Shown: positions 1 through 64,000 of the stretch, piece by piece
Layout: every line of letters starts with the position of its first letter
How positions within the stretch are numbered: the stretch's first letter is position 1
Source of the DNA: Candidatus Gastranaerophilales bacterium
Lineage (GTDB): Bacteria > Cyanobacteriota > Vampirovibrionia > Gastranaerophilales > Gastranaerophilaceae
Direction: 5' to 3'
NCBI GenBank assembly: GCA_900769645.1
Contig: CAAGHI010000063.1
Location: 83,379-147,378, forward strand
Length of the DNA: 64,000 nucleotides
Position numbers and translations under genes: made by a program
The notes under the pieces: generated by a model
What the model saw: only the letters and a program-made list of their open reading frames with translations
Databases searched by the model: none
What the model was told of the DNA's origin: nothing

Positions 1-49
1 ATTCAAAGATGCTGTAAACAAATAGTTCTTTGAACTTCAAAATCTTAGA

Positions 50-79
50 AAATGCACTTCGAAAGAGGTGCATTTTTTG
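50..79 (+). terminator. Rho-independent terminator hairpin (aaatgcac / gtgcattt, then a T-run) ending the upstream gene
   Basis: 8 bp inverted repeat followed by TTTTTT at 73-78. Confidence 0.5.
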
Positions 80-86
80 TTGTTGG

Positions 87-115
87 TTGAAATGTTTATG
101 AAAATATGGTAAAAT
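87..115 (+). promoter_or_regulatory. sigma70-like promoter for pilin-like locus 1: -35 TTGAAA (87-92), 17 nt spacer, -10 TAAAAT (110-115)
   Basis: Near-consensus hexamers at 17 nt spacing; the same architecture recurs at 9082-9110. Confidence 0.55.
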
Positions 116-146
116 GAGTATGTATATGAAAAAGAAAGGAAGAATT

Positions 147-227
147 ATGCAAGAAGATTTGAGAAGAGTGCTCGGGGGGGGGGCAAGCGTCACGGGGTAC
201 GTGGAAATTCCGCAGCTAGGAAGCTAG
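147..227 (+). other. Leader sORF (MQEDLRRVLGGGASVTGYVEIPQLGS) that reads through the G10 tract, out of frame with the pilin domain
   Basis: RBS AAAGGAAG 5-6 nt upstream of ATG 147; TAG at 225-227; frame 0, while the pilin is in frame 2. Confidence 0.4.
174..183 (+). repeat. Homopolymeric G10 tract, candidate slipped-strand phase-variation site
   Basis: 10 consecutive G in a low-GC genome; paralogous tracts at 9218 and 19805 sit at the same position relative to pilin-like genes. Confidence 0.8.
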
Positions 228-262
228 GAAGTGAAGCAGCTAAGCAAAATTGTTATTCTGAA

Positions 263-1036
263 ATGGAACAGCTGCTTTCAGTCGTCATTCCGAACGCTAG
301 CGAAGGAATCCAGCTTATTGATAAACAAAACAAATCACAAGGAGAAAGAAAGGATAACTTAACCGAAATGGTCTTTTCACTTAAACACGCCGCATTTACA
401 TTGGCTGAGGTTTTAATTACTCTCGGCATTATCGGTGTTGTTGCAGCTTTGACAATTCCTAATATTATTAAACACTATCAAAACAAAGTCACTGTTACCA
501 AACTTCAAAAAGCTTATTCAATTTTAAACCAAGCTTTTCGTCAATCTGAAAATGATAACGGGTCTTCTGAATTTTGGCAAGAAACCCCAGAAATTTCAGC
601 TCAGGACTATTTTGAAAAATACTGGAAACCTTACTTAAAAGAACCAAAACTTTGTCAAACATATCAAGAATGCGGTTATGTAAGCTGGAAACCATATATA
701 GCACTGAATGGTTCGTCTGTTGCTATGTCGCTAGATTCTGCAAGGGTAAAAATTAAAACAATTGATGATGTTTTTTATTTATTTACAGAGGCGACGACAA
801 ATTCTGAAGGAAAACTTGTTCCATTTAGAAATGTCTATATTGATATAAATGGTGCTAAAGCTCCAAATAAATTTGGGGAAGATGTTTTTATTTTTAATAG
901 AGTTATAGGAAAAGGTATAATGCCTGAATGCTATTATTGCTCATACAATTCATTGACCGCTAATTGTAATCGAAAATCTAATGGAGCATATTGCGCTGCT
1001 CGAATTATGGCTGATGGGTGGAAGATTAAGTATTAA
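263..1036 (+). CDS. Pilin-like protein with prepilin-type N-terminal cleavage/methylation domain (KHAA|FTLAEVLITLGIIGVVAALTIPN), paralog 1. Effective start uncertain: ATG 147 plus a +1 G, ATG 263, or ATG 368
   Basis: F+1, E+5 and a hydrophobic helix are typical of type IV pilin or pseudopilin; the Cys-rich C-terminal DING-K-PN motif is shared with 9198 and 19857. Confidence 0.6.
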   Translation: MEQLLSVVIPNASEGIQLIDKQNKSQGERKDNLTEMVFSLKHAAFTLAEVLITLGIIGVVAALTIPNIIKHYQNKVTVTKLQKAYSILNQAFRQSENDNGSSEFWQETPEISAQDYFEKYWKPYLKEPKLCQTYQECGYVSWKPYIALNGSSVAMSLDSARVKIKTIDDVFYLFTEATTNSEGKLVPFRNVYIDINGAKAPNKFGEDVFIFNRVIGKGIMPECYYCSYNSLTANCNRKSNGAYCAARIMADGWKIKY

Positions 1037-1060
1037 TAAAAAAGGTGGGATATTCCCACC

Positions 1061-1690
1061 TTATCTGATAAAGTTTGTTAGGATTTTGTCCTCTGTTTGA
1101 GGGTGGTCAATTCCTGATTTTTTGCCGGCTTCAATGCATTTTAAAAGCCATGCCATATTATTTCCGAGCACACGCATGATTTGTAGACCTTCCAAGTCTT
1201 TTCTGACATCGTCAGATGAATTTTGTCTGCCGTGCACCATACACCAATAATTTGAAGAAACAACCGGCATTTGATTTATAGTAAAATGTTTTGTGATAGC
1301 ATCAAGTGATGCAGTTGTTCCGGCACGTCTTGCAGAAACTATTGCAGCTGCCGGTTTGAATGCGAAATATTTGCTTCCGGCATAAAAGACTCTATCCATT
1401 ACGGACAAAAGTCTGCCTGCTGGGTGTGCATAATAAACAGGAGAACCAAAAACAAAGCCGTCTGCGGTTTTAGCTTTTTCGATAATTTCGTTTACGATAT
1501 CGTCTTTAAACACGCAACCTTCAATTTTTCTGCAAGCTCCGCAACCGCCGCAATCCTTGATTTCTTTATTTCCGATTTGGATAATTTCTGTTTCAATACC
1601 GTTTTTGTTAAGTGCACCTGCAACTTCTTCAAGTGCTGTAAATGTGCAACCCTGTTCATTTGAACTTCCGTTTACAAGTAAAACTTTCAT
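1061..1690 (-). CDS. Flavodoxin-like NAD(P)H-dependent FMN reductase / iron-sulfur flavoprotein
   Basis: MKVLLVNGSS flavodoxin fold N-terminus, CGGCGAC cysteine cluster, 209 aa. Confidence 0.55.
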   Translation of the reverse strand: MKVLLVNGSSNEQGCTFTALEEVAGALNKNGIETEIIQIGNKEIKDCGGCGACRKIEGCVFKDDIVNEIIEKAKTADGFVFGSPVYYAHPAGRLLSVMDRVFYAGSKYFAFKPAAAIVSARRAGTTASLDAITKHFTINQMPVVSSNYWCMVHGRQNSSDDVRKDLEGLQIMRVLGNNMAWLLKCIEAGKKSGIDHPQTEDKILTNFIR

Positions 1691-1736
1691 AATAAACCTC
1701 CTTGAATTTATTGTATATCAAAAATAAATTATTCTG

Positions 1737-1822
1737 TTCCCCTCACCCGCATTTGCTCACGATTGTTCGCAAAGAACTGCCCCCTCGCCCCTAGGTGGGC
1801 GAGGGGGTAGACTTCGTAATTT
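1737..1822. repeat. Dispersed hairpin repeat (CCCCTCGCCC..GGGCGAGGGG ... GACTTCGTAATT), family 2
   Basis: Related copies at 13690-13776 and, reversed, at 18146-18200. Confidence 0.6.
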
Positions 1823-1909
1823 AATTAGTCATACAAAAAGCAATTTGAGTATATCAAATTGCTTTTTATAATCTAGGAAAAGCCGGCATTAAGATTTAAT
1901 TTATTATGT

Positions 1910-2731
1910 TTATTTGTCAAGAAGCAATTTATGGCCGGCATAGAAATCTGTATATTTTATGCTGTTTTGATTGCAATATCTCTCGATTTCTGCGGAGATT
2001 TCATCAAAATATTGCGAATTCTTTTTGTTATAAATGTCATCATATATTGTTTTATAGATTGGAAAATTCTTTTCTATAAAATTGAACATGTTTGTTTTGA
2101 AACTCGTTCTGAGATTTAGTTTGTCGAACCAATACTCATCTACGTAATCTTTTGTTGTTTCAATAATCTGTTTGAAATCAGTTATTTCAGGAATTATCGG
2201 GGCAACAAAAGCAACCGTCCTAATTCCATTTTCTCGCAAAATTTTTAATGTTTCAAGTCTTTCTGCAACAGTTGATGATTTTAATTCTAAATTTTTTCTA
2301 ATACTTTCGTCTAATATGCTCAAAGATATGACTATTTCTACATTTTTCATTTTTTTGAACAAATCAATATCTCTTAACACAAGTTTAGATTTCGTAACAA
2401 CAGAAATATGTGTTTCTGCGCAAACGAGCTGTTCCATGATTTTTCTGGTAATTTTGTATGTTTCTTCATACTTGTTGTAAGGATCAGTAACCGTTCCAAT
2501 CATGAGTTTTTTGTGTTTTAGCTTGAAAATATTAATTCTTTTTCGGGTTTGTTTGACGTCAAGAAAATCTCCCCAAGGTTCTGAATGCTTGCTAAAACCG
2601 ACCATATAAGCCGCATAGCAATACAGACACTTGTTTGGGCAACCAACATACGGATTAATTACGTAGTCGATTTCTTCAAGTTTGGTTTTAGTAAGATAGT
2701 CTTTAACCCTTTTTTGCTCATCTATTCGCAT
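1910..2731 (-). CDS. Radical SAM protein, spore-photoproduct-lyase-like DNA repair family
   Basis: CPNKCLYC CxxxCxxC motif near the N-terminus, 273 aa. Confidence 0.55.
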   Translation of the reverse strand: MRIDEQKRVKDYLTKTKLEEIDYVINPYVGCPNKCLYCYAAYMVGFSKHSEPWGDFLDVKQTRKRINIFKLKHKKLMIGTVTDPYNKYEETYKITRKIMEQLVCAETHISVVTKSKLVLRDIDLFKKMKNVEIVISLSILDESIRKNLELKSSTVAERLETLKILRENGIRTVAFVAPIIPEITDFKQIIETTKDYVDEYWFDKLNLRTSFKTNMFNFIEKNFPIYKTIYDDIYNKKNSQYFDEISAEIERYCNQNSIKYTDFYAGHKLLLDK

Positions 2732-2778
2732 AAATAGATATTACAAGTTTTTCTTTTGAATGTCAATAGCACTGATAT

Positions 2779-3360
2779 TTATTCTAGGATATTTATGTCT
2801 TTTTCTATTATGCTCGGAACCTGCGAAGATATAATCGTCTCAAGGTATTTGTCATTGTTTTGACGAATATTTTCGGCAATAGTTTTTATTTCATTGTCGT
2901 TTGTAAAAAAGTGTTTTACTGCATATTTTACGACAATCATGCCCTTGTTCGGAGCTTTTTCAAATTTATAAATATCGTATTCAAAATATTTTCTATTGTT
3001 TTCGCAACCGTTTACGAGAAAACTTATTGCTGCTTTGTTGCATTTTTTGTTTTCAATAAGTTTTAAAAGTACGCTGTTGTCTGTCGTTTCAACTGTTTTG
3101 TCGAAGTTTTCAACATATTTAAGCGGATTATTTTCTTCCGGATAGTAGTAAACTCCGATCATTTTAATCCAATTCCCGACATTTTCAGAGCCGCGAAAAT
3201 ATTCGTTTCCATAACCTTTTGTTTGTGGTGCAATTGCGCTGTATTTGAGCTTGTAAACTTCGTTGTCAAAGTGGATTTCTTCTGCACAACAACACAAGTT
3301 TGGAACCAAAAATGCTAAAATCATAAAAATAAATTTCTTCATACCATGATTAAAACTCAT
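2779..3360 (-). CDS. Hypothetical exported protein
   Basis: N-terminal signal peptide KKFIFMILAFLVPNLCCCAEE; no recognisable domain. Confidence 0.4.
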   Translation of the reverse strand: MSFNHGMKKFIFMILAFLVPNLCCCAEEIHFDNEVYKLKYSAIAPQTKGYGNEYFRGSENVGNWIKMIGVYYYPEENNPLKYVENFDKTVETTDNSVLLKLIENKKCNKAAISFLVNGCENNRKYFEYDIYKFEKAPNKGMIVVKYAVKHFFTNDNEIKTIAENIRQNNDKYLETIISSQVPSIIEKDINILE

Positions 3361-3415
3361 TCAAATAGGAATGAAATTAGTCCAAAGTATTGCCATGTGG
3401 GTAATTTTTGTATCG

Positions 3416-3486
3416 GTCATTCTGAAAGCTTAGAAAATTATCCTGAGTGTTTAGCGAGGGATAAATTTTCTTGCTATTCAGAATCT
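3416..3486. repeat. MITE-like hairpin element, family 1 module C (GTCATTCTGAAAGCTTAGAA...TTCTTGCTATTCAGAATCT)
   Basis: Imperfect terminal inverted repeats; copies at 30998-31067, 36232-36301 (reversed) and 39279-39349. Confidence 0.7.
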
Positions 3487-3500
3487 CTTTGTTCATTACT

Positions 3501-5162
3501 CTAAATATCAAATAACTTGTGAAGTCTTGTGACGATATCATCTTCGTCCAAGTCTTGTGTGATTTTGTTCAAATCAATTGCCATTTGATAGTAGTTTGCT
3601 GCATCATTGATAAATCCCATTTCTTGTGACGCTCTTCCGGCATTGAAGTATGCCAAAGTGTAGCTAGGATTAAGTTCTATTGCTGTTTCAAAGTATTCTA
3701 AAGCTTCTTCTGCATCGCACAAGCCATCTAGGTATAAAATTCCAAGGTTGTTTTGCGCATATTCATTTTCTGGATTAAGATCAACTGCTTTGTGGAACGA
3801 AACAAGTGCTTCTTCCAAGTAATCCTTTTCCCATAGCGCAATTCCGGCTTTTGCATAAGCTCTGTAATCGTCGGGTTTAAGCATAATTGCATCACAATAT
3901 GCTCTAATTGCGTTTTCTAAATCGTAGGCTGCCATGTGCACATCGCCAAGTGCCAAGTACAAACCGTAGTTGTTTGGATCAAGAATTATTCCTGCTTGAT
4001 ATGTTGACACGGCAGCGTCAATGTTACCTTTTACCTCTGCGTAAATACTTCCCAAAGCCTCACAGACAATAGATGTCCATTCTTTGTCAGGATTTATGGA
4101 AATTGCTTTTTGGTAATGTTCAATCGCTTCGTCATATAATTGAGCTTTTGAGTACGCATAAGCAAGTGAATTGTTGTAGAACGGGTTTTCAGGATCTCTT
4201 TCTACTGCAAGTTTAAACGCACTCACTGAATTAATTTTGTCCTCTTTTTTTAGATAAAGATGTCCCAATTCGTAATAAATTTGAGGGGTATCAATATCAA
4301 ATTCTAAAAGTTTTTCGTAACAATCGATTGCTTCGTCAGTGTTTTCTGGGAAATATGTTTGCAAAACAGTTGCCAGTTTTACCAGAACTTCTCTATTAAG
4401 CGGATTTGCTTCCAAAACTTTTCTATAACAGTCAAGAGTCAATTCTGTTTCGTTGTTTTTAAGAGCCAAATCTCCCATTTTGTCATAGAAAATTTCACTG
4501 TGGCTTGTTGCTGTAATCGCTTGTTTATAAATGTTTTCTGCACTTGGGTAAAGTTTGAACTTTTCTAAAAATTTTCCGATTGTGTTGTAAGTAAACACCG
4601 AAAAATCATCAGACATGTTTTTATAGAACATTTTTATAGAAGGTCTGTCCCATGCCAACATTATGCTACCTGATAAAAAGTAGTATAAAAATCCGATATA
4701 ATCGCTTGCGGTACCATTTTTACTGTTAATTTTCTGCAAAATTGATTGAGAAAGAATTAGTCTTGGACGACCTGATTTCAAGTTGTCCATTTTTATTGCA
4801 GATTTGAATTCTTGTTCTGCGGATTTGAAATCCTGAGCAAGTTTCATGAAAAATCCGGTGTAAAGGTGCGCATTGATGTTCTTTGGAGCCAGAGAAACAG
4901 CTGTTTTACACTGTTCAATTGCTGTGTCAAGGCTAATTTGACCTTGTTCCCACATAAGAGTTGCCAAACGGTAATACGCCTCAGGCATTGAAGGATCGTA
5001 TTTAACTGCATCAATATAATACTCAATTGCCTCTTGCAAATCCGTATTCTGCTGGCGAATTAGGTACTTTTCATGCGCAACTCTGGCTTTTTCCAGTGAT
5101 TCTCTCGCTTTTTCTATATTTGCCGATTTAATCGGTTGTAGTAACATTTGTTCTGACATCAA
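3501..5162 (-). CDS. TPR-repeat protein
   Basis: Multiple 34-aa TPR-like repeats (AxxYxxAG, LxPxN patterns), 553 aa. Confidence 0.6.
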   Translation of the reverse strand: MMSEQMLLQPIKSANIEKARESLEKARVAHEKYLIRQQNTDLQEAIEYYIDAVKYDPSMPEAYYRLATLMWEQGQISLDTAIEQCKTAVSLAPKNINAHLYTGFFMKLAQDFKSAEQEFKSAIKMDNLKSGRPRLILSQSILQKINSKNGTASDYIGFLYYFLSGSIMLAWDRPSIKMFYKNMSDDFSVFTYNTIGKFLEKFKLYPSAENIYKQAITATSHSEIFYDKMGDLALKNNETELTLDCYRKVLEANPLNREVLVKLATVLQTYFPENTDEAIDCYEKLLEFDIDTPQIYYELGHLYLKKEDKINSVSAFKLAVERDPENPFYNNSLAYAYSKAQLYDEAIEHYQKAISINPDKEWTSIVCEALGSIYAEVKGNIDAAVSTYQAGIILDPNNYGLYLALGDVHMAAYDLENAIRAYCDAIMLKPDDYRAYAKAGIALWEKDYLEEALVSFHKAVDLNPENEYAQNNLGILYLDGLCDAEEALEYFETAIELNPSYTLAYFNAGRASQEMGFINDAANYYQMAIDLNKITQDLDEDDIVTRLHKLFDI

Positions 5163-5368
5163 TGAGCTCCAATAAGATGTTTTTCTATTCTATTTACATT
5201 TCTTAACACGATATAAATAATATTAATCTTTAGTAAAAATAATTTATATCATCTATTTGGGGGATATATGAGTTTAAAATTAAACTTAAATTTTAGCTTG
5301 AATTACTCTTGTAGATTGCCTTTATGGGGAATGATTTTGACTTTTGAATAAATTATTTTTTTATCGAG

Positions 5369-6196
5369 GTGAGGATTATGAATAAACTTTTTTATATTTT
5401 ATTTTGCGTGTCAATATTTTCTGCATCAGTTGCAAATGCAGGAATTATATCTAATTTCTTAGGCGATAATAGTTATAATAACGGGTATTATTATCCGCCA
5501 AATGTTAGATATACAACTAATGGTTACTATGGACAAAGACCTTATTATAACAATTATTACTATAATAATGCCTATCCTCAAGCTCGCTATAATGTGCCGT
5601 ACAACGTAAATCGCGGATATTATGCTCCGCCATGCCCATGCGATTGTTATAGACAACCTGTAATTTATCGAACTAAGGTAAATCGAAAAAGTTTTGCCGC
5701 TCAGTCAGAAAAACTTGTTGCTAATCAGTTTTCCGGCATTGAAAGATTAGAAAACCAGATTTTGTTGCAAACTTATGAATATGATTCTGCAAAAAACAGA
5801 ATTGAAAGACTTGAGCAAAGACTTTTTGGTGCGTCACAAGAAGGAGATTTGGCGCAGAGGTTTGAAACATTAAAGCATGTCGCAAAAAATTATAAAGCCT
5901 TCAATCCAAATCAGAGCATGCAAAATAGCTATGCACAGAATAATTACAGTCGACCGATTTTTACTGGTGGTTCAGGTGCCGGTTGGAAAAGTACGTTGCT
6001 AGGAAATTTCAAAAATCAATTTATGGGAACTCCAACTGGAATTACTCCGGCTATGGATCCTGCTTATATGGATTGGTTTGAGGCAGAAAGAGCGCTTGCC
6101 GGCAACGGTGAAGAAGTCGGAGTTCAAACTAATCGTGGGTATTATTACTCAAATACAAATAGAGGTTCGAGAACCGGAGTTACAATATTAGATTGA
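5369..6196 (+). CDS. Secreted protein with a Tyr/Asn-rich low-complexity region followed by a coiled coil
   Basis: Signal peptide MNKLFYILFCVSIFSASVANA; YYYPPNVRYTTNGYYGQRPYYNNYYYNNAYPQARY; CPCDC. Confidence 0.5.
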   Translation: MRIMNKLFYILFCVSIFSASVANAGIISNFLGDNSYNNGYYYPPNVRYTTNGYYGQRPYYNNYYYNNAYPQARYNVPYNVNRGYYAPPCPCDCYRQPVIYRTKVNRKSFAAQSEKLVANQFSGIERLENQILLQTYEYDSAKNRIERLEQRLFGASQEGDLAQRFETLKHVAKNYKAFNPNQSMQNSYAQNNYSRPIFTGGSGAGWKSTLLGNFKNQFMGTPTGITPAMDPAYMDWFEAERALAGNGEEVGVQTNRGYYYSNTNRGSRTGVTILD

Positions 6197-6284
6197 CTTT
6201 TTGCTAAAAATAGTTAAATCATACATATAGATGATTGTGCCACGTCAAAAATAAGTGATAATACATACAGAAGAGTGGTATAAT

Positions 6285-6773
6285 ATGCCTTTCAGATACA
6301 GATTACAGAAAGTTCTGGATTTCAGAATTCGTAAGAAAGAAGAACAGCTGACAGTTGTTCAAAAAGCTCAACAAGCGGTTTATGAAGCCGAAGAGAATAT
6401 CCGAAAAAACGAACAAGAAATTCAGGCGACAAAACAAAATATGCGTTCGGCAGACCCTATGATGTATGAAGCTTATGACAACTATTTGCGGCATCTTTGG
6501 GAAAAAGCTGAACAACTGGAAGCAATCAGAGTTGAGTTACAAAAAAAACTCGATGAAGAGAAGGTTAAACTTATAAAACTCGAACAGGGTGTCAAAGTTC
6601 TTGAAAAACACAAAGAAAAGAACCGTGAAGCCTTTATAGCGGAAGAAAAAGCCGCAGAACTAAAACAGTATTCCGAACTGGGTGTTACAAGATATTTCAG
6701 GCAAAGCCAAGAAAGAGCCGAGGAAGAGGCGCAAATCTTGAAACAACTGGAACAAATAGATGGAGGTAGTTAA
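6285..6773 (+). CDS. fliJ: Flagellar export protein FliJ-like
   Basis: MPFRYRLQKVLDFR start; a ~160 aa charged coiled coil matching the FliJ pattern; followed by fliK-like and a rod/hook gene. Confidence 0.5.
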   Translation: MPFRYRLQKVLDFRIRKKEEQLTVVQKAQQAVYEAEENIRKNEQEIQATKQNMRSADPMMYEAYDNYLRHLWEKAEQLEAIRVELQKKLDEEKVKLIKLEQGVKVLEKHKEKNREAFIAEEKAAELKQYSELGVTRYFRQSQERAEEEAQILKQLEQIDGGS

Positions 6774-6775
6774 AA

Positions 6776-7645
6776 ATGAATATAAGTACATCTTCAGCAG
6801 CAACTGTCGCAGCAGCCAGTGCATCAGATGTAAGCTCAACTCAATCAAAATCAAAAACGAGCAGCAGTTCTAAAGCTGAAAAATCTTTTGAAGATGAGAT
6901 GAAATCTGCTTCCAAAACTGAAAAAACAGAAGAAACAAAAGATTCAAAAGAAACTGAAAAATCATCAAAAGATGATAAAAAGGTTTCTGAAAAAGAAAAA
7001 ACATCTCAAAAAGATTCAAATAAAGAAGCCAATAAACTTGCGGAAGAATTGAAAACTCCTGATGATATTGTTCCGGACGATGTTTATTCAGGCGGAATTA
7101 ATTTTACGGATTTTAAATATCATAATGAAAGTCAGTCTTTGTTGACTCAAAATATTCAAGATTTGTTGAATACAAAAAATTTGATGTCTACCGTAAATTC
7201 AGCTCAAACTGTTGATTATGATGCTATAAATATGTCGGATTCTGATGCAACATTCTTTGCGAATTTAGTCCAAAATACTGATATGTCTATGCAAAGTATT
7301 GCATCTCAAATTCAAACGCAAATGGCAGATGGTAACCAAAATATTCAACAAAATGTGAAAGTTTCGTCTGTTTTGATGGAAAAACTTTCTGAATCAATGA
7401 AAACAAATCAGCCGTTCAGAATAGATTTTGACAAAGATGTTTCTGTCATTATAAAAGTAAATAAAGACGGAAGTCTTGCTGCAAACTTTATCCCTGGGGA
7501 TAAGGCTGTAGAGCAGTATTTGCGTAATAATATTTCGTTTTTGAGACAGCGTTTTGATGAACAAAATTTGTCTTATAGCCAATTGAGTTATAGCAATTCT
7601 CGTCAACAGCAACAGCAAAGACGCCAAGGTAAGGAGAAACAGTAA
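6776..7645 (+). CDS. fliK: Flagellar hook-length control protein FliK-like
   Basis: S/K/E-rich N-terminus; C-terminal Flg_hook-like pattern IDFDKDVSVIIKVNKDGSLAANFIPGDKAVEQYLRNNISFLRQRF; synteny. Confidence 0.45.
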   Translation: MNISTSSAATVAAASASDVSSTQSKSKTSSSSKAEKSFEDEMKSASKTEKTEETKDSKETEKSSKDDKKVSEKEKTSQKDSNKEANKLAEELKTPDDIVPDDVYSGGINFTDFKYHNESQSLLTQNIQDLLNTKNLMSTVNSAQTVDYDAINMSDSDATFFANLVQNTDMSMQSIASQIQTQMADGNQNIQQNVKVSSVLMEKLSESMKTNQPFRIDFDKDVSVIIKVNKDGSLAANFIPGDKAVEQYLRNNISFLRQRFDEQNLSYSQLSYSNSRQQQQQRRQGKEKQ

Positions 7646-8481
7646 TGAATGATTCTTTTGTTACAGCACTGAATACCCAAAAATCGACCACAAACTGGAT
7701 TGATGTCATTGCTCACAACATGACAAACGTTTATACTCCAGGTTTCAGAGAACAACAGGTAAATTTTAAAACCTTCTTGGGTGGTGCGATTTCTGAGGAT
7801 TATGATAAAAAATTAGACCAAGGTAAATCAACCCCTGGTACTTCTAAAGAAAACTTGTTCTTAGAAGGTAAGGGCTTTTTCCTTGTGAAAGATGAAACAG
7901 GTAAGAGTATTTATACAAGGCTCGGTGAATTCAAGTTTGACAATGAAGGTGTTTATCGTGACAGAAGCGGAAACACAGTTCAAGGTTATATTTTGAACGA
8001 CAAGGGCGAAATCATGCAGGGTACAAAATCCGTAACGTCTGATTTGTACGAAGAAACTGCTATGAAGGGCGGTGCACTTGATATTCCGACAACAAATATA
8101 AAATTATGGATTGATCCGAATAATGGTAAATATCTAGGCAAATATGACGATTATGAGATTAAAAACGATGGTACAATCTATGGAAAAGCTGATAACGGAA
8201 AGCGTTCTGTGCCATTGTATCGTATAACTACAAGAAATTTTAATAACGCTGCGGCTCTTTATGAGTTCAAAGACGGTCAGTTTTTGGAAACAGAAGAGTC
8301 AGGCAAACCACTTATCGGTGTTGGTGAAATTCGTTCAGGGCTTTTAGAAATGTCAAACGCCGATTTTAAAGGAAATATTTCATACTACCAAATGGCAAAA
8401 TTGCAGATGGACGTTGCAAACAAACTGATTTCAACTCAAAAAGAACTTCTGCAAGAAACATTGAGATTGGTAGGAAGCTAG
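7645..8481 (+). CDS. Flagellar hook/rod protein of the FlgE/FlgF/FlgG family
   Basis: N-terminal AHNMTNVYTPGF rod motif, GKGFFLV...YTRLGEF, C-terminal LEMSNADFKGN...LISTQKELLQETLRL. Confidence 0.65.
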   Translation: MNDSFVTALNTQKSTTNWIDVIAHNMTNVYTPGFREQQVNFKTFLGGAISEDYDKKLDQGKSTPGTSKENLFLEGKGFFLVKDETGKSIYTRLGEFKFDNEGVYRDRSGNTVQGYILNDKGEIMQGTKSVTSDLYEETAMKGGALDIPTTNIKLWIDPNNGKYLGKYDDYEIKNDGTIYGKADNGKRSVPLYRITTRNFNNAAALYEFKDGQFLETEESGKPLIGVGEIRSGLLEMSNADFKGNISYYQMAKLQMDVANKLISTQKELLQETLRLVGS

Positions 8482-8503
8482 ACTTCATATTAAACTCCAG
8501 ATT

Positions 8504-8537
8504 CCAAAGAGATTTGTTCTCTTTGGAACTTTTTTTA
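8504..8537 (+). terminator. Rho-independent terminator (ccaaagaga tttgt tctctttgg, then a T-run)
   Basis: Perfect 9 bp stem followed by TTTTTTT. Confidence 0.65.
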
Positions 8538-8605
8538 TGGAAATAGAAACTTATATCTATTCATTATACTTGACAGTCGAGTTTGTTTAGCCTAACATTT
8601 GTGGT

Positions 8606-9085
8606 ATGAAAATTTTACCGATTAATAATTATAACGCTAACTATCAGTACAGCCAGATTAATAATGGCATGACGGCTCCTGTTTTTACTGCAAAGAAAAT
8701 TATTCCGACAAAAGAGCAACATAACGAGTTAAGAGTTTTTCTTCACCATATTTATGAGTATAAGAAGGGGTTGAGAAGCTTAATTTTGACTACAGAAAAG
8801 AAGTCTAATCAACCTTATATAACTCAAAAATTAGAGCGAGAAAAAATCCCGTATCTTATTACGCCGGCTGGTGAAAAGTCCATAAACGTGTTCTTTGGAA
8901 ACGAGGATTGCATAAAAGTTGTTTCGACATTTGATAAAAAGCTTAATAAATTGTCACCGGAAAAAGATTTTATGCTCGGAATTATGCTTGGCTATGACAA
9001 GATTTTGCAATGTAAGAGATATATGCAAAGGTTAGGGAAGGTGACTGCTCAGGCTGCTAAAAATATAAATGAAAAACTGTCTTGA
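8606..9085 (+). CDS. Hypothetical protein
   Basis: 159 aa ORF with a TTGACA-N17-TAACAT promoter upstream; no recognisable motif. Confidence 0.4.
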   Translation: MKILPINNYNANYQYSQINNGMTAPVFTAKKIIPTKEQHNELRVFLHHIYEYKKGLRSLILTTEKKSNQPYITQKLEREKIPYLITPAGEKSINVFFGNEDCIKVVSTFDKKLNKLSPEKDFMLGIMLGYDKILQCKRYMQRLGKVTAQAAKNINEKLS

Positions 9086-9110
9086 AAAGTTTCTGAAAAT
9101 GTGCTAAAAT
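9082..9110 (+). promoter_or_regulatory. sigma70-like promoter for pilin-like locus 2: -35 TTGAAA, 17 nt spacer, -10 TAAAAT, then GAG
   Basis: Same hexamers and spacing as locus 1. Confidence 0.55.
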
Positions 9111-9142
9111 GAGCATATCAGAATAGAAAAGGAGTCAAGATT

Positions 9143-9250
9143 ATGAGAAGAGATTGTTTTATGCAAGAATTGCTAAAAATGAAAAGCCACCTAATTTGTG
9201 GGGGTAAAGTGCTCGTCGGGGGGGGGGCAATCGTCACGAGGAACATGTAA
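9143..9250 (+). other. Leader sORF (MRRDCFMQELLKMKSHLICGGKVLVGGGAIVTRNM) reading through the G10 tract, out of frame with the pilin domain
   Basis: RBS AAAAGGAG 8 nt before ATG 9143; TAA at 9248-9250. Confidence 0.4.
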
Positions 9251-9917
9251 TAGTAGGTCGGCATTTACCTTGGTCGAAGTTCTCATCACCCTCGGCATAA
9301 TCGGGGTTGTGGCAGCATTGACTCTCCCAGCACTTATTCAGGGTTACAAAAAGCAAGAAGCTAGCACTAGATTAAAAAAGTTTTATAGTACGATGACTCA
9401 AGCGATTGCGACTGCAGAAGCAGACTCAGGTACTAAGGCTTATGATTGGGACGCATTGTTGTGGCCTACTTATGATCCTGCAAATTCTTATAAGCTAACC
9501 TCAGTTTATTATAATAAGTATATTGCTCCATATATAAAGACTTTGAAGGTTGAAGATGGGGTTTATGACCCGAAAAATAATATTAATAGTAAAATGAAAA
9601 TCTATTTTTCAGATGGTTCTACTGCAGAGCTTAATGATGGCTTATGTGTAGATGTTTATTATGATATAAATGGACCTAAGGAACCAAATCAGACAGGAAA
9701 AGATATATTTTTGTTTTATATAGCAACAGCAAAGTCACATGCCAACAATCGTCAGCATGAACTTTATCAAAATCAGTCTTTTTCAGTTGGTTATCTTCCA
9801 CTTTATAACACTGAAACAAAAGCTCTAAATGCTTGTAAAACAAATGCTTCTTTTTGTTCAACATTGTTAATGTATCATAATTTTGAATTTCCCAAAAATT
9901 ATCCTTATAAGTTATGA
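9198..9917 (+). CDS. Pilin-like protein with prepilin-type N-terminal domain (RSA|FTLVEVLITLGIIGVVAALTLP), paralog 2. Only a GTG lies in frame upstream; ATG 9143 is fused by a -1 G
   Basis: No ATG in the pilin frame between the tract and the FTLVEV motif; shares the DINGPKEPN motif with paralog 1. Confidence 0.6.
   Translation: MGVKCSSGGGQSSRGTCNSRSAFTLVEVLITLGIIGVVAALTLPALIQGYKKQEASTRLKKFYSTMTQAIATAEADSGTKAYDWDALLWPTYDPANSYKLTSVYYNKYIAPYIKTLKVEDGVYDPKNNINSKMKIYFSDGSTAELNDGLCVDVYYDINGPKEPNQTGKDIFLFYIATAKSHANNRQHELYQNQSFSVGYLPLYNTETKALNACKTNASFCSTLLMYHNFEFPKNYPYKL
9218..9227 (+). repeat. Homopolymeric G10 tract, candidate phase-variation site
   Basis: Flanks conserved with locus 1: AGTGCTCG..G10..CAA(G/T)CGTCACG. 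Confidence 0.8.
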
Positions 9918-10035
9918 GCAACGGCTGCTTGATAAATTATTTGTAATTTGTAAAATTCCTGATTAACATTATGTAAAGATATTGGTAATTAATTTTTTAT
10001 CGGTTATAATTATTTTATTATATAGGAAGATGATT

Positions 10036-10830
10036 ATGCAGGATACTTTGGAAAGAAAACAGATAAAAAATATTGATTTCAATATCGATTTGGCGCAAAG
10101 CTTCGGTATTTACAAGAATAATGCAGAATTTGATTTGTTGGATTATGCAAGTTCTGTAAACATTTCTTGCGGTTTCCATGCCGGTGATCCGTTGACTATT
10201 CGCAACGCTTTATTAAAAGCTAAAGAAAAAAACGTTGTAGTCGGCGCTCATATCGGATTTGACGATATTCAAGGCTTTGGGTATCGTGATATGGATTTAG
10301 ATGAAGATGAAATTGAAGCACTTGTTGTTTATCAAGTTGGTGCATTAATGTCTTTTGCCAAGTCTATGCATTTGGAAATTGAGCATGTAAGACCACATGG
10401 TGCGATGTATAAAAGGTGCGCAGAAGATTTCGCGTTTGCTTGTTCTGTTGCAAAAGCTATTAAAAAATGTTCTGAGTGGCTTGTTTATTACGGTGCAACA
10501 GGTGAAATTACTGAAAAAACCGGAGAATTGATTAATATTCCGGTTGCACATGAAATTTGCTTAGAAAAAATGTATAATGTTGACGGAACAGTAAATTCTG
10601 TTGCTCGTGATAATGAAAATACTGATGTTGAAATTCAGAGATTGAAACAACTTTTGGCAACATCTCAGGTTTCAAATATCGAAGGCGGAAAAACTGTTGT
10701 GAAAGCTGATACAATACACTTTACAAACAGATTATCAAATTCTTATGATTTGATAAAACAGGCTCACAGAGTAATAACTCCTGTTCCTGTAAATTACAAA
10801 AACGCGTGTTTGTCAGGTTGGGTAGAATAG
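10036..10830 (+). CDS. pxpA: 5-oxoprolinase subunit A, LamB/YcsF family
   Basis: ISCGFHAGDP signature; ~265 aa; start chosen at ATG 10036, 6-7 nt after AGGAAG. Confidence 0.7.
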   Translation: MQDTLERKQIKNIDFNIDLAQSFGIYKNNAEFDLLDYASSVNISCGFHAGDPLTIRNALLKAKEKNVVVGAHIGFDDIQGFGYRDMDLDEDEIEALVVYQVGALMSFAKSMHLEIEHVRPHGAMYKRCAEDFAFACSVAKAIKKCSEWLVYYGATGEITEKTGELINIPVAHEICLEKMYNVDGTVNSVARDNENTDVEIQRLKQLLATSQVSNIEGGKTVVKADTIHFTNRLSNSYDLIKQAHRVITPVPVNYKNACLSGWVE

Positions 10831-10843
10831 AAGAAGGTAAATT

Positions 10844-12199
10844 GTGATAAAGAATTTTAGAAAAAACGTTAAATTGCCGGAAGATGTAATGTGGCTTATG
10901 CCAGGGTTGCAGGTGAAAAGATGGTTTGCACTCATATTTTTAGGTGCTGTTTTGATGACTTTGGGCGTGTTGATTTTGTTCGACATTAAACCGGTTTTTT
11001 ATACAATGGAATTTATCCGTAAAGTTGCCCAAAACCTTTCTACCGAATGGCTTGCATTTGCTGTTGTAATGTTTGGTGCCGGTGTGTTTTTTAAAGGTTG
11101 GCAAAAGACTAACTTATCTATGATTGATGGTGGTTCAAACCATGCTTTGTTGGAAACTTTGTATAGAAGAAGAAAGTTGAATAGAGGTCCTAAAATCGTT
11201 GCGGTTGGCGGCGGAACAGGACTTTCGATGTTACTTCGCGGAATTAAAAATATAACTAATAATGTAACTGCTGTTGTTACAGTTGGTGATGATGGCGGAA
11301 GTTCGGGCAGATTGCGTGAAGAAATGGGAGTTTTGCCACCTGGAGATATTAGAAACTGTATTGCAGCTTTAGCTGATGATGAAGATTTAGTTACAAAGTT
11401 ATTCCAATATAGATTTAAGACTGGTGAAGGCTTGGAAGGTCACAGTTTTGGAAACTTGTTCTTGACTGCGCTTTGCTCAATTACCGGTGATATGGTTCGT
11501 GCTGTTAAAGAATCTTCTAATGTTTTGTCAATCAGAGGGCGCGTTTTGCCGTCAACTCTTGATGATATGAAACTTGTTGCAGAAATGGAAGATGGACGTA
11601 TTATTCACGGTGAATCAAATATTCCGGAAGCTCACGGTAAGATTAAAAGATTGTTTACAGATCCACAGGTTTGTAAACCTTTACCTGATGTTATTGAAGC
11701 AATTCGTGATGCAGAATTGATTATTTTAGGTCCTGGAAGCTTGTACACAAGTGTTACTCCAAACCTTTTGATTAAAGAAATTGCGCATGAAATCGCTATT
11801 TCTAAGGCTAAAAAAATCTATGTTTGTAACATAATGACTCAACCTGGAGAAACTGACGGTTATAGTGTTACAGACCACATAAATGCTTTGATTAAGCATG
11901 CCGGCAGCAAGAAAATTATTGATGCGGTTTTGGTGAACGATTTTATGCCTTCTAATTTGGCTAAAAAGTACCAATTGTCAGGTTCTTATCCTGTGAAACT
12001 TGATTTGGATAGCTTGAAGAAAATGGGGATCAGACTTGTTTCCAGAAAGTTGATTGAAGACAGTAAAGAAGGGCTTGTTCGACACAGTTCTAACAGGGTT
12101 GCAAGAGCTATTTATTACTGGTTCAGAAAAGAGCAAAAGGGGCAACGTGTAAAAAACTCGATTGACAAAAAACAAGAAAAACAAGGTTGTGCAGTGTAA
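10844..12199 (+). CDS. yvcK: YvcK/CofD-family gluconeogenesis factor with an N-terminal two-TM extension
   Basis: IVAVGGGTGLS and VVTVGDDGGSSGRLR motifs; GTG start after GAAGGT. Confidence 0.7.
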   Translation: MIKNFRKNVKLPEDVMWLMPGLQVKRWFALIFLGAVLMTLGVLILFDIKPVFYTMEFIRKVAQNLSTEWLAFAVVMFGAGVFFKGWQKTNLSMIDGGSNHALLETLYRRRKLNRGPKIVAVGGGTGLSMLLRGIKNITNNVTAVVTVGDDGGSSGRLREEMGVLPPGDIRNCIAALADDEDLVTKLFQYRFKTGEGLEGHSFGNLFLTALCSITGDMVRAVKESSNVLSIRGRVLPSTLDDMKLVAEMEDGRIIHGESNIPEAHGKIKRLFTDPQVCKPLPDVIEAIRDAELIILGPGSLYTSVTPNLLIKEIAHEIAISKAKKIYVCNIMTQPGETDGYSVTDHINALIKHAGSKKIIDAVLVNDFMPSNLAKKYQLSGSYPVKLDLDSLKKMGIRLVSRKLIEDSKEGLVRHSSNRVARAIYYWFRKEQKGQRVKNSIDKKQEKQGCAV

Positions 12200-12999
12200 T
12201 GGTAAAAAAGATTACTGTAAATACAATTCAAAAATATAAAAACGAAGGACAGAAGTTTTCTGTCCTTACTGCTTATGATTACTCTACGGCAAAATATATT
12301 GACGAAGCTGGGATTGATATCGTTTTGATTGGTGACAGCTTGGCTATGGTTGCCTTGGGCTATGAAACGACTCACAGTATCGGCGTTGACGAGATGTCGA
12401 TTTTTACAAAGGCTGTTGCTCGTGGAGTTTTGCATGCTATGGTAATCACTGACATGCCGTTTTTGAGTTATCACACAGATGTTGCAACTGCTGTAAAAAA
12501 TTGCGGCGAAATGATTAGATGTGGTGCAAATGGTGTTAAGATTGAGGGTTACAGTGATTATATTTTGAGTGTGATAAAAAGACTTGTCGAAACAGGAATT
12601 CCTGTTATGGGACATTTGGGTTTTACTCCCCAGTTTTTGAATACTTTGGGCGGATATAAAATTCAGGGTAAAACGCAAGAGGCTGCGGAAGAAATTTTGA
12701 AGCAGGCGAAAGAGCTTGAAAAAGCTGGTGTTTTCTCAATCGTTTTGGAAATGGTTCCACAAGAGGCTGCAAAATATATTACAGAGAATTTGAAAGTTCC
12801 GACAATTTCTTGTGGTGCCGGAAAATATTGTGATTCTCAGGTGCTTGTGTCTGATGATGTGTTTGGCAAATTTTCTGATTTCAAACCTAAATTTGCACGC
12901 AAATATGGTGATATGAAGGAATTGATTTTGTCTTGCGCAAAACAGTTTGATGAAGATGTAAAATCTGGTCGTTTCCCATCTTATGATGAGGTTTTTTAG
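12199..12999 (+). CDS. panB: 3-methyl-2-oxobutanoate hydroxymethyltransferase
   Basis: LTAYDYSTAK, GIDIVLIGDSLAMV; ATG overlaps the yvcK stop (TAATG). Confidence 0.8.
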   Translation: MVKKITVNTIQKYKNEGQKFSVLTAYDYSTAKYIDEAGIDIVLIGDSLAMVALGYETTHSIGVDEMSIFTKAVARGVLHAMVITDMPFLSYHTDVATAVKNCGEMIRCGANGVKIEGYSDYILSVIKRLVETGIPVMGHLGFTPQFLNTLGGYKIQGKTQEAAEEILKQAKELEKAGVFSIVLEMVPQEAAKYITENLKVPTISCGAGKYCDSQVLVSDDVFGKFSDFKPKFARKYGDMKELILSCAKQFDEDVKSGRFPSYDEVF

Positions 13000-13001
13000 A
13001 T

Positions 13002-13631
13002 CTATTCATCAAGTTTTAAAACTTCCGCCATGTTTTTATATTTTTTTGTAACGTTGGCAGTTATTTTGTATGGAGAATTTTGTTTATAATTTTCAATTGC
13101 CTTTTTTATGCCTTTTGGTTTAAGAGTAAGATCTTTAAAGTCTTTTGACGTTTTAAATCCCATTTTGCGGAACAAACTTTTTGTAGAGTCTTTAATTTCT
13201 TTCGGAGCAATTAGTGTAAATGTTTTTAACCTTTCTGTACTGTTCATTGCCCCATAGATCAAAGCTTCTCGAGTTAATGAACTTTTGTCTAGGCATAACA
13301 TGTTTTGGATAAAGCTGTCCGCCATGTTTTTAATGTCAATTAATCCCGTGATTTTTGAGTCATTTTCGATTGCCATAATAACGTGGCTGAACGGGTTGTT
13401 TATCGCAGAACGCAATGAAGCTTTGAAAACATCTTTTTGGGAACCTTCGCCAATGTATAATTTGTCTTCTGGAAGTTTGTGTCCATTCAAAATTGGGAAT
13501 ATTCTGTTGATAAATGCCGAATCATCTTTATTAAGCCTGTATAAATCAATTTTCTTTGTAGGTGTTTTAATTGTTTGTAGCTTAATTCCGGTGAAATTTG
13601 TATTATATGTATTTGTATTGTTGATTTGCAT
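13002..13631 (-). CDS. Hypothetical protein
   Basis: 209 aa ORF convergent with panB; no confident domain. Confidence 0.4.
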   Translation of the reverse strand: MQINNTNTYNTNFTGIKLQTIKTPTKKIDLYRLNKDDSAFINRIFPILNGHKLPEDKLYIGEGSQKDVFKASLRSAINNPFSHVIMAIENDSKITGLIDIKNMADSFIQNMLCLDKSSLTREALIYGAMNSTERLKTFTLIAPKEIKDSTKSLFRKMGFKTSKDFKDLTLKPKGIKKAIENYKQNSPYKITANVTKKYKNMAEVLKLDE

Positions 13632-13689
13632 GTGTTCTCCTTTTTAGGATTAAAACTCAAGGAAAAAATTTTTTGCGCCTTTGTGTTTT

Positions 13690-13960
13690 TACCCCTCACC
13701 TGAATTTCTAAGTTCGCTCTAGCTCACTAAGAAATTCTTTCCTCTCCCCGTAGGGGCGAAGAGTGACTTCGTAATTATAAACTCAACTACTAATAATCGT
13801 TCCAGTGGGGAAAGCGGACTTCGTCAGAACAATAATCGTTAGTCGTTAAAAGCGCTACTATGAATATAAGTAAAATTTTTAGAATAATTATGAAAAGCGT
13901 CATCACTAATAACCGTTCCAGTGGGGGAAGGCGACTTCGTCGCCAAAAAAAACGGACGTT
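13690..13960. repeat. Cluster of family-2 hairpin repeats (…GACTTCGTAATT; two copies of TAATAA(T/C)CGTTCCAGTGGGG…GACTTCGTC)
   Basis: Internal direct repeats at 13791 and 13907; GGCGACTTCGTCGCC palindrome. Confidence 0.6.
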
Positions 13961-14503
13961 CTATCAAGATAGATTGTCCGGTATTTCATTTTCTGAAACA
14001 AAAAGGATTTACATTAACTTATTATGTTTAATAATAATCTTTTTCATACTATGGCACTTTTGTGCCAGAGTCTTTTTTTATCACCTCAAATTCTTGGAAC
14101 ATATCCCCACTCCCAAGATATTTTTATAATAGTCTTAAATAAGTTAAAAATAAACAGTGTATAGTGATAATCGTGTTGTATTTTTACAATTAATTTTTAC
14201 TGATGGTTTAATATGTAGAGTATGAGGGGAATTGTGCGTATTTGTAAAAATTTTAAAAAGTTTACTTAATTTTTATTAAGCAAATCTTCAAAACACTTGC
14301 TATTGTGAAAAGCACCATGCTTTAAGTACTTCAATAAAATATGTGAACAATTGTAAAGAATAAGAAATGTTAATTTTGGGAATAATTTATTAGGTCGAGA
14401 TGTAAATATAATGTAAACAATTGTAACGAATTGAGAACATGCTGAAATCGGTTGATTTTGTAGTTGTTTATATATTTAAGCGTACAAAAAGAGAGATGAG
14501 CTA

Positions 14504-16123
14504 ATGAGCGGAATTTTAGCAAAAGTTAATAGTCGCGCAGCAACAAGTGCAACCCGCCAAGCTACTGGACAGAGTAGCGTAGCTCGTACTGCTGCTAAAA
14601 ATATTAGTGGCAGCTCTACTGCAACTGGTAATGTTGGCGGATTACGTACTTCTGGGGCAAAAGATTTTGGTATTTTTGCACAACGCAGTACAACTGGTCT
14701 AGGTCTTCAATATAACACTAAAGGTTATAATAGTGCATCTTTAAGTGCAGCTCGTCATGGTTATAATGATGGACATACTCAGGTTTATAATGATATGTAT
14801 AGAGGCTGGAATGGCTATAGCCACAATTCAAATAGTTCATTGAACAAATTCGCTGCTGCTATGATGGCAATTGGAGTTTTAGGTGGTATTGCAAATCAAG
14901 CTGTAACTGCTTCAAAATCAACAAAAACATCTTCAACACAAGGAAATACAAATACTTCAAGTACTGGAGGAACTACAGGTTCAACTGCTCCAACTTCGTT
15001 GTCCAAAATGAAAGCTGCAAAAGATTCAGGTTCTTTGAGAGAAGCTATTGAGGAAGGAAAAGCAAATAAAGCTAAGATGGAAACTGATTTAAATACCTTA
15101 AATACTAAATTGCCAAATATGAAAGCAAAGGCAGAGGAAGCAACTAAAAAACTTGAAACCTTGAAACCTGAATTGGCAAAAGCTAAAGAAGAAATGACTA
15201 CTGCAGAAAAGAATAAAAAGGATGCAGAGGGTATCAAAAAAGCGAATGCAGAAGCTGTAAATAATGCTGAAAGTCGTTTACAAGGTGCAACACAAGGCTT
15301 AACAACAGCAAAACAAGGTTTAACAACAGCAAAACAAGCATTAGGTACTGCTCAAGCAAAATTGGCATCTACCCCAGAAACGATTACAGGTCCAGATGGT
15401 AAACAACAGGCAAATCCTGCTTATGAACAGGCTAAACAAGCTGTAAAAGAGGCAGAAGAGCAAGTTAAGCAAGCAGAAGAGTCTTTTGACAAAGCAACAC
15501 AAGAATACAATGCTGCAAACGATTATGATAAACAAGCAAAATCTGATTATGAAAAAGCAGTTAAACAACTTGCAAATTCAGAAGAAAACTTAGCTAAAAT
15601 GACAGAAAAATACAATGAAACAAAAGCTGAATATGATAAGTTGGAAGCAGATGTAAAGGCTGCAGAAGGAGTAAAAACAGAGTATGATAATGCCGTTAAA
15701 CAGCAGTCAGAATTGCAAGCGAATATAAAATCATTAGAGTCAGAAATTCCGGCTCAAGAAAAGAGATTGACAGAATTAGAAAATAAAGAATCAAAAGGGT
15801 TTGATGCTGCTGGTAATACAATATTGCAAATGACTAATAAACTCGCTGGTAGTGATGGCATACCTGGAACCTCTGATGATAAGAAAAAACTAAAATCAAA
15901 AGACCAACAAAAATTGGATGATGCAAAGACTTTACAACGAAATGTCGGTTATACAAAATTGTATAAAACAACTGGAGAAAAAGTTGGTAACCAAACATTC
16001 CGTACAGGTTCTTATAACGGAGAAACATTGTACATGATTGGTGCAAGAAGAGTTGATAAAGACGAATATGATTTAAAAATGAGAGAAATAAGAGGTTCTT
16101 TGCAAGATAATCCTTCTTCATAG
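14504..16123 (+). CDS. Long coiled-coil protein with a low-complexity S/T/A-rich N-terminus
   Basis: GLTTAKQGLTTAKQALGTAQ repeats; heptad-rich; 539 aa. Confidence 0.5.
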   Translation: MSGILAKVNSRAATSATRQATGQSSVARTAAKNISGSSTATGNVGGLRTSGAKDFGIFAQRSTTGLGLQYNTKGYNSASLSAARHGYNDGHTQVYNDMYRGWNGYSHNSNSSLNKFAAAMMAIGVLGGIANQAVTASKSTKTSSTQGNTNTSSTGGTTGSTAPTSLSKMKAAKDSGSLREAIEEGKANKAKMETDLNTLNTKLPNMKAKAEEATKKLETLKPELAKAKEEMTTAEKNKKDAEGIKKANAEAVNNAESRLQGATQGLTTAKQGLTTAKQALGTAQAKLASTPETITGPDGKQQANPAYEQAKQAVKEAEEQVKQAEESFDKATQEYNAANDYDKQAKSDYEKAVKQLANSEENLAKMTEKYNETKAEYDKLEADVKAAEGVKTEYDNAVKQQSELQANIKSLESEIPAQEKRLTELENKESKGFDAAGNTILQMTNKLAGSDGIPGTSDDKKKLKSKDQQKLDDAKTLQRNVGYTKLYKTTGEKVGNQTFRTGSYNGETLYMIGARRVDKDEYDLKMREIRGSLQDNPSS

Positions 16124-16204
16124 AAAAATTGCAAAATCTTAACAAACCACTTTACATTTAATCGATTCTAATTTATAATAACCACATAGGCAGTATTGCC
16201 ACAG

Positions 16205-16236
16205 AAAAAACGAACGAGATATCTCGTTCGTTTTTT
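16205..16236. terminator. Strong bidirectional Rho-independent terminator (aacgaacgagat|atctcgttcgtt, then TTTTTT)
   Basis: Perfect 12 bp palindromic stem flanked by an A-run and a T-run. Confidence 0.75.
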
Positions 16237-16290
16237 ACATAAATACTCATACTTATACGGGTTAGGGTGAAAACCCAGAAAGGGTAGGTA

Positions 16291-16773
16291 ATGAAACAGG
16301 AAATTAACAGGCATGATGTGTTGGAAAAGATTACACCGTTGATTGAAAACACTGCGATGCGCTTTGGATATGTTCCAATCGAAATTGAATTTGTCAAAGA
16401 AAATCATAGATGGTTTTTGCGAATTTACCTTTACTCAAAAGAAAAAGAGGTTACTCTTGACGATTGTGAAAAAGTGACAAGAAGCCTGTCTGACTTTTTG
16501 GACGAACTTATTCCTGTTAAATACTACTTGGAAGTGTCCTCCCCAGGGTTAGAGAGAAAATTCAAGTCTGAAAAGGAATTTGTGATTTTTAACGGCAGAC
16601 GAATTAGTTTGAAGCTAAAAACACCTTTGGAAGGAGAAGAAGAAAAGATTTTTAAAGGCGAAATCCTTGACTATAACGAAACCGATGGGTTGAAATTTTT
16701 CCGTTTTGATGACGGAAAGGAACTTCAAATCCCGAAAGAAAATATTCAGTCAGCGAAATTGTATATTGATTGA
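16291..16773 (+). CDS. rimP: Ribosome maturation factor RimP
   Basis: Size and position immediately upstream of nusA; conserved EVSSPGLER motif. Confidence 0.75.
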   Translation: MKQEINRHDVLEKITPLIENTAMRFGYVPIEIEFVKENHRWFLRIYLYSKEKEVTLDDCEKVTRSLSDFLDELIPVKYYLEVSSPGLERKFKSEKEFVIFNGRRISLKLKTPLEGEEEKIFKGEILDYNETDGLKFFRFDDGKELQIPKENIQSAKLYID

Positions 16774-16839
16774 AGTCGTTAGGATTTATAGACTTTACGA
16801 TAAATTATAACACTCACAACTAACGAAAGGAAAATAATC

Positions 16840-18066
16840 ATGATTAAAATTGGAACAGCATTATTTGAGGCTTGTGAAGAGCTTGAAAGAGAAAGAGGAA
16901 TTTCTAAGGAAGTTTTGATTGCATCTTTGTGTGATGCGATGGTTGCTGCTTACAAAAAGCACATGCGCATTAAAGAAGCTGATAATATTGAAGCTATTTT
17001 GGACGAACAATCAGGCGAAATCGGTGTTTTCAGTACAAAACTTGTTGTTGATGACGTTGAAGATGAAGATACTCAAATCACTTTGGCGGAAGCAAAAGAA
17101 ATTGCTGAAGATGTTGAAGTTGGTGACGAAATTAAGATTGAAGTTACTCCTGAACAATTTGGACGTATTGCTGCTCAATCTGCAAAACAAGTTATTACAC
17201 AACGTATCAGAGAAGCCGAAAGAAACATGGTATTGCAAGAGTTCATGGAGAAAAAAGGAACTTTGACAACAGGTATTATTCAACGTGTTGAAAACCGTAA
17301 TGTTATTGTTAATATTGGTAAAATCGATGCTATTATGCCTCAAAAAGAACAAATCCCTGGAGAATATTACAAACCTGGTAACAGAATCAGAGTTTTTGTT
17401 CTTAACGTAAAAGAAACAACAAGATTGCCACAAGTTATCGTTTCTCATGCGCATGCTGAAATCGTTAGAGAATTGTTTGAACTTGAAGTCCCTGAAATTG
17501 AAGATGGAATCGTTGAAATTAAATCAATTTCAAGAGAAGCTGGCTACAGAACAAAAATTGCTGTTTGGTCAAATGATCCGGAAGTTGACTCCGTTGGCGC
17601 TTGTATCGGACCTCGTGGTAGCAGAATTCAAACAATTGTTTCTGAATTGAAAAACGAAAAAATCGATATTGTTAGATATTCAGAAGATCCTGTTGAATAT
17701 ATTGTAAACGCCTTGTCACCGGCAAGAGTTGTGTCTGTTGATATTTTGGCAGATGATGAATATGCACATGACGCAATGGTTGTTGTTCCTGACGATCAAT
17801 TGAGCCTTGCAATCGGTAGAGAGGGGCAAAACGTAAGACTTGCTCACAAATTGACTGGTTGGAAAATAGATATTAAGAGCGTTTCTCAAATGGAAAGAGC
17901 AGAAGCTCAAAATATCTCTAATTACGAAGAAACTCCGGAAGAAGTTGAAGAAGAGGCAGTAGAAGAAGTTGATGAACTTCAACAAGAGATTGAAGAAGAG
18001 ATGAATCAACAAGCTTTGGACGAAGAAGATCTTCAAGAAGATGCTGCTGAAGAAACAGAAGAATAG
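16840..18066 (+). CDS. nusA: Transcription termination/antitermination factor NusA with an acidic C-terminal tail
   Basis: S1 and KH domains (GxIIGxxGxxI patterns); N-terminal NusA domain. Confidence 0.85.
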   Translation: MIKIGTALFEACEELERERGISKEVLIASLCDAMVAAYKKHMRIKEADNIEAILDEQSGEIGVFSTKLVVDDVEDEDTQITLAEAKEIAEDVEVGDEIKIEVTPEQFGRIAAQSAKQVITQRIREAERNMVLQEFMEKKGTLTTGIIQRVENRNVIVNIGKIDAIMPQKEQIPGEYYKPGNRIRVFVLNVKETTRLPQVIVSHAHAEIVRELFELEVPEIEDGIVEIKSISREAGYRTKIAVWSNDPEVDSVGACIGPRGSRIQTIVSELKNEKIDIVRYSEDPVEYIVNALSPARVVSVDILADDEYAHDAMVVVPDDQLSLAIGREGQNVRLAHKLTGWKIDIKSVSQMERAEAQNISNYEETPEEVEEEAVEEVDELQQEIEEEMNQQALDEEDLQEDAAEETEE

Positions 18067-18117
18067 TTTAAAATTCGTTATCTTTAGCGTTTAGCAAAAG
18101 AGTTCAAAAACTATAAA

Positions 18118-18144
18118 AGAGCCTCAATTTTGGGGCTCTTTTTA
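18118..18144 (+). terminator. Rho-independent terminator after nusA (agagcc…ggctct tttt)
   Basis: 6 bp stem plus a short T-run. Confidence 0.5.
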
Positions 18145-18145
18145 A

Positions 18146-18200
18146 ATAGTCGTAATTTATAAATTACGGAGTCACTCCTCTCCTACACAGGGGCAAGGGG
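18146..18200. repeat. Family-2 hairpin repeat, reverse orientation (AATTACGGAGTCACTCCTCTCC…GGGGCAAGGGGG)
   Basis: Reverse complement matches the ends of the 1737 and 13690 copies. Confidence 0.5.
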
Positions 18201-18322
18201 GAATATTTACAAAAATCCTCAAGACTTGTTGACAAAAAAGTTTGAGCAAATATTATATATGTAAATGGCTTAAAATACCAAATTAGTATTGTAGTATAAA
18301 CTAGAAAAAGGAGATTAATCTC

Positions 18323-19531
18323 ATGGCAAGAGAAAAGTACGAACGTACCAAACCGCACGTTAACATCGGTACAATTGGCCACGTTGACCACGGTAAAACA
18401 ACATTGACAGCAGCTATTACAGCTGTATTGGCTGCACAAGGACAAGCTGCATTGAAAAAATTCGATGAAATCGATGCTGCTCCAGAGGAAAAAGCAAGAG
18501 GTATTACAATCTCTACTGCTCACGTAGAATACGAAACAGCTACTAGACACTATGCACACGTTGACTGCCCGGGCCACGCTGACTATGTTAAAAACATGAT
18601 TACAGGTGCTGCTCAAATGGACGGAGCTATCTTGGTAGTTGCTGCAACTGATGGTGCTATGCCTCAGACTCGTGAACACATCTTGTTGGCTCGTCAGGTT
18701 GGCGTTCCTAACTTGGTTGTATTCTTGAACAAATGTGATATGGTTGACGATCCTGAATTGTTGGAATTGGTTGAAATGGAAGTTAGAGAACTTCTTTCTT
18801 CATACGAATTCGACGGAGACAACATTCCATTTATCCACGGTTCTGCATTGAAAGCTTTGGAAGCTGCTCAAGCTAACCCTTCAATCGCTCGTGGTCAAGA
18901 TAAATGGGTTGATAAAATTTGGGAATTGATGGACGCTATCGATACTTACTTCCCAACTCCAGAACGTGATTTGGACAAACCATTCTTGATGCCAGTTGAA
19001 GACGTATTCTCAATCACTGGTCGTGGTACAGTTGCTACTGGCCGTGTTGAACGTGGTATCGTTAAAGTTGGTGACGAAGTTGAACTAGTTGGTCTAGGTG
19101 AAACTAAGAAAACAACTGTTACTGGTGTTGAAATGTTCAGAAAATCTCTTGACCAAGGTCAAGCTGGTGACAACATTGGTGCATTGCTTCGTGGCGTTGA
19201 CAAAACTGAAATCCAACGTGGTCAAGTTTTGGCAAAACCTGGTACAATTCACCCTCATACAAAATTCACTGCTAACGTTTACGTATTGACTAAAGAAGAA
19301 GGTGGACGTCACACTCCATTCTTCCCTGGTTACAGACCTCAGTTCTACATCAGAACAACTGACGTAACTGGTTCAATCAAATTTGACGGTCAAATGGTAA
19401 TGCCTGGTGATAACGTTGTAATGGAAGTTGAACTTATCGCTCCAGTTGCAATCGAAGAAGGTATGAGATTTGCAATCCGTGAAGGCGGCCACACAGTTGG
19501 TGCTGGTGTTGTTGACAAAATTATTGAGTAA
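18323..19531 (+). CDS. tuf: Elongation factor Tu
   Basis: [20 protein letters not shown] motifs; 402 aa; [17 protein letters not shown]-terminus. Confidence 0.97.
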
Positions 19532-19563
19532 TTCAATTTTTAAGACAGCATAAAATAATTGAA

Positions 19564-19596
19564 AAACGAGCTTGGGAACAGGCTCGTTTTTTTTAT
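19564..19596 (+). terminator. Rho-independent terminator after tuf (aaacgagc…gctcgttt, then T8)
   Basis: 8 bp stem followed by TTTTTTTT. Confidence 0.7.
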
Positions 19597-19712
19597 TTTA
19601 AAATTATCTGTATTAAAAGTAACTTAGTAACTTTTTCCAATACGAACTTAACGCCCTATCGCCTTATCGTCTTTTTTAAGTAACATTGTATTAACTTCCT
19701 ATAAAATAAGTC

Positions 19713-19741
19713 TAGACATATCCCAAAAACAGAGTTATAAT
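19713..19741 (+). promoter_or_regulatory. sigma70-like promoter for pilin-like locus 3: -35 TAGACA, 17 nt spacer, -10 TATAAT
   Basis: Consensus -10, near-consensus -35, 17 nt spacing. Confidence 0.5.
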
Positions 19742-19779
19742 AACACATGTATGCACACAAAAAAGAAAGAGAGCTCGAT

Positions 19780-19833
19780 ATGAAAAAATGTAATGAAATG
19801 TTTCGGGGGGGGGGCTCGGAGATACTAGATTAG
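19780..19833 (+). other. Leader sORF (MKKCNEMFRGGGSEILD) reading through the G10 tract, out of frame with the pilin domain
   Basis: Purine-rich RBS GAAAGAGAG before ATG 19780; TAG at 19831-19833. Confidence 0.4.
19805..19814 (+). repeat. Homopolymeric G10 tract, candidate phase-variation site
   Basis: Third G10 in the window, again 43 nt upstream of an A|FTLAEV motif. Confidence 0.8.
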
Positions 19834-19856
19834 CTGCTAAGAAATCTGCGTTTACA

Positions 19857-20888
19857 TTGGCAGAGGTTCTTATCACCCTTGGTATAATCGGTGTTGTTGC
19901 GGCGATTACATTGCCTGTTTTGTTGAGCAATGTTGATCAAAAGGTTAAGGCGGAACGCGTTACGAATATTAAACAAAAACTCAGCAAGGTTACTGACAAA
20001 ATGGCTGTGCAGAGTGGACTTATTGGGTATGACAGCACAGATGCGTTTGTAAAAGAAATGCAAAGACACATGAAAATCGCCAAAGTTTGTGATAACGCCC
20101 ATCTCGACGATTGTTGGCCTTCAAAAGAGGTTACTTTGGACGATGAAGGTAAATCTTGGGAGATTTCAAAAACAAAGACTGCCAAGACTTTGAAGGTGGC
20201 AAAAGCTGACGGAGATGACTGGTCAGATACAGTCGGAATTGTGACGGGTGATGGAGCAGCAATGATTTTGAGCTACAACAAAGGCTGTACATTCGACATT
20301 GATAAAGAAGGTTTGAAATCCGGCGATAGTAAGGGTTCAAATTCGAATTCTTTAAACTGCATTGCAGGAGTTTTTGATTGGAATGGCGGTAAAAAGCCGA
20401 ATAAGTTAGCAAAACTTGAAGGAAATTCAAATGGCGATGTTTTGATATTCGGAAAAGCAAGCGGTTTGGGTTCAGAATGTTCAATTGAGTTAGGCGGGAA
20501 ATGCCTTACAGCTCCATTCACTCCAAGCCCATTAACAAAAGCTGAATGCGAAGCAGAAAAAATATCCGGTTGCTTCTATGAACGAGACTACTGGGCTGGA
20601 GCTGTAAAACAATGTGGTGGAGTATCTAAAATGCCAACTTATGATGATTTAGCAAAACTAGCAACAGAACTCTACAAAGGTAACCCAAAAGTTGGGAAGA
20701 ATACTATATTTAATAGTCGAATATTTCAATTAGACACCTCAAAAGCCGCATCTCTGGGCTTTACCGGTTCGCCTTTCTATGTTTGGTCGGGTGAATCGCA
20801 ATGGACCCGTGGCTTCTATAAAGATGGCACGGGTTGGGACAACTACCACGGCGGCAGTACGATTCAGGCGGTTTGTGTCGGTGAATAG
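19857..20888 (+). CDS. Pilin-like protein with prepilin-type N-terminal domain (KKSA|FTLAEVLITLGIIGVVAAITLP), paralog 3. ATG 19780 is fused by a +1 G
   Basis: The pilin frame is open from 19797 with no ATG/GTG/TTG before the FTL codons; Cys-rich C-terminus with an NGGKKPNK motif. Confidence 0.6.
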   Translation: MAEVLITLGIIGVVAAITLPVLLSNVDQKVKAERVTNIKQKLSKVTDKMAVQSGLIGYDSTDAFVKEMQRHMKIAKVCDNAHLDDCWPSKEVTLDDEGKSWEISKTKTAKTLKVAKADGDDWSDTVGIVTGDGAAMILSYNKGCTFDIDKEGLKSGDSKGSNSNSLNCIAGVFDWNGGKKPNKLAKLEGNSNGDVLIFGKASGLGSECSIELGGKCLTAPFTPSPLTKAECEAEKISGCFYERDYWAGAVKQCGGVSKMPTYDDLAKLATELYKGNPKVGKNTIFNSRIFQLDTSKAASLGFTGSPFYVWSGESQWTRGFYKDGTGWDNYHGGSTIQAVCVGE

Positions 20889-20985
20889 CTTAATCATTTC
20901 ATAATTTAATCATTTAGCGACTCAAAATCAGACATAGCTGCAAATGATAAAATATGTGGATATTGGTGTAAATACAATAAAAAAT

Positions 20986-21035
20986 AATAGGCGGATAAAT
21001 TTCGAGCAAGAAATTATTCGCCTATTTTGTTTTTC
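20986..21035 (+). terminator. Terminator-like hairpin (aataggcg…cgcctatt, then ttgttttt)
   Basis: 8 bp stem, 25 nt loop, T-rich tail. Confidence 0.4.
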
Positions 21036-21107
21036 TTTAATAGTAGTTATATAACATCTCGACAAAACGAAAAAAATGTAGTATAATCATTTCAAAAGAG
21101 GATTATT

Positions 21108-21698
21108 ATGAGAGAATTGTTAGAAAAAGATAGAAAAATTACAGTAGTGCCGGCAGATTTTAAATGTGCGAATAAAGGGACTATAATTGATGTTGAACCG
21201 AGATATTTTACTGTTGAGTTGGAATATGAACCGCAAGGTATGATGCGTCATAATTACTGTGAGTTTTATACGCAAACTTCTCATGGAACTTTGTATTTTG
21301 ATTCTTTCCCTGAAACAATTGAGGGGAAAAAGGTTAAGATTGCAACTCCGGCAAAGCATAAATTTCTTCAAAGACGTCAGTACACTCGTATCAAATACGT
21401 TTATGATTTGGATTTGAAATGCGGAGATGATGTTAAAAAGGTTACAACTCTTGATGTTTCTGCAGGTGGTATGAAATTCCGCACGAATGACAATATCAAC
21501 ATTGAAGCAGAGTATTCAATTTCTTTGCCGTTGTCTGAAAAACAAACTGTTGACTGCAAATTTAGCCCGATAAGAATTGAAAAAAATGAAAACGGTGGAT
21601 ATACCGTTTCTGGAAGATTTGAGTATCATAACAGTATTGACAAGATGACTCTTACTCAGTTTTGTACAAAAAGAAGTATCGAGATAAAAAATAAATAG
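21108..21698 (+). CDS. PilZ-domain c-di-GMP receptor (YcgR-like architecture)
   Basis: RxxxR (RRQYTR) and DxSxGG (DVSAGGM) motifs ~22 aa apart; N-terminal ~85 aa domain. Confidence 0.65.
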   Translation: MRELLEKDRKITVVPADFKCANKGTIIDVEPRYFTVELEYEPQGMMRHNYCEFYTQTSHGTLYFDSFPETIEGKKVKIATPAKHKFLQRRQYTRIKYVYDLDLKCGDDVKKVTTLDVSAGGMKFRTNDNINIEAEYSISLPLSEKQTVDCKFSPIRIEKNENGGYTVSGRFEYHNSIDKMTLTQFCTKRSIEIKNK

Positions 21699-21700
21699 TT

Positions 21701-22726
21701 ATGAGTCTTATCCAGTTATTGAGAAAACAAAATCGAAAATATTTGTTTACTACTCCATCGCACAACCAGAAATATTTTATTTTTAATAAATTAAGAAATT
21801 TTTATAAATACGATATTTCAGAAACAGATGCACAAGATCCACAAACAGCGTTGGCTCAAGCAGAAAAAAGTGCTACAAAGATTTATGGGACGTGTCATAC
21901 TCATTTTTTGACAAATGGTTCGACAAGTGGTGTTATTGCAGCTGTTTTGACATGTTGCAATAAGGGGGATAAGGTTTTGTTATGGCGAAATTCTCACCCT
22001 TGTCATTTGAACGCAGTGAAACTTGCCGGTTGTGAACCTGTTTTTTATGATTTACCGATAGATAAAGAGTGGGGAATTCCTCAAAAGACAACACCTGAAC
22101 TTGTTGATGTAAAAGGTGTGAAGGCTGTAATTGTGACGTCTCCGAGTTATGAGGGAATTATCTCTGATGTTGAAAAAATCAAGGAGATTTGTCGAAATAA
22201 TGGTGCTTACTTGATTATTGATGAGGCGCATGGAGCGCTTTATCCTTTTTCTGATAAATTGCCTCAAAGTGCTGTAAATATCGCAGATTTCACCATTCAA
22301 TCTTTGCATAAGACTGCAGGCGGGCTTAATCCGACGGCGCTTTTGCATGTAAATTGTGATTGTGATGCATCAAATGCGCTTTCGATGATAAATACAACAT
22401 CTCCATCATATCCGCTTTTGGCGTCGATTGAGGCGAATATTAACTTTTTGAATTCAAGAAGAGGTCGTAAAAAAATCGAAACTCTGATTTCTTTAATAGA
22501 AGAGATAAAAAATTCGACAAATAATGTTGAATTTGGCGGTGATGATGTCACAAAAATTTTAATTAAGAAGTCTGGTATGATAGGTTTTGAGCTGTCTGAA
22601 AAACTTTTTGACGAATTTGATATTGAAGATGAAAAAACAAACGAAGTTTCGACAATGCTTCTTTGCGGAATTGGAACGACTGAGGCAAAATTGAAAAAAC
22701 TTTCGCATGCACTTAAAAAGATTTAG
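21701..22726 (+). CDS. PLP-dependent Orn/Lys/Arg decarboxylase family protein (short form)
   Basis: THFLTNGSTSGVIAAVL, IIDEAHGA, SLHKTAGGL (PLP-binding Lys). Confidence 0.6.
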   Translation: MSLIQLLRKQNRKYLFTTPSHNQKYFIFNKLRNFYKYDISETDAQDPQTALAQAEKSATKIYGTCHTHFLTNGSTSGVIAAVLTCCNKGDKVLLWRNSHPCHLNAVKLAGCEPVFYDLPIDKEWGIPQKTTPELVDVKGVKAVIVTSPSYEGIISDVEKIKEICRNNGAYLIIDEAHGALYPFSDKLPQSAVNIADFTIQSLHKTAGGLNPTALLHVNCDCDASNALSMINTTSPSYPLLASIEANINFLNSRRGRKKIETLISLIEEIKNSTNNVEFGGDDVTKILIKKSGMIGFELSEKLFDEFDIEDEKTNEVSTMLLCGIGTTEAKLKKLSHALKKI

Positions 22727-22738
22727 GTCAAATTCTGA

Positions 22739-25135
22739 TTAAATATCGAGATCTGAAAACAAGGTGAGAGATGTGATTTCTTTTAGTTTTGGGTATTCGT
22801 CAATTTTGTGGAATTTTACAAAATCAATCGCTTCTGCTCTTGCTGTTTCAAGAATTTTTGCGTCACGAACAATATCTGAAATAATCAAATCCGGCAAGCC
22901 ACTTTGACGAGTTCCGAGAAATTCCCCGGGACCTCTGAGTTGCAAATCTTTTTCAGCAATAACAAAACCGTCATTGGTTTGCGTCATAATATTCAGACGC
23001 TCTCTTGTTTCTTGCGATTTTGTTGAAGTGTGCAAAATGCAGTAGGATTGCAGACTGTTACGCCCGACACGTCCTCTTAGCTGGTGAAGTTGCGACAAGC
23101 CAAACCTTTCGGCGTTTTCAATCAGCATAACAGTTGCATTCGGAACGTCAACCCCAACTTCTACAACGGTTGTGGAAACAAGAATGTCATATTTTTTATT
23201 TTTGAAATCCACCATTACTTGCTCTTTTTCGTCATTTTTGAGTTTCCCGTGAAGAAGTCCGATTTTGAATTGCGGAAAAACTTCATTTTGAAGTCGCTCG
23301 GCTTCAATAGTTGCAGCTTTTGCAGATAGTGTTTCACTCTCTTCAATTAGCGGATAGACAACGTAGGCTTGGCGTCCAACCTCAATTTCTCGTTGAATAA
23401 GGTCGTAAACACCTCTGTGAGAAGTTACGAGCGATGTTTTTATCGGTTTTCTTCCTTTTGGAAGTTCGTCGATAATTGTCAAATCCAGATCGCCGTGGAC
23501 TGTGAGTGCCAATGTCCTTGGAATTGGAGTCGCTGTCATAGTAAGCATTTGCGGATTTTGCGATTTCTTTTTTAAGACATTTCTTTGTTTTACGCCAAAT
23601 CTGTGCTGTTCATCGACTACTATTGCGCCAAGGTTGTAAAAATCGACGTCATTTTGAATTAGTGCGTGAGTTCCGACAGCGATGTTCATTTGTCCGTTGC
23701 GTAAGTCTGTGCGGAATTTTTCACGAACTTTTTTACCTTGACTACCAAGGAAAAGACCAACGCTTATGCCCATTGGAGTGAGCCATTGTTGAAGGTTATT
23801 GTAATGTTGTTGCGCAAGGATTTCTGTCGGAGCCATAAGTGCGCCTTGGTAACCATTTTCAACTCCGGCAAGTAGCATAATTGTTGCGACGACTGTTTTT
23901 CCGCTACCAACATCGCCTTGTAATAGTCTTGCCATAGGAATATCAGAGTTTAAATCTGCCAAAATCTCATTTACTGCACGCTTTTGAGCCCCTGTAAGTT
24001 CAAACGGTAAGCTGTCTATAAATTGATGCACAAGTCCTTTTTCTTTAATTTTTAAGGCAAGCGCAGAGTGATTTGCGGAGTTTTGCTCTCTCAGACGGAC
24101 AAGCTTAAGTTGTATCAAGAAAAGTTCTTCAAAAATAAGTGAAAATCGTGCTTGTTCTAGCAGCTCTTGGCTTTCTGGAAAATGAATTTGTTCAACTGCA
24201 ACTTTTTTGTCAAGAATTCCAAGTTTTTCCCGTATAAAATCCGGAATTACATTTGTGATTTCATTTTTGTAAGTCTGAATAGCGTTGAAAATAGCACGAC
24301 GTAAAACTTTTATACTCAAATCCTCACAGACTGTGTAAATTGGGACAATTCTTGCGATATTCAAATTTGAATTTTGGTTTTCCAAAAACTCGCCTGTCAT
24401 AATTGAATAGGTCGGTTTGTCAAACGTCAATTTGCCGTCGTAATTGTTTCGTTTAACCTTGCCGGAGAGCATAATTCCGGCGTTTACGGGGAATTGTGCT
24501 TTTGTCCTTTCAAGCATAAATCGGTTTGATTTCGCTTGGAAAAAGCTTAAATCAAGTCGACCACTTTCGTCAGCAACAGCAACTTTTACAACTGATAATT
24601 TCTTTTGAGTATTGAACGCGGATACTGATTTGATGTAGCCGAAAACGGTTGTGGTTTCTCCTTCTTTAAGGTCTCGAATTAAGGTTCTTGATGAGTAATC
24701 AATGTGCTTTTTCGGAAAATACATCATCAAATCTTGAACGGTATAAATGCCGAGTTTGTTGAGTTTGTAAGCTATTTTAGGTCCGACACCTTTCATATAC
24801 ATTACATCTGTTTCGGCAGCGGATTTTAGATGTTGAGTGTGAGTTTGACAGCTATCAGTTTCTTGCTCGTTGTTTTTAGCTTTTGCTTCTGATGTAAGAA
24901 CTCGAATTAGGTTGTCAATGCTCTTTCTTCGCTCATTTACGCCCGCAAATGGGTAGTGCTCAAATGCTTCTGCAATAACCGCCCATTTAGGATTTTTTTT
25001 CGAAAGTTTATAATACTTTTTTGCTTCATTCTTTATAAAGGTCGAAAAAGCTTGTGTTTTACCATGAATATCAATATATTTGTATTGAATTTCTATTTCA
25101 ATCGCTTTTTTTAATTGTTCAATATTTTCAATCAT
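22739..25135 (-). CDS. recG: ATP-dependent DNA helicase RecG (long N-terminal extension with an HhH-like motif)
   Basis: GDVGSGKT Walker A, DEQHRFGV, helicase C-terminal motifs; 798 aa. Confidence 0.85.
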   Translation of the reverse strand: MIENIEQLKKAIEIEIQYKYIDIHGKTQAFSTFIKNEAKKYYKLSKKNPKWAVIAEAFEHYPFAGVNERRKSIDNLIRVLTSEAKAKNNEQETDSCQTHTQHLKSAAETDVMYMKGVGPKIAYKLNKLGIYTVQDLMMYFPKKHIDYSSRTLIRDLKEGETTTVFGYIKSVSAFNTQKKLSVVKVAVADESGRLDLSFFQAKSNRFMLERTKAQFPVNAGIMLSGKVKRNNYDGKLTFDKPTYSIMTGEFLENQNSNLNIARIVPIYTVCEDLSIKVLRRAIFNAIQTYKNEITNVIPDFIREKLGILDKKVAVEQIHFPESQELLEQARFSLIFEELFLIQLKLVRLREQNSANHSALALKIKEKGLVHQFIDSLPFELTGAQKRAVNEILADLNSDIPMARLLQGDVGSGKTVVATIMLLAGVENGYQGALMAPTEILAQQHYNNLQQWLTPMGISVGLFLGSQGKKVREKFRTDLRNGQMNIAVGTHALIQNDVDFYNLGAIVVDEQHRFGVKQRNVLKKKSQNPQMLTMTATPIPRTLALTVHGDLDLTIIDELPKGRKPIKTSLVTSHRGVYDLIQREIEVGRQAYVVYPLIEESETLSAKAATIEAERLQNEVFPQFKIGLLHGKLKNDEKEQVMVDFKNKKYDILVSTTVVEVGVDVPNATVMLIENAERFGLSQLHQLRGRVGRNSLQSYCILHTSTKSQETRERLNIMTQTNDGFVIAEKDLQLRGPGEFLGTRQSGLPDLIISDIVRDAKILETARAEAIDFVKFHKIDEYPKLKEITSLTLFSDLDI

Positions 25136-25138
25136 AAT

Positions 25139-27094
25139 CTATTCGCTAAGCTTCAAAACCTCGTAAATATCCATCTTTTTGGCTTTCCCACGAATTGTAA
25201 CATCTGCAATCTTGATTACATCAACGATATCGGCAACGCAAGAATATGTTGAACTGCTGATAAGCATATTTGTTTTGTAAACCTTGTTGTAGCTTTCAAT
25301 ACGGCTTGCAAGGTTTACCATATCCCCGATAACGGTGTATTCAAGACGTTTTTCGGAGCCAATGTTTCCGACAAACGCTTCTCCTGTGTTAATACCAATA
25401 CCGATTTCGATTTTTGGTTTGCCTTCTGCAAGCCATTTGTCTTGAAGCTGATCTACTTTTTTAAGCATATCACAAGCACATCTGACTGCATTTTGCGGGT
25501 GATTGATATCCTGAATAGGTTCCCCAAAAATCGCCATAACCGCATCTCCGATAAATTTGTTGATTACGCCATTATATTTTGTGATAATTGGTTCCACCTC
25601 AGAAAAATATTCGTTCAAAATTACAGAAACTTCTTCTGCGGTCATCTTTTCACTCATACTTGTAAATCCTCTGATATCGGCAAAAAGAACTGTTACGTTT
25701 GCTTTTTTACCACCGAGTTTGATGTCATCGATATTTTGAACAACGTTTTTCATAATATCTTGCGAAAGATATTTCCCCATTGCATTTTTGATTTTTTCTT
25801 TATTTCTGCCTTCCAGAATAAATCTGTATGAGTATCCAAAAATCATTGTGCTTAACTGAACTGCAAGCGGTGTAATTACAAGTGGTACGACGTTGTTGTT
25901 GAAACAGATTATACAGAAGATAAAGTATAATATTGAAATCCCGATTAATGTGAACAGTGATGGCAAAAATGCCATAAATCTAATGATAGCGAAGGTTATA
26001 GCTGATAATAGAACAATTGTTAAAATGTTTACAAGTCCGTTGAATTCTGTCATAAACTGGTTGTTTAAGAAGTTATCAAGGATTGTTGCCTGAATATCCA
26101 CCCCAGGGTGTTTTGTGGCGGTTACGGTTTTCAAAACGTCCTCGACAGCAAGCGCATTTGCGCCTACAAATATAATTTTGTCGTCAAATTCTTTTGGCGA
26201 AATTATTGGCTTTTTACCTTGTTTTATGAGTCTGTCAGAGTTTATTATGTCGATTGCGGAGTAGGTTTTGTGAGTGTATTCGCTGTTCGGTAGAAATTTG
26301 CAGAATTTTATTCTATGTCTGATGTCGCCGTTTGTGTTGAATACAGGGATTTTTAACCCAGTTTTGTCAACAAAAAGATATTTGTTTGTTAGGGTTAATT
26401 TGTTGGTTTTATTTGCCATCATATAGGCTTTTAGAGCCAGTGACGGGTAATAATTGTCGTTATAACTGATTAAGTCTGTGGCATCTCGTAAAACTCCATC
26501 GACTGAATTTAGTGTTAAATTCACGGAGCCAATATTTTCTTGTGCGTCAAAATAAGCTTTAGGGAACATCGTTAAACTGTTATAACTGCTGTATCTTGAA
26601 TTGTTTTTGGTTCTTTTGTCGGCAATATCGATAGAGAACTTATGTTGAAAAGCTTCGTCGTAAGTTGTGCCGAGTTCAGGGTTTTCGTAAAGTGCCGGAA
26701 GCGCCATATAGCCCCCGATGTAGTTGTCGGAATTTTTTACGACATCAAAGAAATAATTATCAGAGCTTGGTGGGTTGTTTTTGTCTAAGTTGCTTAAAAT
26801 TGAGTCAAAAACAACGACCTTTGCGTTTGTGTATTTGTTTAGGTAGTCAAAAACTTCTCCATACAAGGATCTTGCCCAAGGCCATCTGTAGCTGTCTATG
26901 GATTTGTTATCAATAATAATTAGTGATATCTCGTCAGAACCCTTCATTGTTGAGTCTGTGAGGTTTGTCATTGTGTCATAAATCGGACTTTCCCAAAGGT
27001 TTACTGATATAAATGCAATTATCAAAACCAAAAATATGTGTACAAAAATTGATTTTATAAAAAAAGTTTTTCCTTTAAAAATTTTCATATTCAA
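25139..27094 (-). CDS. Membrane adenylate/guanylate cyclase with a CHASE2 sensor domain
   Basis: Signal/TM, CHASE2-like extracytoplasmic domain, 3-4 TMs, class III cyclase domain (VTVLFADIRGFT…FIGDAVMAIFG). Confidence 0.7.
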   Translation of the reverse strand: MNMKIFKGKTFFIKSIFVHIFLVLIIAFISVNLWESPIYDTMTNLTDSTMKGSDEISLIIIDNKSIDSYRWPWARSLYGEVFDYLNKYTNAKVVVFDSILSNLDKNNPPSSDNYFFDVVKNSDNYIGGYMALPALYENPELGTTYDEAFQHKFSIDIADKRTKNNSRYSSYNSLTMFPKAYFDAQENIGSVNLTLNSVDGVLRDATDLISYNDNYYPSLALKAYMMANKTNKLTLTNKYLFVDKTGLKIPVFNTNGDIRHRIKFCKFLPNSEYTHKTYSAIDIINSDRLIKQGKKPIISPKEFDDKIIFVGANALAVEDVLKTVTATKHPGVDIQATILDNFLNNQFMTEFNGLVNILTIVLLSAITFAIIRFMAFLPSLFTLIGISILYFIFCIICFNNNVVPLVITPLAVQLSTMIFGYSYRFILEGRNKEKIKNAMGKYLSQDIMKNVVQNIDDIKLGGKKANVTVLFADIRGFTSMSEKMTAEEVSVILNEYFSEVEPIITKYNGVINKFIGDAVMAIFGEPIQDINHPQNAVRCACDMLKKVDQLQDKWLAEGKPKIEIGIGINTGEAFVGNIGSEKRLEYTVIGDMVNLASRIESYNKVYKTNMLISSSTYSCVADIVDVIKIADVTIRGKAKKMDIYEVLKLSE

Positions 27095-27153
27095 TTATCC
27101 CTAATTATCCCTTTTATTTTATGATATAATAAATTTGTAAAAAAGGATAGTTT

Positions 27154-27765
27154 ATGAAAGAAAATTTAATCAAACTTTTATCACAAGAAAAAATATTACC
27201 GATACTTAGAAGCAATGACGCTCAAACAGTAATAGATTGGGCGAATGCGTTAATTGAGGGCGGTGTTAAAATTTTAGAAATAAATGCTCAAAATCCGTCG
27301 ATTTACAAAGCAATTTCAGAAATTTCAAAGCATGCTATTGTTTGTGCAGGTGGAATTATTACCGCAATGCAGGCTGAGGCATCAATTGAATCCGGTGCAA
27401 AGATTTTGTCATCACCGATTTTTTCAAAGAATTTAGTAAAAATTTCTAAGGACAAAGAAATTCCTTATATTGCAGAAACATCTACGGCAAACGAGGCTTA
27501 TAACGCTTGGAAAGCACGTATTCCGCTTATAAAAATTTATCCGATTACGGCTATGGGCGGAGCGATGTATGTTGAGGATTTGTTGAGACCTATGCCGTTT
27601 TTGAACGTAATGCCTTTAGGAAGTGTAAAGTTGGACGAAGTTCATACATATATTAAAGCTGGCGCAACTTGTGTTGGTGTTGGGCGTGATTTTTATGATG
27701 GATATTCTTTGTCTGAAATTACATCTCGTGCAAAACGAGTTTTGGGCGAATTGAAAGGTGAGTAA
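27154..27765 (+). CDS. eda: KDPG/KHG aldolase
   Basis: ~200 aa TIM-barrel aldolase pattern (ILPILR, AGG); adjacent PfkB kinase. Confidence 0.65.
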   Translation: MKENLIKLLSQEKILPILRSNDAQTVIDWANALIEGGVKILEINAQNPSIYKAISEISKHAIVCAGGIITAMQAEASIESGAKILSSPIFSKNLVKISKDKEIPYIAETSTANEAYNAWKARIPLIKIYPITAMGGAMYVEDLLRPMPFLNVMPLGSVKLDEVHTYIKAGATCVGVGRDFYDGYSLSEITSRAKRVLGELKGE

Positions 27766-28709
27766 TGGACGAAAAGCTTGATATCGTTGCAATTGGCGAA
27801 TGCTTAATCGAATTATCTGCAAATACCAAGATGGCTGATGCAGAATGTTTGTATAAGTACTATGGCGGAGATGCTTTGGCAACGGCAGTTGCAGCTCTTC
27901 GAATGGGTGCAAAGGTCGGGTTTATCACTCGTGTCGGCAATGACTCGTTTAAGGATTATTTGCTAGATGGTTGGCACAGTGAAGGGCTTGATATTTCTCA
28001 GGTAAAAATTTCTAATGAGCCAAATGGCTTGTATATTATTGCAAGACCATCGTGTGCCGAAAAAGAGATTGCTGTTTACAGGAAGAAAATTGCTCCGTCT
28101 AAGCTTGCTTTGGAAGATATCAATGAAGACTATATTAAAAATGTCGGAATTGTTTATGCATCAGGGGTGACTCAATCCCTTTCTCCGTCTGCTTGTGAGG
28201 CGGTTGAATATGCGTTTAAGTTGGCAAAAGATAATAGTGTAAGAACTGCTTATGATCCAAATTATCATTCAGCGTTGACAACGGCAGATGATGCGAAAGA
28301 AGCGTTTTTCAGGGTTGTTCCGTATGTTGATATTTTGTTTATGAATACAAAACAGGATTCTGTAAATATTCTTGAGATTGATTCTTATGAAAATATTATC
28401 AAACGCCTTTGGGATATGGGAATTTCAACAGTTGTCTTGAAATCTGCGGAAAAACAAGGGTATTACACCGGTTATAATGGCAATATCAATTTTACAAGCT
28501 TTTATACGACGGAATGTCTTGATACGACTTGCTCCGGCGATGCTTTCAATGGTGGATTTTTGTATGCGTTGACTCATGGATTTACTGAATTTGAAGCTGC
28601 AAAATTTGCATCAATTGTTGCCGGACTTCAAGCAAAGGGTATTGGTGCGATTAAATCAATTCCTTATAGAGATGTTGTTTATTCAATTTATAGAGGTAAC
28701 AATGGTTAA
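27765..28709 (+). CDS. kdgK: PfkB-family sugar kinase, probably 2-dehydro-3-deoxygluconokinase
   Basis: N-terminal DIVAIGECLIEL and C-terminal DTTCSGDAFNGGFLYAL PfkB signatures; operon with eda. Confidence 0.65.
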   Translation: MDEKLDIVAIGECLIELSANTKMADAECLYKYYGGDALATAVAALRMGAKVGFITRVGNDSFKDYLLDGWHSEGLDISQVKISNEPNGLYIIARPSCAEKEIAVYRKKIAPSKLALEDINEDYIKNVGIVYASGVTQSLSPSACEAVEYAFKLAKDNSVRTAYDPNYHSALTTADDAKEAFFRVVPYVDILFMNTKQDSVNILEIDSYENIIKRLWDMGISTVVLKSAEKQGYYTGYNGNINFTSFYTTECLDTTCSGDAFNGGFLYALTHGFTEFEAAKFASIVAGLQAKGIGAIKSIPYRDVVYSIYRGNNG

Positions 28710-29715
28710 GGTTGCGATTTCTGGGTATTACGGATTTAAAAATTTTGGAGATGAGGCGATATTGTCGGTTTTGACTTCGCACTTGAAGGGTTTGCCAGAT
28801 GTTGATGTGACAGTATTTTCAAGCGATTGTGAGTTTACAGAAAAAACTTATGGCGTAAAGGCTGTCAGACGCTTTGATTTGAGGACAGTTGTTGATACTA
28901 TTAAAAATTGTGATGTCTTGATTTCTGGTGGTGGAAGCCTTTTGCAAGATGTTACGAGTCTAAAAAGTTTGATTTATTATGCTTTTATAATTGCGCTAGG
29001 GCTTTTGCTTAATAAAAAAGTCATAATCTTTGCGCAGGGAATCGGGCCTTTAAATAGTGCTTTGGCAAAAAATATTGTGAAAAATCTTTTGAAATATTGT
29101 CAAATTGTTACCGTACGTGATGAAAAAAGTTTGAATTTACTTAAATCATTGAGCGTCGAGGCAAAATTGGTTTGTGATCCGATTTATTCTTTGAATATCC
29201 CTGTGACAGCAAATAGTGGTGTCGTTGGAATTCAGCTCCGAGAATTCAAGACGATGAATGAAGAGTTGCTTCAAAAGCTTGCACTTCTTTTGGTTACAAA
29301 GTTCGAAAACAAGAAAATCGAGATTTTTTCACTCCAAAAAACACAGGATTTAGAGTTGTCAAAACATTTTGAGCGGATTTTAAAATCGTTTAACCCTGAT
29401 ATGCAAACAGAGATTGTGGAAGATGACATTATTAATCGCTTGTCACATCTTGAATATTTGATTGGTATGCGTTTCCATGCGGTTTTAGTTGCATTGAAGG
29501 CTGGTGTGAAAACTTGCGCTATAAACTATGATGTTAAGGTTGAAAAATTAGCTGCAGATGCTAAAATCCCGATGATTTCTATGGACGCACACGAAAATCT
29601 TGAGGCTATTTATCAAAAACTTGAAAACCTCAATAAAGACGAAATATTGGCATTTGCAAATTCCAAAAAGTTTGATTGGGAGATGTTTGATAAATTACTT
29701 GTCTTGTCCAAATAA
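28702..29715 (+). CDS. csaB: Polysaccharide pyruvyl transferase, CsaB family
   Basis: ISGYYGFKNFGDEAIL N-terminus, MRFHAVL; overlaps the kdgK stop by 8 nt. Confidence 0.6.
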   Translation: MVKVAISGYYGFKNFGDEAILSVLTSHLKGLPDVDVTVFSSDCEFTEKTYGVKAVRRFDLRTVVDTIKNCDVLISGGGSLLQDVTSLKSLIYYAFIIALGLLLNKKVIIFAQGIGPLNSALAKNIVKNLLKYCQIVTVRDEKSLNLLKSLSVEAKLVCDPIYSLNIPVTANSGVVGIQLREFKTMNEELLQKLALLLVTKFENKKIEIFSLQKTQDLELSKHFERILKSFNPDMQTEIVEDDIINRLSHLEYLIGMRFHAVLVALKAGVKTCAINYDVKVEKLAADAKIPMISMDAHENLEAIYQKLENLNKDEILAFANSKKFDWEMFDKLLVLSK

Positions 29716-30636
29716 TTGCTGATATCTCTTAGATAATGCTTGTCTAAATGTTGTATTATTGGCTTGTCCAAGATTTTCAGTATTCTTTGCATATTCTTCA
29801 GAAGTAATTACACCATCTAGTTTTCCATTAGAATCTGCATCTAATACAGCCATACTTGATGCTAATTCTTTCCAGTCTAACTTGCCATCACCATTGATAT
29901 CAAGGTTATGGAACGCATTTTGAGCCATAGTTTTTGCCTGTGCTTTTTCTTTATCACTTGCGTCGCTCTTTAAATGACTCATTTCATATTTTACATATTC
30001 ATCAATTGTTAATTGTTGGTCATTGTTACCTGATGATTGATCCATTTCAGCAAGGAAGGATTTTCCAAGCTCACTGACTGCTTGTTTGTATTTCGCAGCT
30101 CCTTTATCTGTTTTGTCAACTCCACCTTTGACAATTTCAACTTCTTTACCTTTTATGGGTTTGCCATCTTTATCTACTATTTGGGTACTAGCCTCGTCAA
30201 AAGCTTTGCCAAGTTTAGTACTTTGGTTTTTATCAATATCACCTGCATATTTTGCATTAGAAATAGGTGTACCTGTTTTCTGTTGAGCGGCTTTGGCTTT
30301 GGCTGCTTGATCAATTGCCGCAATTTCTAATCCATCTGAATAGCCCATTTGTTGTGCCATTTGGATACCAACTTGAGAGTTATAGTTTGAGAACCAATCT
30401 CCACCGGAATAATTCATTATGCCAAGTGGATCGTACATCATTGAGTTGTTACAACAACCACCATAATTTTGCCCATAACCACCCCAACAGTTGCCAAAAA
30501 TACTCTGTTGTCGGTTCATTTGACGCATTGCTGCACTTGCCATGCCGGCATTCATTGCTGTTTGTCCAAATGCTCCGAATAATTTGGACAAATTGCCATT
30601 TTGAATATTTGTTTTAAACCAATTGCCGATTGTCAT
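29695..30636 (-). CDS. Hypothetical protein with a C-terminal EF-hand pair and a Gly/Cys/Asn-rich N-terminus
   Basis: DINGDGKLDWKE and DADSNGKLDGVIT calcium-binding loops; CWGGYGQNYGGCCNN. Confidence 0.5.
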   Translation of the reverse strand: MTIGNWFKTNIQNGNLSKLFGAFGQTAMNAGMASAAMRQMNRQQSIFGNCWGGYGQNYGGCCNNSMMYDPLGIMNYSGGDWFSNYNSQVGIQMAQQMGYSDGLEIAAIDQAAKAKAAQQKTGTPISNAKYAGDIDKNQSTKLGKAFDEASTQIVDKDGKPIKGKEVEIVKGGVDKTDKGAAKYKQAVSELGKSFLAEMDQSSGNNDQQLTIDEYVKYEMSHLKSDASDKEKAQAKTMAQNAFHNLDINGDGKLDWKELASSMAVLDADSNGKLDGVITSEEYAKNTENLGQANNTTFRQALSKRYQQLFGQDK

Positions 30637-30744
30637 GGTATCTCTTTCTTAACATTATATACTATATATATATAAAGTATTGAAAATGCCAGAAATTGCC
30701 CCAAATTCGGTTTTTGTTAATAAAAGTTAATATTGTTTGCAATA

Positions 30745-30770
30745 AAAAAGACCTCATTAGAGGTCTTTTT
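30745..30770. terminator. Bidirectional terminator hairpin (AAAAAGACCTC atta GAGGTCTTTTT) 3' of tRNA-Leu
   Basis: Perfect stem flanked by an A5 run and a T5 run. Confidence 0.65.
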
Positions 30771-30775
30771 AGATT

Positions 30776-30861
30776 TGCCCTGGGCCAGACTTGAACTGGC
30801 ACTGGATTTAACTCCAACCGGATTTTAAGTCCGACGCGTCTACCGATTCCGCCACCAGGGC
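30776..30861 (-). tRNA. tRNA-Leu (anticodon TAA)
   Basis: Reverse complement GCCCTGGTGGCGGAATCGGTAGACGCGTCGGACTTAAAATCCGG…CCAGGGCA; 7 bp acceptor stem, long variable arm, anticodon loop CUUAAAA. Confidence 0.85.
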
Positions 30862-30922
30862 TTAACAGACTTGATTGTAGCTTAAAATATCTTAAAAGTC
30901 AATAATTTATTTTTTAGTTTAT

Positions 30923-31067
30923 CGATAATGAAGATAGACTCCAGATCGTAGTCCGGAGTGACAGGTGCTATGCATGTAGCCCTCTGCTGCAATTCTTGTC
31001 ATTCTGAAAGCTTAGAATATTAATGCGAGTTTCAACGAGCATATAATATTCTTGCTATTCAGAATCT
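30923..31067 (+). repeat. Composite family-1 repeat: module A (atagactccRgatcRtagtccggag), module B (ggtgctaYgcaYgtag…), module C (MITE-like hairpin)
   Basis: The same modules recur at 39061-39349 and, rearranged or reversed, at 36192-36420. Confidence 0.65.
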
Positions 31068-31097
31068 ATACAAATGGCTAGGTTCTTTCGCTGTTCC

Positions 31098-32306
31098 TCA
31101 GAATGACGACTTCGTAATCAACTGTGGATATTCTTTCAGCTCCACTACTTTTGACTTGATTTTTTCATGCAACTTTGTCAGTTCTGCCATGACCAATTTT
31201 TCGTTTGCCAAAGTTATTTTTCCAAAAAGTGCCGGATATTTTACGTTTTGCAAAAAGCTATCTCTGAAATTTTTCAACTCTACATAATCTGTCAAATCAA
31301 TGATTTCGCATAAATCTGGTAAATCTATAAACAAATCGCCTAATTGAATTTTTGCTTTTTTGATTTTCCCAGACGAAATAAGTTTTTTCAATTTGTTCAG
31401 ATGTGTTAAAATTGTTTCATAATTCTTGCAAATTTTGTTTTTCTTTTGTGGCAAAAATTCTTTAAAATAGCTGATAGTCTGGTTATAACCTGAATCAATC
31501 AGCTCAATTCTTTTCGCTTCAGAAATATTAAAGTCCACAACCACAATATCGCCTGTGTTCAGTACAATGTAGTCGAACTTGTCTTTTTTTGCATAAATAT
31601 TTGTGATAAAAGCCGTTGACATTGCGGTCATACAGCTATAGACAGCATTTGCGTAATCAATGCCTGATATATCATTTTTTTCATAATAGCCTTCAAGGCG
31701 GAATTCGAGAATTCTTTCATCGTCCGTCAAAAGATTTTTTGACAATTTCCACATTGGCCAACTTTTTTGGAGATCGCCGTCTACGAGGAGCGTTTTGTTG
31801 TATTCAATAGGTTTCATAAGTCCAGGCATACAGCAAGAAATCCTTACGGCTGAGGCAATTTCATAATCCGGGGTCTCAAATTTTGAAAACTCTTTGCACT
31901 CAAAATTTGATAAATCTGTTGTGATTATAACGAGATTTTTGGCGATGTCTTTGAACGTAACGGCTCTGTTTGTACCTTTTTTGTACTTGTCGCCGTAGAA
32001 TTTTTTCTCAATAAGTTCTCGAACCCATTCAAGAAAAACTTCGCCCTTACTTAGGGCAAACAGTGGTCCAATGCCGATTGAGATGTCTTTGAATAAGTCA
32101 AAATTAACTTTTAAAAAGACGTCTTTAAGTTCTTCTGCCGTGTAACCAACAGCCAAAAATGCTGCAATAATTGAGCCGACAGATGAACCTGCTAACCTGT
32201 CTGGCGAAATTCCGAGTTCTTCCAAGGCTTTTATGGCGCCAATGTACGATACCCCTCGAATTGCGCCTCCGCCAAATAAACATGTATATTTTAAACTTCT
32301 ATTCAT
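31098..32306 (-). CDS. Patatin-like phospholipase
   Basis: GGGAIRG oxyanion motif, GSSVG nucleophile elbow, VDGDL catalytic Asp; 402 aa. Confidence 0.7.
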   Translation of the reverse strand: MNRSLKYTCLFGGGAIRGVSYIGAIKALEELGISPDRLAGSSVGSIIAAFLAVGYTAEELKDVFLKVNFDLFKDISIGIGPLFALSKGEVFLEWVRELIEKKFYGDKYKKGTNRAVTFKDIAKNLVIITTDLSNFECKEFSKFETPDYEIASAVRISCCMPGLMKPIEYNKTLLVDGDLQKSWPMWKLSKNLLTDDERILEFRLEGYYEKNDISGIDYANAVYSCMTAMSTAFITNIYAKKDKFDYIVLNTGDIVVVDFNISEAKRIELIDSGYNQTISYFKEFLPQKKNKICKNYETILTHLNKLKKLISSGKIKKAKIQLGDLFIDLPDLCEIIDLTDYVELKNFRDSFLQNVKYPALFGKITLANEKLVMAELTKLHEKIKSKVVELKEYPQLITKSSF

Positions 32307-32324
32307 AGAGTTATTATAACCTAC

Positions 32325-33833
32325 TTAAAATTTTATTCCTGTACTAAACAGAGTATTTTTATAATACCCCATGTCGTCAGTTGGTTTTTTGTAACTTTTT
32401 TGAACTTTATTTTTTGGAACAAATACGCCGAACTGTTTCCCTTCGTACACAATAGCCCATTCGTTGCCATTTTTTAGGGTGTTGTAGATTGGATAAGTGT
32501 TTTCCAAAATCATTATGTCAGGCATAAAATATGTGAAAAGTTGACGCCAATTTGGATAAACCATAAAGAATTCCTTCAAAACAGGCACCATATAGTCGTA
32601 ATAGACCTCTTCGTAGCGGCCGTCCATATAGATTTTGTTTTGCGGATAAAGTTTGTATGCGGCATAGCTTCCGTATCCAAAGTCTGTCAGCAATTTCCCT
32701 TGAATGTTATTTATTTTGATAAATTCAACTTCTTTAACGGGATAAGCACCCATTCCGACAGGAATTGAGATATCTTTTATTGTAAGTGTGAAAATCGAGA
32801 TAAATAAAATTGCCGTGTATACGCATCGGTCTTTCCATTCCGGAAGTTTTACGTTTTCGATAAGTTTGTAAAAATCTTCGTAAACAAAGCAAACCGAGGC
32901 GATTGCAAAGAACGGTAAAAGCTTAACGTGACTGATTGCAAGGTATAATGTCGCTAAAAGTACGATGTATTTGACTTTGTCAGCTTTGTTGTACCATTCT
33001 TTGAGCGAACTTGCTTTTATGTTTTTGCAGATAAAAATCCCTTCTGCCAAAACACTTCCGAACATAAACAATTTGAACGGAATTTGTTTGTATAAGAAAT
33101 ATTTTGAGAAAAGTCCCCACCATTCAATTATGTGCGGTCTAGGCATTGTGTTTGCCATAAGTAAGAATTTTATATATTGCCAGCCCCAAGGATTGATTAA
33201 TAGCAATGGGGTCGTTCCGAGTGTTATCAGATATTTGGCAAACGGCTTTTTGTTAAGGAATTCGCCGACTGCATACATTCCTAAAAGTCCGAGTCCAGAA
33301 ACCACTCCACCGTGGATATTGTTCCAAAGTATTACCATAACCGGAATTAGGTATAAAAGCTTGTTGCTTCCGGTTTTTCGAACTTTTTCCAATATATAAA
33401 TAAATATTGTGAAAAATAGAAAACTGAACATGTGACATCTTATTGGTTCGTTAAGGTTTGCCATTACAGCCATTAGCGCAAAGAAATAGAATATGATGTT
33501 GTACGGAGAACTGTTTTCACGAAGTTTGACGACTTTTGAGGCGGTAAAAAATATTCCAAAAAACATTAACGCTTGCAAAATAATTAGGCTAAATGCGCCA
33601 AAATATTTTAGGCATGCGTAAAATATTACACCGGCGCCCCATTCATGATCCCACCACGTGTGAACAGGTGTGTAGGATAAAAAATCTTGGGTTAATACAT
33701 GCCCACCGTCGATTACGCCCATGCCTGCAATTAGTCTGGCCCATAAGTCGTAGTCAAAATGATTTACGGTGACTGAAAATGCTAAAATTAATAAAAATAG
33801 TGTTACGTAAAATAATAAAGCTCTCTTGTTCAT
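32325..33833 (-). CDS. Polytopic membrane protein, possibly a GT-C-fold glycosyltransferase-like protein
   Basis: Start at MNKRALLFYVTLFLL; ≥10 predicted TM helices; functional call is tentative. Confidence 0.3.
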   Translation of the reverse strand: MNKRALLFYVTLFLLILAFSVTVNHFDYDLWARLIAGMGVIDGGHVLTQDFLSYTPVHTWWDHEWGAGVIFYACLKYFGAFSLIILQALMFFGIFFTASKVVKLRENSSPYNIIFYFFALMAVMANLNEPIRCHMFSFLFFTIFIYILEKVRKTGSNKLLYLIPVMVILWNNIHGGVVSGLGLLGMYAVGEFLNKKPFAKYLITLGTTPLLLINPWGWQYIKFLLMANTMPRPHIIEWWGLFSKYFLYKQIPFKLFMFGSVLAEGIFICKNIKASSLKEWYNKADKVKYIVLLATLYLAISHVKLLPFFAIASVCFVYEDFYKLIENVKLPEWKDRCVYTAILFISIFTLTIKDISIPVGMGAYPVKEVEFIKINNIQGKLLTDFGYGSYAAYKLYPQNKIYMDGRYEEVYYDYMVPVLKEFFMVYPNWRQLFTYFMPDIMILENTYPIYNTLKNGNEWAIVYEGKQFGVFVPKNKVQKSYKKPTDDMGYYKNTLFSTGIKF

Positions 33834-33996
33834 TTTTTTATTATAGCAGGAAAAGTCGTTGTGGCTTGATGTTTGCAAAAATATACGTTTGTAACATTTT
33901 GTAATAATTGGGGCTGAATTATTAAAGAATTTGGATAAATGAACCGATATACCATAATGTAAGTTACTAAGGAAAAAAGAAAGGTAAACGTCGACC

Positions 33997-36123
33997 ATGG
34001 GAATGGCAGCAGGACAAGCTAGATTGTTATCTATCACGACTCGTATGTCTGACAACGAGTTGAGAGCTCAGCTTATCAACAACGATAAGATGCGTCTTGC
34101 GACCAAGAGTTCGCAGGTAAGCGAAGCTTATACAACTGCGTTGAACGAAGCTCAAATGATGTTTACAAACTACGATGCTGATAATAAAACAAGCTACAAA
34201 GAGTTGACTTATAACGCTTTGACAGCATACAATCCTTATAACAACCAATATGCAATTTCAAACGCATCTGGTCAAGTTCTTGTATCAGAAACTGATGCAA
34301 CAAACTTCAAAAATGCTAATGGTGATTTGAACACATTTTTGAAAAGCTATGGCTTGGAATATTCAACTGATTACTTCTCAAGTTTGATTGGTAATCATGT
34401 AGTAACTCCAGAAAAAGGTTCTCCTTATCTTGAATATAAAACAGGTATCTTTGACGATGACGGTGGTGAAATCCTTGGTCGTATTGATTTTGCGGAAGGT
34501 AATGAATATGGCGGTACTAGCTTGTCAGAAGTTCTAAAAAATATGTACATTGGTATTCCTAATTCAGATCACCCTGGATATGATGTAACAAAATCTTCTC
34601 AAGATTATTTGAACTATACTGGCTATTTGTCAGATTATACAAGTGCATATAATACTATGATGTCAGTTGTAAGTGACAAAATGTCAATTGAATTGATGGG
34701 AACAGCAACTACTGGCGGAGTAAAATTTAGTGATTTATATGACAAAATGTTTTCAGATGAAACTGTCAGCTATACAGATTTAGCTAACTTATCTGAAATT
34801 ATAGGAAAGTTAGAAACATACGCAAAAGATGATGGTAAAACTTATCTAACAGAATTGAAGAATTCTTTAAATGACTATAAAACTAATAACAATTGGCTTC
34901 ATTCTTCATATTCTAACGGAACATTAAAACGTAGTTCCGATTCAACATCTACTACTTTGACATATTCTGATATTCGTAAAAACGAAAAAAATGAAGATGA
35001 AGAATTTAATACAAAACTTGTATTCACAAAATCTGGTACTAATTATACAATGAAAGTTGGAGGTAATTCTACAGCTATAACTGGTACTGCTAATGGTTCT
35101 AAGATTGATTTTACTTACTATATAAATAGTGAAGGTACAACAATTAGCACTACAGAATATAATGCTCTTGAGCCTGCAGGAAAAGTTAATTATATTAAGG
35201 GGCAAAAGTCAATTGATACATCATTGTTTGATAGTGGTAATTATGATACTTCTGGAAACTTGAAAAATGCAGGTGATATTGGAAAATTATATTCTAATAC
35301 CGAAATTACAGGTGACGACAGAAAAGATATAGGTAAAAAAATTGTTGAAACTATTCAAGAAAGTATTACAAATATCTGGGATATAGGCGCTAGTAATGGC
35401 ACACAAGGAGCTTTTACAAAATTTACAGATGCTCCTGATGGAACATACTACAAAACATTTATAGATACTGCAAAAAAATTCTATTTAGAAATGTTTGGTA
35501 AAGAGATTGGTTCTGAAACTAATCCGCTACCGTCTAGTTCAAAGGATATTTTGTATAATATGGGCACCATTGAAGCTTTAAAAAAAGCAATTGAAACTAG
35601 TGCAACTTCTGGTAAGCAAAAAGCTTTCAAAAAAATCTATGATGTTTATGTTTTGGATTGTGTAATGGATACTTATGGCGAGCCAAAATTCTCTTGGATA
35701 GATCAAAAAGATAAAAATGCAAACGGTGAAAAAAAGGCTCAATGGTACACAAACTTGTTCAACAGAATGAAATCTGGTGGCTACAAAACATTGCAAGATG
35801 GACTTGCATCTAGCACAGAATGGATTAAATTCGCATTTGAAAGTGGACTTGTTACATTGGAACAAGTTGATAGCAAAAACGCTTGGAACTCAACAACTTA
35901 CTCAAATTGTAGCGATATTACAGAACAAACAGACACAACAGCTGTTACAATTGCAGAAGCTGAGTATAATGCTCAAATGACAAAAATTCAAAACAAAGAT
36001 AAAATGTACGATTTGGAACTAAAAAATATCGATACTGAACACAATTCACTTCAAACAGAATACGAATCAATAAAAGGTGCAATTGATAAAAACATAGAAA
36101 GAACATTTAAAATTTACTCATAA
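33997..36123 (+). CDS. Hypothetical 708 aa protein with a S/T/N-rich centre and a C-terminal coiled coil
   Basis: No signal peptide or known motif; MGMAAGQARLLSITTRMSDNELRAQL N-terminus. Confidence 0.45.
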   Translation: MGMAAGQARLLSITTRMSDNELRAQLINNDKMRLATKSSQVSEAYTTALNEAQMMFTNYDADNKTSYKELTYNALTAYNPYNNQYAISNASGQVLVSETDATNFKNANGDLNTFLKSYGLEYSTDYFSSLIGNHVVTPEKGSPYLEYKTGIFDDDGGEILGRIDFAEGNEYGGTSLSEVLKNMYIGIPNSDHPGYDVTKSSQDYLNYTGYLSDYTSAYNTMMSVVSDKMSIELMGTATTGGVKFSDLYDKMFSDETVSYTDLANLSEIIGKLETYAKDDGKTYLTELKNSLNDYKTNNNWLHSSYSNGTLKRSSDSTSTTLTYSDIRKNEKNEDEEFNTKLVFTKSGTNYTMKVGGNSTAITGTANGSKIDFTYYINSEGTTISTTEYNALEPAGKVNYIKGQKSIDTSLFDSGNYDTSGNLKNAGDIGKLYSNTEITGDDRKDIGKKIVETIQESITNIWDIGASNGTQGAFTKFTDAPDGTYYKTFIDTAKKFYLEMFGKEIGSETNPLPSSSKDILYNMGTIEALKKAIETSATSGKQKAFKKIYDVYVLDCVMDTYGEPKFSWIDQKDKNANGEKKAQWYTNLFNRMKSGGYKTLQDGLASSTEWIKFAFESGLVTLEQVDSKNAWNSTTYSNCSDITEQTDTTAVTIAEAEYNAQMTKIQNKDKMYDLELKNIDTEHNSLQTEYESIKGAIDKNIERTFKIYS

Positions 36124-36191
36124 AAATACACACTACTTTTTATATTTATTTTTCCCCTACACAATTTTTCTAGCAGGACTTGGTCCTGCTT

Positions 36192-36420
36192 TTTTATTAG
36201 ACTCCGTCCGGAGTCTAATGTTATTGATAATAGATTCTGAATAGCAAGAATATTATATGCTCGTTTGAACTCGCATTAATATTCTAAGCTTTCAGAATGA
36301 CAACTAAAGTTGCTACTATTTATTGTTCCAAGGGGCTACGTGCCAGAACTGTTAAATTTTTACCAATCCCTCAATGGGCAACGGACTTCGTCCGAAAAAA
36401 AACCTCTATCTGAAAGATAG
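36192..36420 (-). repeat. Composite family-1 repeat in reverse orientation: palindromic module A', module C reversed (36232-36301), module B-like, then GGACTTCGTCC and CCTCTATCTGAAAGATAGAGG hairpins
   Basis: Module C is the exact reverse complement of the 30998-31067 copy. Confidence 0.65.
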
Positions 36421-36884
36421 AGGTTGGAATTCTGTTAAGTAATTCCTCGTGTGTAGAAGGTTAGTGTGTAGTAGGTAGTGTAAATAGTTTGTGTGTTATT
36501 TATCTCGTGTTTATTTAATCCGTTTTGTTTGCTTATCGCTTACATATTAATAAAGTATTTTTGTTGTATATAATTGCTATATATTGTTTGTTTTGTTACA
36601 TTTCTTAATATGTTTTTAAAAAGGAAGAATATAGATGCACAATAGTGCTGATATCCAAAATCTGTTCTAAAAACAAGAATTTCCTATCGATAAATTTTAT
36701 ATCCTCCCTTTATATTATTCTTATACCCAAGTTTTTTTAAAAATAACATTATTTTTAGAAAAACACTCAAAACTTAACAAATCGCTTTTCGCTTGTCTTT
36801 ACTTAATCTTTACATAAAAACTATTGACCTTTTTTGAAAAAAGTATTCTAATAGGAAGGTACAGTTAGAAGGAAAGAGGTCTAG

Positions 36885-38249
36885 ATGAAAGAATTCACTC
36901 ACACAAGATTGGACGGTAAACAGTTTTCGGAAGATGATATTAAGGGGTTTATTAAGGACTATAATATCAAGTTTATTAAGTTGCAGTTTGTTGATATTAA
37001 CGGACAGGTGAAGAATATGACTATTCCTTCACAACATATTGAAAAAGCTCTTAATAATGAGATAATGCTTGATGGCTCGTCTATTAAAGGGTTTAGAAGT
37101 ATTGAAACTTCAGATATGTTTTTCCACCCAGACAAAAATTCATTCCAAATTTTACCTTGGAGGGGAAAAGATGGCTCTAATTCTGCAAGATTGATTTGTG
37201 ATATTTATAATGCTGACGGAACTCCGTTTGAAGGGTGTCCGAGATGTAATTTGAAACGAGTTATGAAGGAAGCTGAAAAGATGGGATTTTCGATGAATGT
37301 CGGACCTGAGGCTGAGTTTTTCTTGTTTTCAAAAGATAAAGACGGAAATGTAACAACTTCAACTCAAGATAGAGCAGGTTACTATGACGTAGGTCCGGAA
37401 GATTTGGGTGAAGATGTCCGTTCTGACATTGTTTTGACTCTTCAAGAAATGGGCTTTGATATTGAGGCTTCTCACCACGAGGTTGCTGATGGACAGCACG
37501 AAATCGATTTTAGATATGCAGATATTTTGACAGCGGCTGATAACGTTGCGACTTTCAAGGTTGCAGTTAAGGCGATTGCCGCAAGACATAATTTACATGC
37601 TACGTTTATGCCAAAACCAATTTATGGAATTAACGGGTCTGGTATGCACTGTAATGTTTCGTTGTTTAAGGACGGAAAGAATGCGTTTTTTGATGAAAAT
37701 GCAGAATACCAACTTTCAGATGTCGCAAAATACTCAATTGGCGGTATGTTGAAACATGTTAAAAGCATTACGGCTGTTTTGAACCCGACTGTAAACAGCT
37801 TTAAACGACTTGTTCCAGGGTATGAGGCTCCAGTTTATTTGGCTTGGTCTTTGGCAAACAGAAGTGCGTTGTTGAGAGTACCTGCAAAACGAGGTAGCTC
37901 AACTCGTGTAGAACTTCGTTCTCCGGATCCGGCATGCAACCCTTATTTGGCATTCGCGGCGATTTTGGAAGCTTGCTTGGACGGTGTTAGAAACAAAATT
38001 GATCCGCCAGCTCCTGTTGAAAGCAATATTTACAAACTAACAACTAAGGAACGCAAAAAACAGAGAATTGATTCGCTCCCAGGAAGTTTGGCTGAGGCGT
38101 TGGAATTGTTTGACAAGTCGCTTGTTTCAAAAGCTGCACTTGGAGAGCATATTTTCAATGAATTTTTGTCAGCTAAAACTAAGGAATGGGACGCATTTAG
38201 AACTTATGTTTCTCAATGGGAGATTGACAAATACTTAGAAAGGTATTAG
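36885..38249 (+). CDS. glnA: Glutamine synthetase type I
   Basis: DGSSIKGF, NVGPEAEFFLF, KPIYGINGSGMHCNVSL; 454 aa. Confidence 0.9.
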   Translation: MKEFTHTRLDGKQFSEDDIKGFIKDYNIKFIKLQFVDINGQVKNMTIPSQHIEKALNNEIMLDGSSIKGFRSIETSDMFFHPDKNSFQILPWRGKDGSNSARLICDIYNADGTPFEGCPRCNLKRVMKEAEKMGFSMNVGPEAEFFLFSKDKDGNVTTSTQDRAGYYDVGPEDLGEDVRSDIVLTLQEMGFDIEASHHEVADGQHEIDFRYADILTAADNVATFKVAVKAIAARHNLHATFMPKPIYGINGSGMHCNVSLFKDGKNAFFDENAEYQLSDVAKYSIGGMLKHVKSITAVLNPTVNSFKRLVPGYEAPVYLAWSLANRSALLRVPAKRGSSTRVELRSPDPACNPYLAFAAILEACLDGVRNKIDPPAPVESNIYKLTTKERKKQRIDSLPGSLAEALELFDKSLVSKAALGEHIFNEFLSAKTKEWDAFRTYVSQWEIDKYLERY

Positions 38250-38295
38250 AATATAATTGACTTAATTCAAATTATTATTAAACAGAAAAACTCCT

Positions 38296-38326
38296 AAAGA
38301 GGCTCTAATCAAGAGCCTCTTTCTTT
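38296..38326. terminator. Bidirectional terminator (AAAGAGGCTC taatca GAGCCTCTTT) between glnA and the convergent gene
   Basis: 10 bp stem with an A-run on one side and TTTCTTT on the other. Confidence 0.6.
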
Positions 38327-38342
38327 ATGAGTGACTCTTAGC

Positions 38343-38648
38343 TTACTTTGGCAAGTGCTTTTGCCAATCTGCGTCAAGAGCTTTGATAAAACGATGTGCA
38401 TCAATTACATCGTCATAATTTATTGGTTCCGGACCTTCTTGAACTTCCATTGGCTCGTAATCCTTTATATCAACGTTGTTTATACCTAAAAATGCGACGC
38501 CAAAGTCCTTGCCACAATGTTTGCAAGAAAGACCGACTACCGTAAGCCCTTCTTCCTCTCGCTTAATAGTTATTGAGTCTTCATCAAAGCCATTTTTACA
38601 ATGTGAACAGCATAGATTTGAGAATAATTTTTCGATTTTCTTTTTCAT
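38343..38648 (-). CDS. Small zinc-ribbon-like protein with two CxxC pairs
   Basis: CSHCKNGF…CKHCGKDF; 101 aa. Confidence 0.45.
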   Translation of the reverse strand: MKKKIEKLFSNLCCSHCKNGFDEDSITIKREEEGLTVVGLSCKHCGKDFGVAFLGINNVDIKDYEPMEVQEGPEPINYDDVIDAHRFIKALDADWQKHLPK

Positions 38649-38785
38649 AAGTCCTCTCTTTATATTATATTATAAAATTTTTTATTAAAAAATGTTAATT
38701 TTTCCTCAAGCATGGGTATAATATAAGTGTAGCGAATTATATATGTCGTTTCGGTTCGCTAGAGCTAACAGATAGGAGTGTTATC

Positions 38786-38881
38786 ATGGAAGCTATTAAC
38801 CTAATTCTATTCGGATTTATCGTTTACACTGCGTTAATCGTAGTACCAAGCATCTGGGAAGAGTTAACTACAGAAAGCTAA
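38786..38881 (+). CDS. 31-aa hydrophobic peptide (MEAINLILFGFIVYTALIVVPSIWEELTTES), type I toxin-like small membrane protein
   Basis: AGGAG RBS 7 nt upstream; extended -10 TGGGTATAAT at ~38715; 5' leader hairpin TAGCGAA…TTCGCTA. Confidence 0.3.
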   Translation: MEAINLILFGFIVYTALIVVPSIWEELTTES

Positions 38882-39060
38882 ATCCTTTCAAAATCTAAGA
38901 CGTAAATGTTTGGTGAGAGTTCCTTTTTTCAAAAAGAAAATCGGCATGTGTGATGGTTTGAGTTTTTAAAAGTGTAAGATGTACGTTAATTGGTTTAACG
39001 TCTAGTTTTGCATGCCGCTTTTCTTGGAAAAAATAGCCTAAGCGGTTGCTATTTCACTGT

Positions 39061-39349
39061 ATAGTGAATATAGACTCCGGATCATAGTCCGGAGGTGCTA
39101 CGCACGTAGTCCTCTGTGACAACGTTGGTTCATGCTTCATACATTGGTGTAAAGCACTTACGCACGTAGTCCTCTGTGACAACATTGGTTCATACTTCAT
39201 ACATTGGTGTAAAGCTCTTATACGAACGTAGCCCTCAGTGATAAAGCAGCTAGGAAGTGAGGTAGCTAAGTGTGAGTCGTCATTCTGAAAGCTTAGAAAA
39301 TTATTTTGAACGATTAGTGAAAAATAAATTTTCTTGCTATTCAGAATCT
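39061..39349 (+). repeat. Composite family-1 repeat: module A, a 61-bp module-B unit tandemly repeated ~2.3 times (39098-39230), and module C (39279-39349)
   Basis: Two nearly identical consecutive 61-mers that differ at 3-4 positions. Confidence 0.7.
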
Positions 39350-39480
39350 ATTGCTGAATACGCTAGACTTTAGTGCATAATCCGAAGTGATGTTTACGTG
39401 GAAGTTGGGTTCGCTAAATAGTATCTACTTCAGATGCGTTGATTGGGGATACTTGCTCAATATCATTACATGTTTAAAAA

Positions 39481-40788
39481 TTATGCCAAAATGCCTTCAA
39501 TCGTTTCAATTGAACGTTTTGCCATTAGCTCTGCTTTGAGTTTTTTATTTTTACGCTCTTTTTTCGGAAGTTCTATTGGGTCTACAATTCCCCAATTTGA
39601 ATTTATCGGTTGGAATTTTTCGTGATTTTCATCGCTTATGTATTGTGTAAGTGCACCGAGAACTGTCTCTTTTGGAAGAGTTAAAAGTTTTTCATTATTC
39701 AATAATTTAGCCATGTTAATTCCTGCAAGCATGCCCGTTGCGATAGATTCTGTGTAACCTTCTGTTCCTGTAAGTTGCCCTGCAAAGAATAAATTTGCTC
39801 TTTCGCGTGATTGTAATGTCGGATTAAGCACTTTTGGTGAGTTTATAAATGTGTTTCTGTGCATTACGCCGTATCTGACTATGTTCACATTTTCAAGCCC
39901 CGGAATTGATTGTAGCAACTCTTTTTGAGCTCCCCATTTCAGATTTGTTTGGAAGCCTACAAGGTTGTAGAGAGTTTTGGCAGAATTGTCTTGGCGTAAT
40001 TGAACGACTGCGTAATTCTTTTCGCCTGTGCGTTTGTCGATTAGCCCAACCGGTTTCATAGGACCAAATCTGAGTGTATCAACTCCACGAGATGCCAAAA
40101 CTTCAATCGGTAAACAGCTTTCGAAAAATTTAGCGTTTTTTTCAAACTCTTTTAGTTCGATTTTTGGCGCATTAATCAGGATATTGTAGAAGTTTTCATA
40201 CTCTTCTTTGTTCATAGGACAATTGATGTATGAGGCTTCTCCCTTGTCGTAGCGACTTGCAAAGAAGGCTTTGTCAAAATTTATACTGTCTTTTTCAACG
40301 ATTGGAGCAATCGCATCAAAAAAGTGTAGGTGTTCGCTTTTCGTGAATTCTTTAATTGAATTTGCAAGACTTTCTGATGTCAAAGGTCCAGATGCCACAA
40401 TCGTGTAACCGTCAGGAATTTCAGTGATTTCTTCTTTTATGATATTGATATTTTTGTCGTTATTAATTTTATCTGTTACGGTTTGCGAAAATAATTCTCT
40501 GTCGATTGCCAAGGCGCTTCCGGCAGGAACAGCACATTCCCTTGCGATTTTGATAAGTTCTCCGCCCAAAAGTTCCATTTCTTTTTTCAAAAGTCCTGAT
40601 GCGTTAGAGCAATCTGCGGCTCCTAGGCTATTTGAGCAGACAAATTCTGCAAATTTTTCGGTTTTGTGAGCGCCGGTTGTTTTTTCAGGGCGCATTTCAT
40701 ATAAATTTACTTTAATTCCTCTTTTAGAAAGCTGTAAAGCAGCTTCTGAGCCTGCTAATCCGGCTCCGATTATGTTTACTGTATCCAT
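39481..40788 (-). CDS. trmFO: Methylenetetrahydrofolate--tRNA-(uracil-5-)-methyltransferase TrmFO
   Basis: NIIGAGLAGSEAA FAD-binding N-terminus; 435 aa. Confidence 0.85.
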   Translation of the reverse strand: MDTVNIIGAGLAGSEAALQLSKRGIKVNLYEMRPEKTTGAHKTEKFAEFVCSNSLGAADCSNASGLLKKEMELLGGELIKIARECAVPAGSALAIDRELFSQTVTDKINNDKNINIIKEEITEIPDGYTIVASGPLTSESLANSIKEFTKSEHLHFFDAIAPIVEKDSINFDKAFFASRYDKGEASYINCPMNKEEYENFYNILINAPKIELKEFEKNAKFFESCLPIEVLASRGVDTLRFGPMKPVGLIDKRTGEKNYAVVQLRQDNSAKTLYNLVGFQTNLKWGAQKELLQSIPGLENVNIVRYGVMHRNTFINSPKVLNPTLQSRERANLFFAGQLTGTEGYTESIATGMLAGINMAKLLNNEKLLTLPKETVLGALTQYISDENHEKFQPINSNWGIVDPIELPKKERKNKKLKAELMAKRSIETIEGILA

Positions 40789-41035
40789 AATTCAAGATTA
40801 ACCCAGATAAAAAAGAGTGTCAAATCGTTGAAAAGCTTCAATTGTTAAGATTTGTGAAGATAAATGTTATATTTGTAGTAAATGACTTGCAAAAAACTCA
40901 AAAATTAAGTATAATAAATACACTTAATACATTTATGCCTTAATTTTTCTTAAAATTTTTATAGAAAATAGCAATAAGTGTAGATTATAGGTTTTATAAA
41001 TATGTGTGTAGTCATGGAAATTTTAAAGTAGGGAC

Positions 41036-43000
41036 ATGTCGATAAAAGCAATAAATACAGCAATTAGTGCTCCTCAGCACAATAAACTTAATGAGAAAAA
41101 ACAACAACATCAGCAATCGTTCACAGGTAGTTTTAACCCAATAGTTACATTGATGGACGGAATTGAAAAGGGTGGCTTTGCTGCGTCTTTTATTGCTCAA
41201 GATGGTATTGGTATGGTTGCGCCAAGAATTGGCGAAGGTTTAAACCGTAACAGAAAAGTTGACGAAAACGGCAAAAAGACTGGCCCTTTGAACTGGGAAT
41301 TTGCTCGTAGAGAAGGTATTCGTGAAGTTCTTAGTGGACCTAGTGCGTTTTTAATTCCACTTGGAATTTTGACTGTTTTGAAGAAAACATCAGGGACTGC
41401 GAATAATGTTCATGTAGATCATATCAACGTTTTAGGACAAAACTTTGCAGAATATGCAAGTGCTCACCCTGAACAAATAGCAGATGCAACAGCATTCAAA
41501 AAAGGTTATTACGCTCAAATTTTTGAAAATGCCCTTCATCATTCAACTGATAAAGGTTTGAAAGAAGATGCTTTGAAACAAACTGCACAGTCATTTGCAG
41601 ATAGATTAGTTGAAGCTGAAACTAAACGTGCAAACAAAGATAAAAAAGCTGCGAATAAGCTTATTGGCGGAATTGTAGAAGATTATATGAAGCTTCGCAA
41701 ACAATATGCTTCTCCTTCTGCAAACGAATTTGGCGCTGTAATCGATATCCCAGGGAAAGATAAAAAACTTGGTACAAATATTAAGACACTTATCCAAAGT
41801 TTGACTGATTATTCCGGAGATGCGTTGCATAAGGTTAATAAAAAGCTAGCAAAAGAGGCTGGCGCTGATGTTAAGACTCTTGTTGAAAGCTTCAATCTTC
41901 ACAGAGCCGGAACTCGTGTTCTTGCAAACTTGGGTATGTGGTCAGCTGTTGTAGGTTTCTATACTCTAATTCCAAAACTTTACAATATGGGCTTGAAACA
42001 GGATCCGGGGCTTAAAGGTCTTGTTGAAGAGGAAGAAGTTGAATCAGTTGCAAAACAAATTGAAAACAACGAAAATGGAAAAGACAAAAAAGATGTTTCG
42101 TTCGGCGGTGCCGGTGGAACTATTTCAAAAATTGGTGATACTGCAATAAAAGAAGGCGGTATTGGCAAATTGTTGAAAAATTTTGAGTTCACTGGTGCAT
42201 CTATGTCCGTTCCGGCAATGTTGACATTGTTGTTTGGCTTCTGCTTCCCTCCTAGATATATCAATGCTAAGAGTGATGAAGAAAGAAAAGAAATCGGTGT
42301 TCGTGACCTTACAAGTTTCACTGCAATCTTGTTTGGTGCAAAAGCTTTATCAAGAGGTTTTTCAGATGCATTTGCAAGAATGTCTGGTTTAGCATTGAAT
42401 ATTAAACCGGAAGATCATAACAAAGGTTTCTTGCACAAGGTTAAAAACTACGTGACAGCAGGTGCCGGAATTGATGTATTGTCAAGCGATCAAATTGTTT
42501 CAAAATATAGTAATATTCAAGATTATAAAGACGGAATCAATGGCTTCTTCACATTCTTGGAAGAAAACGGAGGAAATCCGAAAAAAGTTTTGAGTATGGA
42601 TAAAGATGTAAAAGCACAAGCTGAAGAAATTATGAAGAAATTCAGCTCTAAATCTTTGAAAGAGGCAACTTTAGATGAGCTTCATGAAGCATTCAGAAAA
42701 GCCAAAGGTTCTGAGATGTTAGAAAAGATTTATACAGCTTTTGCAACTAAAGATAACAAATTTATTAACAGAGCAAAAACTTTGAATAGTGCATTTGGTT
42801 TTGCATCTACATTGGTACTTGTTCCTGCGTTTATGATGTGGCTTGCTCGTTACTGTGAAAATATGACGAAAAAAGCTATTGCGCAAAAGAAAAATGCAGC
42901 TCAACCAAAAGTAGATGTCGCTCAAAACCAACAGCCGCAACAAGTTAAACCAGTTATTACTTCAAATACACCAACAATGGCAGGTTTTTTGAATAAATAA
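41036..43000 (+). CDS. Hypothetical membrane-associated protein, 654 aa
   Basis: ~4 hydrophobic helices; no recognisable catalytic motif. Confidence 0.45.
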   Translation: MSIKAINTAISAPQHNKLNEKKQQHQQSFTGSFNPIVTLMDGIEKGGFAASFIAQDGIGMVAPRIGEGLNRNRKVDENGKKTGPLNWEFARREGIREVLSGPSAFLIPLGILTVLKKTSGTANNVHVDHINVLGQNFAEYASAHPEQIADATAFKKGYYAQIFENALHHSTDKGLKEDALKQTAQSFADRLVEAETKRANKDKKAANKLIGGIVEDYMKLRKQYASPSANEFGAVIDIPGKDKKLGTNIKTLIQSLTDYSGDALHKVNKKLAKEAGADVKTLVESFNLHRAGTRVLANLGMWSAVVGFYTLIPKLYNMGLKQDPGLKGLVEEEEVESVAKQIENNENGKDKKDVSFGGAGGTISKIGDTAIKEGGIGKLLKNFEFTGASMSVPAMLTLLFGFCFPPRYINAKSDEERKEIGVRDLTSFTAILFGAKALSRGFSDAFARMSGLALNIKPEDHNKGFLHKVKNYVTAGAGIDVLSSDQIVSKYSNIQDYKDGINGFFTFLEENGGNPKKVLSMDKDVKAQAEEIMKKFSSKSLKEATLDELHEAFRKAKGSEMLEKIYTAFATKDNKFINRAKTLNSAFGFASTLVLVPAFMMWLARYCENMTKKAIAQKKNAAQPKVDVAQNQQPQQVKPVITSNTPTMAGFLNK

Positions 43001-43073
43001 TTTTCAATATAAATAATTAAAAAATCGTGTTCTTTATCGGACACGATTTTTTTTATGCTGATTAATAGAGATG

Positions 43074-43802
43074 TTAAATTATATAAAACACAAGATTTAT
43101 CAAAAAATCCGCAACTAGCATATATATTGTAGATAGGATAGCGGCTTTGGTTGTAGATGTACCGACTTCTTTTGCACCACCTTTGGTTATGTAGCCTTGA
43201 GTTGCGCAAACTAATGAAATTAATCCACCGAAAATAATAGCTTTAAGAAGGCTTATGTAGATATCTCTGGTTGAAATCCAGAGCCACGCAGACGTCATGT
43301 ATCTTGCAGGGTGCAAGTCAATTGTTGCCTGAGAAACGAGCATTCCACCTGTAATTCCAACGAACTCCGCAAGAAGCACGACCATTGGTACAGTGATAAT
43401 TCCGGCAAGAATTCTGGGTGTGAAGTAGTAGCCGACCGGATCAACTTTAAGAGTTTTCATTGCATCAACTTGGCTTGTAACTTGCATATTTGCAATTTCT
43501 GCAGAGATTGCAGTTCCGGCACGCGCGCCGATTGCAAGAGCAACAAATCCAGGGGCGATTTCTCTAATCATAACAACTGCAATCGTTCCACCTATGTATG
43601 CCTCTGCTCCGCTCATCAAGAATTGTTTTGAAACTTGAATTGCGATAACAGCTGCAGCAATGAATGCGATTATGAGAGAAATTGGTAATGAATCATAGCT
43701 TATAGCGGCTGCTTGAGCTATGACAGATGAAAATCGTACCTGAAACAGATACTTAATGCTTTTTATTAAATTTTGAACGCACAAACCTAAAAATTCAAGC
43801 AC
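43074..43802 (-). CDS. mlaE: MlaE/TGD1-type ABC transporter permease
   Basis: Conserved MlaE fold pattern (IAPGFVALAIGARAGTAISAEIANMQVT…); 242 aa; no adjacent ATPase or MlaD. Confidence 0.75.
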   Translation of the reverse strand: MLEFLGLCVQNLIKSIKYLFQVRFSSVIAQAAAISYDSLPISLIIAFIAAAVIAIQVSKQFLMSGAEAYIGGTIAVVMIREIAPGFVALAIGARAGTAISAEIANMQVTSQVDAMKTLKVDPVGYYFTPRILAGIITVPMVVLLAEFVGITGGMLVSQATIDLHPARYMTSAWLWISTRDIYISLLKAIIFGGLISLVCATQGYITKGGAKEVGTSTTKAAILSTIYMLVADFLINLVFYII

Positions 43803-43940
43803 GATACTCTCCTTAATGCAGATTATAGCATAAAGATAGAAAGATGTTGATTTGTTATATTTTCAGGAGAAAGTTTTAATAATAAATAGCTGAAAGTTTA
43901 ATAGATAAAAGTCTAATTTCTTTTTATTTTAATTATGTAA

Positions 43941-43947
43941 AGGGGGG
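43941..43947 (+). repeat. G7 homopolymer immediately upstream of the first recombinase's promoter
   Basis: GGGGGGG ~24 nt upstream of the extended -10 TGTATAAT (43973-43980). Confidence 0.6.
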
Positions 43948-44016
43948 GAAAATTTAGAGCAGCCGAATTTTTGTATAATATAAAAAAATTGTTAAAATTT
44001 ATTAAAGAGGGAAGAA

Positions 44017-44556
44017 ATGGGAACTGTAGAACCAATAAGAAATTTAGAAGATTTAAAAAAAGTCGAAAAAATATTATCTAAAAATCCGCGCGATTTATTA
44101 CTTTTTACAATTGGGACTAATTGTGGATTAAGAGTATCTGATATTTTAGCTCTTAATGTTGAAGATGTTAGGAATAAAAATTTTATTCAACTTATAGAAA
44201 AGAAAACAGGGAAATTTAAAAAATTTCCAATTAATTCAAAATTAAAGCCAATGTTTGAAGAATTTATAAAAAATCGAAAAGATGAAGAACCATTGTTTAC
44301 CACAAAGTTTCAAAATCGCCTAGGACGTGTAACTGCCTATTATACAATCAGAGAAGCTTGTAAAATTGCGAATTTAGATGAAAAATTTGGTACACATACA
44401 ATGAGAAAAACGTTTGGGTATCATCACTATAAAAAGTTCAAAGATGTAGCTCTTCTTCAAAAAATATTTAATCATTCAAGCCCAATGGTAACCCTACGAT
44501 ATATCGGGATTGAACAAGAACAAATAAACGAAAGCTATACTAATTTTATCCTCTAA
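44017..44556 (+). CDS. Small tyrosine site-specific recombinase, catalytic domain only (FimB/FimE-like size)
   Basis: GLRVSD (Arg I), HTMRKTF (HxxR), YHHY, LRYIG (Tyr nucleophile); 179 aa. Confidence 0.7.
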   Translation: MGTVEPIRNLEDLKKVEKILSKNPRDLLLFTIGTNCGLRVSDILALNVEDVRNKNFIQLIEKKTGKFKKFPINSKLKPMFEEFIKNRKDEEPLFTTKFQNRLGRVTAYYTIREACKIANLDEKFGTHTMRKTFGYHHYKKFKDVALLQKIFNHSSPMVTLRYIGIEQEQINESYTNFIL

Positions 44557-44570
44557 TTCCAAATTTTTTT

Positions 44571-44780
44571 ATTACATTATTACAAATTTGTAGAGAAACC
44601 ATATTTATAACTATAACCCAATTATAGTACAAATATTTTATTTTTAAAACTATATTAAAATTTGTAAATACATACATTTTCTTTGATGGCAAGCGTTGCC
44701 GCTACTCTCTTCTATACAAATTTGTAAAATTGTATAGAAAAAGTTCAGTTAGTGGATAAATCGGAGAGTAGAAATAATCA
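44571..44780. promoter_or_regulatory. Palindrome-rich spacer between the tandem recombinase genes: AAATTTGTA motif three times, nested inverted repeats CTACTCTC…GAGAGTAG and TCTATACAA…TTGTATAGA
   Basis: Palindrome TACAAATTTGTA at 44581-44592; direct copies at 44659 and 44718; 8 and 9 bp inverted repeats at 44702-44770. Confidence 0.4.
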
Positions 44781-45311
44781 GTGAACGTAATTTCGCCTAT
44801 AAAAAGTATAGAAGAAATCAATTTGATAAAGGATTTGTATAAGAAAAAGCAGCAAACCCCTGAACTTGCGATGTTTACGTTGGCTATAAATACCGGTATA
44901 GATTTGTCTGAACTTTTAAATTTAAAAGTTGAAGATGTAAAAAATAAATTTTATTTGCAAATTGAACCGGAAAAATCAATTCCTTTAGACGAGGACGTAA
45001 GAAAATTAATAGCCAATCTTTCAACAGGTAAGAAAAATTCTGATTTATTGTTTAGTAATAAAAAAGGTAAAAAGGTTGATCGAACAACCGCTTTTTATTC
45101 TTTTAAAAACATTTGTTCCGAATTAGGGTTGAGTGAAAAATATTCTGTTGCATCTTGGCGCAAAACATTTGCGTATCATTACTACAAAAAATATAAGGAT
45201 TTATCGTTTCTGATGTGGTTGTTTAATCAACGTTCAACAGAGCAAGCTTTGAATTTTATTGAAGAAAAAGAAGATATGAATTTGAGATTTAAAGAAGGGG
45301 TGGCACTATAA
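44781..45311 (+). CDS. Second small tyrosine-recombinase-like protein, a degenerate paralog
   Basis: ASWRKTFAYHYY aligns with HTMRKTFGYHHY but the box II His is replaced; GTG start 14 nt after GGAG. Confidence 0.5.
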   Translation: MNVISPIKSIEEINLIKDLYKKKQQTPELAMFTLAINTGIDLSELLNLKVEDVKNKFYLQIEPEKSIPLDEDVRKLIANLSTGKKNSDLLFSNKKGKKVDRTTAFYSFKNICSELGLSEKYSVASWRKTFAYHYYKKYKDLSFLMWLFNQRSTEQALNFIEEKEDMNLRFKEGVAL

Positions 45312-47597
45312 TTGGGTACATATTTTAGAAATTCTTATAATAATATTCCAAGGATAAAGTTTTCAATAATAGTTCCTATATATAATGTTGAAAAGTATTT
45401 GCCTCAATGTCTTGATAGCATTCTCTCTCAAACGTTAAAAGATTTTGAAGTTATTTGTGTAGATGACGGCTCTACGGATAATTCTTTATTAATTTTGCAA
45501 AGTTTTGCAGAAAAAGACTTTCGTGTAAATATTATTTCGCAAAGAAATCAAGGGGTTGGGATTGCGAGAAATAATGCCTTAAAAGAAGTTAAGGGGAAAT
45601 ATTTGCTATTTGTAGATCCTGATGATTGGATAGATACAAATGCTTTAGAATTATTGTGGAATAAAGTAGAAGCTACGGAAGCGTCTGTGCTTCAATTTGA
45701 TTATGCAATATTTAAAGATGGTTCGTTAAAACAAAAAAATATATATTCTTATAAGATTGCCAAAAAATTTGGATATGATTTAAAAGAAAAAGGGTATTTT
45801 AACTGGGAAGTATTTAAGAAACGGCTGTTTCGCCAACTAGGGCTTGCAGTTTGGAATCGAGTTTATTTAACAGATTTTGTAAAAGAAAATAATATTAAGT
45901 TTGCCTCTAGTAGAATTGGCGAAGACCATATATTTACAATAAAAGCTCTAATTTTAGCTCCTAAAATTTTTTATTTGAATAAATGCCTATATCATTACAG
46001 AAAACGAAAAGCTTCTGCGACCAATATGGCTTCAGATGCAAATTTTTCTGCATTTGAAAATGTACAATTAGTTGAAAATTTTTTAAAGGAAAAAGAATTA
46101 TTTGAATGTTTAAAAGAAGAGTTTAAGGAATATAAGATAGAAAATCTTGCACACCATTATTGTTGCGTTCCACAAGATAAAATTCAAATTTATATTGATT
46201 TATGCAAAAAAATTTTGTCGCAAGATGAGTTTGCACAGTTCCAAAAGCTGGCATGTAATGTTGAATTATCGACAAAAGAAAAAATCTTTTCATTAAAAAA
46301 CAGTAAATTAAACGGCATTAAATATAAAGTTCTTACGATTTTAGGCTATTCAATAAAATTGGGTAATAATCCGAGTAAATGCGATTATAGTTCGAATAAA
46401 AATATTAAGAACAGAAGAAAAAATATTTCATTTATTGGTTTGCCGATTTATAGTATTGAAGATTTTGGAAAAGTTCGAATTCAAAAGTTCTTTGGTGGAA
46501 TTTTCCTTTCAGAAAAGTATCGTTCCGACTCAAAAGAATGTAAGATTTTTAAATTGTTGTATATTCCTTTTCTCAAAAGAGTAGTTGAAAATGATGTTTG
46601 CAAGTACTACAGTATGGGAATTTTACTTTGTCAAAAACACTTGGCGCAGAGATTTTTTGAAAAATATTTAAAGAATGTTAAATCCAATTATGATGCAGTG
46701 TACATTTTACATGCAAATAGTGGAGAAATCTTTTTATTTTTCGCATATTTATTAAAATTACATTTAAAAAAGAATAAAATCAAAGATCCTTTATTTGTCA
46801 TTACAAAAAAATATCATATTGATATTTTGAAGATGTATTACCCAGAAGCAAACTACTTATTTATAGCGAATTTGAAATTAAAGACACAGAGTAATGTATG
46901 GAAAACTCCGGATTACAGGTGTTATATCCTGTTTCCCGGTGCTTATTTTAACAAAATTGAAAAGGATATAAAAAATTATGAAATAGGAAAAGTTCACTAT
47001 TTTAATAGAATGCTTGAAGATCTAAATATTTCAAAAGAAGAGTTGCAAGAAATTCAAACGGTGCATTTGAAAAATCCGGTTGAAAAAATCCAAACTATTA
47101 CTAATAAGACAAAGTTAAATGTTGATAAGTTTGTCATTGTCGCTCCTGAAGCTATAACTTGTGAAGGATTGTCAAAAGCATTTTGGGGGAAATTGGTTGG
47201 AAGATTAAAAGATAAAAATTTCGATATTTTTCTAAACATAACAAATCCTAAGAACATAATTGAAAACACAAAATATTGTGAGTTAAGTTTTGAAGAACTG
47301 TATATTTTAGGAGAAAAAGCTCAGGGTATTATTTCGCTAAGGAGTGGGCTTTCTGAATTTTTATTGCCGACAAAGGTTCCTAATATTGCAATTTATTCAA
47401 AATTTAAAAACAGAGGGGAAGAAAATACATTTTCTGTAGAAAAAGGTATTGAAAGCTTTTCAATGCGCAAACTTCCATTTGTAAATAAAGAAAAAATCTA
47501 CGAGATTAATGCAGAGCTTTATAAAAAGGAAGATGAGCTTGTGGACAAGGTGATGGATATATTGGAAAAAGCGATAGTATTTAAGGAGGAAAAATAA
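45312..47597 (+). CDS. Family 2 glycosyltransferase with a ~500 aa C-terminal extension
   Basis: FSIIVPIYNVEKYL…VICVDDGSTDNS GT2 signature; TTG start abutting the upstream stop. Confidence 0.65.
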   Translation: MGTYFRNSYNNIPRIKFSIIVPIYNVEKYLPQCLDSILSQTLKDFEVICVDDGSTDNSLLILQSFAEKDFRVNIISQRNQGVGIARNNALKEVKGKYLLFVDPDDWIDTNALELLWNKVEATEASVLQFDYAIFKDGSLKQKNIYSYKIAKKFGYDLKEKGYFNWEVFKKRLFRQLGLAVWNRVYLTDFVKENNIKFASSRIGEDHIFTIKALILAPKIFYLNKCLYHYRKRKASATNMASDANFSAFENVQLVENFLKEKELFECLKEEFKEYKIENLAHHYCCVPQDKIQIYIDLCKKILSQDEFAQFQKLACNVELSTKEKIFSLKNSKLNGIKYKVLTILGYSIKLGNNPSKCDYSSNKNIKNRRKNISFIGLPIYSIEDFGKVRIQKFFGGIFLSEKYRSDSKECKIFKLLYIPFLKRVVENDVCKYYSMGILLCQKHLAQRFFEKYLKNVKSNYDAVYILHANSGEIFLFFAYLLKLHLKKNKIKDPLFVITKKYHIDILKMYYPEANYLFIANLKLKTQSNVWKTPDYRCYILFPGAYFNKIEKDIKNYEIGKVHYFNRMLEDLNISKEELQEIQTVHLKNPVEKIQTITNKTKLNVDKFVIVAPEAITCEGLSKAFWGKLVGRLKDKNFDIFLNITNPKNIIENTKYCELSFEELYILGEKAQGIISLRSGLSEFLLPTKVPNIAIYSKFKNRGEENTFSVEKGIESFSMRKLPFVNKEKIYEINAELYKKEDELVDKVMDILEKAIVFKEEK

Positions 47598-47600
47598 AAA

Positions 47601-49100
47601 ATGAAAATTATCATTCAAGCTGGTGGTAAAGGAACAAGGTTAGAACACTTAACATATAATAGACCAAAATGTTTGGTGCCTGTACATAACAGACCGATGA
47701 TATTTCATCTTTTTAACAAGTATAAAGATGCTGAGTTTGTTGTAATTGGGGATTATAAATTTGATGTTTTAGAAAAATATCTTGCGACATTTGCAAAAGA
47801 TGTAAACTATAAAATCGTTCGAGCAACCGGAACCGGAAATATATGCGGAATAAAACAAGCACTTGAATTCATTTCAGATAACGAAAAATTTATGTTAATT
47901 TGGTCTGATTTGATTTTATCAGAAGAATTTAAGCCTGAAGAATTACCAACTGGCAATTATGTTGGAATTTTAGAAGGTCAAACTTGTTCTTGGAGCTTTA
48001 TTGACGGGAAATTGGATAAAGTCGCTTCTGACAAATTTGGTGTAGCAGGTTGTTTTGTATTTGAAAACAAATCTGCATTCAAAGATATACCATTATCAGG
48101 TTCTTTTACAACTTGGCTTAAAGAAAGTGGAATTCCTTTAAAGGCAATGAAAATGCCTGCTTGTCCGGAAGTCGGAACTTTGGAAGCAATTGATAACTTG
48201 AAGGATACTCAAAATCGTTGTCGCCCTTATAACAAAATGGAATTTACTGATGGCAAGGTTATAAAAACTGGTTTGACAGAAGAAGGTAAAAAACTGATTG
48301 ATAGAGAGGTCGTTTGGTATAAAAAAATGGTGGAATACGGATTTACATCAATTCCAAAAATCTATTCTTATGACCCTCTTACAATGGAAAAGATTGACGG
48401 TACAAATATTTTTCAGGCAAATTTAACTGATGAACAAAAAGCTAAAATTACTGATAATTTGATAGATTCTGTAAATAAAATGCACAGTTTTGAAACAAAA
48501 CTTTCTGATAAAGAGGACTTGATTAAAGAATACTATACCAAAACAATTGACAGATTGAATAGTATTAAATCTGCAATTCCGTTTGCTGATAGTGAGTATA
48601 TTACAATTAATGGAAAAACTTGCAAAAATCCGATTGTGTTTCAAAAACAATTTAAAGATGCTGTTGAAGAAAAATTACTTGATACAGTATTTTGTCCAAT
48701 CCATGGTGATTGTACTTTGACTAATACAATGGTTGATAAAAATAATAATATTTATTTTATTGATGCAAGAGGATATTTTGGTAAACAAGTTGTTTTAGGC
48801 GATATTCGTTACGATTGGGCAAAATTATATTACTCAATGTGTGGCAATTTCGACAGATTTAATGTTAAAGACTTTAGATTAAAAATTTCAGACAATGATG
48901 TCCTCTTTGAAATCAAATCTAATGGCTGGGAAGATTTAACCGAAAAAGTTTTGGCAAATATGAAAAATTGCAAAGTTAGAGATATTCAATTTATACACGC
49001 TATTATTTGGCTTTCTCTAGCAAGCCACTGTTGGGAAGATTACGACTCAATGTGCTTGGCATTTTATAACGGTATGTATTTAGTAAGTGATTTTATTTAA
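47601..49100 (+). CDS. Bifunctional sugar-phosphate nucleotidyltransferase (N-terminal) / APH-ChoK-family kinase (C-terminal)
   Basis: MKIIIQAGGKGTRL…NRPKCLVPV; HGDCTLTNTMVD…IYFIDARGYFG. Confidence 0.6.
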   Translation: MKIIIQAGGKGTRLEHLTYNRPKCLVPVHNRPMIFHLFNKYKDAEFVVIGDYKFDVLEKYLATFAKDVNYKIVRATGTGNICGIKQALEFISDNEKFMLIWSDLILSEEFKPEELPTGNYVGILEGQTCSWSFIDGKLDKVASDKFGVAGCFVFENKSAFKDIPLSGSFTTWLKESGIPLKAMKMPACPEVGTLEAIDNLKDTQNRCRPYNKMEFTDGKVIKTGLTEEGKKLIDREVVWYKKMVEYGFTSIPKIYSYDPLTMEKIDGTNIFQANLTDEQKAKITDNLIDSVNKMHSFETKLSDKEDLIKEYYTKTIDRLNSIKSAIPFADSEYITINGKTCKNPIVFQKQFKDAVEEKLLDTVFCPIHGDCTLTNTMVDKNNNIYFIDARGYFGKQVVLGDIRYDWAKLYYSMCGNFDRFNVKDFRLKISDNDVLFEIKSNGWEDLTEKVLANMKNCKVRDIQFIHAIIWLSLASHCWEDYDSMCLAFYNGMYLVSDFI

Positions 49101-49109
49101 GAGGTGCTT

Positions 49110-49496
49110 ATGCTTAAAGAAAAACAACAATTGAGAATATCTCCGCTTGGACATAGTTGGATTTTAGATTTTGACGGTACGCTTGTTGAACATAATGGCT
49201 ACAAGACAGGTGATGACAAGTTTTTACCAGGGGTAAAAGAGTTTTTGCAATCTATTCCTAAAGACGATTTTGTTTTGATTATGACCGCTAGAGAAAAAGA
49301 TGCTAAAGAAAAAACGGTCAAATTTTTGAATGAAAACGGGATTAGATTTAATGAAATTCTTTTTGAAATGCCAATGGGTGAAAGAATTTTGATAAATGAT
49401 GACAAACCGTCTGGGTTGAGATGTGCTTATGCAATAACTCCAACTAGAAATCAAGGGTTAGAAAATTTAGATGTAATTGTAGATGAAAACTTATAA
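49110..49496 (+). CDS. HAD-superfamily phosphatase
   Basis: ILDFDGTL motif I; ~129 aa; RBS AAGAGGTG. Confidence 0.5.
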   Translation: MLKEKQQLRISPLGHSWILDFDGTLVEHNGYKTGDDKFLPGVKEFLQSIPKDDFVLIMTAREKDAKEKTVKFLNENGIRFNEILFEMPMGERILINDDKPSGLRCAYAITPTRNQGLENLDVIVDENL

Positions 49497-49505
49497 GGAG
49501 CAATA

Positions 49506-50393
49506 ATGTTAATTATTAAAACAATGATTCATGAAACAATTTGGGGTGGAGATAGATTAACTTCATATTCAAATACTAATAGCAAAAAGATTGGACACTT
49601 ATATTCACTTATTTCAAATGGGGAACTGGAAAGTGAAATCTTGAATGGCGAATATAAAGGACAACTGTTCAGAAAATATTTTGACGATAACAAAGCAAAA
49701 TTTGGATTAGCAAAATATAAAGAATTACCATTTTTGTTGGCTTTGGTTGATGCTACAGATGATTTGAGTTTGCAAGTACACCCTGATGATGAAGTAGCGA
49801 AAGAACTTGAAAATGCAGATTTTGGTAAAAATGAATCTTGGTATTTTTTAGAAGTTCCAAAAAGTGGGAAAATTTATGATGGTTGCAAAGCCAAAAATTC
49901 TCAAGAATTGCGAGAAAAAGTTGCACAAGGCAAATACGATGATGTTATTGACTATTTGAATGTTGAAGTTGGAAGCTATGTTTATATAGAAGCTGGTACA
50001 ATGCACGCAATGTCAGCAGGAAGCCTTGTTTATGAGATTGAAGAAAATTGTAATGCAACTTATAGAGTTTATGATTTCGATAGAATTGACAAAGATGGCA
50101 AAAAACGCCCTCTTCAAACAGAAGCGGCTTTAAAATCAATTCATGTAGATAAAAAATCTGTTGCTCAAAAATATGATAGAGAAAAGGTTGAAAGATTATA
50201 TGCAACAAATCTTTTCACATATAAAAAAGAGTATACAAATAAATCAAATACAATCGAATGTTTAACAGTTTTGAATGGCAAATCTGAAGTGGAAGGTTTT
50301 ACTGTTCAAAAAGGAACAACCATTGTTTTGGAACCGAATGAAACAGTTAAGTTAAATGAGTCCGACTTTATTGTCGCAAGAGCGTTGGTGTAA
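49506..50393 (+). CDS. Type I phosphomannose-isomerase-family cupin isomerase
   Basis: ETIWGG…SLQVHPDD…GKNESWYF…HAMSAGS. Confidence 0.6.
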   Translation: MLIIKTMIHETIWGGDRLTSYSNTNSKKIGHLYSLISNGELESEILNGEYKGQLFRKYFDDNKAKFGLAKYKELPFLLALVDATDDLSLQVHPDDEVAKELENADFGKNESWYFLEVPKSGKIYDGCKAKNSQELREKVAQGKYDDVIDYLNVEVGSYVYIEAGTMHAMSAGSLVYEIEENCNATYRVYDFDRIDKDGKKRPLQTEAALKSIHVDKKSVAQKYDREKVERLYATNLFTYKKEYTNKSNTIECLTVLNGKSEVEGFTVQKGTTIVLEPNETVKLNESDFIVARALV

Positions 50394-50405
50394 GGAGGTA
50401 GTGAG

Positions 50406-51068
50406 TTGAGCATAGAATTATCAGCTTCAATGATGTGTGCAAATTATGCCTGCTTAAGAGATGAGGTGAAAAATCTTGAAGATGCAGGGATTGATATTTT
50501 TCATATAGATATAATGGACGGAAGTTTTGTTGATAACTTTGGAATGGGTTATCAGGACATGGCTTTTATCAAAAACAATACGAACAAACTTGTTGAGGCA
50601 CATTTGATGGTAAGAAAGCCATACAACTATTTGGATATTTTGTTTAACTTGGGCATTGATATTATTTATATTCACCCAGAAGTTGATCCTGACCCTGCGA
50701 CAACTATTGAAAAAATTCATCAACACGGAGCAATTGCTGGTATTGCGATTAATCCGGGGACTGCAATTTCTACAATAGAAGAATTGCTGAATACAGTGGA
50801 TAGAGTTCTTGTTTTGGGGGTGAACCCAGGACATGCCGGACGAAAATATCAACCCTATGTGGATAGAAAAATAGAACGTTTGTTGGAACTAAAAAGAATT
50901 TTTAATTTCGAAATAGAACTTGATGGAGCGGTGACACCAGAACGAATTGCTCAGTGGCAACCTCGTGGAGTGAAAAGTTTTGTCCTTGGTACAGCTACAT
51001 TGTTTAAAAAAGATAATACTTATAGAGATATAATTGATAAACTAAACAAAGTGTTGGTAACAAAATAA
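50406..51068 (+). CDS. Ribulose-phosphate 3-epimerase-family ketose-phosphate epimerase
   Basis: HIDIMDGSFVDNFGMG, HLMV, GVNPGHAG; TTG start 7 nt after AAGGAGG. Confidence 0.6.
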   Translation: MSIELSASMMCANYACLRDEVKNLEDAGIDIFHIDIMDGSFVDNFGMGYQDMAFIKNNTNKLVEAHLMVRKPYNYLDILFNLGIDIIYIHPEVDPDPATTIEKIHQHGAIAGIAINPGTAISTIEELLNTVDRVLVLGVNPGHAGRKYQPYVDRKIERLLELKRIFNFEIELDGAVTPERIAQWQPRGVKSFVLGTATLFKKDNTYRDIIDKLNKVLVTK

Positions 51069-51078
51069 GGAGTTATGT

Positions 51079-52146
51079 GTGGATAGAATAATTGATAAGT
51101 CTAACTTAAATAATATGGGCTTTATAAATGCAAGGATATTAGTATTGTTTATTAAATTTCTAATTTTCTTAATAAATATAATTGTTGTAGTTAAGCCGGT
51201 TAGGATAAAAATAAGAAAAAAGTTATTTAATTTAATTAATAAAATATTTTTAAAAGAGGTTAAAAAAGAAATAAAAAATATTAGAAGCAAATATTCTGAC
51301 TATTATATCTTTTCGTTGTTCTTTCCATTGGGAGATCTTGGGATCGCTTGCTCTTTAATGAAAATATTTAAAAATAAAAATAATAAAAAAATATTGGTAA
51401 TTGTAAATGATAAAAACAGGGCTAGAGTTGCAAGCTTGTTTCCATCTATAGATAAAATAATGATTGTACATCCTTTTGTATATGATTACATTTATAATAA
51501 TCCTGAATTTAAAATTAAAAAAGGTCGAATTTATGAAATAAATCATTGGAAATTTTATGATGCACCAAAGTATAAATCAAAGAATTTTTTAGAGCTTTAT
51601 GCTCATATGCTAGGATTAAAAGAGTGGGAAAATTTTGAATCTCCTGTTTTTTCTGAAATGTTAGTTGATAATGTCATGAAAATTATTGAAAAAAAACATA
51701 TAGATATAAGAAAAACTGTGTTTATTGCAAAAGATTCAAATTCATTTAATTGTAAATTAATAGATGAAAATTTTTGGATAAATAAAGCTAAATATTATAA
51801 AAATATGGGGTATGAGGTTGTATTTAATTCGAAGAAAAAGTCTTTTCAAGGATATAAAACAATATTTTTACCAATGCATGAACAATTGTATTTTTGTTCT
51901 TTATGTAAAAAGGTTGTTGCAATTCGAAGTGGTTTCAATGATTTGTTAGGATTAATGAAATTGGACAATCTAGAGATATATTACCCAAAAACTATGTTTT
52001 TTGGTTCAATAAAAAAAATAGATCAACTTTGTGAGTTTAAGCGAGCATTTTTTGATGATGAAAGTAAAAATTTTAATGAAAATATGTATAGAATAACATC
52101 TTTAAATATGTTTAACTTAAAACATGTAGAGGAATACATATTATAA
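51079..52146 (+). CDS. Hypothetical protein, very AT-rich, possibly a glycosyltransferase
   Basis: N-terminal TM; Lys/Ile/Asn-rich codon usage unlike the housekeeping genes. Confidence 0.4.
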   Translation: MDRIIDKSNLNNMGFINARILVLFIKFLIFLINIIVVVKPVRIKIRKKLFNLINKIFLKEVKKEIKNIRSKYSDYYIFSLFFPLGDLGIACSLMKIFKNKNNKKILVIVNDKNRARVASLFPSIDKIMIVHPFVYDYIYNNPEFKIKKGRIYEINHWKFYDAPKYKSKNFLELYAHMLGLKEWENFESPVFSEMLVDNVMKIIEKKHIDIRKTVFIAKDSNSFNCKLIDENFWINKAKYYKNMGYEVVFNSKKKSFQGYKTIFLPMHEQLYFCSLCKKVVAIRSGFNDLLGLMKLDNLEIYYPKTMFFGSIKKIDQLCEFKRAFFDDESKNFNENMYRITSLNMFNLKHVEEYIL

Positions 52147-52163
52147 TTATTTTTAATTTAATT

Positions 52164-52205
52164 GTTGGTCGGATTTATTAATTTGACCAACGATTGTTAT
52201 TTTGG
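52164..52205. terminator. Hairpin GTTGGTC…GACCAAC between convergent genes
   Basis: 7 bp stem, 14 nt loop, weak T-run. Confidence 0.35.
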
Positions 52206-52220
52206 ATATTTTTTTGTAGT

Positions 52221-53519
52221 TTAAAACAAAATTACCGCAAGAAGTGCAAATAAAATCAATGGAATGTTGTAGTGCAAAAATGTTGGAATACATGTGTCTT
52301 TTATGTGTTCATGTTGCCCATCTATATTCAAACCTTGAGTTGGCCCAAGAGTTGTTCCGGAAGCAGGGGAACCGGCATCTCCCAACGCAGCGGCAGCCGC
52401 AAATACGGCAATTGCTTCCAAAGGATTAAACCCTAAATGTATAAATATTGGCACAAAAAGTACCGCCAAAATTGGGATTGTGCCGAAAGATGTTCCAATT
52501 CCAATCGTAATAAACAAACCGACAATCAACATTAAAAATGCAGCCAAAAGTTTTGACCCCATCATAAATGGAATTAATCCGTTAACTAAACTATCAATTG
52601 CTCCAGTAGATTGTAAAACTCCAGCAAATCCTGCGGCAACAAGCATTACAAATGCAACATAGCCCATAAGCCCAATGCCTTCGTTTATTAAAATATCCAT
52701 CTTTTCAGGGTCTATTGCGCGAGTCCCAAAAATTATTGTTAAACCAATCAATGCTCCAAGTGGCAAAGATTTTGTCCAAAGCTGAACTCCCAATGTCACA
52801 ACAGCAGCAAATAAAGTTATATAGTGACTTCCTGTAAATCTGAGAGAACGACGGCGTTCTTCTCTGAATTGGATATTTTCATATTCTCTTGGTTTTCTGT
52901 AAGACACAAATACAGCCCATAAAAGTCCGCACAATAATCCGACCCCTAAAATCCAAACTGATTTCCAAATATCATTTACAGTGACAGGCATGCCGTTTGT
53001 TGTCATATTGTCAGCCAAAAGTCTTTGAAATATTAGTCCAAAGCCGGCAGGAAATACAATATAAGGTGTCACCAACCCAAATGCCAAAGCACAAGCCACA
53101 GCACGTCTATCCAATTTCAACTTGTTCATAAGGTGAATGAGCGGTGGAATTATAACAGGAATAAATGCAATATGAACAGGGATAAGGTTTTGTGATGCAC
53201 AAGCAAGCAACGTTAAAACTAAAAGTAGCATAAACTTGTTATTTTTTATCAACAGCGTAATTCGTTTTGCCAAAACATCTGCAAGCCCTGTATGTGCCAT
53301 TGCAGCGGCAAAAGTTCCGAGCAAAATGTAACTTAAAGCAGTTTCGCTGTTTTGTCCCATGCCGTTAATAAATACGTCCATAATCTGACCTGCGTGCATG
53401 CCGGCTACTTTTCCGGCGACAATTGCAGATACAAGCAACGCAAGCAAAACATTGACTCTGCAAAGACAAAGTACACAAAGAAGTATTACTGATATAATTA
53501 TCGGGTTGAGTATAAACAT
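52221..53519 (-). CDS. Ion-transporter-superfamily membrane protein (NhaC/CitMHS/ArsB-like)
   Basis: 432 aa, ~12 TM; family assignment tentative. Confidence 0.4.
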   Translation of the reverse strand: MFILNPIIISVILLCVLCLCRVNVLLALLVSAIVAGKVAGMHAGQIMDVFINGMGQNSETALSYILLGTFAAAMAHTGLADVLAKRITLLIKNNKFMLLLVLTLLACASQNLIPVHIAFIPVIIPPLIHLMNKLKLDRRAVACALAFGLVTPYIVFPAGFGLIFQRLLADNMTTNGMPVTVNDIWKSVWILGVGLLCGLLWAVFVSYRKPREYENIQFREERRRSLRFTGSHYITLFAAVVTLGVQLWTKSLPLGALIGLTIIFGTRAIDPEKMDILINEGIGLMGYVAFVMLVAAGFAGVLQSTGAIDSLVNGLIPFMMGSKLLAAFLMLIVGLFITIGIGTSFGTIPILAVLFVPIFIHLGFNPLEAIAVFAAAAALGDAGSPASGTTLGPTQGLNIDGQHEHIKDTCIPTFLHYNIPLILFALLAVILF

Positions 53520-53620
53520 GGTTTTAGTAAATAGTGAGGGGTGAGTAGTGAATTGTGCGTTACATAAATGATTTTCATAAATAGTTTTCGCTTCTTCAAA
53601 ACTGTCACGTTGTAACTATT

Positions 53621-54319
53621 CTACATTTCCTCCATTTTGGGTTTACGACCGCAACCTTTTGCTTCATCACAAAAACCCAGTCTTTCGCATTTTGGAACAA
53701 GATATGGTTTCAACCAAGGTTCAACTTTGATTAATTCATCACACATCAATTTTACCATTGTCCGAATTTCATATTGGGCACGAGTACAAAGTCTTAGATT
53801 TGCCAAGTGTATCATTTCACGCAAATTTAAACTTGCAACAAGTGAACTTGCAGCTGCATTTGGAAGTACCGAACGAGCGTCCTCAGCAGGAATCCCGGCG
53901 TCGACAAATTCTTGATACTGTTCAGATATTTTGCCCATAAATTGAACAAATTTTTCTTTCAATTCGGGATTTTTTTCAATAGTCGGTGGAATTATAAAAT
54001 CAAATTGTCCTTTTTCTTTAACATATCTTTGAGATTTTTGAGAAAAAGACATGTGGCGATGACGCACCAATTGGTGAGTACAAGCCCTTGAAACATTCGA
54101 TATTGCAAAACTAACCTGAATATGTTCAATTGTTGAATAATGTCCTGATGAAATTACTTTTTCTATCAGATTAAGCATTTTTTCTTTGTCATCTGTGCTT
54201 TCATAAATATTAAACGGAGTATCTGCACTATAACACGTTCTACAAGCTGTATAAACAACTTTTAACATATTATCCGGTTTAGAAATCAAATGTACTACCG
54301 GTTTGTTATTATTTTCCAT
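53621..54319 (-). CDS. thyX: Flavin-dependent thymidylate synthase ThyX
   Basis: RHRHMSFSQKSQRY ThyX motif. Confidence 0.85.
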   Translation of the reverse strand: MENNNKPVVHLISKPDNMLKVVYTACRTCYSADTPFNIYESTDDKEKMLNLIEKVISSGHYSTIEHIQVSFAISNVSRACTHQLVRHRHMSFSQKSQRYVKEKGQFDFIIPPTIEKNPELKEKFVQFMGKISEQYQEFVDAGIPAEDARSVLPNAAASSLVASLNLREMIHLANLRLCTRAQYEIRTMVKLMCDELIKVEPWLKPYLVPKCERLGFCDEAKGCGRKPKMEEM

Positions 54320-54349
54320 AATTCCTTCCTTAATTTAAACCCAAATATT

Positions 54350-54386
54350 ACTATAAAAAATTATACCACTCTCATAACAAGAGTGG
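54350..54386 (-). terminator. Terminator-like hairpin after rpmE (ccactct…agagtgg, then T6 on the minus strand)
   Basis: 7 bp stem; T-run 5 nt after the stem. Confidence 0.4.
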
Positions 54387-54461
54387 CATAATTGTAAATT
54401 TTTTCTAACATTATCTCCCATCGATAAAATTTTCTTAAAATCTAGTTGATGGGACAAACGC

Positions 54462-54665
54462 TTACGCTTTTTTACCGTAACGTTTGTTAAATCTTTCTAC
54501 ACGACCTTCAGAGTCAAGGATTTTTTGTTGTCCTGTGTAGAATGGGTGGCAGTTGTTACAAATTTCAACTGTAATGTTATCATTGATAGAACCTGTTTCG
54601 ATTTCGTTACCGCATACGCATTTGATAACTGTTTTCTTATAATCAGGGTGAATACCTTTTTTCAT
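54462..54665 (-). CDS. rpmE: 50S ribosomal protein L31 (zinc-ribbon type)
   Basis: MKKGIHPDY start; CVCG…[10 protein letters not shown]. Confidence 0.85.
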
Positions 54666-55069
54666 TGTTTTACCTCTTTCTTTTCTCAAGATTCCAAACT
54701 TGATTTTAATAATTCGACTATATATATGATACTACGGAAATAAAAAAGTGCAAGTTTTTTGAAATCTCATGCGTTTGTTTGATGTTAATTTTTCTTAATA
54801 TTGTCATAATATATAAGTTATTTGAAATTTTTATATAGGTGAGAGATGAATTTACACGAACAATGTTTGCTTAGATATTTACAAAACCCTGAAGAATTGT
54901 CTTATTCTACTGAGATTTTGAAGGTTAATAATTTTATACTAGAAAAACAATTTATCTTAAAAAATATCAGCAATCGTGAAATCGTGAAAAGTTTGTCCTC
55001 AAATTCATAAATTACCTTGCAAAATTCCGTCAATTTTACTATACTTATTAATATATATAATTAATAAGA

Positions 55070-56848
55070 TTGAGGGATATGTTTAAGAAGATTTTATATA
55101 CATTTTGTTTGGTTATTTTTGCAGTTTTTTCGTTCTTTATTTTGAAAAACGCTAATTTGAAATATTTCATTGATACTGTTGAAAATCGGACTTTCGATCT
55201 ACGTCAATCTATCCTTATCAATCAAGGTGTCAAAAAGCCAAGCGAAGATATTGTTATTGTTGCAATAGATGATGCAACTTATGAATATATTTTGGATAAC
55301 TATGGTGAATGGCCGCTTCCTCGAGATACTTATGCTAAAATTGTGAACTATTTGGAGCAACAAAGTCCTCGTTCTGTTGTGTTTGATTTAATGTTTGTTA
55401 AATCTCTAAAAAGTGCCAATGATGCGGATTTAGCGCTAATTAATACTTTTAAAAAATACAACAATTTATATACATCAATGAATTTTGATAATCAATCAGA
55501 AGATTTGCGAACTCCACCACAATTGCCGTCAAAGTTGACTTACAATATAAAAAACAACTCTAAGACAAGTTTTTCTGACCTGACCTATATCAATTGCAGA
55601 AAGATTTTGCAGGGGATAATAGATGCTACCTCAAATATAGGGATAATTAATGTTTCACGATCTGATGATGGAATTTTGCGAAAAATGCCTGTTGTTGTGA
55701 AATATCAAGAAGCTTTTTATCCGCAGTTAGCCTTAAAGGTTGGGCTAGATTATCTTGGAGAAACACAAAATTCTTTTGAAATTGATAAACATTCCGATTT
55801 TGTGATTAATTCTGAACGAAAAATCTTTTTAGACAAGGATGGAAGTGCGATATTGAACTGGTACGGTCCGGCAGGAACTTACACTTATATTCCGATGTAT
55901 AAGTTAATTAAGGCTGTAAATGGAGAAAAGACCGAGCTTGATTATGATTTTTCAAATAAAATCGTTTATTTTGGGACAACTGCCTCAAGTCTGTTTGATA
56001 TCAAAACCGTTCCGACCGGTAAAATTTTCCCTGGGGTTGAGGTCCAAGCGACTTATTTGAACAATATTATTGACAATAATTTTATAAAAAAAGTTGATAG
56101 AGGTTACACAATTGCTTTAAGTTTGCTTTTGGCGCTATTGATTGCATCTGTTGTTAGCCGTGTAAATTCTGCGTTTACGGCTTCTATGATGTCTTTGTCG
56201 ACATATTTTATTTATATTTTGATTTCATATTACGCTTTGAGATTTGAAAACTTGTGGTTAGAATTGATTTATCCGCTGATATTCTCAATTGTAGCGTTTA
56301 CACTTGCGTACATTGGAAAGTACCTGATTAAATCTCGTGATTTTGAACAACAATATAAACTGGCAACTACTGATGGTTTGACAGAACTTTATAACCATAG
56401 ATATTTTCAGGAACAGATCAGAATGCAAGTTGAGCAAGCAAAACGTTACAACAATAATTTTTCACTAATAATTATTGATATTGATTTTTTCAAAAAATTT
56501 AACGACACTTTTGGTCACCAGTCAGGTGATGCTGTTTTAAGACAAGTTGCGCAAACATTAAAGAAAAATGTTCGTGCTACTGATATTGTTTGTCGTTACG
56601 GTGGTGAAGAAATGAGTATAATTCTTCCGAATACAATAAAAGAAGAGGCTTACACAACAGCAGAAAAAATTTGTAGTAGGGTGGCAGGTAGAAAATTCAA
56701 GCTTGTTGGGGACAAAGAAACAAATGTGACAATTAGCCTTGGAGTTTCCACATATCCATTTGATGGTGACACTGCTCAAAAAATTATTGAAGCTGCTGAC
56801 AAAAAATTGTATGAAGCCAAAAATAACGGCAGAAATCAAGTTAAATAA
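55070..56848 (+). CDS. Diguanylate cyclase (GGDEF) with an N-terminal CHASE2 sensor and TM region. Start is TTG 55070 or ATG 55079
   Basis: RYGGEEM GG(D/E)EF active site, RxxD-like I-site; CHASE2-like IVIVAIDDATY…GEWPLPRD. Confidence 0.7.
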   Translation: MRDMFKKILYTFCLVIFAVFSFFILKNANLKYFIDTVENRTFDLRQSILINQGVKKPSEDIVIVAIDDATYEYILDNYGEWPLPRDTYAKIVNYLEQQSPRSVVFDLMFVKSLKSANDADLALINTFKKYNNLYTSMNFDNQSEDLRTPPQLPSKLTYNIKNNSKTSFSDLTYINCRKILQGIIDATSNIGIINVSRSDDGILRKMPVVVKYQEAFYPQLALKVGLDYLGETQNSFEIDKHSDFVINSERKIFLDKDGSAILNWYGPAGTYTYIPMYKLIKAVNGEKTELDYDFSNKIVYFGTTASSLFDIKTVPTGKIFPGVEVQATYLNNIIDNNFIKKVDRGYTIALSLLLALLIASVVSRVNSAFTASMMSLSTYFIYILISYYALRFENLWLELIYPLIFSIVAFTLAYIGKYLIKSRDFEQQYKLATTDGLTELYNHRYFQEQIRMQVEQAKRYNNNFSLIIIDIDFFKKFNDTFGHQSGDAVLRQVAQTLKKNVRATDIVCRYGGEEMSIILPNTIKEEAYTTAEKICSRVAGRKFKLVGDKETNVTISLGVSTYPFDGDTAQKIIEAADKKLYEAKNNGRNQVK

Positions 56849-56930
56849 TTGATATTACAGAGTCGTCATTACAAGCGATTAGCGAAGTAATCCAGTATTG
56901 CTTCCGTTTTGGAGAATTTAAAAATTTAAC

Positions 56931-57905
56931 TTAAACAACAGTTTTTGTTAGTGCCAACAACTCAATAATTTTGTCGTAATCTTCTTCTAACACAAGCTTT
57001 GAACGGAGAGTTTTTGCGTTTTTAAATCCGGCTAAATAGTATGGATAAAATTTGCGCATAAATTTTATTGCGACATTTTCTCCTCGCAATTTAATTTCTT
57101 CATCAAGGTGGAATTTCAACATCTCAATACGTTCTTCTAGTGGTGGAATTGGGAGTTTTTCTCCTGTTTTCAAATAATATTCAATTCTTGCAATTAATGT
57201 CGGATCTCCAATTGCTCCACGTCCGATTGCGACACCATCTGCGCAAGACAGTTCTAAACATTCAATAGCATCTTCGATTGATGTAATATCCCCGTTTGCA
57301 AAAACAGGAATATCCACACTTTCCTTTAAGGCTTTTATTTTTGCCCAGTCAGCATGCCCTGTGTACATTTGTGCACGAGTTCGCCCATGGATTGTAATAA
57401 ATTCTGCACCGGCTTCTTGCATAGCTTGTCCAAATTCAACGTAATTCATCTCATTTGCAGTATAGCCAAGGCGGAATTTTACACTTACAGGCTTGTCTGT
57501 CCCATCTTTTACTGCTTTTACTAAATCTGCTGCCAATTCCGGTGTGCGCATTAATGCAGCGCCATCTTGACCGCCAACAACTTTTTTCACTGGACAGCCC
57601 ATGTTAATGTCAATCATATCAGCATATTGAGTTAAAAACTCCGCTGCTTTTCGCATCATGTGCGGTTTATGCCCACTAATTTGATACGAAATCGGAGAAT
57701 GATTTTCATCTCGCTTTAAAATTTCTACGCCGCTGCGCCCATTGAGAGTTTGAGCCAAGTATTCAGAACTTATCATTTCAGTTGTCAAAAGAGCGTTTTG
57801 GGAATATTTGCGAATAAGCATACGCAAGACATAGTCTGTTATTCCTGCCATAGGAGCAAGCGAAACTCTTGATTGAATTAATGTTGAAACTCTGCTATTT
57901 GACAT
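56931..57905 (-). CDS. dusB: tRNA-dihydrouridine synthase
   Basis: LAPMAGITD, DINMGCPVKKV. Confidence 0.85.
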   Translation of the reverse strand: MSNSRVSTLIQSRVSLAPMAGITDYVLRMLIRKYSQNALLTTEMISSEYLAQTLNGRSGVEILKRDENHSPISYQISGHKPHMMRKAAEFLTQYADMIDINMGCPVKKVVGGQDGAALMRTPELAADLVKAVKDGTDKPVSVKFRLGYTANEMNYVEFGQAMQEAGAEFITIHGRTRAQMYTGHADWAKIKALKESVDIPVFANGDITSIEDAIECLELSCADGVAIGRGAIGDPTLIARIEYYLKTGEKLPIPPLEERIEMLKFHLDEEIKLRGENVAIKFMRKFYPYYLAGFKNAKTLRSKLVLEEDYDKIIELLALTKTVV

Positions 57906-60012
57906 AAGGCGCTAACTCACTAATTCTTGTTTTGGCATATTTTGAATAATCGTCGTCCTCAGAATATGTTGCAGTGAAAGCTTTGTAGTATGACATTGCA
58001 TTTTTATACTGTTCTAACATATCGTAGTCAACCCCGATTAAGTAGTTTACAATTGCTAAATCAGGATTGCTTGCGACAGCTTTTTTATAATCTGCGATTG
58101 CCTCATTGTATTTCTTTTGGGTATCATAAATCATGCCGCGATAGTACAAAGCATAAGTATTTTTACTGTCTTTGGCTAAAATTTGATTTAGAAGAGCCAA
58201 GCTTTCAGAGTATTTTTCGCTATCAAAAAGCGCTATTGCTTTATCTAAGTTTTGAGCTTCAATATTATCCGCAATACTTTTCAATAATTCTTGCGCTTGT
58301 TTGTTTGTTTTGTTCAAAGTAAGCGATTTTTCGGCAAAAATTTTGGCATTTTCCATATCTTCTTTATCTGCATACAAAGACGCAATATAAAAAGCAATAT
58401 CAGAATTAGTCGGTGCAAGACTCAATGCCTGTTTGTAATATTCGATAGCTTTATCTGTATCATTCAAATTTTGATAAGCTGATGCAACTCCAAGCATTGT
58501 ATCTGCTGTAGCCGGTGTGATTTTCAGGTATTCGTTAATTGCATTTTGGTAGTCTTTATTGTTGTAATAAGTTGATGCAAGTTCAAGTTTTTCATCTGTA
58601 GCTTGCGCTTTTATTGATGCTTCTGCTTCTGTAATTTGAGAATTATTTTGGAATTTTGTTTTTGCAGTATTTAATGTTGCCAAAGCAGCGTCATAATTTT
58701 TGTTTTGACCTTGAGCAATTGCAAGGTTTACATAAGCTTCTGAGTTTGTAGAATCAAGTTTTATAACTTCATTATATAAATTTATAGCATCAGCCAGCTT
58801 ATCTTGCTTGTGTAAATCCAGTGCGTAGTTATATAACAAATCTGCTGCTGTGTCCGGATTGTTTTTCTTTACATACTCCGTAAACTGAGCAACTGTCATA
58901 GTGCTTTTTAGCATATCCACAACACTTGCTTGTGCTGCTTCATTGTTAGGTTCAAGTGTCATAACTTTTTTGTAAAGCTCAAGTGCACCTTTCTTATCTC
59001 CCGTTGAGGCAAGTGATTGAGCCTTGTACAAATTTGCCTGAACATTATCAGGATTTGTTATTAAAATAGAATCGTAAGCCGCAATTGCAGTTTTGTAATC
59101 CCCCTTTTGCTGATACAAAGTGCCGGTATTCAATCTTGTATTCGTGTTTGAAGGATCAAGATATTCTGATTTTGAGTAATATCTCAACGCCTCATCAAAA
59201 TTGCCTTCCTTCTGCATAATTGCACCAAGGTTTGCTGTTATAGAGGCATCATTTGGAGAATCTTCAAGTTTGCGCTTATAAATTCTTTCTAATGAGTACA
59301 AAATATCTTTGTTATCTGTGGTTTTTGACAAAATAAAGTTGTATTCTTCAACCGCAGCCTCTTCTTGTCCCAATTTATCCAACATGTTCGCGTAAGAAAG
59401 TCGCAACTGTATATCATTTGGCGCAACAGAAACCGCTTTTCTGTAATATTCAACCGCTTTATTGTCGTTTCCTAGAAGTTTCATAATGTCGCCTGTTTGT
59501 TGAAAACTTTCTTTAAGCAAGCTTGTATCTGATAGTGCCTGATTGAATTCATACGCAGCTGCAGCAAAATTACCTTCTGCGCGGAGTTGTTTTGCAGTAT
59601 TGAAGCGATTTTGAGCAGATGTGTCAAATTTTATTTCATTTAAACATTGGTTAAGGTTTGATGTAACCTGGACAATTGCCTGAGAAGAGTTTTTAACCTG
59701 ATTGGCATTTGGATAATAAACAAGGTAGAAAAGAGCTGCACGATAATCTTCAGCAGCCTTTTGGTAGTCCTTATCATTGTTTGCATAATAGGTTCCTCGA
59801 GCCAAATATGAATTTACAAGTCCAATTCTTGCGGAATTGTCAAGATAGTTTATTTTTAATGCGCTTTTAAATTCTGTAATTGCTCCAGAATATTGGTAGT
59901 TTGAAAGATACTGTTGACCAAGGTCAAAATGCTCTTTAAAACCTGCAAAACAAGGAGTTACAGACGCTAGCCCCAGAGTTAATACACATGCTAATTTTAG
60001 AAATTTATCCAT
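57895..60012 (-). CDS. Secreted TPR-repeat protein
   Basis: Signal peptide MDKFLKLACVLTLGLASVTPCFA; >12 TPR-like repeats; 705 aa. Confidence 0.6.
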   Translation of the reverse strand: MDKFLKLACVLTLGLASVTPCFAGFKEHFDLGQQYLSNYQYSGAITEFKSALKINYLDNSARIGLVNSYLARGTYYANNDKDYQKAAEDYRAALFYLVYYPNANQVKNSSQAIVQVTSNLNQCLNEIKFDTSAQNRFNTAKQLRAEGNFAAAAYEFNQALSDTSLLKESFQQTGDIMKLLGNDNKAVEYYRKAVSVAPNDIQLRLSYANMLDKLGQEEAAVEEYNFILSKTTDNKDILYSLERIYKRKLEDSPNDASITANLGAIMQKEGNFDEALRYYSKSEYLDPSNTNTRLNTGTLYQQKGDYKTAIAAYDSILITNPDNVQANLYKAQSLASTGDKKGALELYKKVMTLEPNNEAAQASVVDMLKSTMTVAQFTEYVKKNNPDTAADLLYNYALDLHKQDKLADAINLYNEVIKLDSTNSEAYVNLAIAQGQNKNYDAALATLNTAKTKFQNNSQITEAEASIKAQATDEKLELASTYYNNKDYQNAINEYLKITPATADTMLGVASAYQNLNDTDKAIEYYKQALSLAPTNSDIAFYIASLYADKEDMENAKIFAEKSLTLNKTNKQAQELLKSIADNIEAQNLDKAIALFDSEKYSESLALLNQILAKDSKNTYALYYRGMIYDTQKKYNEAIADYKKAVASNPDLAIVNYLIGVDYDMLEQYKNAMSYYKAFTATYSEDDDYSKYAKTRISELAPYVK

Positions 60013-60156
60013 AAATATCCCTCTTCACAACAATTTTAATGATTATATTATTGCATGAAAATCCACATTTTACTATATATTGTAACAAAAAAGAGTCGAA
60101 TTAAATAATAATCGGCTCTGTAAAAATGATTTTAAAGTAGTAGTAGGTTAGTTTAA

Positions 60157-60303
60157 TTAGTCAAAATCTGTTTTTGATACAAAATTCATAACGTCATCAA
60201 ATAAAATTTGTATTGGTAGTGTCATATCGAATTGTAAATATTCTCCGTTGTTCAAATCAAGAAAAACTTCTGTTTCTCTGTTTTCTTCTTTTAAGTCTGC
60301 CAT
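60157..60303 (-). CDS. 48-aa acidic hypothetical protein (MADLKEENRETEVFLDLNNGEYLQFDMTLPIQILFDDVMNFVSKTDFD)
   Basis: AAGGAG RBS 9 nt upstream of the ATG. Confidence 0.3.
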   Translation of the reverse strand: MADLKEENRETEVFLDLNNGEYLQFDMTLPIQILFDDVMNFVSKTDFD

Positions 60304-60540
60304 ACATAACTCCTTATTTTTATTCAAGTCCCGTCGCTTACAAATTATGTATCGGCATATTTTTCAAAAACTTTAATCGCTTGTTTGGTATGAATTTGGA
60401 AAACACAGAACAGGTGAACGTTTCGGGGAGAAAAATTCGAATTTACATTTTGTTACAATGTTTTTATTCGCTAAAATGTGCTAAAAATCTTCTTTTGTGC
60501 TAGTATAACAAATGTAAAGACTAATATAGGAGATAAAACA

Positions 60541-61080
60541 ATAGCTTACAACGACAATAGAAACAATCGCAATCAGGCGATTATGAATGAAAGAATTCGC
60601 TCACGAGAAGTGAGATTAATTGATCAAAACGGTGAAAATCAAGGTGTTATCGCAACATCAAAAGCTTTACAAATGGCTTATGATGCGGATTTGGATTTGG
60701 TTTTAATTAATCCTAATCAAGATCCTCCGGTTGCTAAAATCTTGAATTATGGTAAATATAAATACGAATTAGAGAAAAAAGCGAAAGAAGCAAAGAAAAA
60801 ACAACATACTGTTGATGTTAAAGAAATTAAAATTCGCTATAAGATTGACACTCATGACTATCAGGTCAGAATTAAAAGTTTAGAAAAATTTATTTCACAA
60901 GGTAACAAGGTAAAAATCGTTGTTATGTTGAGAGGTCGTGAAATGCAACACTCAAACTTGGCATTTGATTTGGCAAACAAATTTATGAAAGACATGGAAA
61001 ACATGCCTGTTGTTATTGAGAAAAAACCTCAACTTGAAGGTCGTAACGTTACTTTGTATGTGGCTCCGAGTGCTCAATAA
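60541..61080 (+). CDS. infC: Translation initiation factor IF-3, probable non-AUG (ATA) start. The alternative start is ATG 60585
   Basis: NERIRSREVRLIDQNGE…KKQHTVDVKEIKIRYKIDTHDYQVRIK…VMLRGREMQH; TAGGAGA RBS 9 nt before in-frame ATA 60541. Confidence 0.75.
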   Translation: MAYNDNRNNRNQAIMNERIRSREVRLIDQNGENQGVIATSKALQMAYDADLDLVLINPNQDPPVAKILNYGKYKYELEKKAKEAKKKQHTVDVKEIKIRYKIDTHDYQVRIKSLEKFISQGNKVKIVVMLRGREMQHSNLAFDLANKFMKDMENMPVVIEKKPQLEGRNVTLYVAPSAQ

Positions 61081-61279
61081 AAAAAAAGTTCTTGACTCTT
61101 AAAATTTAGTATGTACAATAATAAACGTGGCAATTGAATATTTGACTCCATTTACTCCAAAGAATATTTGTTGCCTCGCAAATTAAAAAACTTTTTGAGT
61201 TTATAGGTATCACTATTTTGCTCAAATGTGTATAAGAGGGACGTTTACGTTCCGAAAAGATTAAAACTTAATAAGATAT

Positions 61280-61352
61280 GCCGCAATAGCTCAGTTGGTA
61301 GAGCAAGGGACTGAAAATCCCTGTGTCCTTGGTTCAATTCCGAGTTGCGGCA
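61280..61352 (+). tRNA. tRNA-Phe (anticodon GAA)
   Basis: GCCGCAATAGCTCAGTTGGTAGAGCAAGGGACTGAAAATCCCTGTGTCCTTGGTTCAATTCCGAGTTGCGGCA; 73 nt cloverleaf. Confidence 0.9.
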
Positions 61353-61473
61353 TATTTTATTTTATATATGTTTTTTAGTTCAACTGCAACTCGGAAAGGA
61401 GCTGTCGCTCCAATTCCTTACCTCTCGAAAAACGTGACATTTAGTCACCTTTTTCTCGGCAGAGTGGCATATT

Positions 61474-62091
61474 TTACTCATTAACATAAGGAATTCGTTC
61501 TGTTAAAATGTCTAATGGATTTGATGAGTCTGATAATCTATTGAGTTTTGTATAATACAAATCAATTTTATCGGCTTTTATTTGGAGAAAATACTGTTTC
61601 AAGTCATCAGAAATCTTGTCATTTTGGCAAAAATTGTTTAACATCTTCAAAAAATCATTCATATTGTATTTTTCATACGCAATTGGTCTGTAATAATTTG
61701 CCAAATATTGTTGGTTATATTCGTATGGAAACGAAGATTTTGCTTTTAAGTCTTTATCTAAAACCGCCATAACACGCACTAGGTTAGTAAAACCTTGCGC
61801 ATTGTTAAAGTATTTTGAATTTTTCATCTCTAAAAAATCCTTGTTATTTTTGTAATTTTTATAAACATCTTCGGCATTTATATTACAAAAATCATTTCCA
61901 TATTTTGCAAGTAAATCAAGCTTATTTCGACTAAATAATAATTCATTTCGTTTTTTCGTGTTAAGAATGTGTCTTTCATCTGGCGCTAAATCAGGATAAA
62001 TTGCAGCGAGTTTAGAATTCAAATCTCCAGTTGGAAGCCCAATTTGTGGTGTCTGTGTTGATGTATAATTATATCCAATCGCTTGTATCAT
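61474..62091 (-). CDS. Hypothetical protein
   Basis: 205 aa ORF; no recognisable motif. Confidence 0.4.
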   Translation of the reverse strand: MIQAIGYNYTSTQTPQIGLPTGDLNSKLAAIYPDLAPDERHILNTKKRNELLFSRNKLDLLAKYGNDFCNINAEDVYKNYKNNKDFLEMKNSKYFNNAQGFTNLVRVMAVLDKDLKAKSSFPYEYNQQYLANYYRPIAYEKYNMNDFLKMLNNFCQNDKISDDLKQYFLQIKADKIDLYYTKLNRLSDSSNPLDILTERIPYVNE

Positions 62092-62325
62092 TTCTTTATC
62101 CTTTCTTTATATTACCCCCGTACAACGTAAATTAAACCTTTTCAAGTTTTATACAAAATCCTTAAACCATAAACAAAAAAGATTTTGCTAAATATAAAAA
62201 GTGCTTTAATAAATATTTACAAAATTAGGTGCTATTTGCTTTAAAATAACTACTTTTTTATTAATTAAATAAAAACACCGAGATATCACATGACATCTCG
62301 GTGTTTTCTGTTTTAAGCAACTTGC

Positions 62326-64000
62326 CTATTTAAGCAATTCACCAACAGCTTTGAATACTGACATACGAGTTGCAGCATCTTTTTCTGCTTTTTCGTATAG
62401 AGCTTCAGCTTCAGAAGGGTTAGTTTTCATCAATGATTTATAACGACCTTCTGATTTGATGAATTCTTGGAAGTTTCCTTTCGGATCTTTTGCGTCCCAA
62501 GTGAATGGAGCTTCTGGGTTTTCCGGATTGTATCTGTACAATGGGAAGTAACCAGCTTCAACTGCACGTTTTTGTTCAGTTTGAGTTTTGCTCATATCGA
62601 TACCGTGTGCAATACAAGGTGCATAAGCGAAGATGATTGATGGTCCATCATAAGCTTCTGCTTCTTGGAATGCTTTAAGAGTTTGAGCTCTGTCAGCGCC
62701 CAATGCAACTGATGCTACGTATACGTAACCATAAGACATGCTCATCAAGCCCATGTTTTTCTTGTAAGTTTTCTTACCACCTGTAGCAAACTTAGCAACA
62801 GCACCTGTAGGTGTTGATTTAGAAGCTTGACCACCAGTGTTAGAGTAAACTTCGGTATCAAGAACAAGAACATTAACGTTTTTGTTTTGAGCAAGTACGT
62901 GGTCGATTCCGCCGTAACCGATATCGTTAGCCCAACCGTCACCACCGATAATCCAAACTGATTTATCTGTGAAGTAGTCTTCAAGTTCTTTAACTTTAGC
63001 TAGGTTAGCGCAATCGCATTGAGCAGCGTATTTGTCGATAACTTCTTTAGCTTTAGCTTGAGCCTTGATAGCTTCATCAGTTTTTGAATTATCCCAGTGA
63101 GCCAAAGCGCCGTTGATAGCGTCTTTCAATTCAGCCGGAGCTTCTTCAGAAGCTAGAACTTTTTCAGCATAAGATTTCAAAGTAGCTCTGTTTTGTTCTA
63201 CTGCTAATCTCATACCAAAACCGAATTCAGCGTTGTCTTCGAACAATGAGTTAGCCCAAGCAGGTCCTCTACCGTCTTTGTTAGTTGTGTAAGGGATTGT
63301 TGGGAATGTACCTGAGTAGATTGATGAACAACCTGTTGCGTTAGCAACGATTGCATTTTCACCAAACAATTGAGAAACCAATTTAACGTAAGGTGTTTCA
63401 CCACAACCGGCACAAGCACCTGAGAATTCGAATAGAGGTTTTCTCAACATTGCACCTTTGATTGTTTTTGTAGTGTTTTTGCCCATTACGTTATCAGGCA
63501 ATTCGTCGAAGAATTTTTCGTTTACTGATTCGCAATTTTCTTCTTCTTTTTCGATTGTTGACCAAGTCAAAGCTGCTTTTTCAGGGTTTTTAGCCATAGG
63601 ACATTGATCCAAGCAAACTCCGCAACCTGTACAATCTTTACAGTAAACTTGAACTTTGAAGTGTTCACCGTTTGCATTTGGTTTAGCTTCTACTGTATTG
63701 AATGATTCAGGAGCATTTTTAAGGTCTTCTTTTTCAACCAATTTAGTTCTGATAGCTGCGTGTGGACATGCTGATGCACAAATACCACATTGAATACAGA
63801 ATTCTGAATTCCAGTGAGGAACACGAGGAGCAATTCCACGTTTTTCAAGACATGCTGTACCAGTTGGGATTACGCCATCAACTGACATTGCAGAAACAGG
63901 AATATCGTCGCCTTTCAAGTGCATTGAAGGTTTGATAATTGTTTTAGCAAATTCAGATGCGTCATCAGAAATAAGTTTTGGTTCTTCTGCAGCACAAACG
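62326..64000 (-). CDS. nifJ: Pyruvate:ferredoxin/flavodoxin oxidoreductase, C-terminal part; the gene continues past the window edge
   Basis: Two 4Fe-4S motifs CIQCGICASACP and CTGCGVCLDQCP; TPP-binding GGDGWANDIGYGG. Confidence 0.85.
   Translation of the reverse strand, partial: VCAAEEPKLISDDASEFAKTIIKPSMHLKGDDIPVSAMSVDGVIPTGTACLEKRGIAPRVPHWNSEFCIQCGICASACPHAAIRTKLVEKEDLKNAPESFNTVEAKPNANGEHFKVQVYCKDCTGCGVCLDQCPMAKNPEKAALTWSTIEKEEENCESVNEKFFDELPDNVMGKNTTKTIKGAMLRKPLFEFSGACAGCGETPYVKLVSQLFGENAIVANATGCSSIYSGTFPTIPYTTNKDGRGPAWANSLFEDNAEFGFGMRLAVEQNRATLKSYAEKVLASEEAPAELKDAINGALAHWDNSKTDEAIKAQAKAKEVIDKYAAQCDCANLAKVKELEDYFTDKSVWIIGGDGWANDIGYGGIDHVLAQNKNVNVLVLDTEVYSNTGGQASKSTPTGAVAKFATGGKKTYKKNMGLMSMSYGYVYVASVALGADRAQTLKAFQEAEAYDGPSIIFAYAPCIAHGIDMSKTQTEQKRAVEAGYFPLYRYNPENPEAPFTWDAKDPKGNFQEFIKSEGRYKSLMKTNPSEAEALYEKAEKDAATRMSVFKAVGELLK

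Follow-up and report, generated by a model that had tools for sequence, protein, structure and literature searches.

The first pilin-like gene (locus 1) in a 64,000-nt stretch of DNA from Candidatus Gastranaerophilales bacterium, referred to here as the window, is very probably a simple-sequence contingency locus, in which a homopolymeric G tract in the 5′ part of the coding sequence acts as a heritable, reversible frame switch of a prepilin gene with a long leader. Orthologous alleles with the same promoter and leader are in frame only when the tract has 11 residues, which supports the proposal of the first-pass annotation that the gene, with its tract of 10 G, is in the OFF phase as assembled. 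The window (GC about 0.35) comes from an uncultured gut lineage; the Gastranaerophilales (Melainabacteria/Vampirovibrionia) are gut relatives of Cyanobacteria, and what is known of their biology comes solely from genomes.

Architecture and reading frames of locus 1

The features of locus 1 and of the two other pilin-like loci are listed in Table 1. The promoter, ribosome binding site and ATG147 that had been described earlier are all present. The promoter is almost unchanged in orthologous loci (L212–L222), and a terminator-like hairpin lies 5′ of it (46–79). ATG126 (MKKKGRIM...) shares the frame of ATG147 and is the start chosen by gene callers in in-frame relatives. The tract lies 27 nt after ATG147 and 211 nt before the codon for the first residue of the mature pilin (F+1); as had been claimed, it occupies exactly 174–183, and the ATG147 frame crosses it and ends at the TAG at 225–227. 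The frame that encodes the pilin is open from 113 to 1036, across the tract, with no ATG, GTG or TTG before 263, so that the earlier description of an open frame with no upstream start was accurate, but its opening had been placed at 119 instead of 113. The linker downstream of the tract contains no stops in the pilin frame and 9 and 2 stops in the other two. One additional G or the loss of two, the changes that had been predicted to fuse ATG147 to the pilin, do so, and the products have 296 aa (G11) and 295 aa (G8).

Table 1. Coordinates of locus 1 features and of the other pilin-like loci in the window
Feature	Position	Strand	Remarks
Promoter, sigma-70 type	87..115	+	TTGAAA-N17-TAAAAT, TG-extended −10; 10/12 consensus matches
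Shine-Dalgarno sequence of ATG147	135..142	+	AAAGGAAG
Start codon ATG147	147–149	+	
Leader mini-ORF (OFF state, as assembled)	147..227	+	MQEDLRRVLGGGASVTGYVEIPQLGS; stop TAG 225–227
G10 homopolymer, putative frame switch	174..183	+	G11/G8, ON; G9/G10/G12, OFF
Linker, pilin frame, no stop	184..394	+	In the ON state, rest of the 82-aa prepilin leader (KRHGVRGNS...SLKHAA)
Diverged copy of a palindromic intergenic repeat element	212..345	+	In frame within the leader; right boundary approximate
Internal ATG368	368..370	+	Would give a canonical 9-aa leader (MVFSLKHAA); possible tract-independent start
Mature pilin-like protein	395..1036	+	From F+1 (FTLAEVLITLGIIGVVAA...) to stop TAA 1034–1036; N-terminal methylation motif, then DUF6613 head domain
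Terminator-like hairpin	1042..1062	.	Ends the monocistronic unit; common to the convergent FMN reductase gene
Pilin-like locus 2, paralogous module	9143..9917	+	SD-ATG 9143; G10 9218–9227; ATG frame stops 9248; pilin frame needs G9/G12
Pilin-like locus 3	19780..20888	+	ATG 19780; G10 19805–19814; ATG frame stops 19831; needs G11/G8

The N-terminal motif of the predicted mature protein, A/FTLAEVLITLGIIGVVAALTIP (the slash marks the predicted cleavage site), has F+1 and E+5 followed by a hydrophobic stretch of about 20 residues. The protein scores 19.3 bits against TIGR02532 (cut-off 16.3) and 21.0 against PF07963, just under the cut-off of 21.2, which loci 2 and 3 exceed. Position −1 is Ala (KHAA/F) and not Gly; within the family, Ala is found at 72 of 87 sites and Gly at 15. 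The predicted structure (pLDDT 92) is a "lollipop" with a long N-terminal α-helix on an antiparallel β-sheet head, and the pilin domain is intact and 95–100% conserved across samples. Counted from ATG147, the leader would comprise 82 aa at G11 (81 aa at G8), and from ATG368 only 9 aa; in called proteins of the family, the median leader length is 44 aa and the maximum is 218 aa.

Part of this length is contributed by the repeat element, which resembles positions 39246–39352 of the window and is related to copies at 3416–3489, 30996–31069 and 36230–36303 (minus strand). It is missing from orthologs with short linkers (L212–L217), and in P0147 and P0151 the repeat module occurs in translated form as ..LGSEAAK... 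Since the leader is presumably cleaved off, such in-frame insertions would be tolerated. In one further locus (L081), the gene matches locus 1 starting at position 212 and is preceded by different upstream sequence, without the module of promoter and tract. This locus prompted us to consider an invertible promoter or shufflon, and no inverted repeats were found around the promoter module. Rearrangement or mis-assembly at the repeat is the simpler reading of L081, because the breakpoint falls at the start of the dispersed repeat. A structured RNA in the linker is likewise unsupported, as the segment 184–400 folds no better than its shuffles (z = 0.14); at gathering thresholds, Rfam models matched only two tRNAs in the whole window, and no riboswitch or leader RNA at 87–400.

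The proposed mechanism can be outlined as follows. Transcription would begin about 6–8 nt past the −10 box (110–115), and ribosomes would load at the Shine-Dalgarno sequence (135–142) and ATG147 and read nine codons before the tract. With G10, translation would terminate at TAG 225–227 after 26 codons, leaving the pilin, the mature part of which starts at 395, untranslated. We infer that slipped-strand mispairing in replication alters the tract by ±1, which would switch the gene within one population. At G11 (or G8), the same initiation would carry on for 296 (295) codons. Prepilin peptidase would then cut the 82-aa (G8: 81-aa) leader at A/FTLAEV, and the DUF6613 pilin would be assembled into a type IV pilus or a pseudopilus-like fibre.

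Tract length at orthologous loci

The orthologous locus was defined by synteny (HU gene, pilin, FMN reductase and radical SAM). Its alleles have identical flanks and carry 9, 10, 11 or 12 G, and only the G11 alleles are in frame (MKKKGRIMQEDLRRVLGGGG.../FTLAEV). In two of them (L212 and L214), the promoter and leader are as in locus 1 and the in-frame fusion is present, whereas the alleles with G9, G10 or G12 (L213, L215–L217) are out of frame. The 100 nt upstream and 110 nt downstream of the tract are identical between L213 (G10) and L214 (G11), and the tract is the sole difference among L215 (G12), L216 (G10) and L217 (G9). The G11 alleles give rise to full-length fusion proteins of 253 aa (P0275 and P0143). 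The G9, G10 and G12 alleles have been called from a fallback TTG as 211-aa products (MAEVLITL...). Both ON and OFF products of the orthologous locus are thus found in nature, and because relatives carry 9 to 12 G at the same spot, the arrangement would correspond to a classic slippage switch. In line with this, the residues that follow the tract in the predicted ON frame of locus 1 (GGGGKRHGVRG...) recur in ON proteins of relatives as GGGKRHEVRV and GGGGNREEVRV.

The exact allele of the window, with its long linker, has G10 in all six assemblies in which it was found (the window and L218–L222), with no length variants among them; the assemblies were retrieved by the OFF product, a look-up that is biased against ON variants. 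The members listed for its protein cluster included no ON version, and none of the relatives returned matched the ON form over the full length at 90% identity or more.

An alternative is that the pilin is made from ATG368 (MVFSLKHAA/F) regardless of the tract, with the promoter, mini-ORF and G10 serving as a 5′ leader or persisting as a relic, so that the gene would not be OFF at all. Both internal ATGs to which the first-pass annotation had pointed, at 263 and 368, exist. ATG368 would produce a canonical 9-aa prepilin leader and is preceded by AAAGGA 13 nt upstream; moreover, in five loci of the family (L010, L011, L040, L032 and L052) the tract mini-ORF stands apart, and the pilin that follows it has a short leader and a strong Shine-Dalgarno sequence of its own, and L081 possesses the gene without the module. 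ATG368 is also a derived change in the window allele, as though selected to bypass the switch. However, the closest sister allele (L218–L222), which retains the promoter, the tract and the open frame, has ACG (Thr) at this codon, and the NLTETV module carries Thr at this position elsewhere. The spacing of its Shine-Dalgarno sequence is poor, and no promoter is predicted on the + strand between 116 and 367. The 61 codons upstream of it are stop-free in the pilin frame alone, and the orthologs are translated from the upstream ATG. The ACG codon and the poor Shine-Dalgarno sequence weaken the suggestion that an internal ATG serves as a fallback, and we consider expression from ATG368 irrespective of the tract unlikely. 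The two routes are not exclusive, and ATG368 may add basal expression to a gene governed by the frame switch.

G tracts in the window and in the pilin-like family

Exactly three tracts of at least 8 G are present in the window, and each lies just upstream of one of its only three prepilin motifs; these sites amount to nine overlapping 8-mer matches, compared with 0.16 expected from shuffles. The three genes are scattered among housekeeping genes, and a Pfam scan of 13 window ORFs detected no pilus or secretion machinery genes. Locus 2 is preceded by the same −35 and −10 hexamers as locus 1 with N17 spacing, and the two loci have TCG10CAAnCGTCACGnGGnAC in common; an exact-product look-up with its GTG9198 ORF returned nothing on record. 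Locus 3 offers no start codon in the pilin frame ahead of F19851. Its tract is G10 in nine assemblies (the window and eight others) and G9 in L091, with identical flanks. The leader predicted for G11 at this locus, MKKCNEMFRGGGLGDTRLAAKKSA, occurs in P0122 and, with some residues replaced, in numerous orthologs, including the ON proteins P0003–P0013. All three window genes are out of frame, and the corrections they need are +1, −1 and +1 for loci 1, 2 and 3, respectively.

The same association was observed in a survey of 339 kb, comprising the window and 80 Gastranaerophilales loci. Of the 39 G or C tracts of at least 8 nt, 36 are followed by a pilin motif within 360 nt, which corresponds to a density of 1.20 tracts per kb upstream of pilin motifs and 0.0097 per kb elsewhere, a 124-fold difference. 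An ATG preceded by a Shine-Dalgarno sequence is usually located 20–31 nt before the tract. In 30 of the 36 loci, the pilin frame contains no stops between tract and motif (1249 codons, at distances of up to 345 nt), whereas the other two frames of the same loci contain 130 and 86 (216 stops; naive probability about 1e-49). In the remaining six, stops separate a tract mini-ORF from a pilin with its own Shine-Dalgarno sequence and start. In-frame fusions with GGG or PPP in the first 25 residues were found in 85 of 247 database pilins of the family. On the frame-switch reading, the module also controls both remaining pilin-like genes of the window and roughly 46% of the Gastranaerophilales family, so that different subsets of the pilin repertoire could be switched independently. 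A metagenome-wide scan with the pattern AGTGCTCN{6,18}CAAKCGTCACG returned at least 120 stretches, with no G run in the gap among the matches listed; the pattern is too unspecific, and the matches are mostly environmental, judging by contig names.

In consensus, three of 29 family loci are ON and 26 are OFF, an ON fraction below the one third expected from unbiased slippage (binomial P = 0.0045). Tract lengths are narrowly concentrated at 10 and 11. Transcriptional slippage can be promoted by homopolymers of at least 9 residues, and the OFF excess, the narrow length range and the OFF state of all three window loci would be consistent with programmed recoding, in which slippage of RNA polymerase (or frameshifting by the ribosome) at G10/G11 would constantly supply a minor fraction of in-frame product, as would suit low-abundance minor pilins. 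Against this, in-frame DNA alleles exist that differ from OFF alleles solely in tract length, as in classical phase variation, and no single direction of slippage would serve the family, because 18 of the OFF loci need +1 and 8 need −1. Transcriptional slippage is, in addition, best documented for A/T runs. Programmed recoding at locus 1 is therefore highly improbable in our estimate. A broader proposal, which we regard as rather doubtful, is that Gastranaerophilales deliberately keep out of frame a large pilin repertoire, of which 26 of 29 loci are OFF in species-representative genomes, and express it either combinatorially, with few genes ON per cell, or at a constantly low level through RNA polymerase slippage on G/C10–11, with the very long cleavable leaders readily accepting palindromic repeats that insert in frame. 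If true, it would add a system of programmed recoding and repertoire to a lineage for which the literature searched describes no phase variation.

Short-read and nanopore platforms are prone to errors in long G runs, and three broken-looking pilin loci in one window could suggest that a sequencing or assembly error conceals genes that are in frame and invariant. Yet the G10 of locus 1 recurs in six independent assemblies and that of locus 3 in nine, and orthologous alleles with 9, 10, 11 and 12 G occur inside one study series. A systematic miscall would not produce the 124-fold enrichment of tracts before pilin genes, and systematic one-base miscalling is rejected because the window loci need opposite corrections; this explanation retains hardly any probability. 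The same is true of a decaying pseudogene with a frameshift in a chance G run, which the out-of-frame assembly and the repeat inserted in the leader might suggest, but which is at odds with the conserved, confidently modelled pilin domain, with a frame that stays open across the inserted element and with the same zero-stop architecture in 30 or more loci.

Implications and comparison with known systems

If the frame-switch reading is correct, these commensals possess a system of contingency loci like that of mucosal pathogens, nearly all of it devoted to one pilin-like family. Such a focus points to strong fluctuating selection on the fibres, for which host IgA, phages whose receptors are pili and changing attachment needs are candidate forces. 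Gene callers would systematically mis-annotate these genes, either as truncated "MAEVLITL..." products or with an extended N terminus, where a start without a Shine-Dalgarno sequence is chosen further upstream in the pilin frame, and the pilin content and expression state given in MAG catalogues would therefore be wrong. Tract lengths could also be read from existing metagenomes, providing a culture-free readout of surface-state dynamics within and between hosts.

A full-text literature search returned no paper tying Gastranaerophilales to pilin phase variation. The mechanism is classical and resembles that of Neisseria pilC; within the literature searched, it is new for this lineage. Against the switch reading stand the constant G10 of the exact allele, ATG368 as a possible bypass, the six family loci with a separate tract mini-ORF and the low ON fraction of the family, as well as two features of the leader. 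Known prepilin leaders are about 5–30 aa long and end in Gly. Type IVb and other long-leader prepilins share with locus 1 a class III signal in which the leader is followed by F+1, E+5 and a hydrophobic α1 helix, but the predicted ON form in the window has 82 aa, far beyond the leaders of characterised type IV pilins, and Ala in place of Gly at −1. The inserted repeat has its closest analogy in the Rickettsia palindromic elements, short palindromic repeats that are otherwise intergenic and are inserted in frame in coding genes. Here too, a member of an intergenic palindromic family lies inside an ORF and leaves the frame unbroken, but such insertions occur only within a leader that is presumably removed.

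Homopolymers or other simple repeats also control the phase variation of fimbrial subunits at the poly-C promoter tracts of Bordetella pertussis fim2/fim3 and the TA repeats of Haemophilus hif, which operate via promoter spacing. These tracts act on transcription, whereas the tract of locus 1 lies downstream of both promoter and Shine-Dalgarno sequence and would act on the reading frame. In the "phasome" of Campylobacter jejuni and Helicobacter pylori, G/C runs of 8–12 are rare except in surface-structure genes, and isolate-specific lengths set the frame. The likeness to the window is an AT-rich genome with G/C runs of 8–12 at surface-structure genes. The phasome tracts, however, are spread over glycosyltransferase, restriction-modification and flagellar modification genes and may fall anywhere in the ORF, in contrast to the 36 of 39 tracts here that accompany a single protein family, usually 20–31 nt after the start codon. 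In C. jejuni, Cj1295 is an example of a poly-G/C tract that sets the frame (PMC3068675).

A close parallel is pilC of Neisseria gonorrhoeae and N. meningitidis, in which, as stated in PMC5354566 (citing Jonsson et al. 1991), a poly-G run in the region encoding the signal peptide turns expression on and off by frameshift. The pilC switch works by RecA-independent slippage, and its logic is that proposed for locus 1. In both systems, the G run follows shortly after the start codon and lies where the gene encodes the N-terminal targeting peptide that is cleaved from a pilus protein. The two systems share no sequence homology. PilC is a Sec-dependent tip adhesin, whereas here the tract lies in the leader of a class III (prepilin) signal of the pilin-like subunits themselves, and the module is found on dozens of paralogues in a non-pathogenic, uncultured sister group of Cyanobacteria.

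Architecture of locus 1 and the window's other pilin loci

Locus 1 is a compact monocistronic unit within the first 1.1 kb of the window. The first-pass annotation had correctly placed its promoter, ribosome-binding site, ATG147, G10 run and first stop codon. The ATG147 frame encodes MQEDLRRVLGGGASVTGYVEIPQLGS and ends at TAG 225-227. The pilin frame, which encodes KHAA/FTLAEVLITLGIIGVVAA (the slash marks the predicted prepilin cleavage site), is open across the tract to TAA 1034-1036; as annotated, it is continuous through the tract, but it opens at 113 and not at 119. It contains no ATG, GTG or TTG before 263. The gain of one G or the loss of two, as had been proposed, fuses ATG147 with the pilin frame, and the computed fusions comprise 296 and 295 codons, respectively.

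Coordinates of features at the pilin loci, of repeat copies and of separated mini-ORFs
Feature	Position	Strand	Remark
Terminator-like hairpin	46-79		Closes upstream gene (HU gene in syntenic relatives)
Sigma-70-type promoter	87-115	+	TTGAAA-N17-TAAAAT, TG extension
AAAGGAAG	135-142	+	Precedes ATG147
Start codon	ATG147	+	ATG126 in same frame
Exact G10 run	174-183	+	Nine codons past ATG147
Bidirectional terminator-like hairpin	1042-1062		3' of locus 1 pilin
Locus 2	9143-9917		SD-preceded ATG; G10 9218-9227; OFF as assembled
Locus 3	19780-20888		G10 19805-19814; OFF as assembled
Other copies of repeat element	39246-39352; 3416-3489; 30996-31069		Intergenic
Other copy of repeat element	36230-36303	-	Intergenic
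Mini-ORF separated from pilin by stops	L010 1290-1500; L052 1140-1450		Examples among fetched loci

In the window, which has a GC content of ~0.35, three tracts of at least eight Gs give 9 overlapping 8-mer matches (shuffles predict 0.16), and all three are G10 on the + strand. A six-frame motif scan found exactly three prepilin motifs, with the first residue after the predicted cleavage site (F+1) at 395, 9264 and 19851, each 3' of one G10 tract. The locus 1 tract is thus more than a chance run. One layout is common to the three loci: a short stretch of codons separates the ATG from G10, the ATG frame soon terminates, and the pilin frame can be traced back across the tract without a stop. At loci 1 and 2, an SD-like sequence precedes the ATG. 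These two loci also have in common their promoter hexamers and the tract surroundings TCG10CAAnCGTCACGnGGnAC. The shift needed to bring the start ATG in frame with the pilin (ON) is +1 (or -2) at loci 1 and 3 and -1 (or +2) at locus 2; in locus 3 the pilin frame lacks any start codon.

The prepilin N-terminal methylation motif is recognised in the products of all three loci (TIGR02532 above and PF07963 at or above cut-off), with a further match to DUF6613 at loci 1 and 2. The locus 1 protein, read from ATG368, was modelled with AlphaFold on a 61-sequence alignment; the model has a pLDDT of 92.4 and shows an N-terminal helix of 53 residues followed by a beta-sheet head. A Foldseek comparison of this model with the PDB returned no significant match. 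These matches, the model and the lack of a PDB counterpart mark the protein as a pilin or pseudopilin-like subunit whose head is divergent. Residue -1 of the predicted cleavage site (codon 392-394 in locus 1) is Ala in 72/87 motifs of the window and 80 fetched Gastranaerophilales loci (L001-L080) and Gly in the other 15/87. Ala at this position is unusual among prepilin peptidase substrates.

Among 13 window ORFs scanned against Pfam, none matched pilus machinery families; the neighbours covered by the scan comprise flagellar, PilZ, GGDEF and housekeeping genes. Immediately 3' of locus 3 is a PilZ-domain gene (21108-21698), an arrangement that is kept in other assemblies, FliK- and FlgE-like flagellar genes lie upstream of locus 2 (6776-8481), and a CHASE2-GGDEF diguanylate cyclase is encoded at 55070-56848. 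Together, these genes hint at c-di-GMP control of surface appendages. A low-GC stretch at 44000-52000 (0.285-0.30 vs ~0.35), with family-2 glycosyltransferase and nucleotidyl transferase genes, may be a surface-polysaccharide island.

Alleles of the orthologous locus

The orthologous locus in other assemblies retains the synteny of the window (HU, pilin, then FMN reductase and radical SAM genes on the minus strand), and its promoter, SD and pre-tract leader are the same. Among short-linker orthologs (L212-L217), the tract is G11 in L212 and L214, which yields the fusion MKKKGRIMQEDLRRVLGGGGNREEVRVAPLPSCLAAKRVA/FTLAEV... (P0143, P0275). L213 has G10 and is identical to L214 over the 100 nt upstream and the 110 nt downstream. 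In a second allele, again with identical flanks, the run is G12 (L215), G10 (L216) or G9 (L217). Every version other than G11 is out of frame (OFF), and the initial reading of locus 1 as OFF in its assembled G10 form is supported by these orthologs. The OFF orthologs are annotated from a TTG inside the prepilin motif, which gives 211-aa 'MAEVLITL...' calls. Gene callers systematically mis-annotate OFF alleles, either in this truncated form or with SD-less N-terminal extensions from upstream pilin-frame starts (P0018, P0127, P0133, P0258, P0272, P0287; P0141, P0284). In a further allele of locus 1 (L223, 520-760), a different leader, MKKDCIMQELLKMKSHLIGGWNGTLPELATR..., is in frame and lacks a homopolymer; its sequence suggests a version locked in the ON state. 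Locus 2 starts with a leader of this type that includes a G10 tract. For locus 3, the run is G9 in one assembly (L091) and G10 in the window and eight others, with identical flanks. ON orthologs of locus 3 exist: P0122 has its predicted G11 leader, and many orthologs have this leader with substitutions.

The window's locus 1 has ~150 extra nt between tract and motif relative to the short-linker orthologs, and 212 to ~345 is a diverged copy of a palindromic, REP/MITE-like repeat, GTCATTCTGAAAGCTTAGAA...TTCTTGCTATTCAGAATC, often preceded by AGCTAGGAAGTGA. The copy does not break the pilin frame, and the same or related modules occur in translated form in many other long leaders of the family (..LGSEAAK.., ..SRHSERLAKESSLLQYK.., ..ETDHASMPLGIFASK..). 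A 60-nt tandem direct repeat (39099-39218; two copies, 95% identical) lies directly 5' of the repeat copy at 39246. In a 1582-bp gut metagenome contig (L081; 1-427 vs window 212-1366), the pilin gene is identical from 212 onward, and the 3' end of an alanine racemase gene replaces the promoter-G10 module. We read this as a rearrangement or mis-assembly at a repeat because the repeat element begins at the junction.

Five further assemblies contain the long-linker allele (L218-L222), all with G10, although these were found through the OFF product, which biases against ON variants. They bear on ATG368, which had been put forward as a possible internal start. The codon is present in the window, but it is ACG in all five, so ATG368 is a derived change and not the conserved start of the locus 1 pilin. 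Constitutive expression from ATG368, which could coexist with a switch, is accordingly an unlikely account of the locus. In the window strain, this codon may nevertheless allow a degree of expression independent of the tract, with a canonical leader of 9 aa.

Tracts and open frames across the family

When one genome per species was searched with the three window pilins, at least 563 relatives were found, the best 80 of which are nearly all from Candidatus Gastranaerophilales/Melainabacteria gut MAGs. The window and these 80 fetched loci, 339 kb in total, underlie the family-wide figures. At 36/78 sites with enough upstream sequence, a G or C run of at least 8 lies within 360 nt 5' of the pilin. 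Conversely, 36 of the 39 such runs fall in this zone (1.20 per kb vs 0.0097 per kb elsewhere), and two of the three runs outside it are ~400-450 nt 5' of a pilin motif. The 36 tracts have lengths of 10 (24 tracts), 11 (10), 9 (1) and 8 (1), typically with an SD-preceded ATG 20-31 nt 5' of the run.

The strongest single result is the open pilin frame between tract and motif. In 30/36 loci, over distances of 20-345 nt, this frame contains 0 stops in 1249 codons, whereas the other two contain 130 and 86 (naive probability ~1e-49). On these counts, the stretch is under a no-stop constraint, as predicted if translation from the upstream ATG crosses the tract. The remaining 6/36 loci retain an SD-ATG-tract mini-ORF, cut off by stops from a pilin that has a strong SD of its own and the short leader MKKRNA/F. 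Among public proteins, 85/247 family members are fused in frame and contain GGG or PPP among their first 25 residues, and the residues predicted after the tract in ON locus 1 (GGGGKRHGVRG) reappear in relatives as GGGKRHEVRV and GGGGNREEVRV. Called leaders have a median length of 44 aa and a maximum of 218 aa.

The consensus is in frame for only 3/29 tract-bearing pilin loci of the window and L001-L080 (P = 0.0045 against one third), and none of the three window loci is ON. This bias may reflect selection for OFF, a mutational optimum at 10-11 or slippage-based expression. It is the sole suggestion of recoding by transcriptional slippage at the tract, which we consider improbable, more so than constitutive expression from ATG368. 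That the G10 run is a homopolymer sequencing error, or that locus 1 is a pseudogene, is in either case scarcely credible.

A probable slipped-strand switch and its relation to known systems

Locus 1 is probably a classical contingency locus with a slipped-strand G-tract switch, the best supported of the readings considered. The sequences establish the frame logic, naturally occurring ON and OFF alleles and the constraint across the family. Slipped-strand mispairing, whose occurrence, rate and reversibility we infer, would lengthen or shorten the run by a single G. The efficiently initiated ATG147 would be connected to the pilin at lengths of 3n+2 (G8, G11) alone; at other lengths, translation would terminate after 26 codons (G10) or 23 codons (G9, G12). 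The ON product would carry an 82-aa leader, presumably cut at A/F, and might serve in a fibre.

Full-text literature searches found nothing that pairs Gastranaerophilales or Melainabacteria with pilin phase variation; the sole match for Melainabacteria and 'phase-variable' concerned invertons of restriction-modification systems. We regard the switch as solidly supported and of a known kind. Its nearest precedent is Neisseria pilC, in which a homo-G tract in the signal-peptide-coding region mediates RecA-independent on/off switching (PMC5354566). The nearest genomic analogues are the poly-G/C phasomes of Campylobacter and Helicobacter. Bordetella fim genes are unlike locus 1 in that their tract acts via promoter spacing. 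Gastranaerophilales differ from the known systems in that the tract lies inside the prepilin (class III) leaders of the subunits themselves, and the module recurs on roughly half of a large paralogous family. Further differences are the exceptionally long leaders, which carry in-frame repeat elements, the Ala at -1 and the host, an uncultured commensal sister group of Cyanobacteria.

What the first reader, a model, noticed from the sequence alone, without database searches (positions are those of the whole stretch)
9082..9270. Pilin-like locus 2: same promoter, leader and G10 module; the pilin frame has no ATG downstream of the tract
Promoter TTGAAA-N17-TAAAAT, RBS AAAAGGAG, ATG 9143 (frame 2). 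This runs through G10 (9218-9227) to TAA at 9248-9250, 12 nt before the SAFTLVEV codons. The pilin frame (frame 0) has only a GTG at 9198 upstream of the tract and no start codon between tract and motif, so the pilin can only be made by translating through the tract. Loss of one G (G9) fuses ATG 9143 to the pilin and gives the leader …VLVGGGQSSRGTCNSRS|AFTLVEV. The switch requires the opposite direction of slippage from loci 1 and 3.
Basis: partly seen in the sequence, partly recalled or inferred. Interest (0 to 1): 0.8.

Follow-up and report, generated by a model that had tools for sequence, protein, structure and literature searches.

The report
Poly-G on/off switch in pilin leader
A run of ten G's sits inside the disposable leader of a pilus-subunit gene of an uncultured gut bacterium (Gastranaerophilales, a non-photosynthetic relative of cyanobacteria). 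Its length differs between otherwise identical genomes. It therefore looks like a classic slip-strand on/off switch, caught here in the off state, and it belongs to a large pilin gene family not described before.

Summary
The window has exactly three G/C runs of 8 or more, all G10, each upstream of one of its three prepilin motifs (expected by chance 0.16).

At locus 2, an SD-preceded ATG (9143) reads into G10 (9218-9227) and stops at TAA 9248. The pilin frame has no start codon after the tract. G9 or G12 would give a 257-aa prepilin.

The host is a gut Gastranaerophilales (Melainabacteria). Another assembly is identical to the window over 3,048 bp except that it has G11. Orthologous loci show G9 x3, G10 x20 and G11 x2.

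Across 113 paralogue 5' ends from species-representative genomes, 43 carry a G or C run of 8-12 (mode 10). The pilin frame is open from tract to motif in 42 of 46 loci, against 1 of 46 for each other frame. Tract-less in-frame alleles and in-frame tract alleles also exist.

Best reading: slipped-strand phase variation in the cleaved leader, as in Neisseria pilC.

One oddity remains. The consensus tract is in frame with the SD-ATG in only 1 of 40 species, so RNA-level slippage is not excluded.

Verdict: a new member of a known kind.

The parts
9082..9110 (+). Promoter-like site: -35 TTGAAA, 17-nt spacer, TG-extended -10 TAAAAT
   Evidence: 10 of 12 matches, TG present. Conserved in orthologous loci L005-L010 and L145. 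Locus 1 has the same layout at 88-116.
9127..9134 (+). Shine-Dalgarno sequence AAAAGGAG, 8 nt upstream of ATG 9143
   Evidence: Read directly from the sequence. The same SD-ATG arrangement is found in 40 tract-bearing paralogues.
9143..9217 (+). N-terminal part of the leader ORF (MRRDCFMQELLKMKSHLICGGKVLV), with in-frame ATGs at 9143, 9161 and 9179
   Evidence: A homologous leader is in frame with the pilin in tract-less alleles L147, L148 and L150.
9198..9200 (+). GTG in the pilin frame. It is the only in-frame start at G10, has no SD, and is probably fortuitous.
   Evidence: It is out of frame in L145 (G11) and not fused to the pilin in architectures B and C.
9218..9227 (+). G10 homopolymer tract, the slippage site. 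G10 and G11 are OFF; G9 and G12 are ON for ATG 9143.
   Evidence: Length polymorphism: G11 in L145 with 0 mismatches over 3,048 bp; G9 to G11 in orthologues.
9228..9263 (+). C-terminal part of the leader in the pilin frame (QSSRGTCNSRSA), ending in Ala at position -1
   Evidence: Compared with the locus 1 module, the differences are synonymous in this frame: CGG/CGA, GGT/GGA, ACG/ACA, CGC/AGG and AGC/TCG (read).
9248..9250 (+). TAA that ends the ATG 9143 reading frame when the tract is G10
9264..9917 (+). Mature pilin-like protein (217 aa, FTLVEVLITLGIIGVVAAL...) plus its stop codon; N_methyl motif and DUF6613 domain
   Evidence: Pfam PF07963 at 26.8 bits (cut-off 21.2) and PF20318 at 30.4 bits (cut-off 24.3). 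TIGR02532 at 22.3 bits (cut-off 16.3). AF2 model with pLDDT 90.4.
174..183 (+). G10 tract of paralogous locus 1. It shares the promoter, leader and tract module, but the pilin has its own ATG at 367.
19805..19814 (+). G10 tract of paralogous locus 3. ATG 19780 needs G11 or G8.

Best explanation
Locus 2 is a translational phase-variation (contingency) switch on a type IV pilin-like gene of a gut Gastranaerophilales bacterium.

Proposed mechanism:
1. Transcription starts at the TTGAAA-N17-TAAAAT promoter.
2. Ribosomes start at the SD-preceded ATG 9143 and translate a long leader that contains the G tract.
3. Slipped-strand mispairing during DNA replication changes the tract length.
4. At G9 or G12 the leader is in frame and a 257-aa prepilin is made. 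Its 40-residue leader, including the Gly residues encoded by the tract, would be removed by prepilin peptidase at A|FTLVEV, so the tract never appears in the mature protein.
5. At G10 (this assembly) or G11, translation stops after 35 or 52 codons and no pilin is made.

What is shown: the anatomy; the tract-length polymorphism in an otherwise identical background; translation through the tract, inferred from frame statistics and tract-less alleles; and the family-wide association of tracts with pilin genes.

What is inferred: replication slippage as the cause, heterogeneity within populations, cleavage of the long leader, and pilus function.
For: (1) Three G10 runs pair one-to-one with three prepilin motifs; 0.16 runs are expected by chance.

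(2) In-silico frames: G9 or G12 fuses ATG 9143 to the pilin, and there is no start codon after the tract.

(3) L145 against the window: 3,048 columns, 0 mismatches, and one gap, which is the extra G.

(4) The orthologous pilin in 25 assemblies carries G9 x3, G10 x20 and G11 x2. A paralogue carries C9 x3 and C10 x10.

(5) In-frame alleles exist. L164 has G11 (MRKFNFRRAFGGGGNREVV...VA|FTLAEV), while the homologous leaders in L011 and L013 have G10 and are out of frame. L165-L170 have G10 in frame; 6 of the 24 contigs that carry this product were read.

(6) Tract-less alleles of the same leader are in frame from the SD-ATG to the pilin.

(7) In GTDB species representatives, 43 of 113 paralogue 5' ends have a coding-strand G or C run of 8-12 within 300 nt upstream, and 46 of the 67 such runs in 855 kb lie there. 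The pilin frame is open from tract to motif in 42 of 46 loci, against 1 and 1 of 46 for the other frames.

(8) A sharply modal tract length is expected for such tracts: C. jejuni has a mode of G9, with G8 gaining and G11 losing repeats (PMC3401435).

(9) A G tract in a cleaved signal-peptide region is an established design in gonococcal pilC (PMC5354566).

(10) No RNA family matches the region, and the leader shows no unusual RNA structure (z = -0.56).
Against: - The ON length for this architecture (G9 or G12) was not seen in the three assemblies that have it (G10, G10, G11).
- Consensus tracts are in frame with the SD-ATG in only 1 of 40 species-representative loci (P = 2e-6 against a 1/3 expectation). 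In tract-less paralogues the figure is 43 of 51. Loci whose ON length is 10 are never at 10: they are at 9 or 11.
- At the orthologous locus, at most 1 of 25 assemblies is in frame (L008, which sits next to a scaffold gap).
- This ON-avoidance is stronger than I recall for classical contingency loci (own knowledge). It needs an extra assumption: either ON is costly in the bulk gut population, or expression is leaky.
- No read-level heterogeneity could be examined.
- A 40-residue leader is long for a prepilin, although tract-less paralogues have leaders of up to 52 residues.
- No type IV pilus machinery genes were found among the window ORFs scanned.
Confidence: 0.7

Rival explanations
1. Programmed RNA-level recoding. 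The gene is kept out of frame on purpose, and the pilin is made at a low level in every cell. Either RNA polymerase stutters on G10/C10 and produces mRNAs one nucleotide longer or shorter, or tRNA-Gly/tRNA-Pro slips on the run. DNA length changes would then be a side effect.
For: - The out-of-frame arrangement is near-universal: 39 of 40 species representatives, 24-25 of 25 assemblies at this locus, and 13 of 13 at the C-tract paralogue.
- Loci that would be ON at length 10 avoid 10.
- The mode of 10 holds regardless of which frame is needed.
- Transcriptional slippage that rescues an out-of-frame gene is documented for an A11 run in tssM (PMC4256274).
- SSRs have been proposed to cause non-standard decoding (PMC1088944, discussion).
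Against: - Both directions are needed across loci: about 27 need +1 nt and about 12 need -1 nt, and lengths range from 8 to 12. There is no single programmed shift.
- In-frame tract alleles (L164, L165-L170) and tract-less in-frame alleles exist, so in-frame expression is tolerated.
- There is no stimulatory RNA structure at locus 2.
- Documented bacterial transcriptional slippage involves A/T runs; G/C runs form more stable hybrids (own knowledge).
Confidence: 0.17
2. G10 is the fixed, functional state. Translation starts at GTG 9198 and gives a 22-residue poly-Gly leader (MGVKCSSGGGQSSRGTCNSRSA|F...), while the ATG 9143 ORF is an unrelated upstream peptide.
For: - GTG 9198 is in frame at G10 and yields an intact 239-aa ORF.
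- That product is on record in public annotations (P0121).
- G10 is the commonest length.
Against: - No SD precedes GTG 9198.
- In L145 (G11) it is out of frame.
- In architectures B and C, which carry the same pilin at 95% identity or more, the equivalent GTG is not fused to the pilin at G10.
- Many family members have no start of any kind in the pilin frame at the observed tract length.
- Tract-less alleles use the SD-ATG.
Confidence: 0.06
3. The ATG 9143 ORF is a regulatory upstream ORF (an attenuator or leader peptide). The tract encodes a Gly-Gly-Gly stalling or sensing motif, and the pilin is started independently.
For: At the consensus length, a short ORF ending 2-10 codons after the tract is found in nearly all loci.
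Against: - There is no start codon between the tract and the pilin at locus 2 or at many paralogues.
- The pilin frame is specifically open across the spacer: 42 of 46 loci against 1 of 46 for each other frame.
- No terminator or anti-terminator structure was found.
- Both G and C tracts (Gly or Pro) are used.
Confidence: 0.04
4. An artefact or decay: homopolymer miscalls in the assembly, or a frameshifted pseudogene.
For: - Homopolymers are error-prone in sequencing.
- Some contigs or scaffolds break near the tract: L002 ends 5 nt after it, and L008 has an N gap 11 nt after it.
Against: - The same G10 is found in about 20 independent assemblies made with different assemblers.
- No single miscall direction would put all loci in frame.
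- The pilin bodies are intact and conserved across at least 40 species.
Confidence: 0.03

Closest known systems
Neisseria gonorrhoeae/meningitidis pilC (poly-G tract in the signal-peptide coding region; Jonsson 1991, as cited in PMC5354566 and PMC5953494)
   Same: A homopolymeric G tract of about 9 or more lies inside the part of the ORF that encodes a cleaved N-terminal signal. A change of one G switches a pilus protein on or off by frameshift. The mature protein is unaffected by the tract.
   Different: - In Neisseria the target is the PilC/PilY1-type tip adhesin with a Sec signal peptide. Here it is the pilin-like subunit itself, with a prepilin (class III) leader.
- Here the design is replicated across a large share of a big paralogue family and uses both G and C tracts.
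- The host is an uncultured Gastranaerophilales, not a proteobacterial pathogen.
Campylobacter jejuni polyG/polyC contingency loci (PMC3401435)
   Same: A low-GC genome in which G/C runs of 8 or more are rare, concentrated in surface-structure genes and intragenic. There is a sharp modal length (9 there, 10 here) with variants one repeat longer or shorter between strains.
   Different: - The C. jejuni targets are mainly glycosyltransferases and flagellar or capsule modification genes, not pilins.
- As I recall, the ON and OFF states are both common in genome sequences there (own knowledge). Here the consensus is almost always OFF.
Neisseria opa genes (CTCTT repeats in the signal-peptide region; PMC5354566)
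   Same: A multi-copy family of surface proteins, each copy switched independently by a repeat inside the leader-coding region.
   Different: Pentanucleotide repeats rather than a homopolymer; outer-membrane adhesins rather than pilins.
Promoter-spacer homopolymer switches (Bordetella fim poly-C; meningococcal porA/opc) - own knowledge
   Same: A homopolymeric G/C tract controls a fimbrial or surface gene.
   Different: Those tracts lie between or next to the -35 and -10 elements and tune transcription. Here the tract lies 108 nt downstream of the -10 and 75 nt inside an ORF.
Transcriptional slippage rescue of an out-of-frame gene (Citrobacter rodentium tssM, A11; PMC4256274)
   Same: A gene is kept out of frame in the genome, a homopolymer precedes the stop codon, and both frames are potentially needed.
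   Different: That case uses an A run with a fixed length and a fixed direction. Here the runs are G or C, the lengths vary and both directions are needed. RNA heterogeneity was not tested.

Membership tests
Type IV pilin / pseudopilin (prepilin-type N-terminal cleavage/methylation domain) | Class III signal motif: small residue (G or A) at -1, F at +1, E at +5 | tested here: met
   The sequence reads A|FTLVE. PF07963 scores 26.8 bits (cut-off 21.2) and TIGR02532 scores 22.3 bits (cut-off 16.3). F, T, L and E are invariant in 68 homologues.
Type IV pilin / pseudopilin (prepilin-type N-terminal cleavage/methylation domain) | Long hydrophobic N-terminal alpha-helix followed by a globular alpha-beta domain | tested here: inconclusive
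Type IV pilin / pseudopilin (prepilin-type N-terminal cleavage/methylation domain) | Short, basic leader (5-30 residues) cleaved by a prepilin peptidase | tested here: inconclusive
   The ON-phase leader would be 40 residues (27 or 33 from the internal ATGs). Tract-less paralogues mostly have leaders of 4-10 residues, but some reach 52. Cleavage was not tested.
Type IV pilin / pseudopilin (prepilin-type N-terminal cleavage/methylation domain) | Prepilin peptidase and assembly ATPase/platform genes in the same genome | not tested
   None were found among the window ORFs scanned. pilB, pilC, pilD and pilT are reported in a Gastranaerophilales genome (PMC5877343).
Pfam DUF6613 | Match above the gathering score | tested here: met
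   PF20318 scores 30.4 bits (cut-off 24.3) over residues 46-204. All listed homologues carry it.
SSR-mediated translational phase variation (contingency locus) | Homopolymer of about 8 or more inside the reading frame, so that a change of one repeat toggles between full-length and truncated product | tested here: met
   G10 lies 75 nt into the ATG 9143 ORF. G9 or G12 gives 257 aa; G10 gives 35 aa; G11 gives 52 aa.
SSR-mediated translational phase variation (contingency locus) | Tract-length polymorphism between closely related genomes with conserved flanks | tested here: met
   The window (G10) and L145 (G11) show 0 mismatches in 3,048 bp. Orthologues carry G9 to G11. In-frame and out-of-frame alleles of one leader both exist.
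SSR-mediated translational phase variation (contingency locus) | Heterogeneity within a population and high, reversible switching rates | not testable with these tools
   Only consensus assemblies are available. Contig or scaffold breaks next to the tract (L002, L008) are only a weak hint.
SSR-mediated translational phase variation (contingency locus) | Both ON and OFF states represented among natural isolates | tested here: inconclusive
   ON alleles exist (L164, L165-L170, possibly L008). But only 1 of 40 species-representative loci and none of the three assemblies of this architecture are ON.
Programmed transcriptional slippage / ribosomal frameshifting | Conserved out-of-frame arrangement with a fixed slippery site and a single required shift direction | tested here: not met
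   The out-of-frame arrangement is conserved (39 of 40 loci). But tract lengths range from 8 to 12, and about 27 loci need +1 while about 12 need -1.
Programmed transcriptional slippage / ribosomal frameshifting | Stimulatory element (downstream RNA structure or a precisely spaced SD-like sequence) | tested here: not met
   The fold of 9120-9300 gives z = -0.56 against shuffles. There is no Rfam match.
Promoter-spacer homopolymer switch (Bordetella fim type) | Tract located between or immediately next to the -35 and -10 hexamers | tested here: not met
   The tract starts 108 nt downstream of the -10 and after the SD-ATG.

The most novel reading that the evidence does not exclude
The G10/C10 tracts may be obligatory recoding sites rather than classical ON/OFF switches, or as well as being switches. 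On this reading, Gastranaerophilales keep many pilin paralogues deliberately out of frame and express them at a low or stochastic level through RNA-polymerase stuttering or tRNA-Gly/tRNA-Pro slippage on the run. That would explain why the consensus length is in frame in only 1 of 40 species, and why loci whose in-frame length is 10 avoid the otherwise modal 10. It would be a lineage-wide use of G/C-run slippage for gene dosage, which to my knowledge has not been described.
Probability: 0.15. Interest if true: 0.85.

Novelty: new member of a known kind. Interest (0 to 1): 0.55.

Why it matters
Gastranaerophilales are widespread, uncultured gut relatives of cyanobacteria, and almost nothing is known about their surface biology.

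This locus shows that they carry a large set of independently switchable pilin-like genes. About 38% of the sampled paralogue 5' ends, from dozens of species, have a G or C tract. This is a phase-variable repertoire of the kind so far documented mainly in mucosal pathogens such as Neisseria, Campylobacter and Haemophilus. It implies strong fluctuating selection on their pili, for example from antibodies, phages or the demands of colonisation.

There is also a practical point. Gene callers mis-annotate these genes: one search shows products of 174, 215, 239, 257, 273 aa and more for the same gene.

Tract lengths could be read directly from existing metagenomes to follow ON/OFF dynamics in human cohorts. 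The almost universal OFF consensus is a concrete puzzle that can be tested.

Tried and rejected
- Known RNA element or riboswitch: no Rfam match at gathering scores across the window, nor at E up to 1 in 9000-9350.
- Structured RNA or frameshift stimulator: the fold of 9120-9300 is no better than shuffles (z = -0.56).
- Promoter-spacer switch: the tract is inside the ORF, not in the promoter.
- Intrinsic terminator or attenuator: none in 8900-10100.
- Exact look-up of the 239-aa product in the contig index found nothing, although the cluster table holds it.
- The metagenome scan with the leader pattern returned only 5 contigs. They were still useful for the tract-less alleles.
- Foldseek against the PDB gave no significant match.
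- Literature searches for Melainabacteria or Gastranaerophilales with phase variation, homopolymeric or pilin, and for DUF6613, found nothing relevant.
- A codon-substitution test on the architecture-B spacer, done by eye on L011 against L015, gave 2 synonymous and 6 non-synonymous changes. This is too weak to use, so the open-frame statistic was used instead.
- Type IV pilus machinery was not found among the window ORFs scanned.
Full report
OBSERVATION

- -35 TTGAAA at 9082-9087, a 17-nt spacer, and a TG-extended -10 TAAAAT at 9105-9110.
- SD AAAAGGAG at 9127-9134.
- ATG 9143, with further in-frame ATGs at 9161 and 9179.
- G10 at 9218-9227.
- TAA at 9248-9250.
- GTG 9198 in the pilin frame.
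- No ATG, GTG or TTG in the pilin frame between the tract and the A|FTLVEV codons (9261-9281).

The only slip is that TAA ends 7 nt, not 12, before the Ser codon.

Simulating tract lengths gives these products from ATG 9143:
- G10: a 35-aa peptide.
- G8 or G11: a 51- or 52-aa peptide.
- G9 or G12: a 257-aa prepilin, ...VLVGGGQSSRGTCNSRSA|FTLVEVLITLG...

Locus 1 (from ATG 147) and locus 3 (from ATG 19780) need +1 G, the opposite direction.

The pattern is not chance. The window has exactly three G/C runs of 8 or more, all G10 and all on the + strand (0.16 hits expected from shuffles). It has exactly three prepilin motifs, and each has one run 36-211 nt upstream.

WHAT THE GENE IS

The ORF carries the prepilin N-terminal methylation motif: PF07963 at 26.8 bits against a cut-off of 21.2, and TIGR02532 at 22.3 against 16.3. 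It also carries DUF6613 (30.4 against 24.3).

The neighbours are flagellar genes (FliJ-like, hook-length-like, FlgE/F/G-like), a DUF2023 gene and a LamB/YcsF gene. No pilus machinery was found among the window ORFs scanned.

ORGANISM

Nearly all are titled Candidatus Gastranaerophilales or Melainabacteria. Exact-protein look-ups place the locus in human and animal gut metagenomes. A Gastranaerophilales genome is reported to encode pilA, pilB, pilC, pilD and pilT (PMC5877343).

IS THE TRACT VARIABLE?

Yes, between assemblies.
- L145 (ERZ28566613) has the same architecture as the window. It is identical over 3,048 aligned bases except for one extra G, giving G11.
- L002 (another sample) has G10.

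Across 25 assemblies of the orthologous pilin (95% protein identity or more), the tract is G9 x3, G10 x20 and G11 x2.

The 5' region is mosaic. Three spacer architectures follow the tract:
- A, as in the window: 33 nt, ON at G9 or G12.
- B: 88 nt, ON at G11 or G8.
- C: 145 nt, containing a palindrome GCTACGCACGTAGC, ON at G11 or G8.

A paralogue with a C tract shows C9 x3 and C10 x10, and its called products imply C12 as well. Gene callers produce many different N-termini for the same gene, at 174, 215, 239, 257, 259, 273, 277 aa and more.

IS TRANSLATION MEANT TO PASS THROUGH THE TRACT?

Three lines of evidence say yes.

(i) In 46 tract-bearing loci (the window plus species representatives), the pilin frame is free of stop codons from the tract to the motif in 42. 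Each of the other two frames is open in only 1 of 46. The median distance is 92 nt.

(ii) Tract-less alleles of the same leader (L147, L148, L150) run in frame from the SD-ATG to the pilin: MKKDCIMQELLKMKSHLIGGWSGTLPELATRPQFRNADL...VA|FTLAEV.

(iii) In-frame tract alleles exist. L164 has G11 (MRKFNFRRAFGGGGNREVV...VA|FTLAEV), while its homologues L011 and L013 have G10 and are out of frame. L165-L170 have G10 in frame (MKVLNFKSCRGGGFYPHSA|FTLAEV); 24 contigs carry this product, and I read 6 of them.

In addition, the locus 1 and locus 2 modules differ by changes that are synonymous in the pilin frame: CGG/CGA, GGT/GGA, ACG/ACA, CGC/AGG and AGC/TCG.

FAMILY-WIDE PICTURE

Of 113 paralogue 5' ends in species-representative genomes, 43 (38%) have a coding-strand G or C run of 8 or more within 300 nt upstream. 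The lengths are G8 x1, G9 x5, G10 x18, G11 x6, G12 x2, C9 x1 and C10 x10. Of the 67 such runs in the 855 kb sampled, 46 lie there. A sharp mode with neighbours one repeat away is what is described for C. jejuni polyG tracts: mode G9, with G8 tending to insert and G11 to delete (PMC3401435).

MECHANISM

The best-supported reading is slipped-strand phase variation acting on translation. The promoter and SD-ATG 9143 drive a long leader that contains the tract. The tract length sets the frame. The leader, including the Gly residues encoded by the tract, would be removed at A|F by prepilin peptidase, so tract changes in steps of three are harmless. The window is in an OFF phase.

This is the design of gonococcal pilC, which has a G tract in the signal-peptide region (PMC5354566), and of the opa genes. 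Here it is applied to the pilin-like subunit itself and multiplied across a gene family.

Replication slippage, heterogeneity within populations and leader cleavage are all inferred, not shown.

THE UNEXPLAINED PART

In 40 tract-bearing loci that have a clear SD-ATG, the consensus length is in frame only once. The binomial probability is 2e-6 against a 1/3 expectation. As a control, the same procedure finds the best SD-ATG in frame in 43 of 51 tract-less paralogues.

Observed lengths, grouped by the length that would be ON:
- Most loci need 11 or 8. They are at 10 x22, 9 x2, 12 x2 and 11 x1.
- Loci that need 10 are at 9 x3 or 11 x3, and never at 10.
- Loci that need 9 or 12 are at 10 x5, 8 x1 and 11 x1.

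A modal length of 10 alone therefore cannot explain the pattern: the ON length is avoided. The orthologous locus gives the same picture. At most 1 of 25 assemblies is in frame, and that one (L008) sits next to a scaffold gap.

There are two ways to account for this. Either ON is costly in bulk gut populations, so ON cells are always a minority of the consensus. Or the out-of-frame state is the working state, and the pilin is made by RNA-polymerase or ribosome slippage on the run. The second reading has a precedent in tssM A11 (PMC4256274), and SSRs have been proposed to cause such decoding (PMC1088944).

Several points count against a strictly programmed shift:
- Both directions are needed (about 27 loci need +1, about 12 need -1), and tract lengths vary.
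- In-frame alleles are tolerated.
- Locus 2 has no stimulatory structure (z = -0.56) and no Rfam match.

I give phase variation 0.70, recoding 0.17, a GTG 9198 start with a fixed G10 0.06, a regulatory upstream ORF 0.04, and artefact or pseudogene 0.03.

COMPARISON AND NOVELTY

The mechanism is a known kind: SSR contingency loci, with pilC as the closest parallel. Four things appear to be new.
- The host lineage. Searches of the held library found nothing on phase variation in Melainabacteria or on DUF6613.
- The target: the prepilin leader of a DUF6613 pilin-like family.
- The scale: about 38% of the sampled paralogue 5' ends, across dozens of species, with both G and C tracts.
- The near-universal OFF consensus.

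I classify it as a new member of a known kind, with interest 0.55. If the recoding reading were true (about 0.15), it would deserve much more.

Noticed in passing
window 44017-45311 (intergenic 44557-44780) and 45312-52146: Two short tyrosine-recombinase ORFs (179 and 176 aa, Pfam Phage_integrase) flank an intergenic region that holds an imperfect inverted repeat: arms 44562-44597 and 44710-44745, 36 nt, 81% complementary, 112 nt apart. They sit directly upstream of a low-GC (28-31%) cluster of glycosyltransferase, NTP-transferase and PMI genes. This is a candidate invertible-promoter switch for a surface polysaccharide locus.
   Followed up: partly
window 43942-43948: A G7 run, the only other G/C run of 7 or more in the window, lies in the intergenic region upstream of the first small recombinase gene.
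   Followed up: no
window 184-391 (locus 1): Locus 1 has the same promoter, leader and G10 module as locus 2. In the pilin-equivalent frame its leader ends in a stop (VLGGGQASRGTWKFRS*). About 170 nt then separate it from a pilin that has its own SD and ATG at 367. The insert holds an imperfect palindrome, CATTCCGAACGCTAGCGAAGGAATC (286-310), present once in the window. Similar translated stretches appear upstream of other family members (P0146, P0149).
   Followed up: partly
L005-L010, L012, L014, L140, L146, L149 and many proteins (P0030, P0052, P0057, P0064, P0119): A recurrent nucleotide element, GGTGCTACGCACGTAGCC (palindrome GCTACG-CA-CGTAGC), translates as 'EGATHVA'. It is often preceded by a truncated copy of the pilin N-terminus (AFTLAEGATHVA...RRAA|FTLAEVLITLGI). 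It lies between the tract and the true N-terminus, or just upstream of the tract (L061, L128). It may be a recombination scar or a protein-binding site. Its function is unknown.
   Followed up: no
L026-L144 tract flanks: G tracts are flanked as (T)C-Gn-CA (C at 77% before the tract and 83% after it). C tracts are flanked as TG-Cn-G (G at 91% and 100%). These are the same 13-nt core in reverse complement. A longer module, GTGCTCG-G10-CAAT, is shared by window loci 1 and 2, architecture C, L061 and L128, which suggests that the tract module spreads by recombination between paralogues.
   Followed up: partly
orthologous locus in L005-L025, L145, L150 versus window 9228-9260: The same pilin body (95% identity or more) is preceded by three unrelated spacer architectures of 33, 88 and 145 nt. 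Two of these loci (L011, L013) also have different upstream genes. The 5' ends of these genes are therefore recombinationally mosaic.
   Followed up: partly
L151-L163 (paralogue with C tract): Three ATGs in three different frames precede the C tract: an SD-ATG (MYKINAQTC...), AAATGCGC and ACATGCCC. Any tract length is therefore in frame with one of them. Gene callers report MRKHAPPRR... at C9 and MPPPRR... at C10. Only the first ATG has an SD.
   Followed up: partly
L002 end, L008 930-945, L001 end: Contigs or scaffolds break close to the tract. L002 ends 5 nt after it, L008 has a 10-N gap 11 nt after it, and L001 ends 44 nt before it. This could reflect length heterogeneity in the reads or simply low coverage.
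   Followed up: no
window 21108-21698 and 25139-27094: A PilZ-domain protein lies immediately downstream of pilin locus 3, and a CHASE2-adenylate/guanylate cyclase is nearby. This hints at a possible cyclic-nucleotide link to pilus or flagellar control.
   Followed up: no

Follow-up and report, generated by a model that had tools for sequence, protein, structure and literature searches.

A pilin-like gene in a human-gut genome of Candidatus Gastranaerophilales (Melainabacteria) is, with a probability that we place at roughly 0.78, a homopolymeric-tract contingency locus. The gene (locus 3) is one of three in the window, the whole 64,000-nt stretch of DNA analysed, to carry a G10 homopolymer ahead of a prepilin motif. 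Its tract lies between a start codon and the motif, differs in length between strains, and occurs in intact alleles that are in frame (ON) and out of frame (OFF); across the wider family, G and C runs of this kind are associated with pilin-like genes. Phase variation through a length-variable poly-G frameshift switch, the reading offered by the original prediction, is supported by this variation among strains, by the natural in-frame alleles and by the association with pilin-like genes. Slippage is the probable mechanism and the switch may be reversible, the sequences compared being assembled consensus sequences.

We envisage that locus 3 would be transcribed from its own promoter, just 3' of the tuf terminator, and that ribosomes would start at ATG 19780, which is preceded by a Shine-Dalgarno (SD) sequence, read eight codons and enter the G run. 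Slipped-strand mispairing in replication would alter the length of the run, and run length would decide the frame: (i) at G11 or G8, ATG 19780 would be fused to the pilin frame, generating a basic 24-aa leader, FTLAEV and a hydrophobic helix, in effect a prepilin-type (class III) signal; (ii) at G10, the state in the window, translation would stop after 17 codons; and (iii) at G9 the SD-less second ATG 19793 would be joined, with weak expression possible. Each cell lineage would then express a different subset of pilin-like surface proteins. The leader would presumably be cleaved by a prepilin peptidase and the proteins exposed at the surface, with host immunity or phage as candidate selective agents.

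Poly-G tracts and the anatomy of the three loci

A scan of the window located G runs of eight or more at 174-183, 9218-9227 and 19805-19814, all of them G10, and at no other place, so that these tracts are indeed the sole runs of this length, as had been claimed; no C run of six or more occurred in the 64,000 nt. A G10 homopolymer is far longer than base composition predicts at the window G+C content of 34.8%, and nine overlapping G8 matches were found versus 0.16 expected in shuffles. Pilin-like N-termini number exactly three (at 392, 9261 and 19848), all on the + strand and each with an upstream G10; the three runs all fall in 2.8% of the window, upstream of pilin-like genes (p=2e-5). Rfam at gathering threshold identified two tRNAs in the window and no match at the three loci. 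Features of locus 3 and of the gene preceding it are as follows.

18323-19531, + strand: tuf (EF-Tu), Pfam GTP_EFTU match
19561-19592, + strand: intrinsic terminator of the upstream tuf, a 14-pair stem then a T run
19713-19741, + strand: sigma-70-like promoter TAGACA-N17-TATAAT, 11/12 consensus matches (consensus match only)
19765-19773, + strand: SD-like purine stretch GAAAGAGAG, 6 nt 5' of ATG 19780, kept in L001-L006
19780-19833, + strand: dead-end ORF at G10, MKKCNEMFRGGGSEILD then stop, 18 codons (ATG 19780, stop 19831-19833)
19793-19795, + strand: second ATG, in another frame and without an SD, reaching the pilin frame at G9
19805-19814, + strand: frame-setting G10 homopolymer, length-polymorphic in orthologues; if in frame, it encodes the Gly3 of the leader
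19815-19850, + strand: remaining leader in the pilin frame (LGDTRLAAKKSA), ending at Ala -1 of the predicted cleavage site
19851-20888, + strand: mature pilin-like protein, beginning FTLAEVLITLGIIGVVAAITLP (E5 and hydrophobic helix); ORF intact, stop 20886-20888

The terminator of tuf, lying 5' of locus 3, indicates that the latter is a separate transcription unit. The promoter, the purine-rich ribosome-binding site and the short ORF opening at ATG 19780 were all present as originally proposed, and the promoter-like sequence is unchanged in orthologous loci. The G10 tract is situated 25 nt 3' of ATG 19780 and 33 nt 5' of the prepilin motif A/FTLAEV (the slash marking the predicted cleavage site). 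Toward its 5' end the pilin frame is closed by TGA 19794-19796 and thereafter, again in agreement with the original prediction, contains no ATG, GTG or TTG before the Leu codon of FTL; the earliest candidate start is TTG 19857, the use of which would delete the cleavage site. With no start codon in the pilin frame itself, the gene would be OFF at G10. Beyond the N-terminal helix, the mature part extends over about 320 aa and has a C-terminal domain rich in Cys.

Several other roles for the tract were considered and rejected. A promoter-spacing effect is incompatible with its position about 65 nt 3' of the -10 hexamer and inside the coding region; a lone G run cannot make an intramolecular quadruplex; and a frameshift stimulator or riboswitch was dismissed on finding the RNA fold of 19760-19900 no better than shuffles (z=0.09).

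Loci 1 and 2 comprise the following features.

87-115, + strand: locus 1 promoter-like TTGAAA-N17-TAAAAT, from sequence and alignment
147-227, + strand: locus 1 start ATG, opening a frame that dead-ends at G10 (MQEDLRRVLGGGASVTGYVEIPQLGS then stop)
174-183, + strand: locus 1 G10 tract, G11 and in frame in L104
184-1036, + strand: locus 1 long leader, then pilin-like gene (A/FTLAEV at 392; DUF6613)
9082-9110, + strand: locus 2 promoter-like TTGAAA-N17-TAAAAT, a module common to locus 1 (87-115)
9143-9250, + strand: locus 2 start ATG, opening a frame that dead-ends at G10 (MRRDCFMQELLKMKSHLICGGKVLVGGGAIVTRNM then stop)
9218-9227, + strand: locus 2 G10 tract, G11 in L098
9261-9917, + strand: locus 2 pilin-like gene from Ala -1 (A/FTLVEV...), DUF6613 family

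All three tracts had been placed at the same position relative to the motif. Measured from the tract end to the Ala -1 codon, this is so at loci 2 and 3 (33 nt each) but not at locus 1 (208 nt), where the pilin frame is open from the tract onward through a leader consisting partly of interspersed-repeat modules. In L104, a contig obtained through the HI_0983-like neighbour of locus 1 (a radical-SAM gene being another neighbour), the called product begins from an in-frame ATG lying further 5' (MKKKGRIMQEDLRRVLGGGG...), with a leader of 88 aa. An internal ATG at 368, which has its own SD in the window and is ACG in L104, could bypass the locus 1 switch in the window. Locus 2 joins the pilin frame at G9 or G12 and hence needs one G fewer, not one more; in L096 and L097 its tract is G10, followed by an in-frame leader insertion of 315-417 nt. 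The neighbours of locus 2 led only to short, low-coverage contigs that break off close to the tract, in one case with Illumina adapter sequence, and these were left out of the evidence for heterogeneity.

Frame states and strain variation at locus 3

At G11, ATG 19780 reads into the pilin frame to give MKKCNEMFRGGGLGDTRLAAKKSA followed by FTLAEV. The basic prepilin leader with a Gly run that had been foreseen for this state is thus encoded, with a net charge of +4 and KK at -4/-3, although it comprises 24 aa and three Gly, not 25 and four. At G9 the second ATG joins the pilin frame (MKCFGGGLGDTRLAAKKSA followed by FTL; MKCFGGGLGDT...), and gene callers placed the start there in the G9 alleles L002 and L112 (P0001).

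Orthologues of locus 3 were represented by gut metagenome contigs from different samples, with flanks 92-99.7% identical. The tract is G10 in the window, G9 in L002 and L112, and G11 in L003/L094 (one genome, recovered in two look-ups); variants beside the tract are G10+C (L004, L006), G10+TAAC (L001) and G9+TAAC (L005). Flank identity among the G9, G10 and G11 alleles is 99.4-99.7%, and the G10+C and G10+TAAC states sit in a 92% identical allele. The tract-length variation by which the original prediction was to be judged is therefore present between assemblies, at locus 3 in the forms given and at loci 1 and 2 as G10/G11.

Intact ORFs accompany both states, ON in L001, L004, L006, P0003-P0029 and others, and OFF in the window, L005 and L105-L111. 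The in-frame alleles encode full-length products of 378-390 aa carrying the predicted leader (MKKCNEVFRGGGLGDTRLAAKKSA followed by FTLAEV), the agreement being almost letter for letter (P0003). The sole G11 (ON) representative of the near-identical lineage, L003, has a nonsense mutation at codon 176, and this lineage may be losing the gene. The exact window allele was found with G10 in at least seven further contigs, by a look-up able to return G10-type calls only; this recurrence indicates that the tract is not so unstable that its majority state changes from sample to sample. Scanning metagenomes for the DNA pattern around the locus 3 tract yielded only L103 (the same as L001) and a chance match, L102, in a contig of 70% GC.

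Distribution across Gastranaerophilales and alternative readings

Among 80 loci (256 kb) from many Gastranaerophilales species, 24 of 26 G or C runs of eight or more had a pilin motif no more than 600 nt downstream (p=2e-16); the association with pilin leaders, proposed as a test of the original prediction, thereby extends from all three runs of the window to the order. An SD and ATG occur no more than 120 nt upstream of the tract in 22 of 27 cases. With tracts at least 100 nt upstream, no stop interrupts the pilin frame as far back as the tract in 13 of 18 cases, versus 1 of 36 for the other frames (Fisher p=1e-7), which argues that translation begins 5' of the tract and passes through. Similarity between leader peptides extends to either side of the tract, and at the tract length assembled the two sides are in different frames. 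Species-representative genomes revealed 14 tracts needing +1, five needing -1 and one to three in frame, a skew not predicted by a neutral three-state switch. Rescue through -1 frameshifting by the ribosome or through slippage of RNA polymerase could also account for it, and so could a tendency of short-read assemblies to come out one G short. The locus 3 protein has 2876 homologues; among the 120 best homologue clusters, about 50 open with M-x(2-20)-GGG(G)-...-A/FTLAEV, and 10 are N-truncated calls typical of OFF alleles. Overall, the poly-G device stands ahead of roughly a quarter of the sampled pilin-like genes across the order.

These frame states bear on an alternative in which the run is slippery in expression: RNA polymerase might add a G, or the ribosome slip -1 on G GGG GGG, such that a fixed gene one G short yields a set fraction of full-length prepilin. 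We consider such programmed recoding unlikely. It would account for the 14 of about 22 coupled tracts in a state rescued by a +1-nt transcript or a -1 ribosomal shift, and would be favoured by the perfect Gly-tRNA re-pairing that a G run permits in the -1 frame and by the stability of the G10 state of the window allele over many samples. Orthologues nevertheless occupy all three frame states (G9, G10, G11, +C, +TAAC), many being simply in frame, five tracts need the opposite shift, and the RNA fold 3' of the tract (19760-19900, z=0.09) contains no stimulatory structure; at locus 3, then, G GGG GGG is formally slippery, yet structure is absent and the frame state is not conserved. Recoding could operate as leaky expression on top of DNA slippage. 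Whether the length states are short-read homopolymer miscalls, or the genes pseudogenes, with the tract having no regulatory role, must also be weighed, since several contigs have low coverage (4-9x), long G runs are difficult for polymerases and sequencers, the excess of one-short states is what an undercalling bias would give, and L003 carries its nonsense mutation. Each independent assembly, however, has the tract in the same position (G10 in at least eight, G9 in two, G11 in one genome); random errors cannot explain runs situated almost only 5' of pilin-like genes, nor long leaders open in one frame; and the 346 codons past the tract form an intact ORF, 99.4-99.7% identical from strain to strain, the genome being AT-rich. 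Artefact or decay is accordingly very improbable.

We give similarly little credence to an uncoupled upstream ORF, in which the tract-bearing short ORF would be a regulatory leader or the relic of a recombined 5' module, and the pilin-like gene would be expressed from its own downstream start, whatever the tract length. The SD and ATG 368 just 5' of the motif at locus 1 in the window would suit this arrangement, as would the movable promoter-plus-tract module common to loci 1 and 2 and the five of 27 tracts that stop codons cut off from the pilin frame, with separate starts (L034, L042, L080). At locus 3, by contrast, the absence of any ATG, GTG or TTG from tract to FTL would leave only a start that loses the cleavage site; the excess of open pilin frames behind distant tracts implies selection for read-through from the tract; and L104, with ACG in place of the internal ATG, has its locus 1 gene in frame from the upstream ATG.

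Carried beyond locus 3, the frameshift-switch reading suggests a clade-wide contingency system, a proposal we advance tentatively and at somewhat less than even odds. Many paralogous pilin-like genes would each possess a 5' module of promoter, SD, ATG and poly-G/C tract, fused to a class III leader of up to about 200 aa that is built of repeat modules yet kept open by selection, and pilus or pseudopilus subunits would as a result be displayed in varying ON/OFF combinations. The leader repeats, with the conserved DNA encoding AFTLAE, could allow exchange of 5' switch modules between loci.

Predicted products and comparison with known systems

Locus 3 scored 20.8 bits against TIGR02532 (cut-off 16.3) and 22.0 bits against PF07963 (cut-off 21.2); loci 1 and 2 scored similarly, except that locus 1 reached 21.0 for PF07963, just under the cut-off. 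As in the class III signal peptides of type IV pilins and pseudopilins that these models represent, a basic leader and a small residue at -1 are followed by F+1, E+5 and a hydrophobic helix of about 20 residues (LITLGIIGVVAAITLP). Basic residues at -4 to -2 and Ala or Gly at -1 are found across the family. Where the canonical signal has Gly at -1, Ala predominates here (in the window, in 104 of 110 homologues and at 62 of 79 loci, with Gly in the remainder); Pseudomonas PilD accepts Ala at this position only in part. A short, positively charged leader is present at locus 3 in the ON frame, but not at locus 1 (88 aa) or in many relatives (up to 196 aa). Type IVa and IVb pilin leaders have roughly 5-30 aa, and the leaders of the relatives (about 90-196 aa), which are mosaics of short interspersed repeats, are far longer.

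An AF2 model of the locus 3 protein has a mean pLDDT of 56.8, with residues 1-210 mostly below 50 and confident prediction for 211-346 only. The best Foldseek matches of this model in the PDB were intimin and C-type-lectin domains, at non-significant E-values of at least 0.37, and Pfam gave no match to the C-terminal domain. DUF6613 (gathering score 24.3) was matched by loci 1 and 2, at 32.8 and 30.4 bits, and not by locus 3. The globular parts are DUF6613 at loci 1 and 2; for locus 3 there is only a faint C-type-lectin-like hint from the model. Ten large ORFs tested at 34-57 kb of the window were glycosyltransferase, sugar-nucleotide, GlnA and GGDEF genes, with no prepilin peptidase or pilus machinery among them; pilA/B/C/D/T have been reported in a Gastranaerophilus genome (PMC5877343).

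The mechanism proposed is already familiar from slipped-strand frame switches such as those of Neisseria pilC and Bifidobacterium pili; the phylum is new. In Neisseria gonorrhoeae and N. meningitidis, a homo-G tract in the signal-peptide coding region of pilC undergoes RecA-independent ON/OFF frameshifts (Jonsson et al. 1991, as summarised in PMC5354566). Both there and here, poly-G lies inside the N-terminal export-signal coding region of a type IV pilus-associated protein. PilC differs in being a Sec-exported tip adhesin, not of prepilin type, encoded by one or two gene copies as opposed to a large paralogous family, and in belonging to cultured proteobacterial pathogens in which switching was shown experimentally, whereas the present system is known from assemblies.

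The sortase-dependent pilus clusters of Bifidobacterium breve UCC2003 contain an intragenic G-tract, at which pilus synthesis needs productive replication slippage (PMC9187656). That organism, too, is a gut commensal whose reference state is out of frame and whose tracts recur (there across the genus). Its pili are nonetheless of the sortase-dependent, Gram-positive type, without a class III signal peptide and with the tract outside the leader, and heterogeneity was measured there by maximum-depth sequencing, whereas the length variation here was read from assemblies. Campylobacter jejuni offers poly-G/C contingency loci as a further parallel (PMC8355987, PMC3025981): an AT-rich genome, G/C runs (about 8-13 there) that are rare outside genes for surface structures, and intragenic tracts that give ON and OFF frames and vary in length between isolates. 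The loci switched in C. jejuni are for the most part glycosyltransferase, capsule/LOS and flagellar modification genes, with no pilin family and no long leaders.

In our literature search, no report connected Melainabacteria with phase variation at homopolymeric tracts. The Gastranaerophilales, which inhabit the guts of humans and animals, are non-photosynthetic relatives of Cyanobacteria that have yet to be cultured and, to our knowledge, almost nothing is known of their interactions with the host, phages or other microbes. Hypermutable switches on a large pilin-like family would point to strong, fluctuating selection at the cell surface, for example by IgA or pilus-dependent phages. Switch states could be read from existing metagenome reads without culture. 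Annotation of these pilin-like genes in MAGs is systematically wrong, making them truncated, split or extended at the N-terminus, and awareness of the tract would correct this. As a minor observation, some leaders are unusually long and built from repeat modules.

Poly-G tracts and pilin-like genes in the window

A six-frame motif search of the window retrieved exactly three pilin-like N-termini, all on the plus strand, and one G10 tract lies upstream of each (p=2e-5). In DNA of 34.8% GC, overlapping G8 matches number 9, compared with 0.16 expected from dinucleotide-preserving shuffles; the next longest G run is G7, bearing out the original observation that these tracts are the only runs of eight or more, and the window has no C run of six or more. 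The G7 run (43942-43948) is intergenic, about 70 nt 5' of ATG 44017, and adjoins a 15-nt tandem repeat (43885-43917).

All three proteins score above the cut-off of TIGR02532 (prepilin-type N-terminal cleavage/methylation); scores for PF07963 are at or just above cut-off, or just below it for locus 1, and DUF6613 is also matched by loci 1 and 2. The mature N-terminus, FTL(A/V)EVLITLGIIGVVAA, has Glu at +5 and a hydrophobic helix; residue -1 is Ala in the window proteins and most relatives, Gly in others, and leader positions -4 to -2 carry basic residues. Locus 2 adjoins flagellar genes. An AF2 model of the locus 3 protein is confident for residues 211-346 only; the globular part has no Pfam match, and its best structural neighbours, intimin and C-type-lectin domains, are non-significant.

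Tracts in the window and features of locus 3
174-183, plus strand: G10, locus 1
9218-9227, plus strand: G10, locus 2
19561-19592: tuf terminator, directly upstream of the locus 3 promoter-like element
19713-19741: promoter-like TAGACA-N17-TATAAT, 11/12 consensus matches
5' of 19780: purine-rich stretch
19780-19833: short ORF from ATG 19780 at G10, MKKCNEMFRGGGSEILD
19794-19796: TGA closing the pilin frame, with no ATG, GTG or TTG downstream until the FTL codons
19805-19814, plus strand: G10, locus 3

The promoter-like element, purine-rich stretch, short ORF and TGA of locus 3 are as originally described. A G11 allele of locus 3 would yield MKKCNEMFRGGGLGDTRLAAKKSA followed by FTLAEV, a leader of 24 residues with three Gly and net charge +4, rather than the claimed 25 with four Gly. 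A common spacing had likewise been proposed, and holds for loci 2 and 3 (33 nt from tract to Ala(-1) codon) but not for locus 1 (208 nt). At locus 3, G9 would put a second ATG (19793), which has no SD, in frame with the pilin gene (MKCFGGGLGDT...); locus 2 requires one G fewer, not one more.

Tract length and natural ON and OFF alleles

Orthologous DNA was retrieved using neighbouring housekeeping proteins as handles.

Tract alleles in the window and in contigs from other assemblies (L numbers)
Locus 3; window and at least seven further contigs, identical allele; G10; OFF
Locus 3; L002, L112; G9; joined to second ATG
Locus 3; L003/L094 (99.7% identical); G11; ATG 19780 in frame with pilin gene; codon 176 nonsense (G>T)
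Locus 3; L004, L006 (92% identical allele); G10+C; in frame, 378 aa
Locus 3; L001; G10+TAAC; in frame, 379 aa
Locus 3; L005; G9+TAAC; OFF
Locus 2; L098; G11
Locus 2; L096/L097; G10 with 315-417 nt leader insertion; pilin frame open through insertion and tract
Locus 1; L104; G11; in frame; called 303-aa protein, 88-aa leader

The sole in-frame G11 representative of the window's near-identical lineage (L003/L094; GCA_964317185.1, contig CAYCMX010000028.1) carries its nonsense mutation about 530 nt into the gene, which is consequently called as two pieces (187 and 191 aa); the mutation may be a sign of counter-selection on expression or of a gene beginning to be lost. The locus 2 insertions (L096 877-1190, L097 775-1190) lie between tract and AFTLAEV, contain no stop codon and leave the mature protein unchanged, while the relation to the start ATG shifts from needing -1 to needing +1. 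At locus 1, the window's internal ATG 368 is ACG in L104, a 20.6-kb sequence with no further G/C run of seven or more. In L011, a public metagenome contig of low coverage, the locus 2 promoter is followed directly by Illumina adapter sequence (AGATCGGAAGAGCGTCGTGTAGG, about 570-618), which is an assembly artefact.

A search with the hypothetical G11 product returned 2876 homologues. Among the best 120 cluster representatives, about 50 comprise Met, 2-20 residues, Gly3-4, a leader and the cleavage motif AFTLAEV, as in P0003 (...MKKCNEVFRGGGLGDTRLAAKKSAFTLAEV) and P0004-P0011 (MKRC.(E/R)MFRGGGNLGD...); 10 are truncated calls beginning within the mature protein (MAEVLITLG..., MPVLLSNV...), the pattern expected of OFF alleles, and many others start at an internal Met of long leaders. 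Natural ON alleles encode the predicted leader, and orthologous tracts differ between strains. The earlier observation stands, minor corrections aside, and its interpretation as phase variation is supported. Matching loci in species-representative genomes exceed 554, and almost all come from gut-sample MAGs titled Candidatus Gastranaerophilales, Gastranaerophilaceae or Melainabacteria; contigs with identical EF-Tu derive from human gut metagenomes.

A family-wide device and its probable mechanism

A set of 80 loci (256 kb) spanning many species of Gastranaerophilales has 26 G/C runs of at least eight, and 24 of them sit no more than 600 nt 5' of a pilin-like motif, a zone comprising 17.7% of the sequence (p=2e-16); the anticipated tie to pilin-like leaders extends beyond the window. 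Of the two runs outside this zone, one (L062) repeats the SD-ATG-tract architecture at the edge of its locus. Tracts range from G8 to G13, five being poly-C on the coding strand (four C9-C10, one C20), and 22/27 have an SD and ATG within 120 nt 5'. Where the tract lies at least 100 nt from the motif, the pilin frame is open back to it in 13/18 cases, compared with 1/36 for the other two frames (Fisher p=1e-7); translation therefore starts 5' of the tract and must read through it. Leaders show similarity on both tract sides (MKRF.N.-GGGG-.L.L.PQ.F), with frames disagreeing at the assembled length. The device is not strictly confined to pilins: L007, whose EF-Tu is identical to the window's, has a G10 (1844-1853) within the 5' coding region of a non-pilin protein that has a single transmembrane helix and no Pfam match (MVEAIGNNVKFTGIQPNSGVTSPV-GGG-NSVAS...), one G short of frame.

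The locus 3-type switch is best read as a classical contingency locus, in which slipped-strand mispairing would alter G run length and thereby decide whether a fixed start codon is in frame with a prepilin-type gene that has no start of its own; at present tract lengths all three window genes would be OFF. Neither sequencing artefact nor plain decay accounts for the specific places where the tracts lie, for the recurrence of each length across independent assemblies, or for long leaders staying open in one frame. Some tracts may instead belong to uncoupled upstream ORFs, as stops in 5/27 and the internal start of locus 1 would allow, a reading not possible for locus 3. Among about 22 tracts joined to the pilin frame without intervening stops (L014-L093 and window), 14 need +1, 5 need -1 and 1-3 are in frame, against about 7 apiece if the states were equally common. 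This excess fits recoding, by RNA-polymerase slippage or a -1 ribosomal shift on the G run, which could be an added source of leaky expression; orthologues in all frame states, many plainly in frame, and the lack of RNA structure 3' of the tract (z=0.09) argue against it as the main mechanism. The skew could also come from a bias towards contraction combined with counter-selection on expression, or from assemblies that tend to fall one G short.

Such a contingency switch is of a known kind, here in a new case, the Gastranaerophilales pilin-like family. It would work like its three closest precedents: the homo-G tract in the signal-peptide region of Neisseria pilC (PMC5354566), the intragenic G tracts gating sortase-dependent pili in the gut commensal Bifidobacterium breve (PMC9187656), and Campylobacter poly-G contingency loci. 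It differs in phylum, in its target, a large protein family with class III signal peptides, and in its leaders, which in relatives reach 90-196 aa and are repeat mosaics. Full-text searches found no paper tying Melainabacteria, Vampirovibrionia or Gastranaerophilales to homopolymeric tracts or such phase variation, and a 2026 preprint on Gastranaerophilales mentions neither pili nor phase variation. The tracts make surface variation in an uncultured gut lineage accessible without cultivation.

Leader repeats and possible module exchange

The long leaders of relatives are built of short interspersed repeats (RHAELVSASH, SLAPRGRGLGRGG and ATHVAHCDNIGSY modules), copies of which also occur in the window's intergenic DNA at 39086-39290, between ORFs 38343-38648 and 39481-40788, as a tandem array of 60-nt period and 2.3 copies (GGTGCTACGCACGTAGTCCTCTGTGACAACRTTGGTTCAT...), then GCAGCTAGGAAGTGAGGTAGCTAAG...GTCGTCATTCTGAAAGC. 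Array modules are translated in frame within pilin leaders (ATHVAHCDNIGSYLIRW in homologues P0061/P0065/P0069), and LGSEAAKQ recurs in the locus 1 leader (about 215-245); one short interspersed repeat family is common to intergenic DNA and leaders. L005 (4530-4590) has an in-frame insertion of exactly 60 nt (20 aa), placing a second, pseudo cleavage motif (AFTLAEGATHVAHCDKYRRV) immediately ahead of the real AFTLAEV; it is shared by L040, L041, L066, L092 and P0051, from several species, and may have arisen by recombination at conserved AFTLAE-coding DNA or as a small inserted element with the hairpin GCTACG-CA-CGTAGC.

The 5' module is nearly identical in loci 1 and 2 (87-183 and 9082-9227), with TTGAAA-N17-TAAAAT and upstream TG, an SD, and tract surroundings GTGCTCG..G10..CAAKCGTCACG. 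Past its tract, locus 1 still carries a leader of the locus 2 type (QASRGTWKFRS) in another frame, which is now closed, a sequence arrangement suggesting that 5' switch modules have been swapped or rearranged between paralogues.
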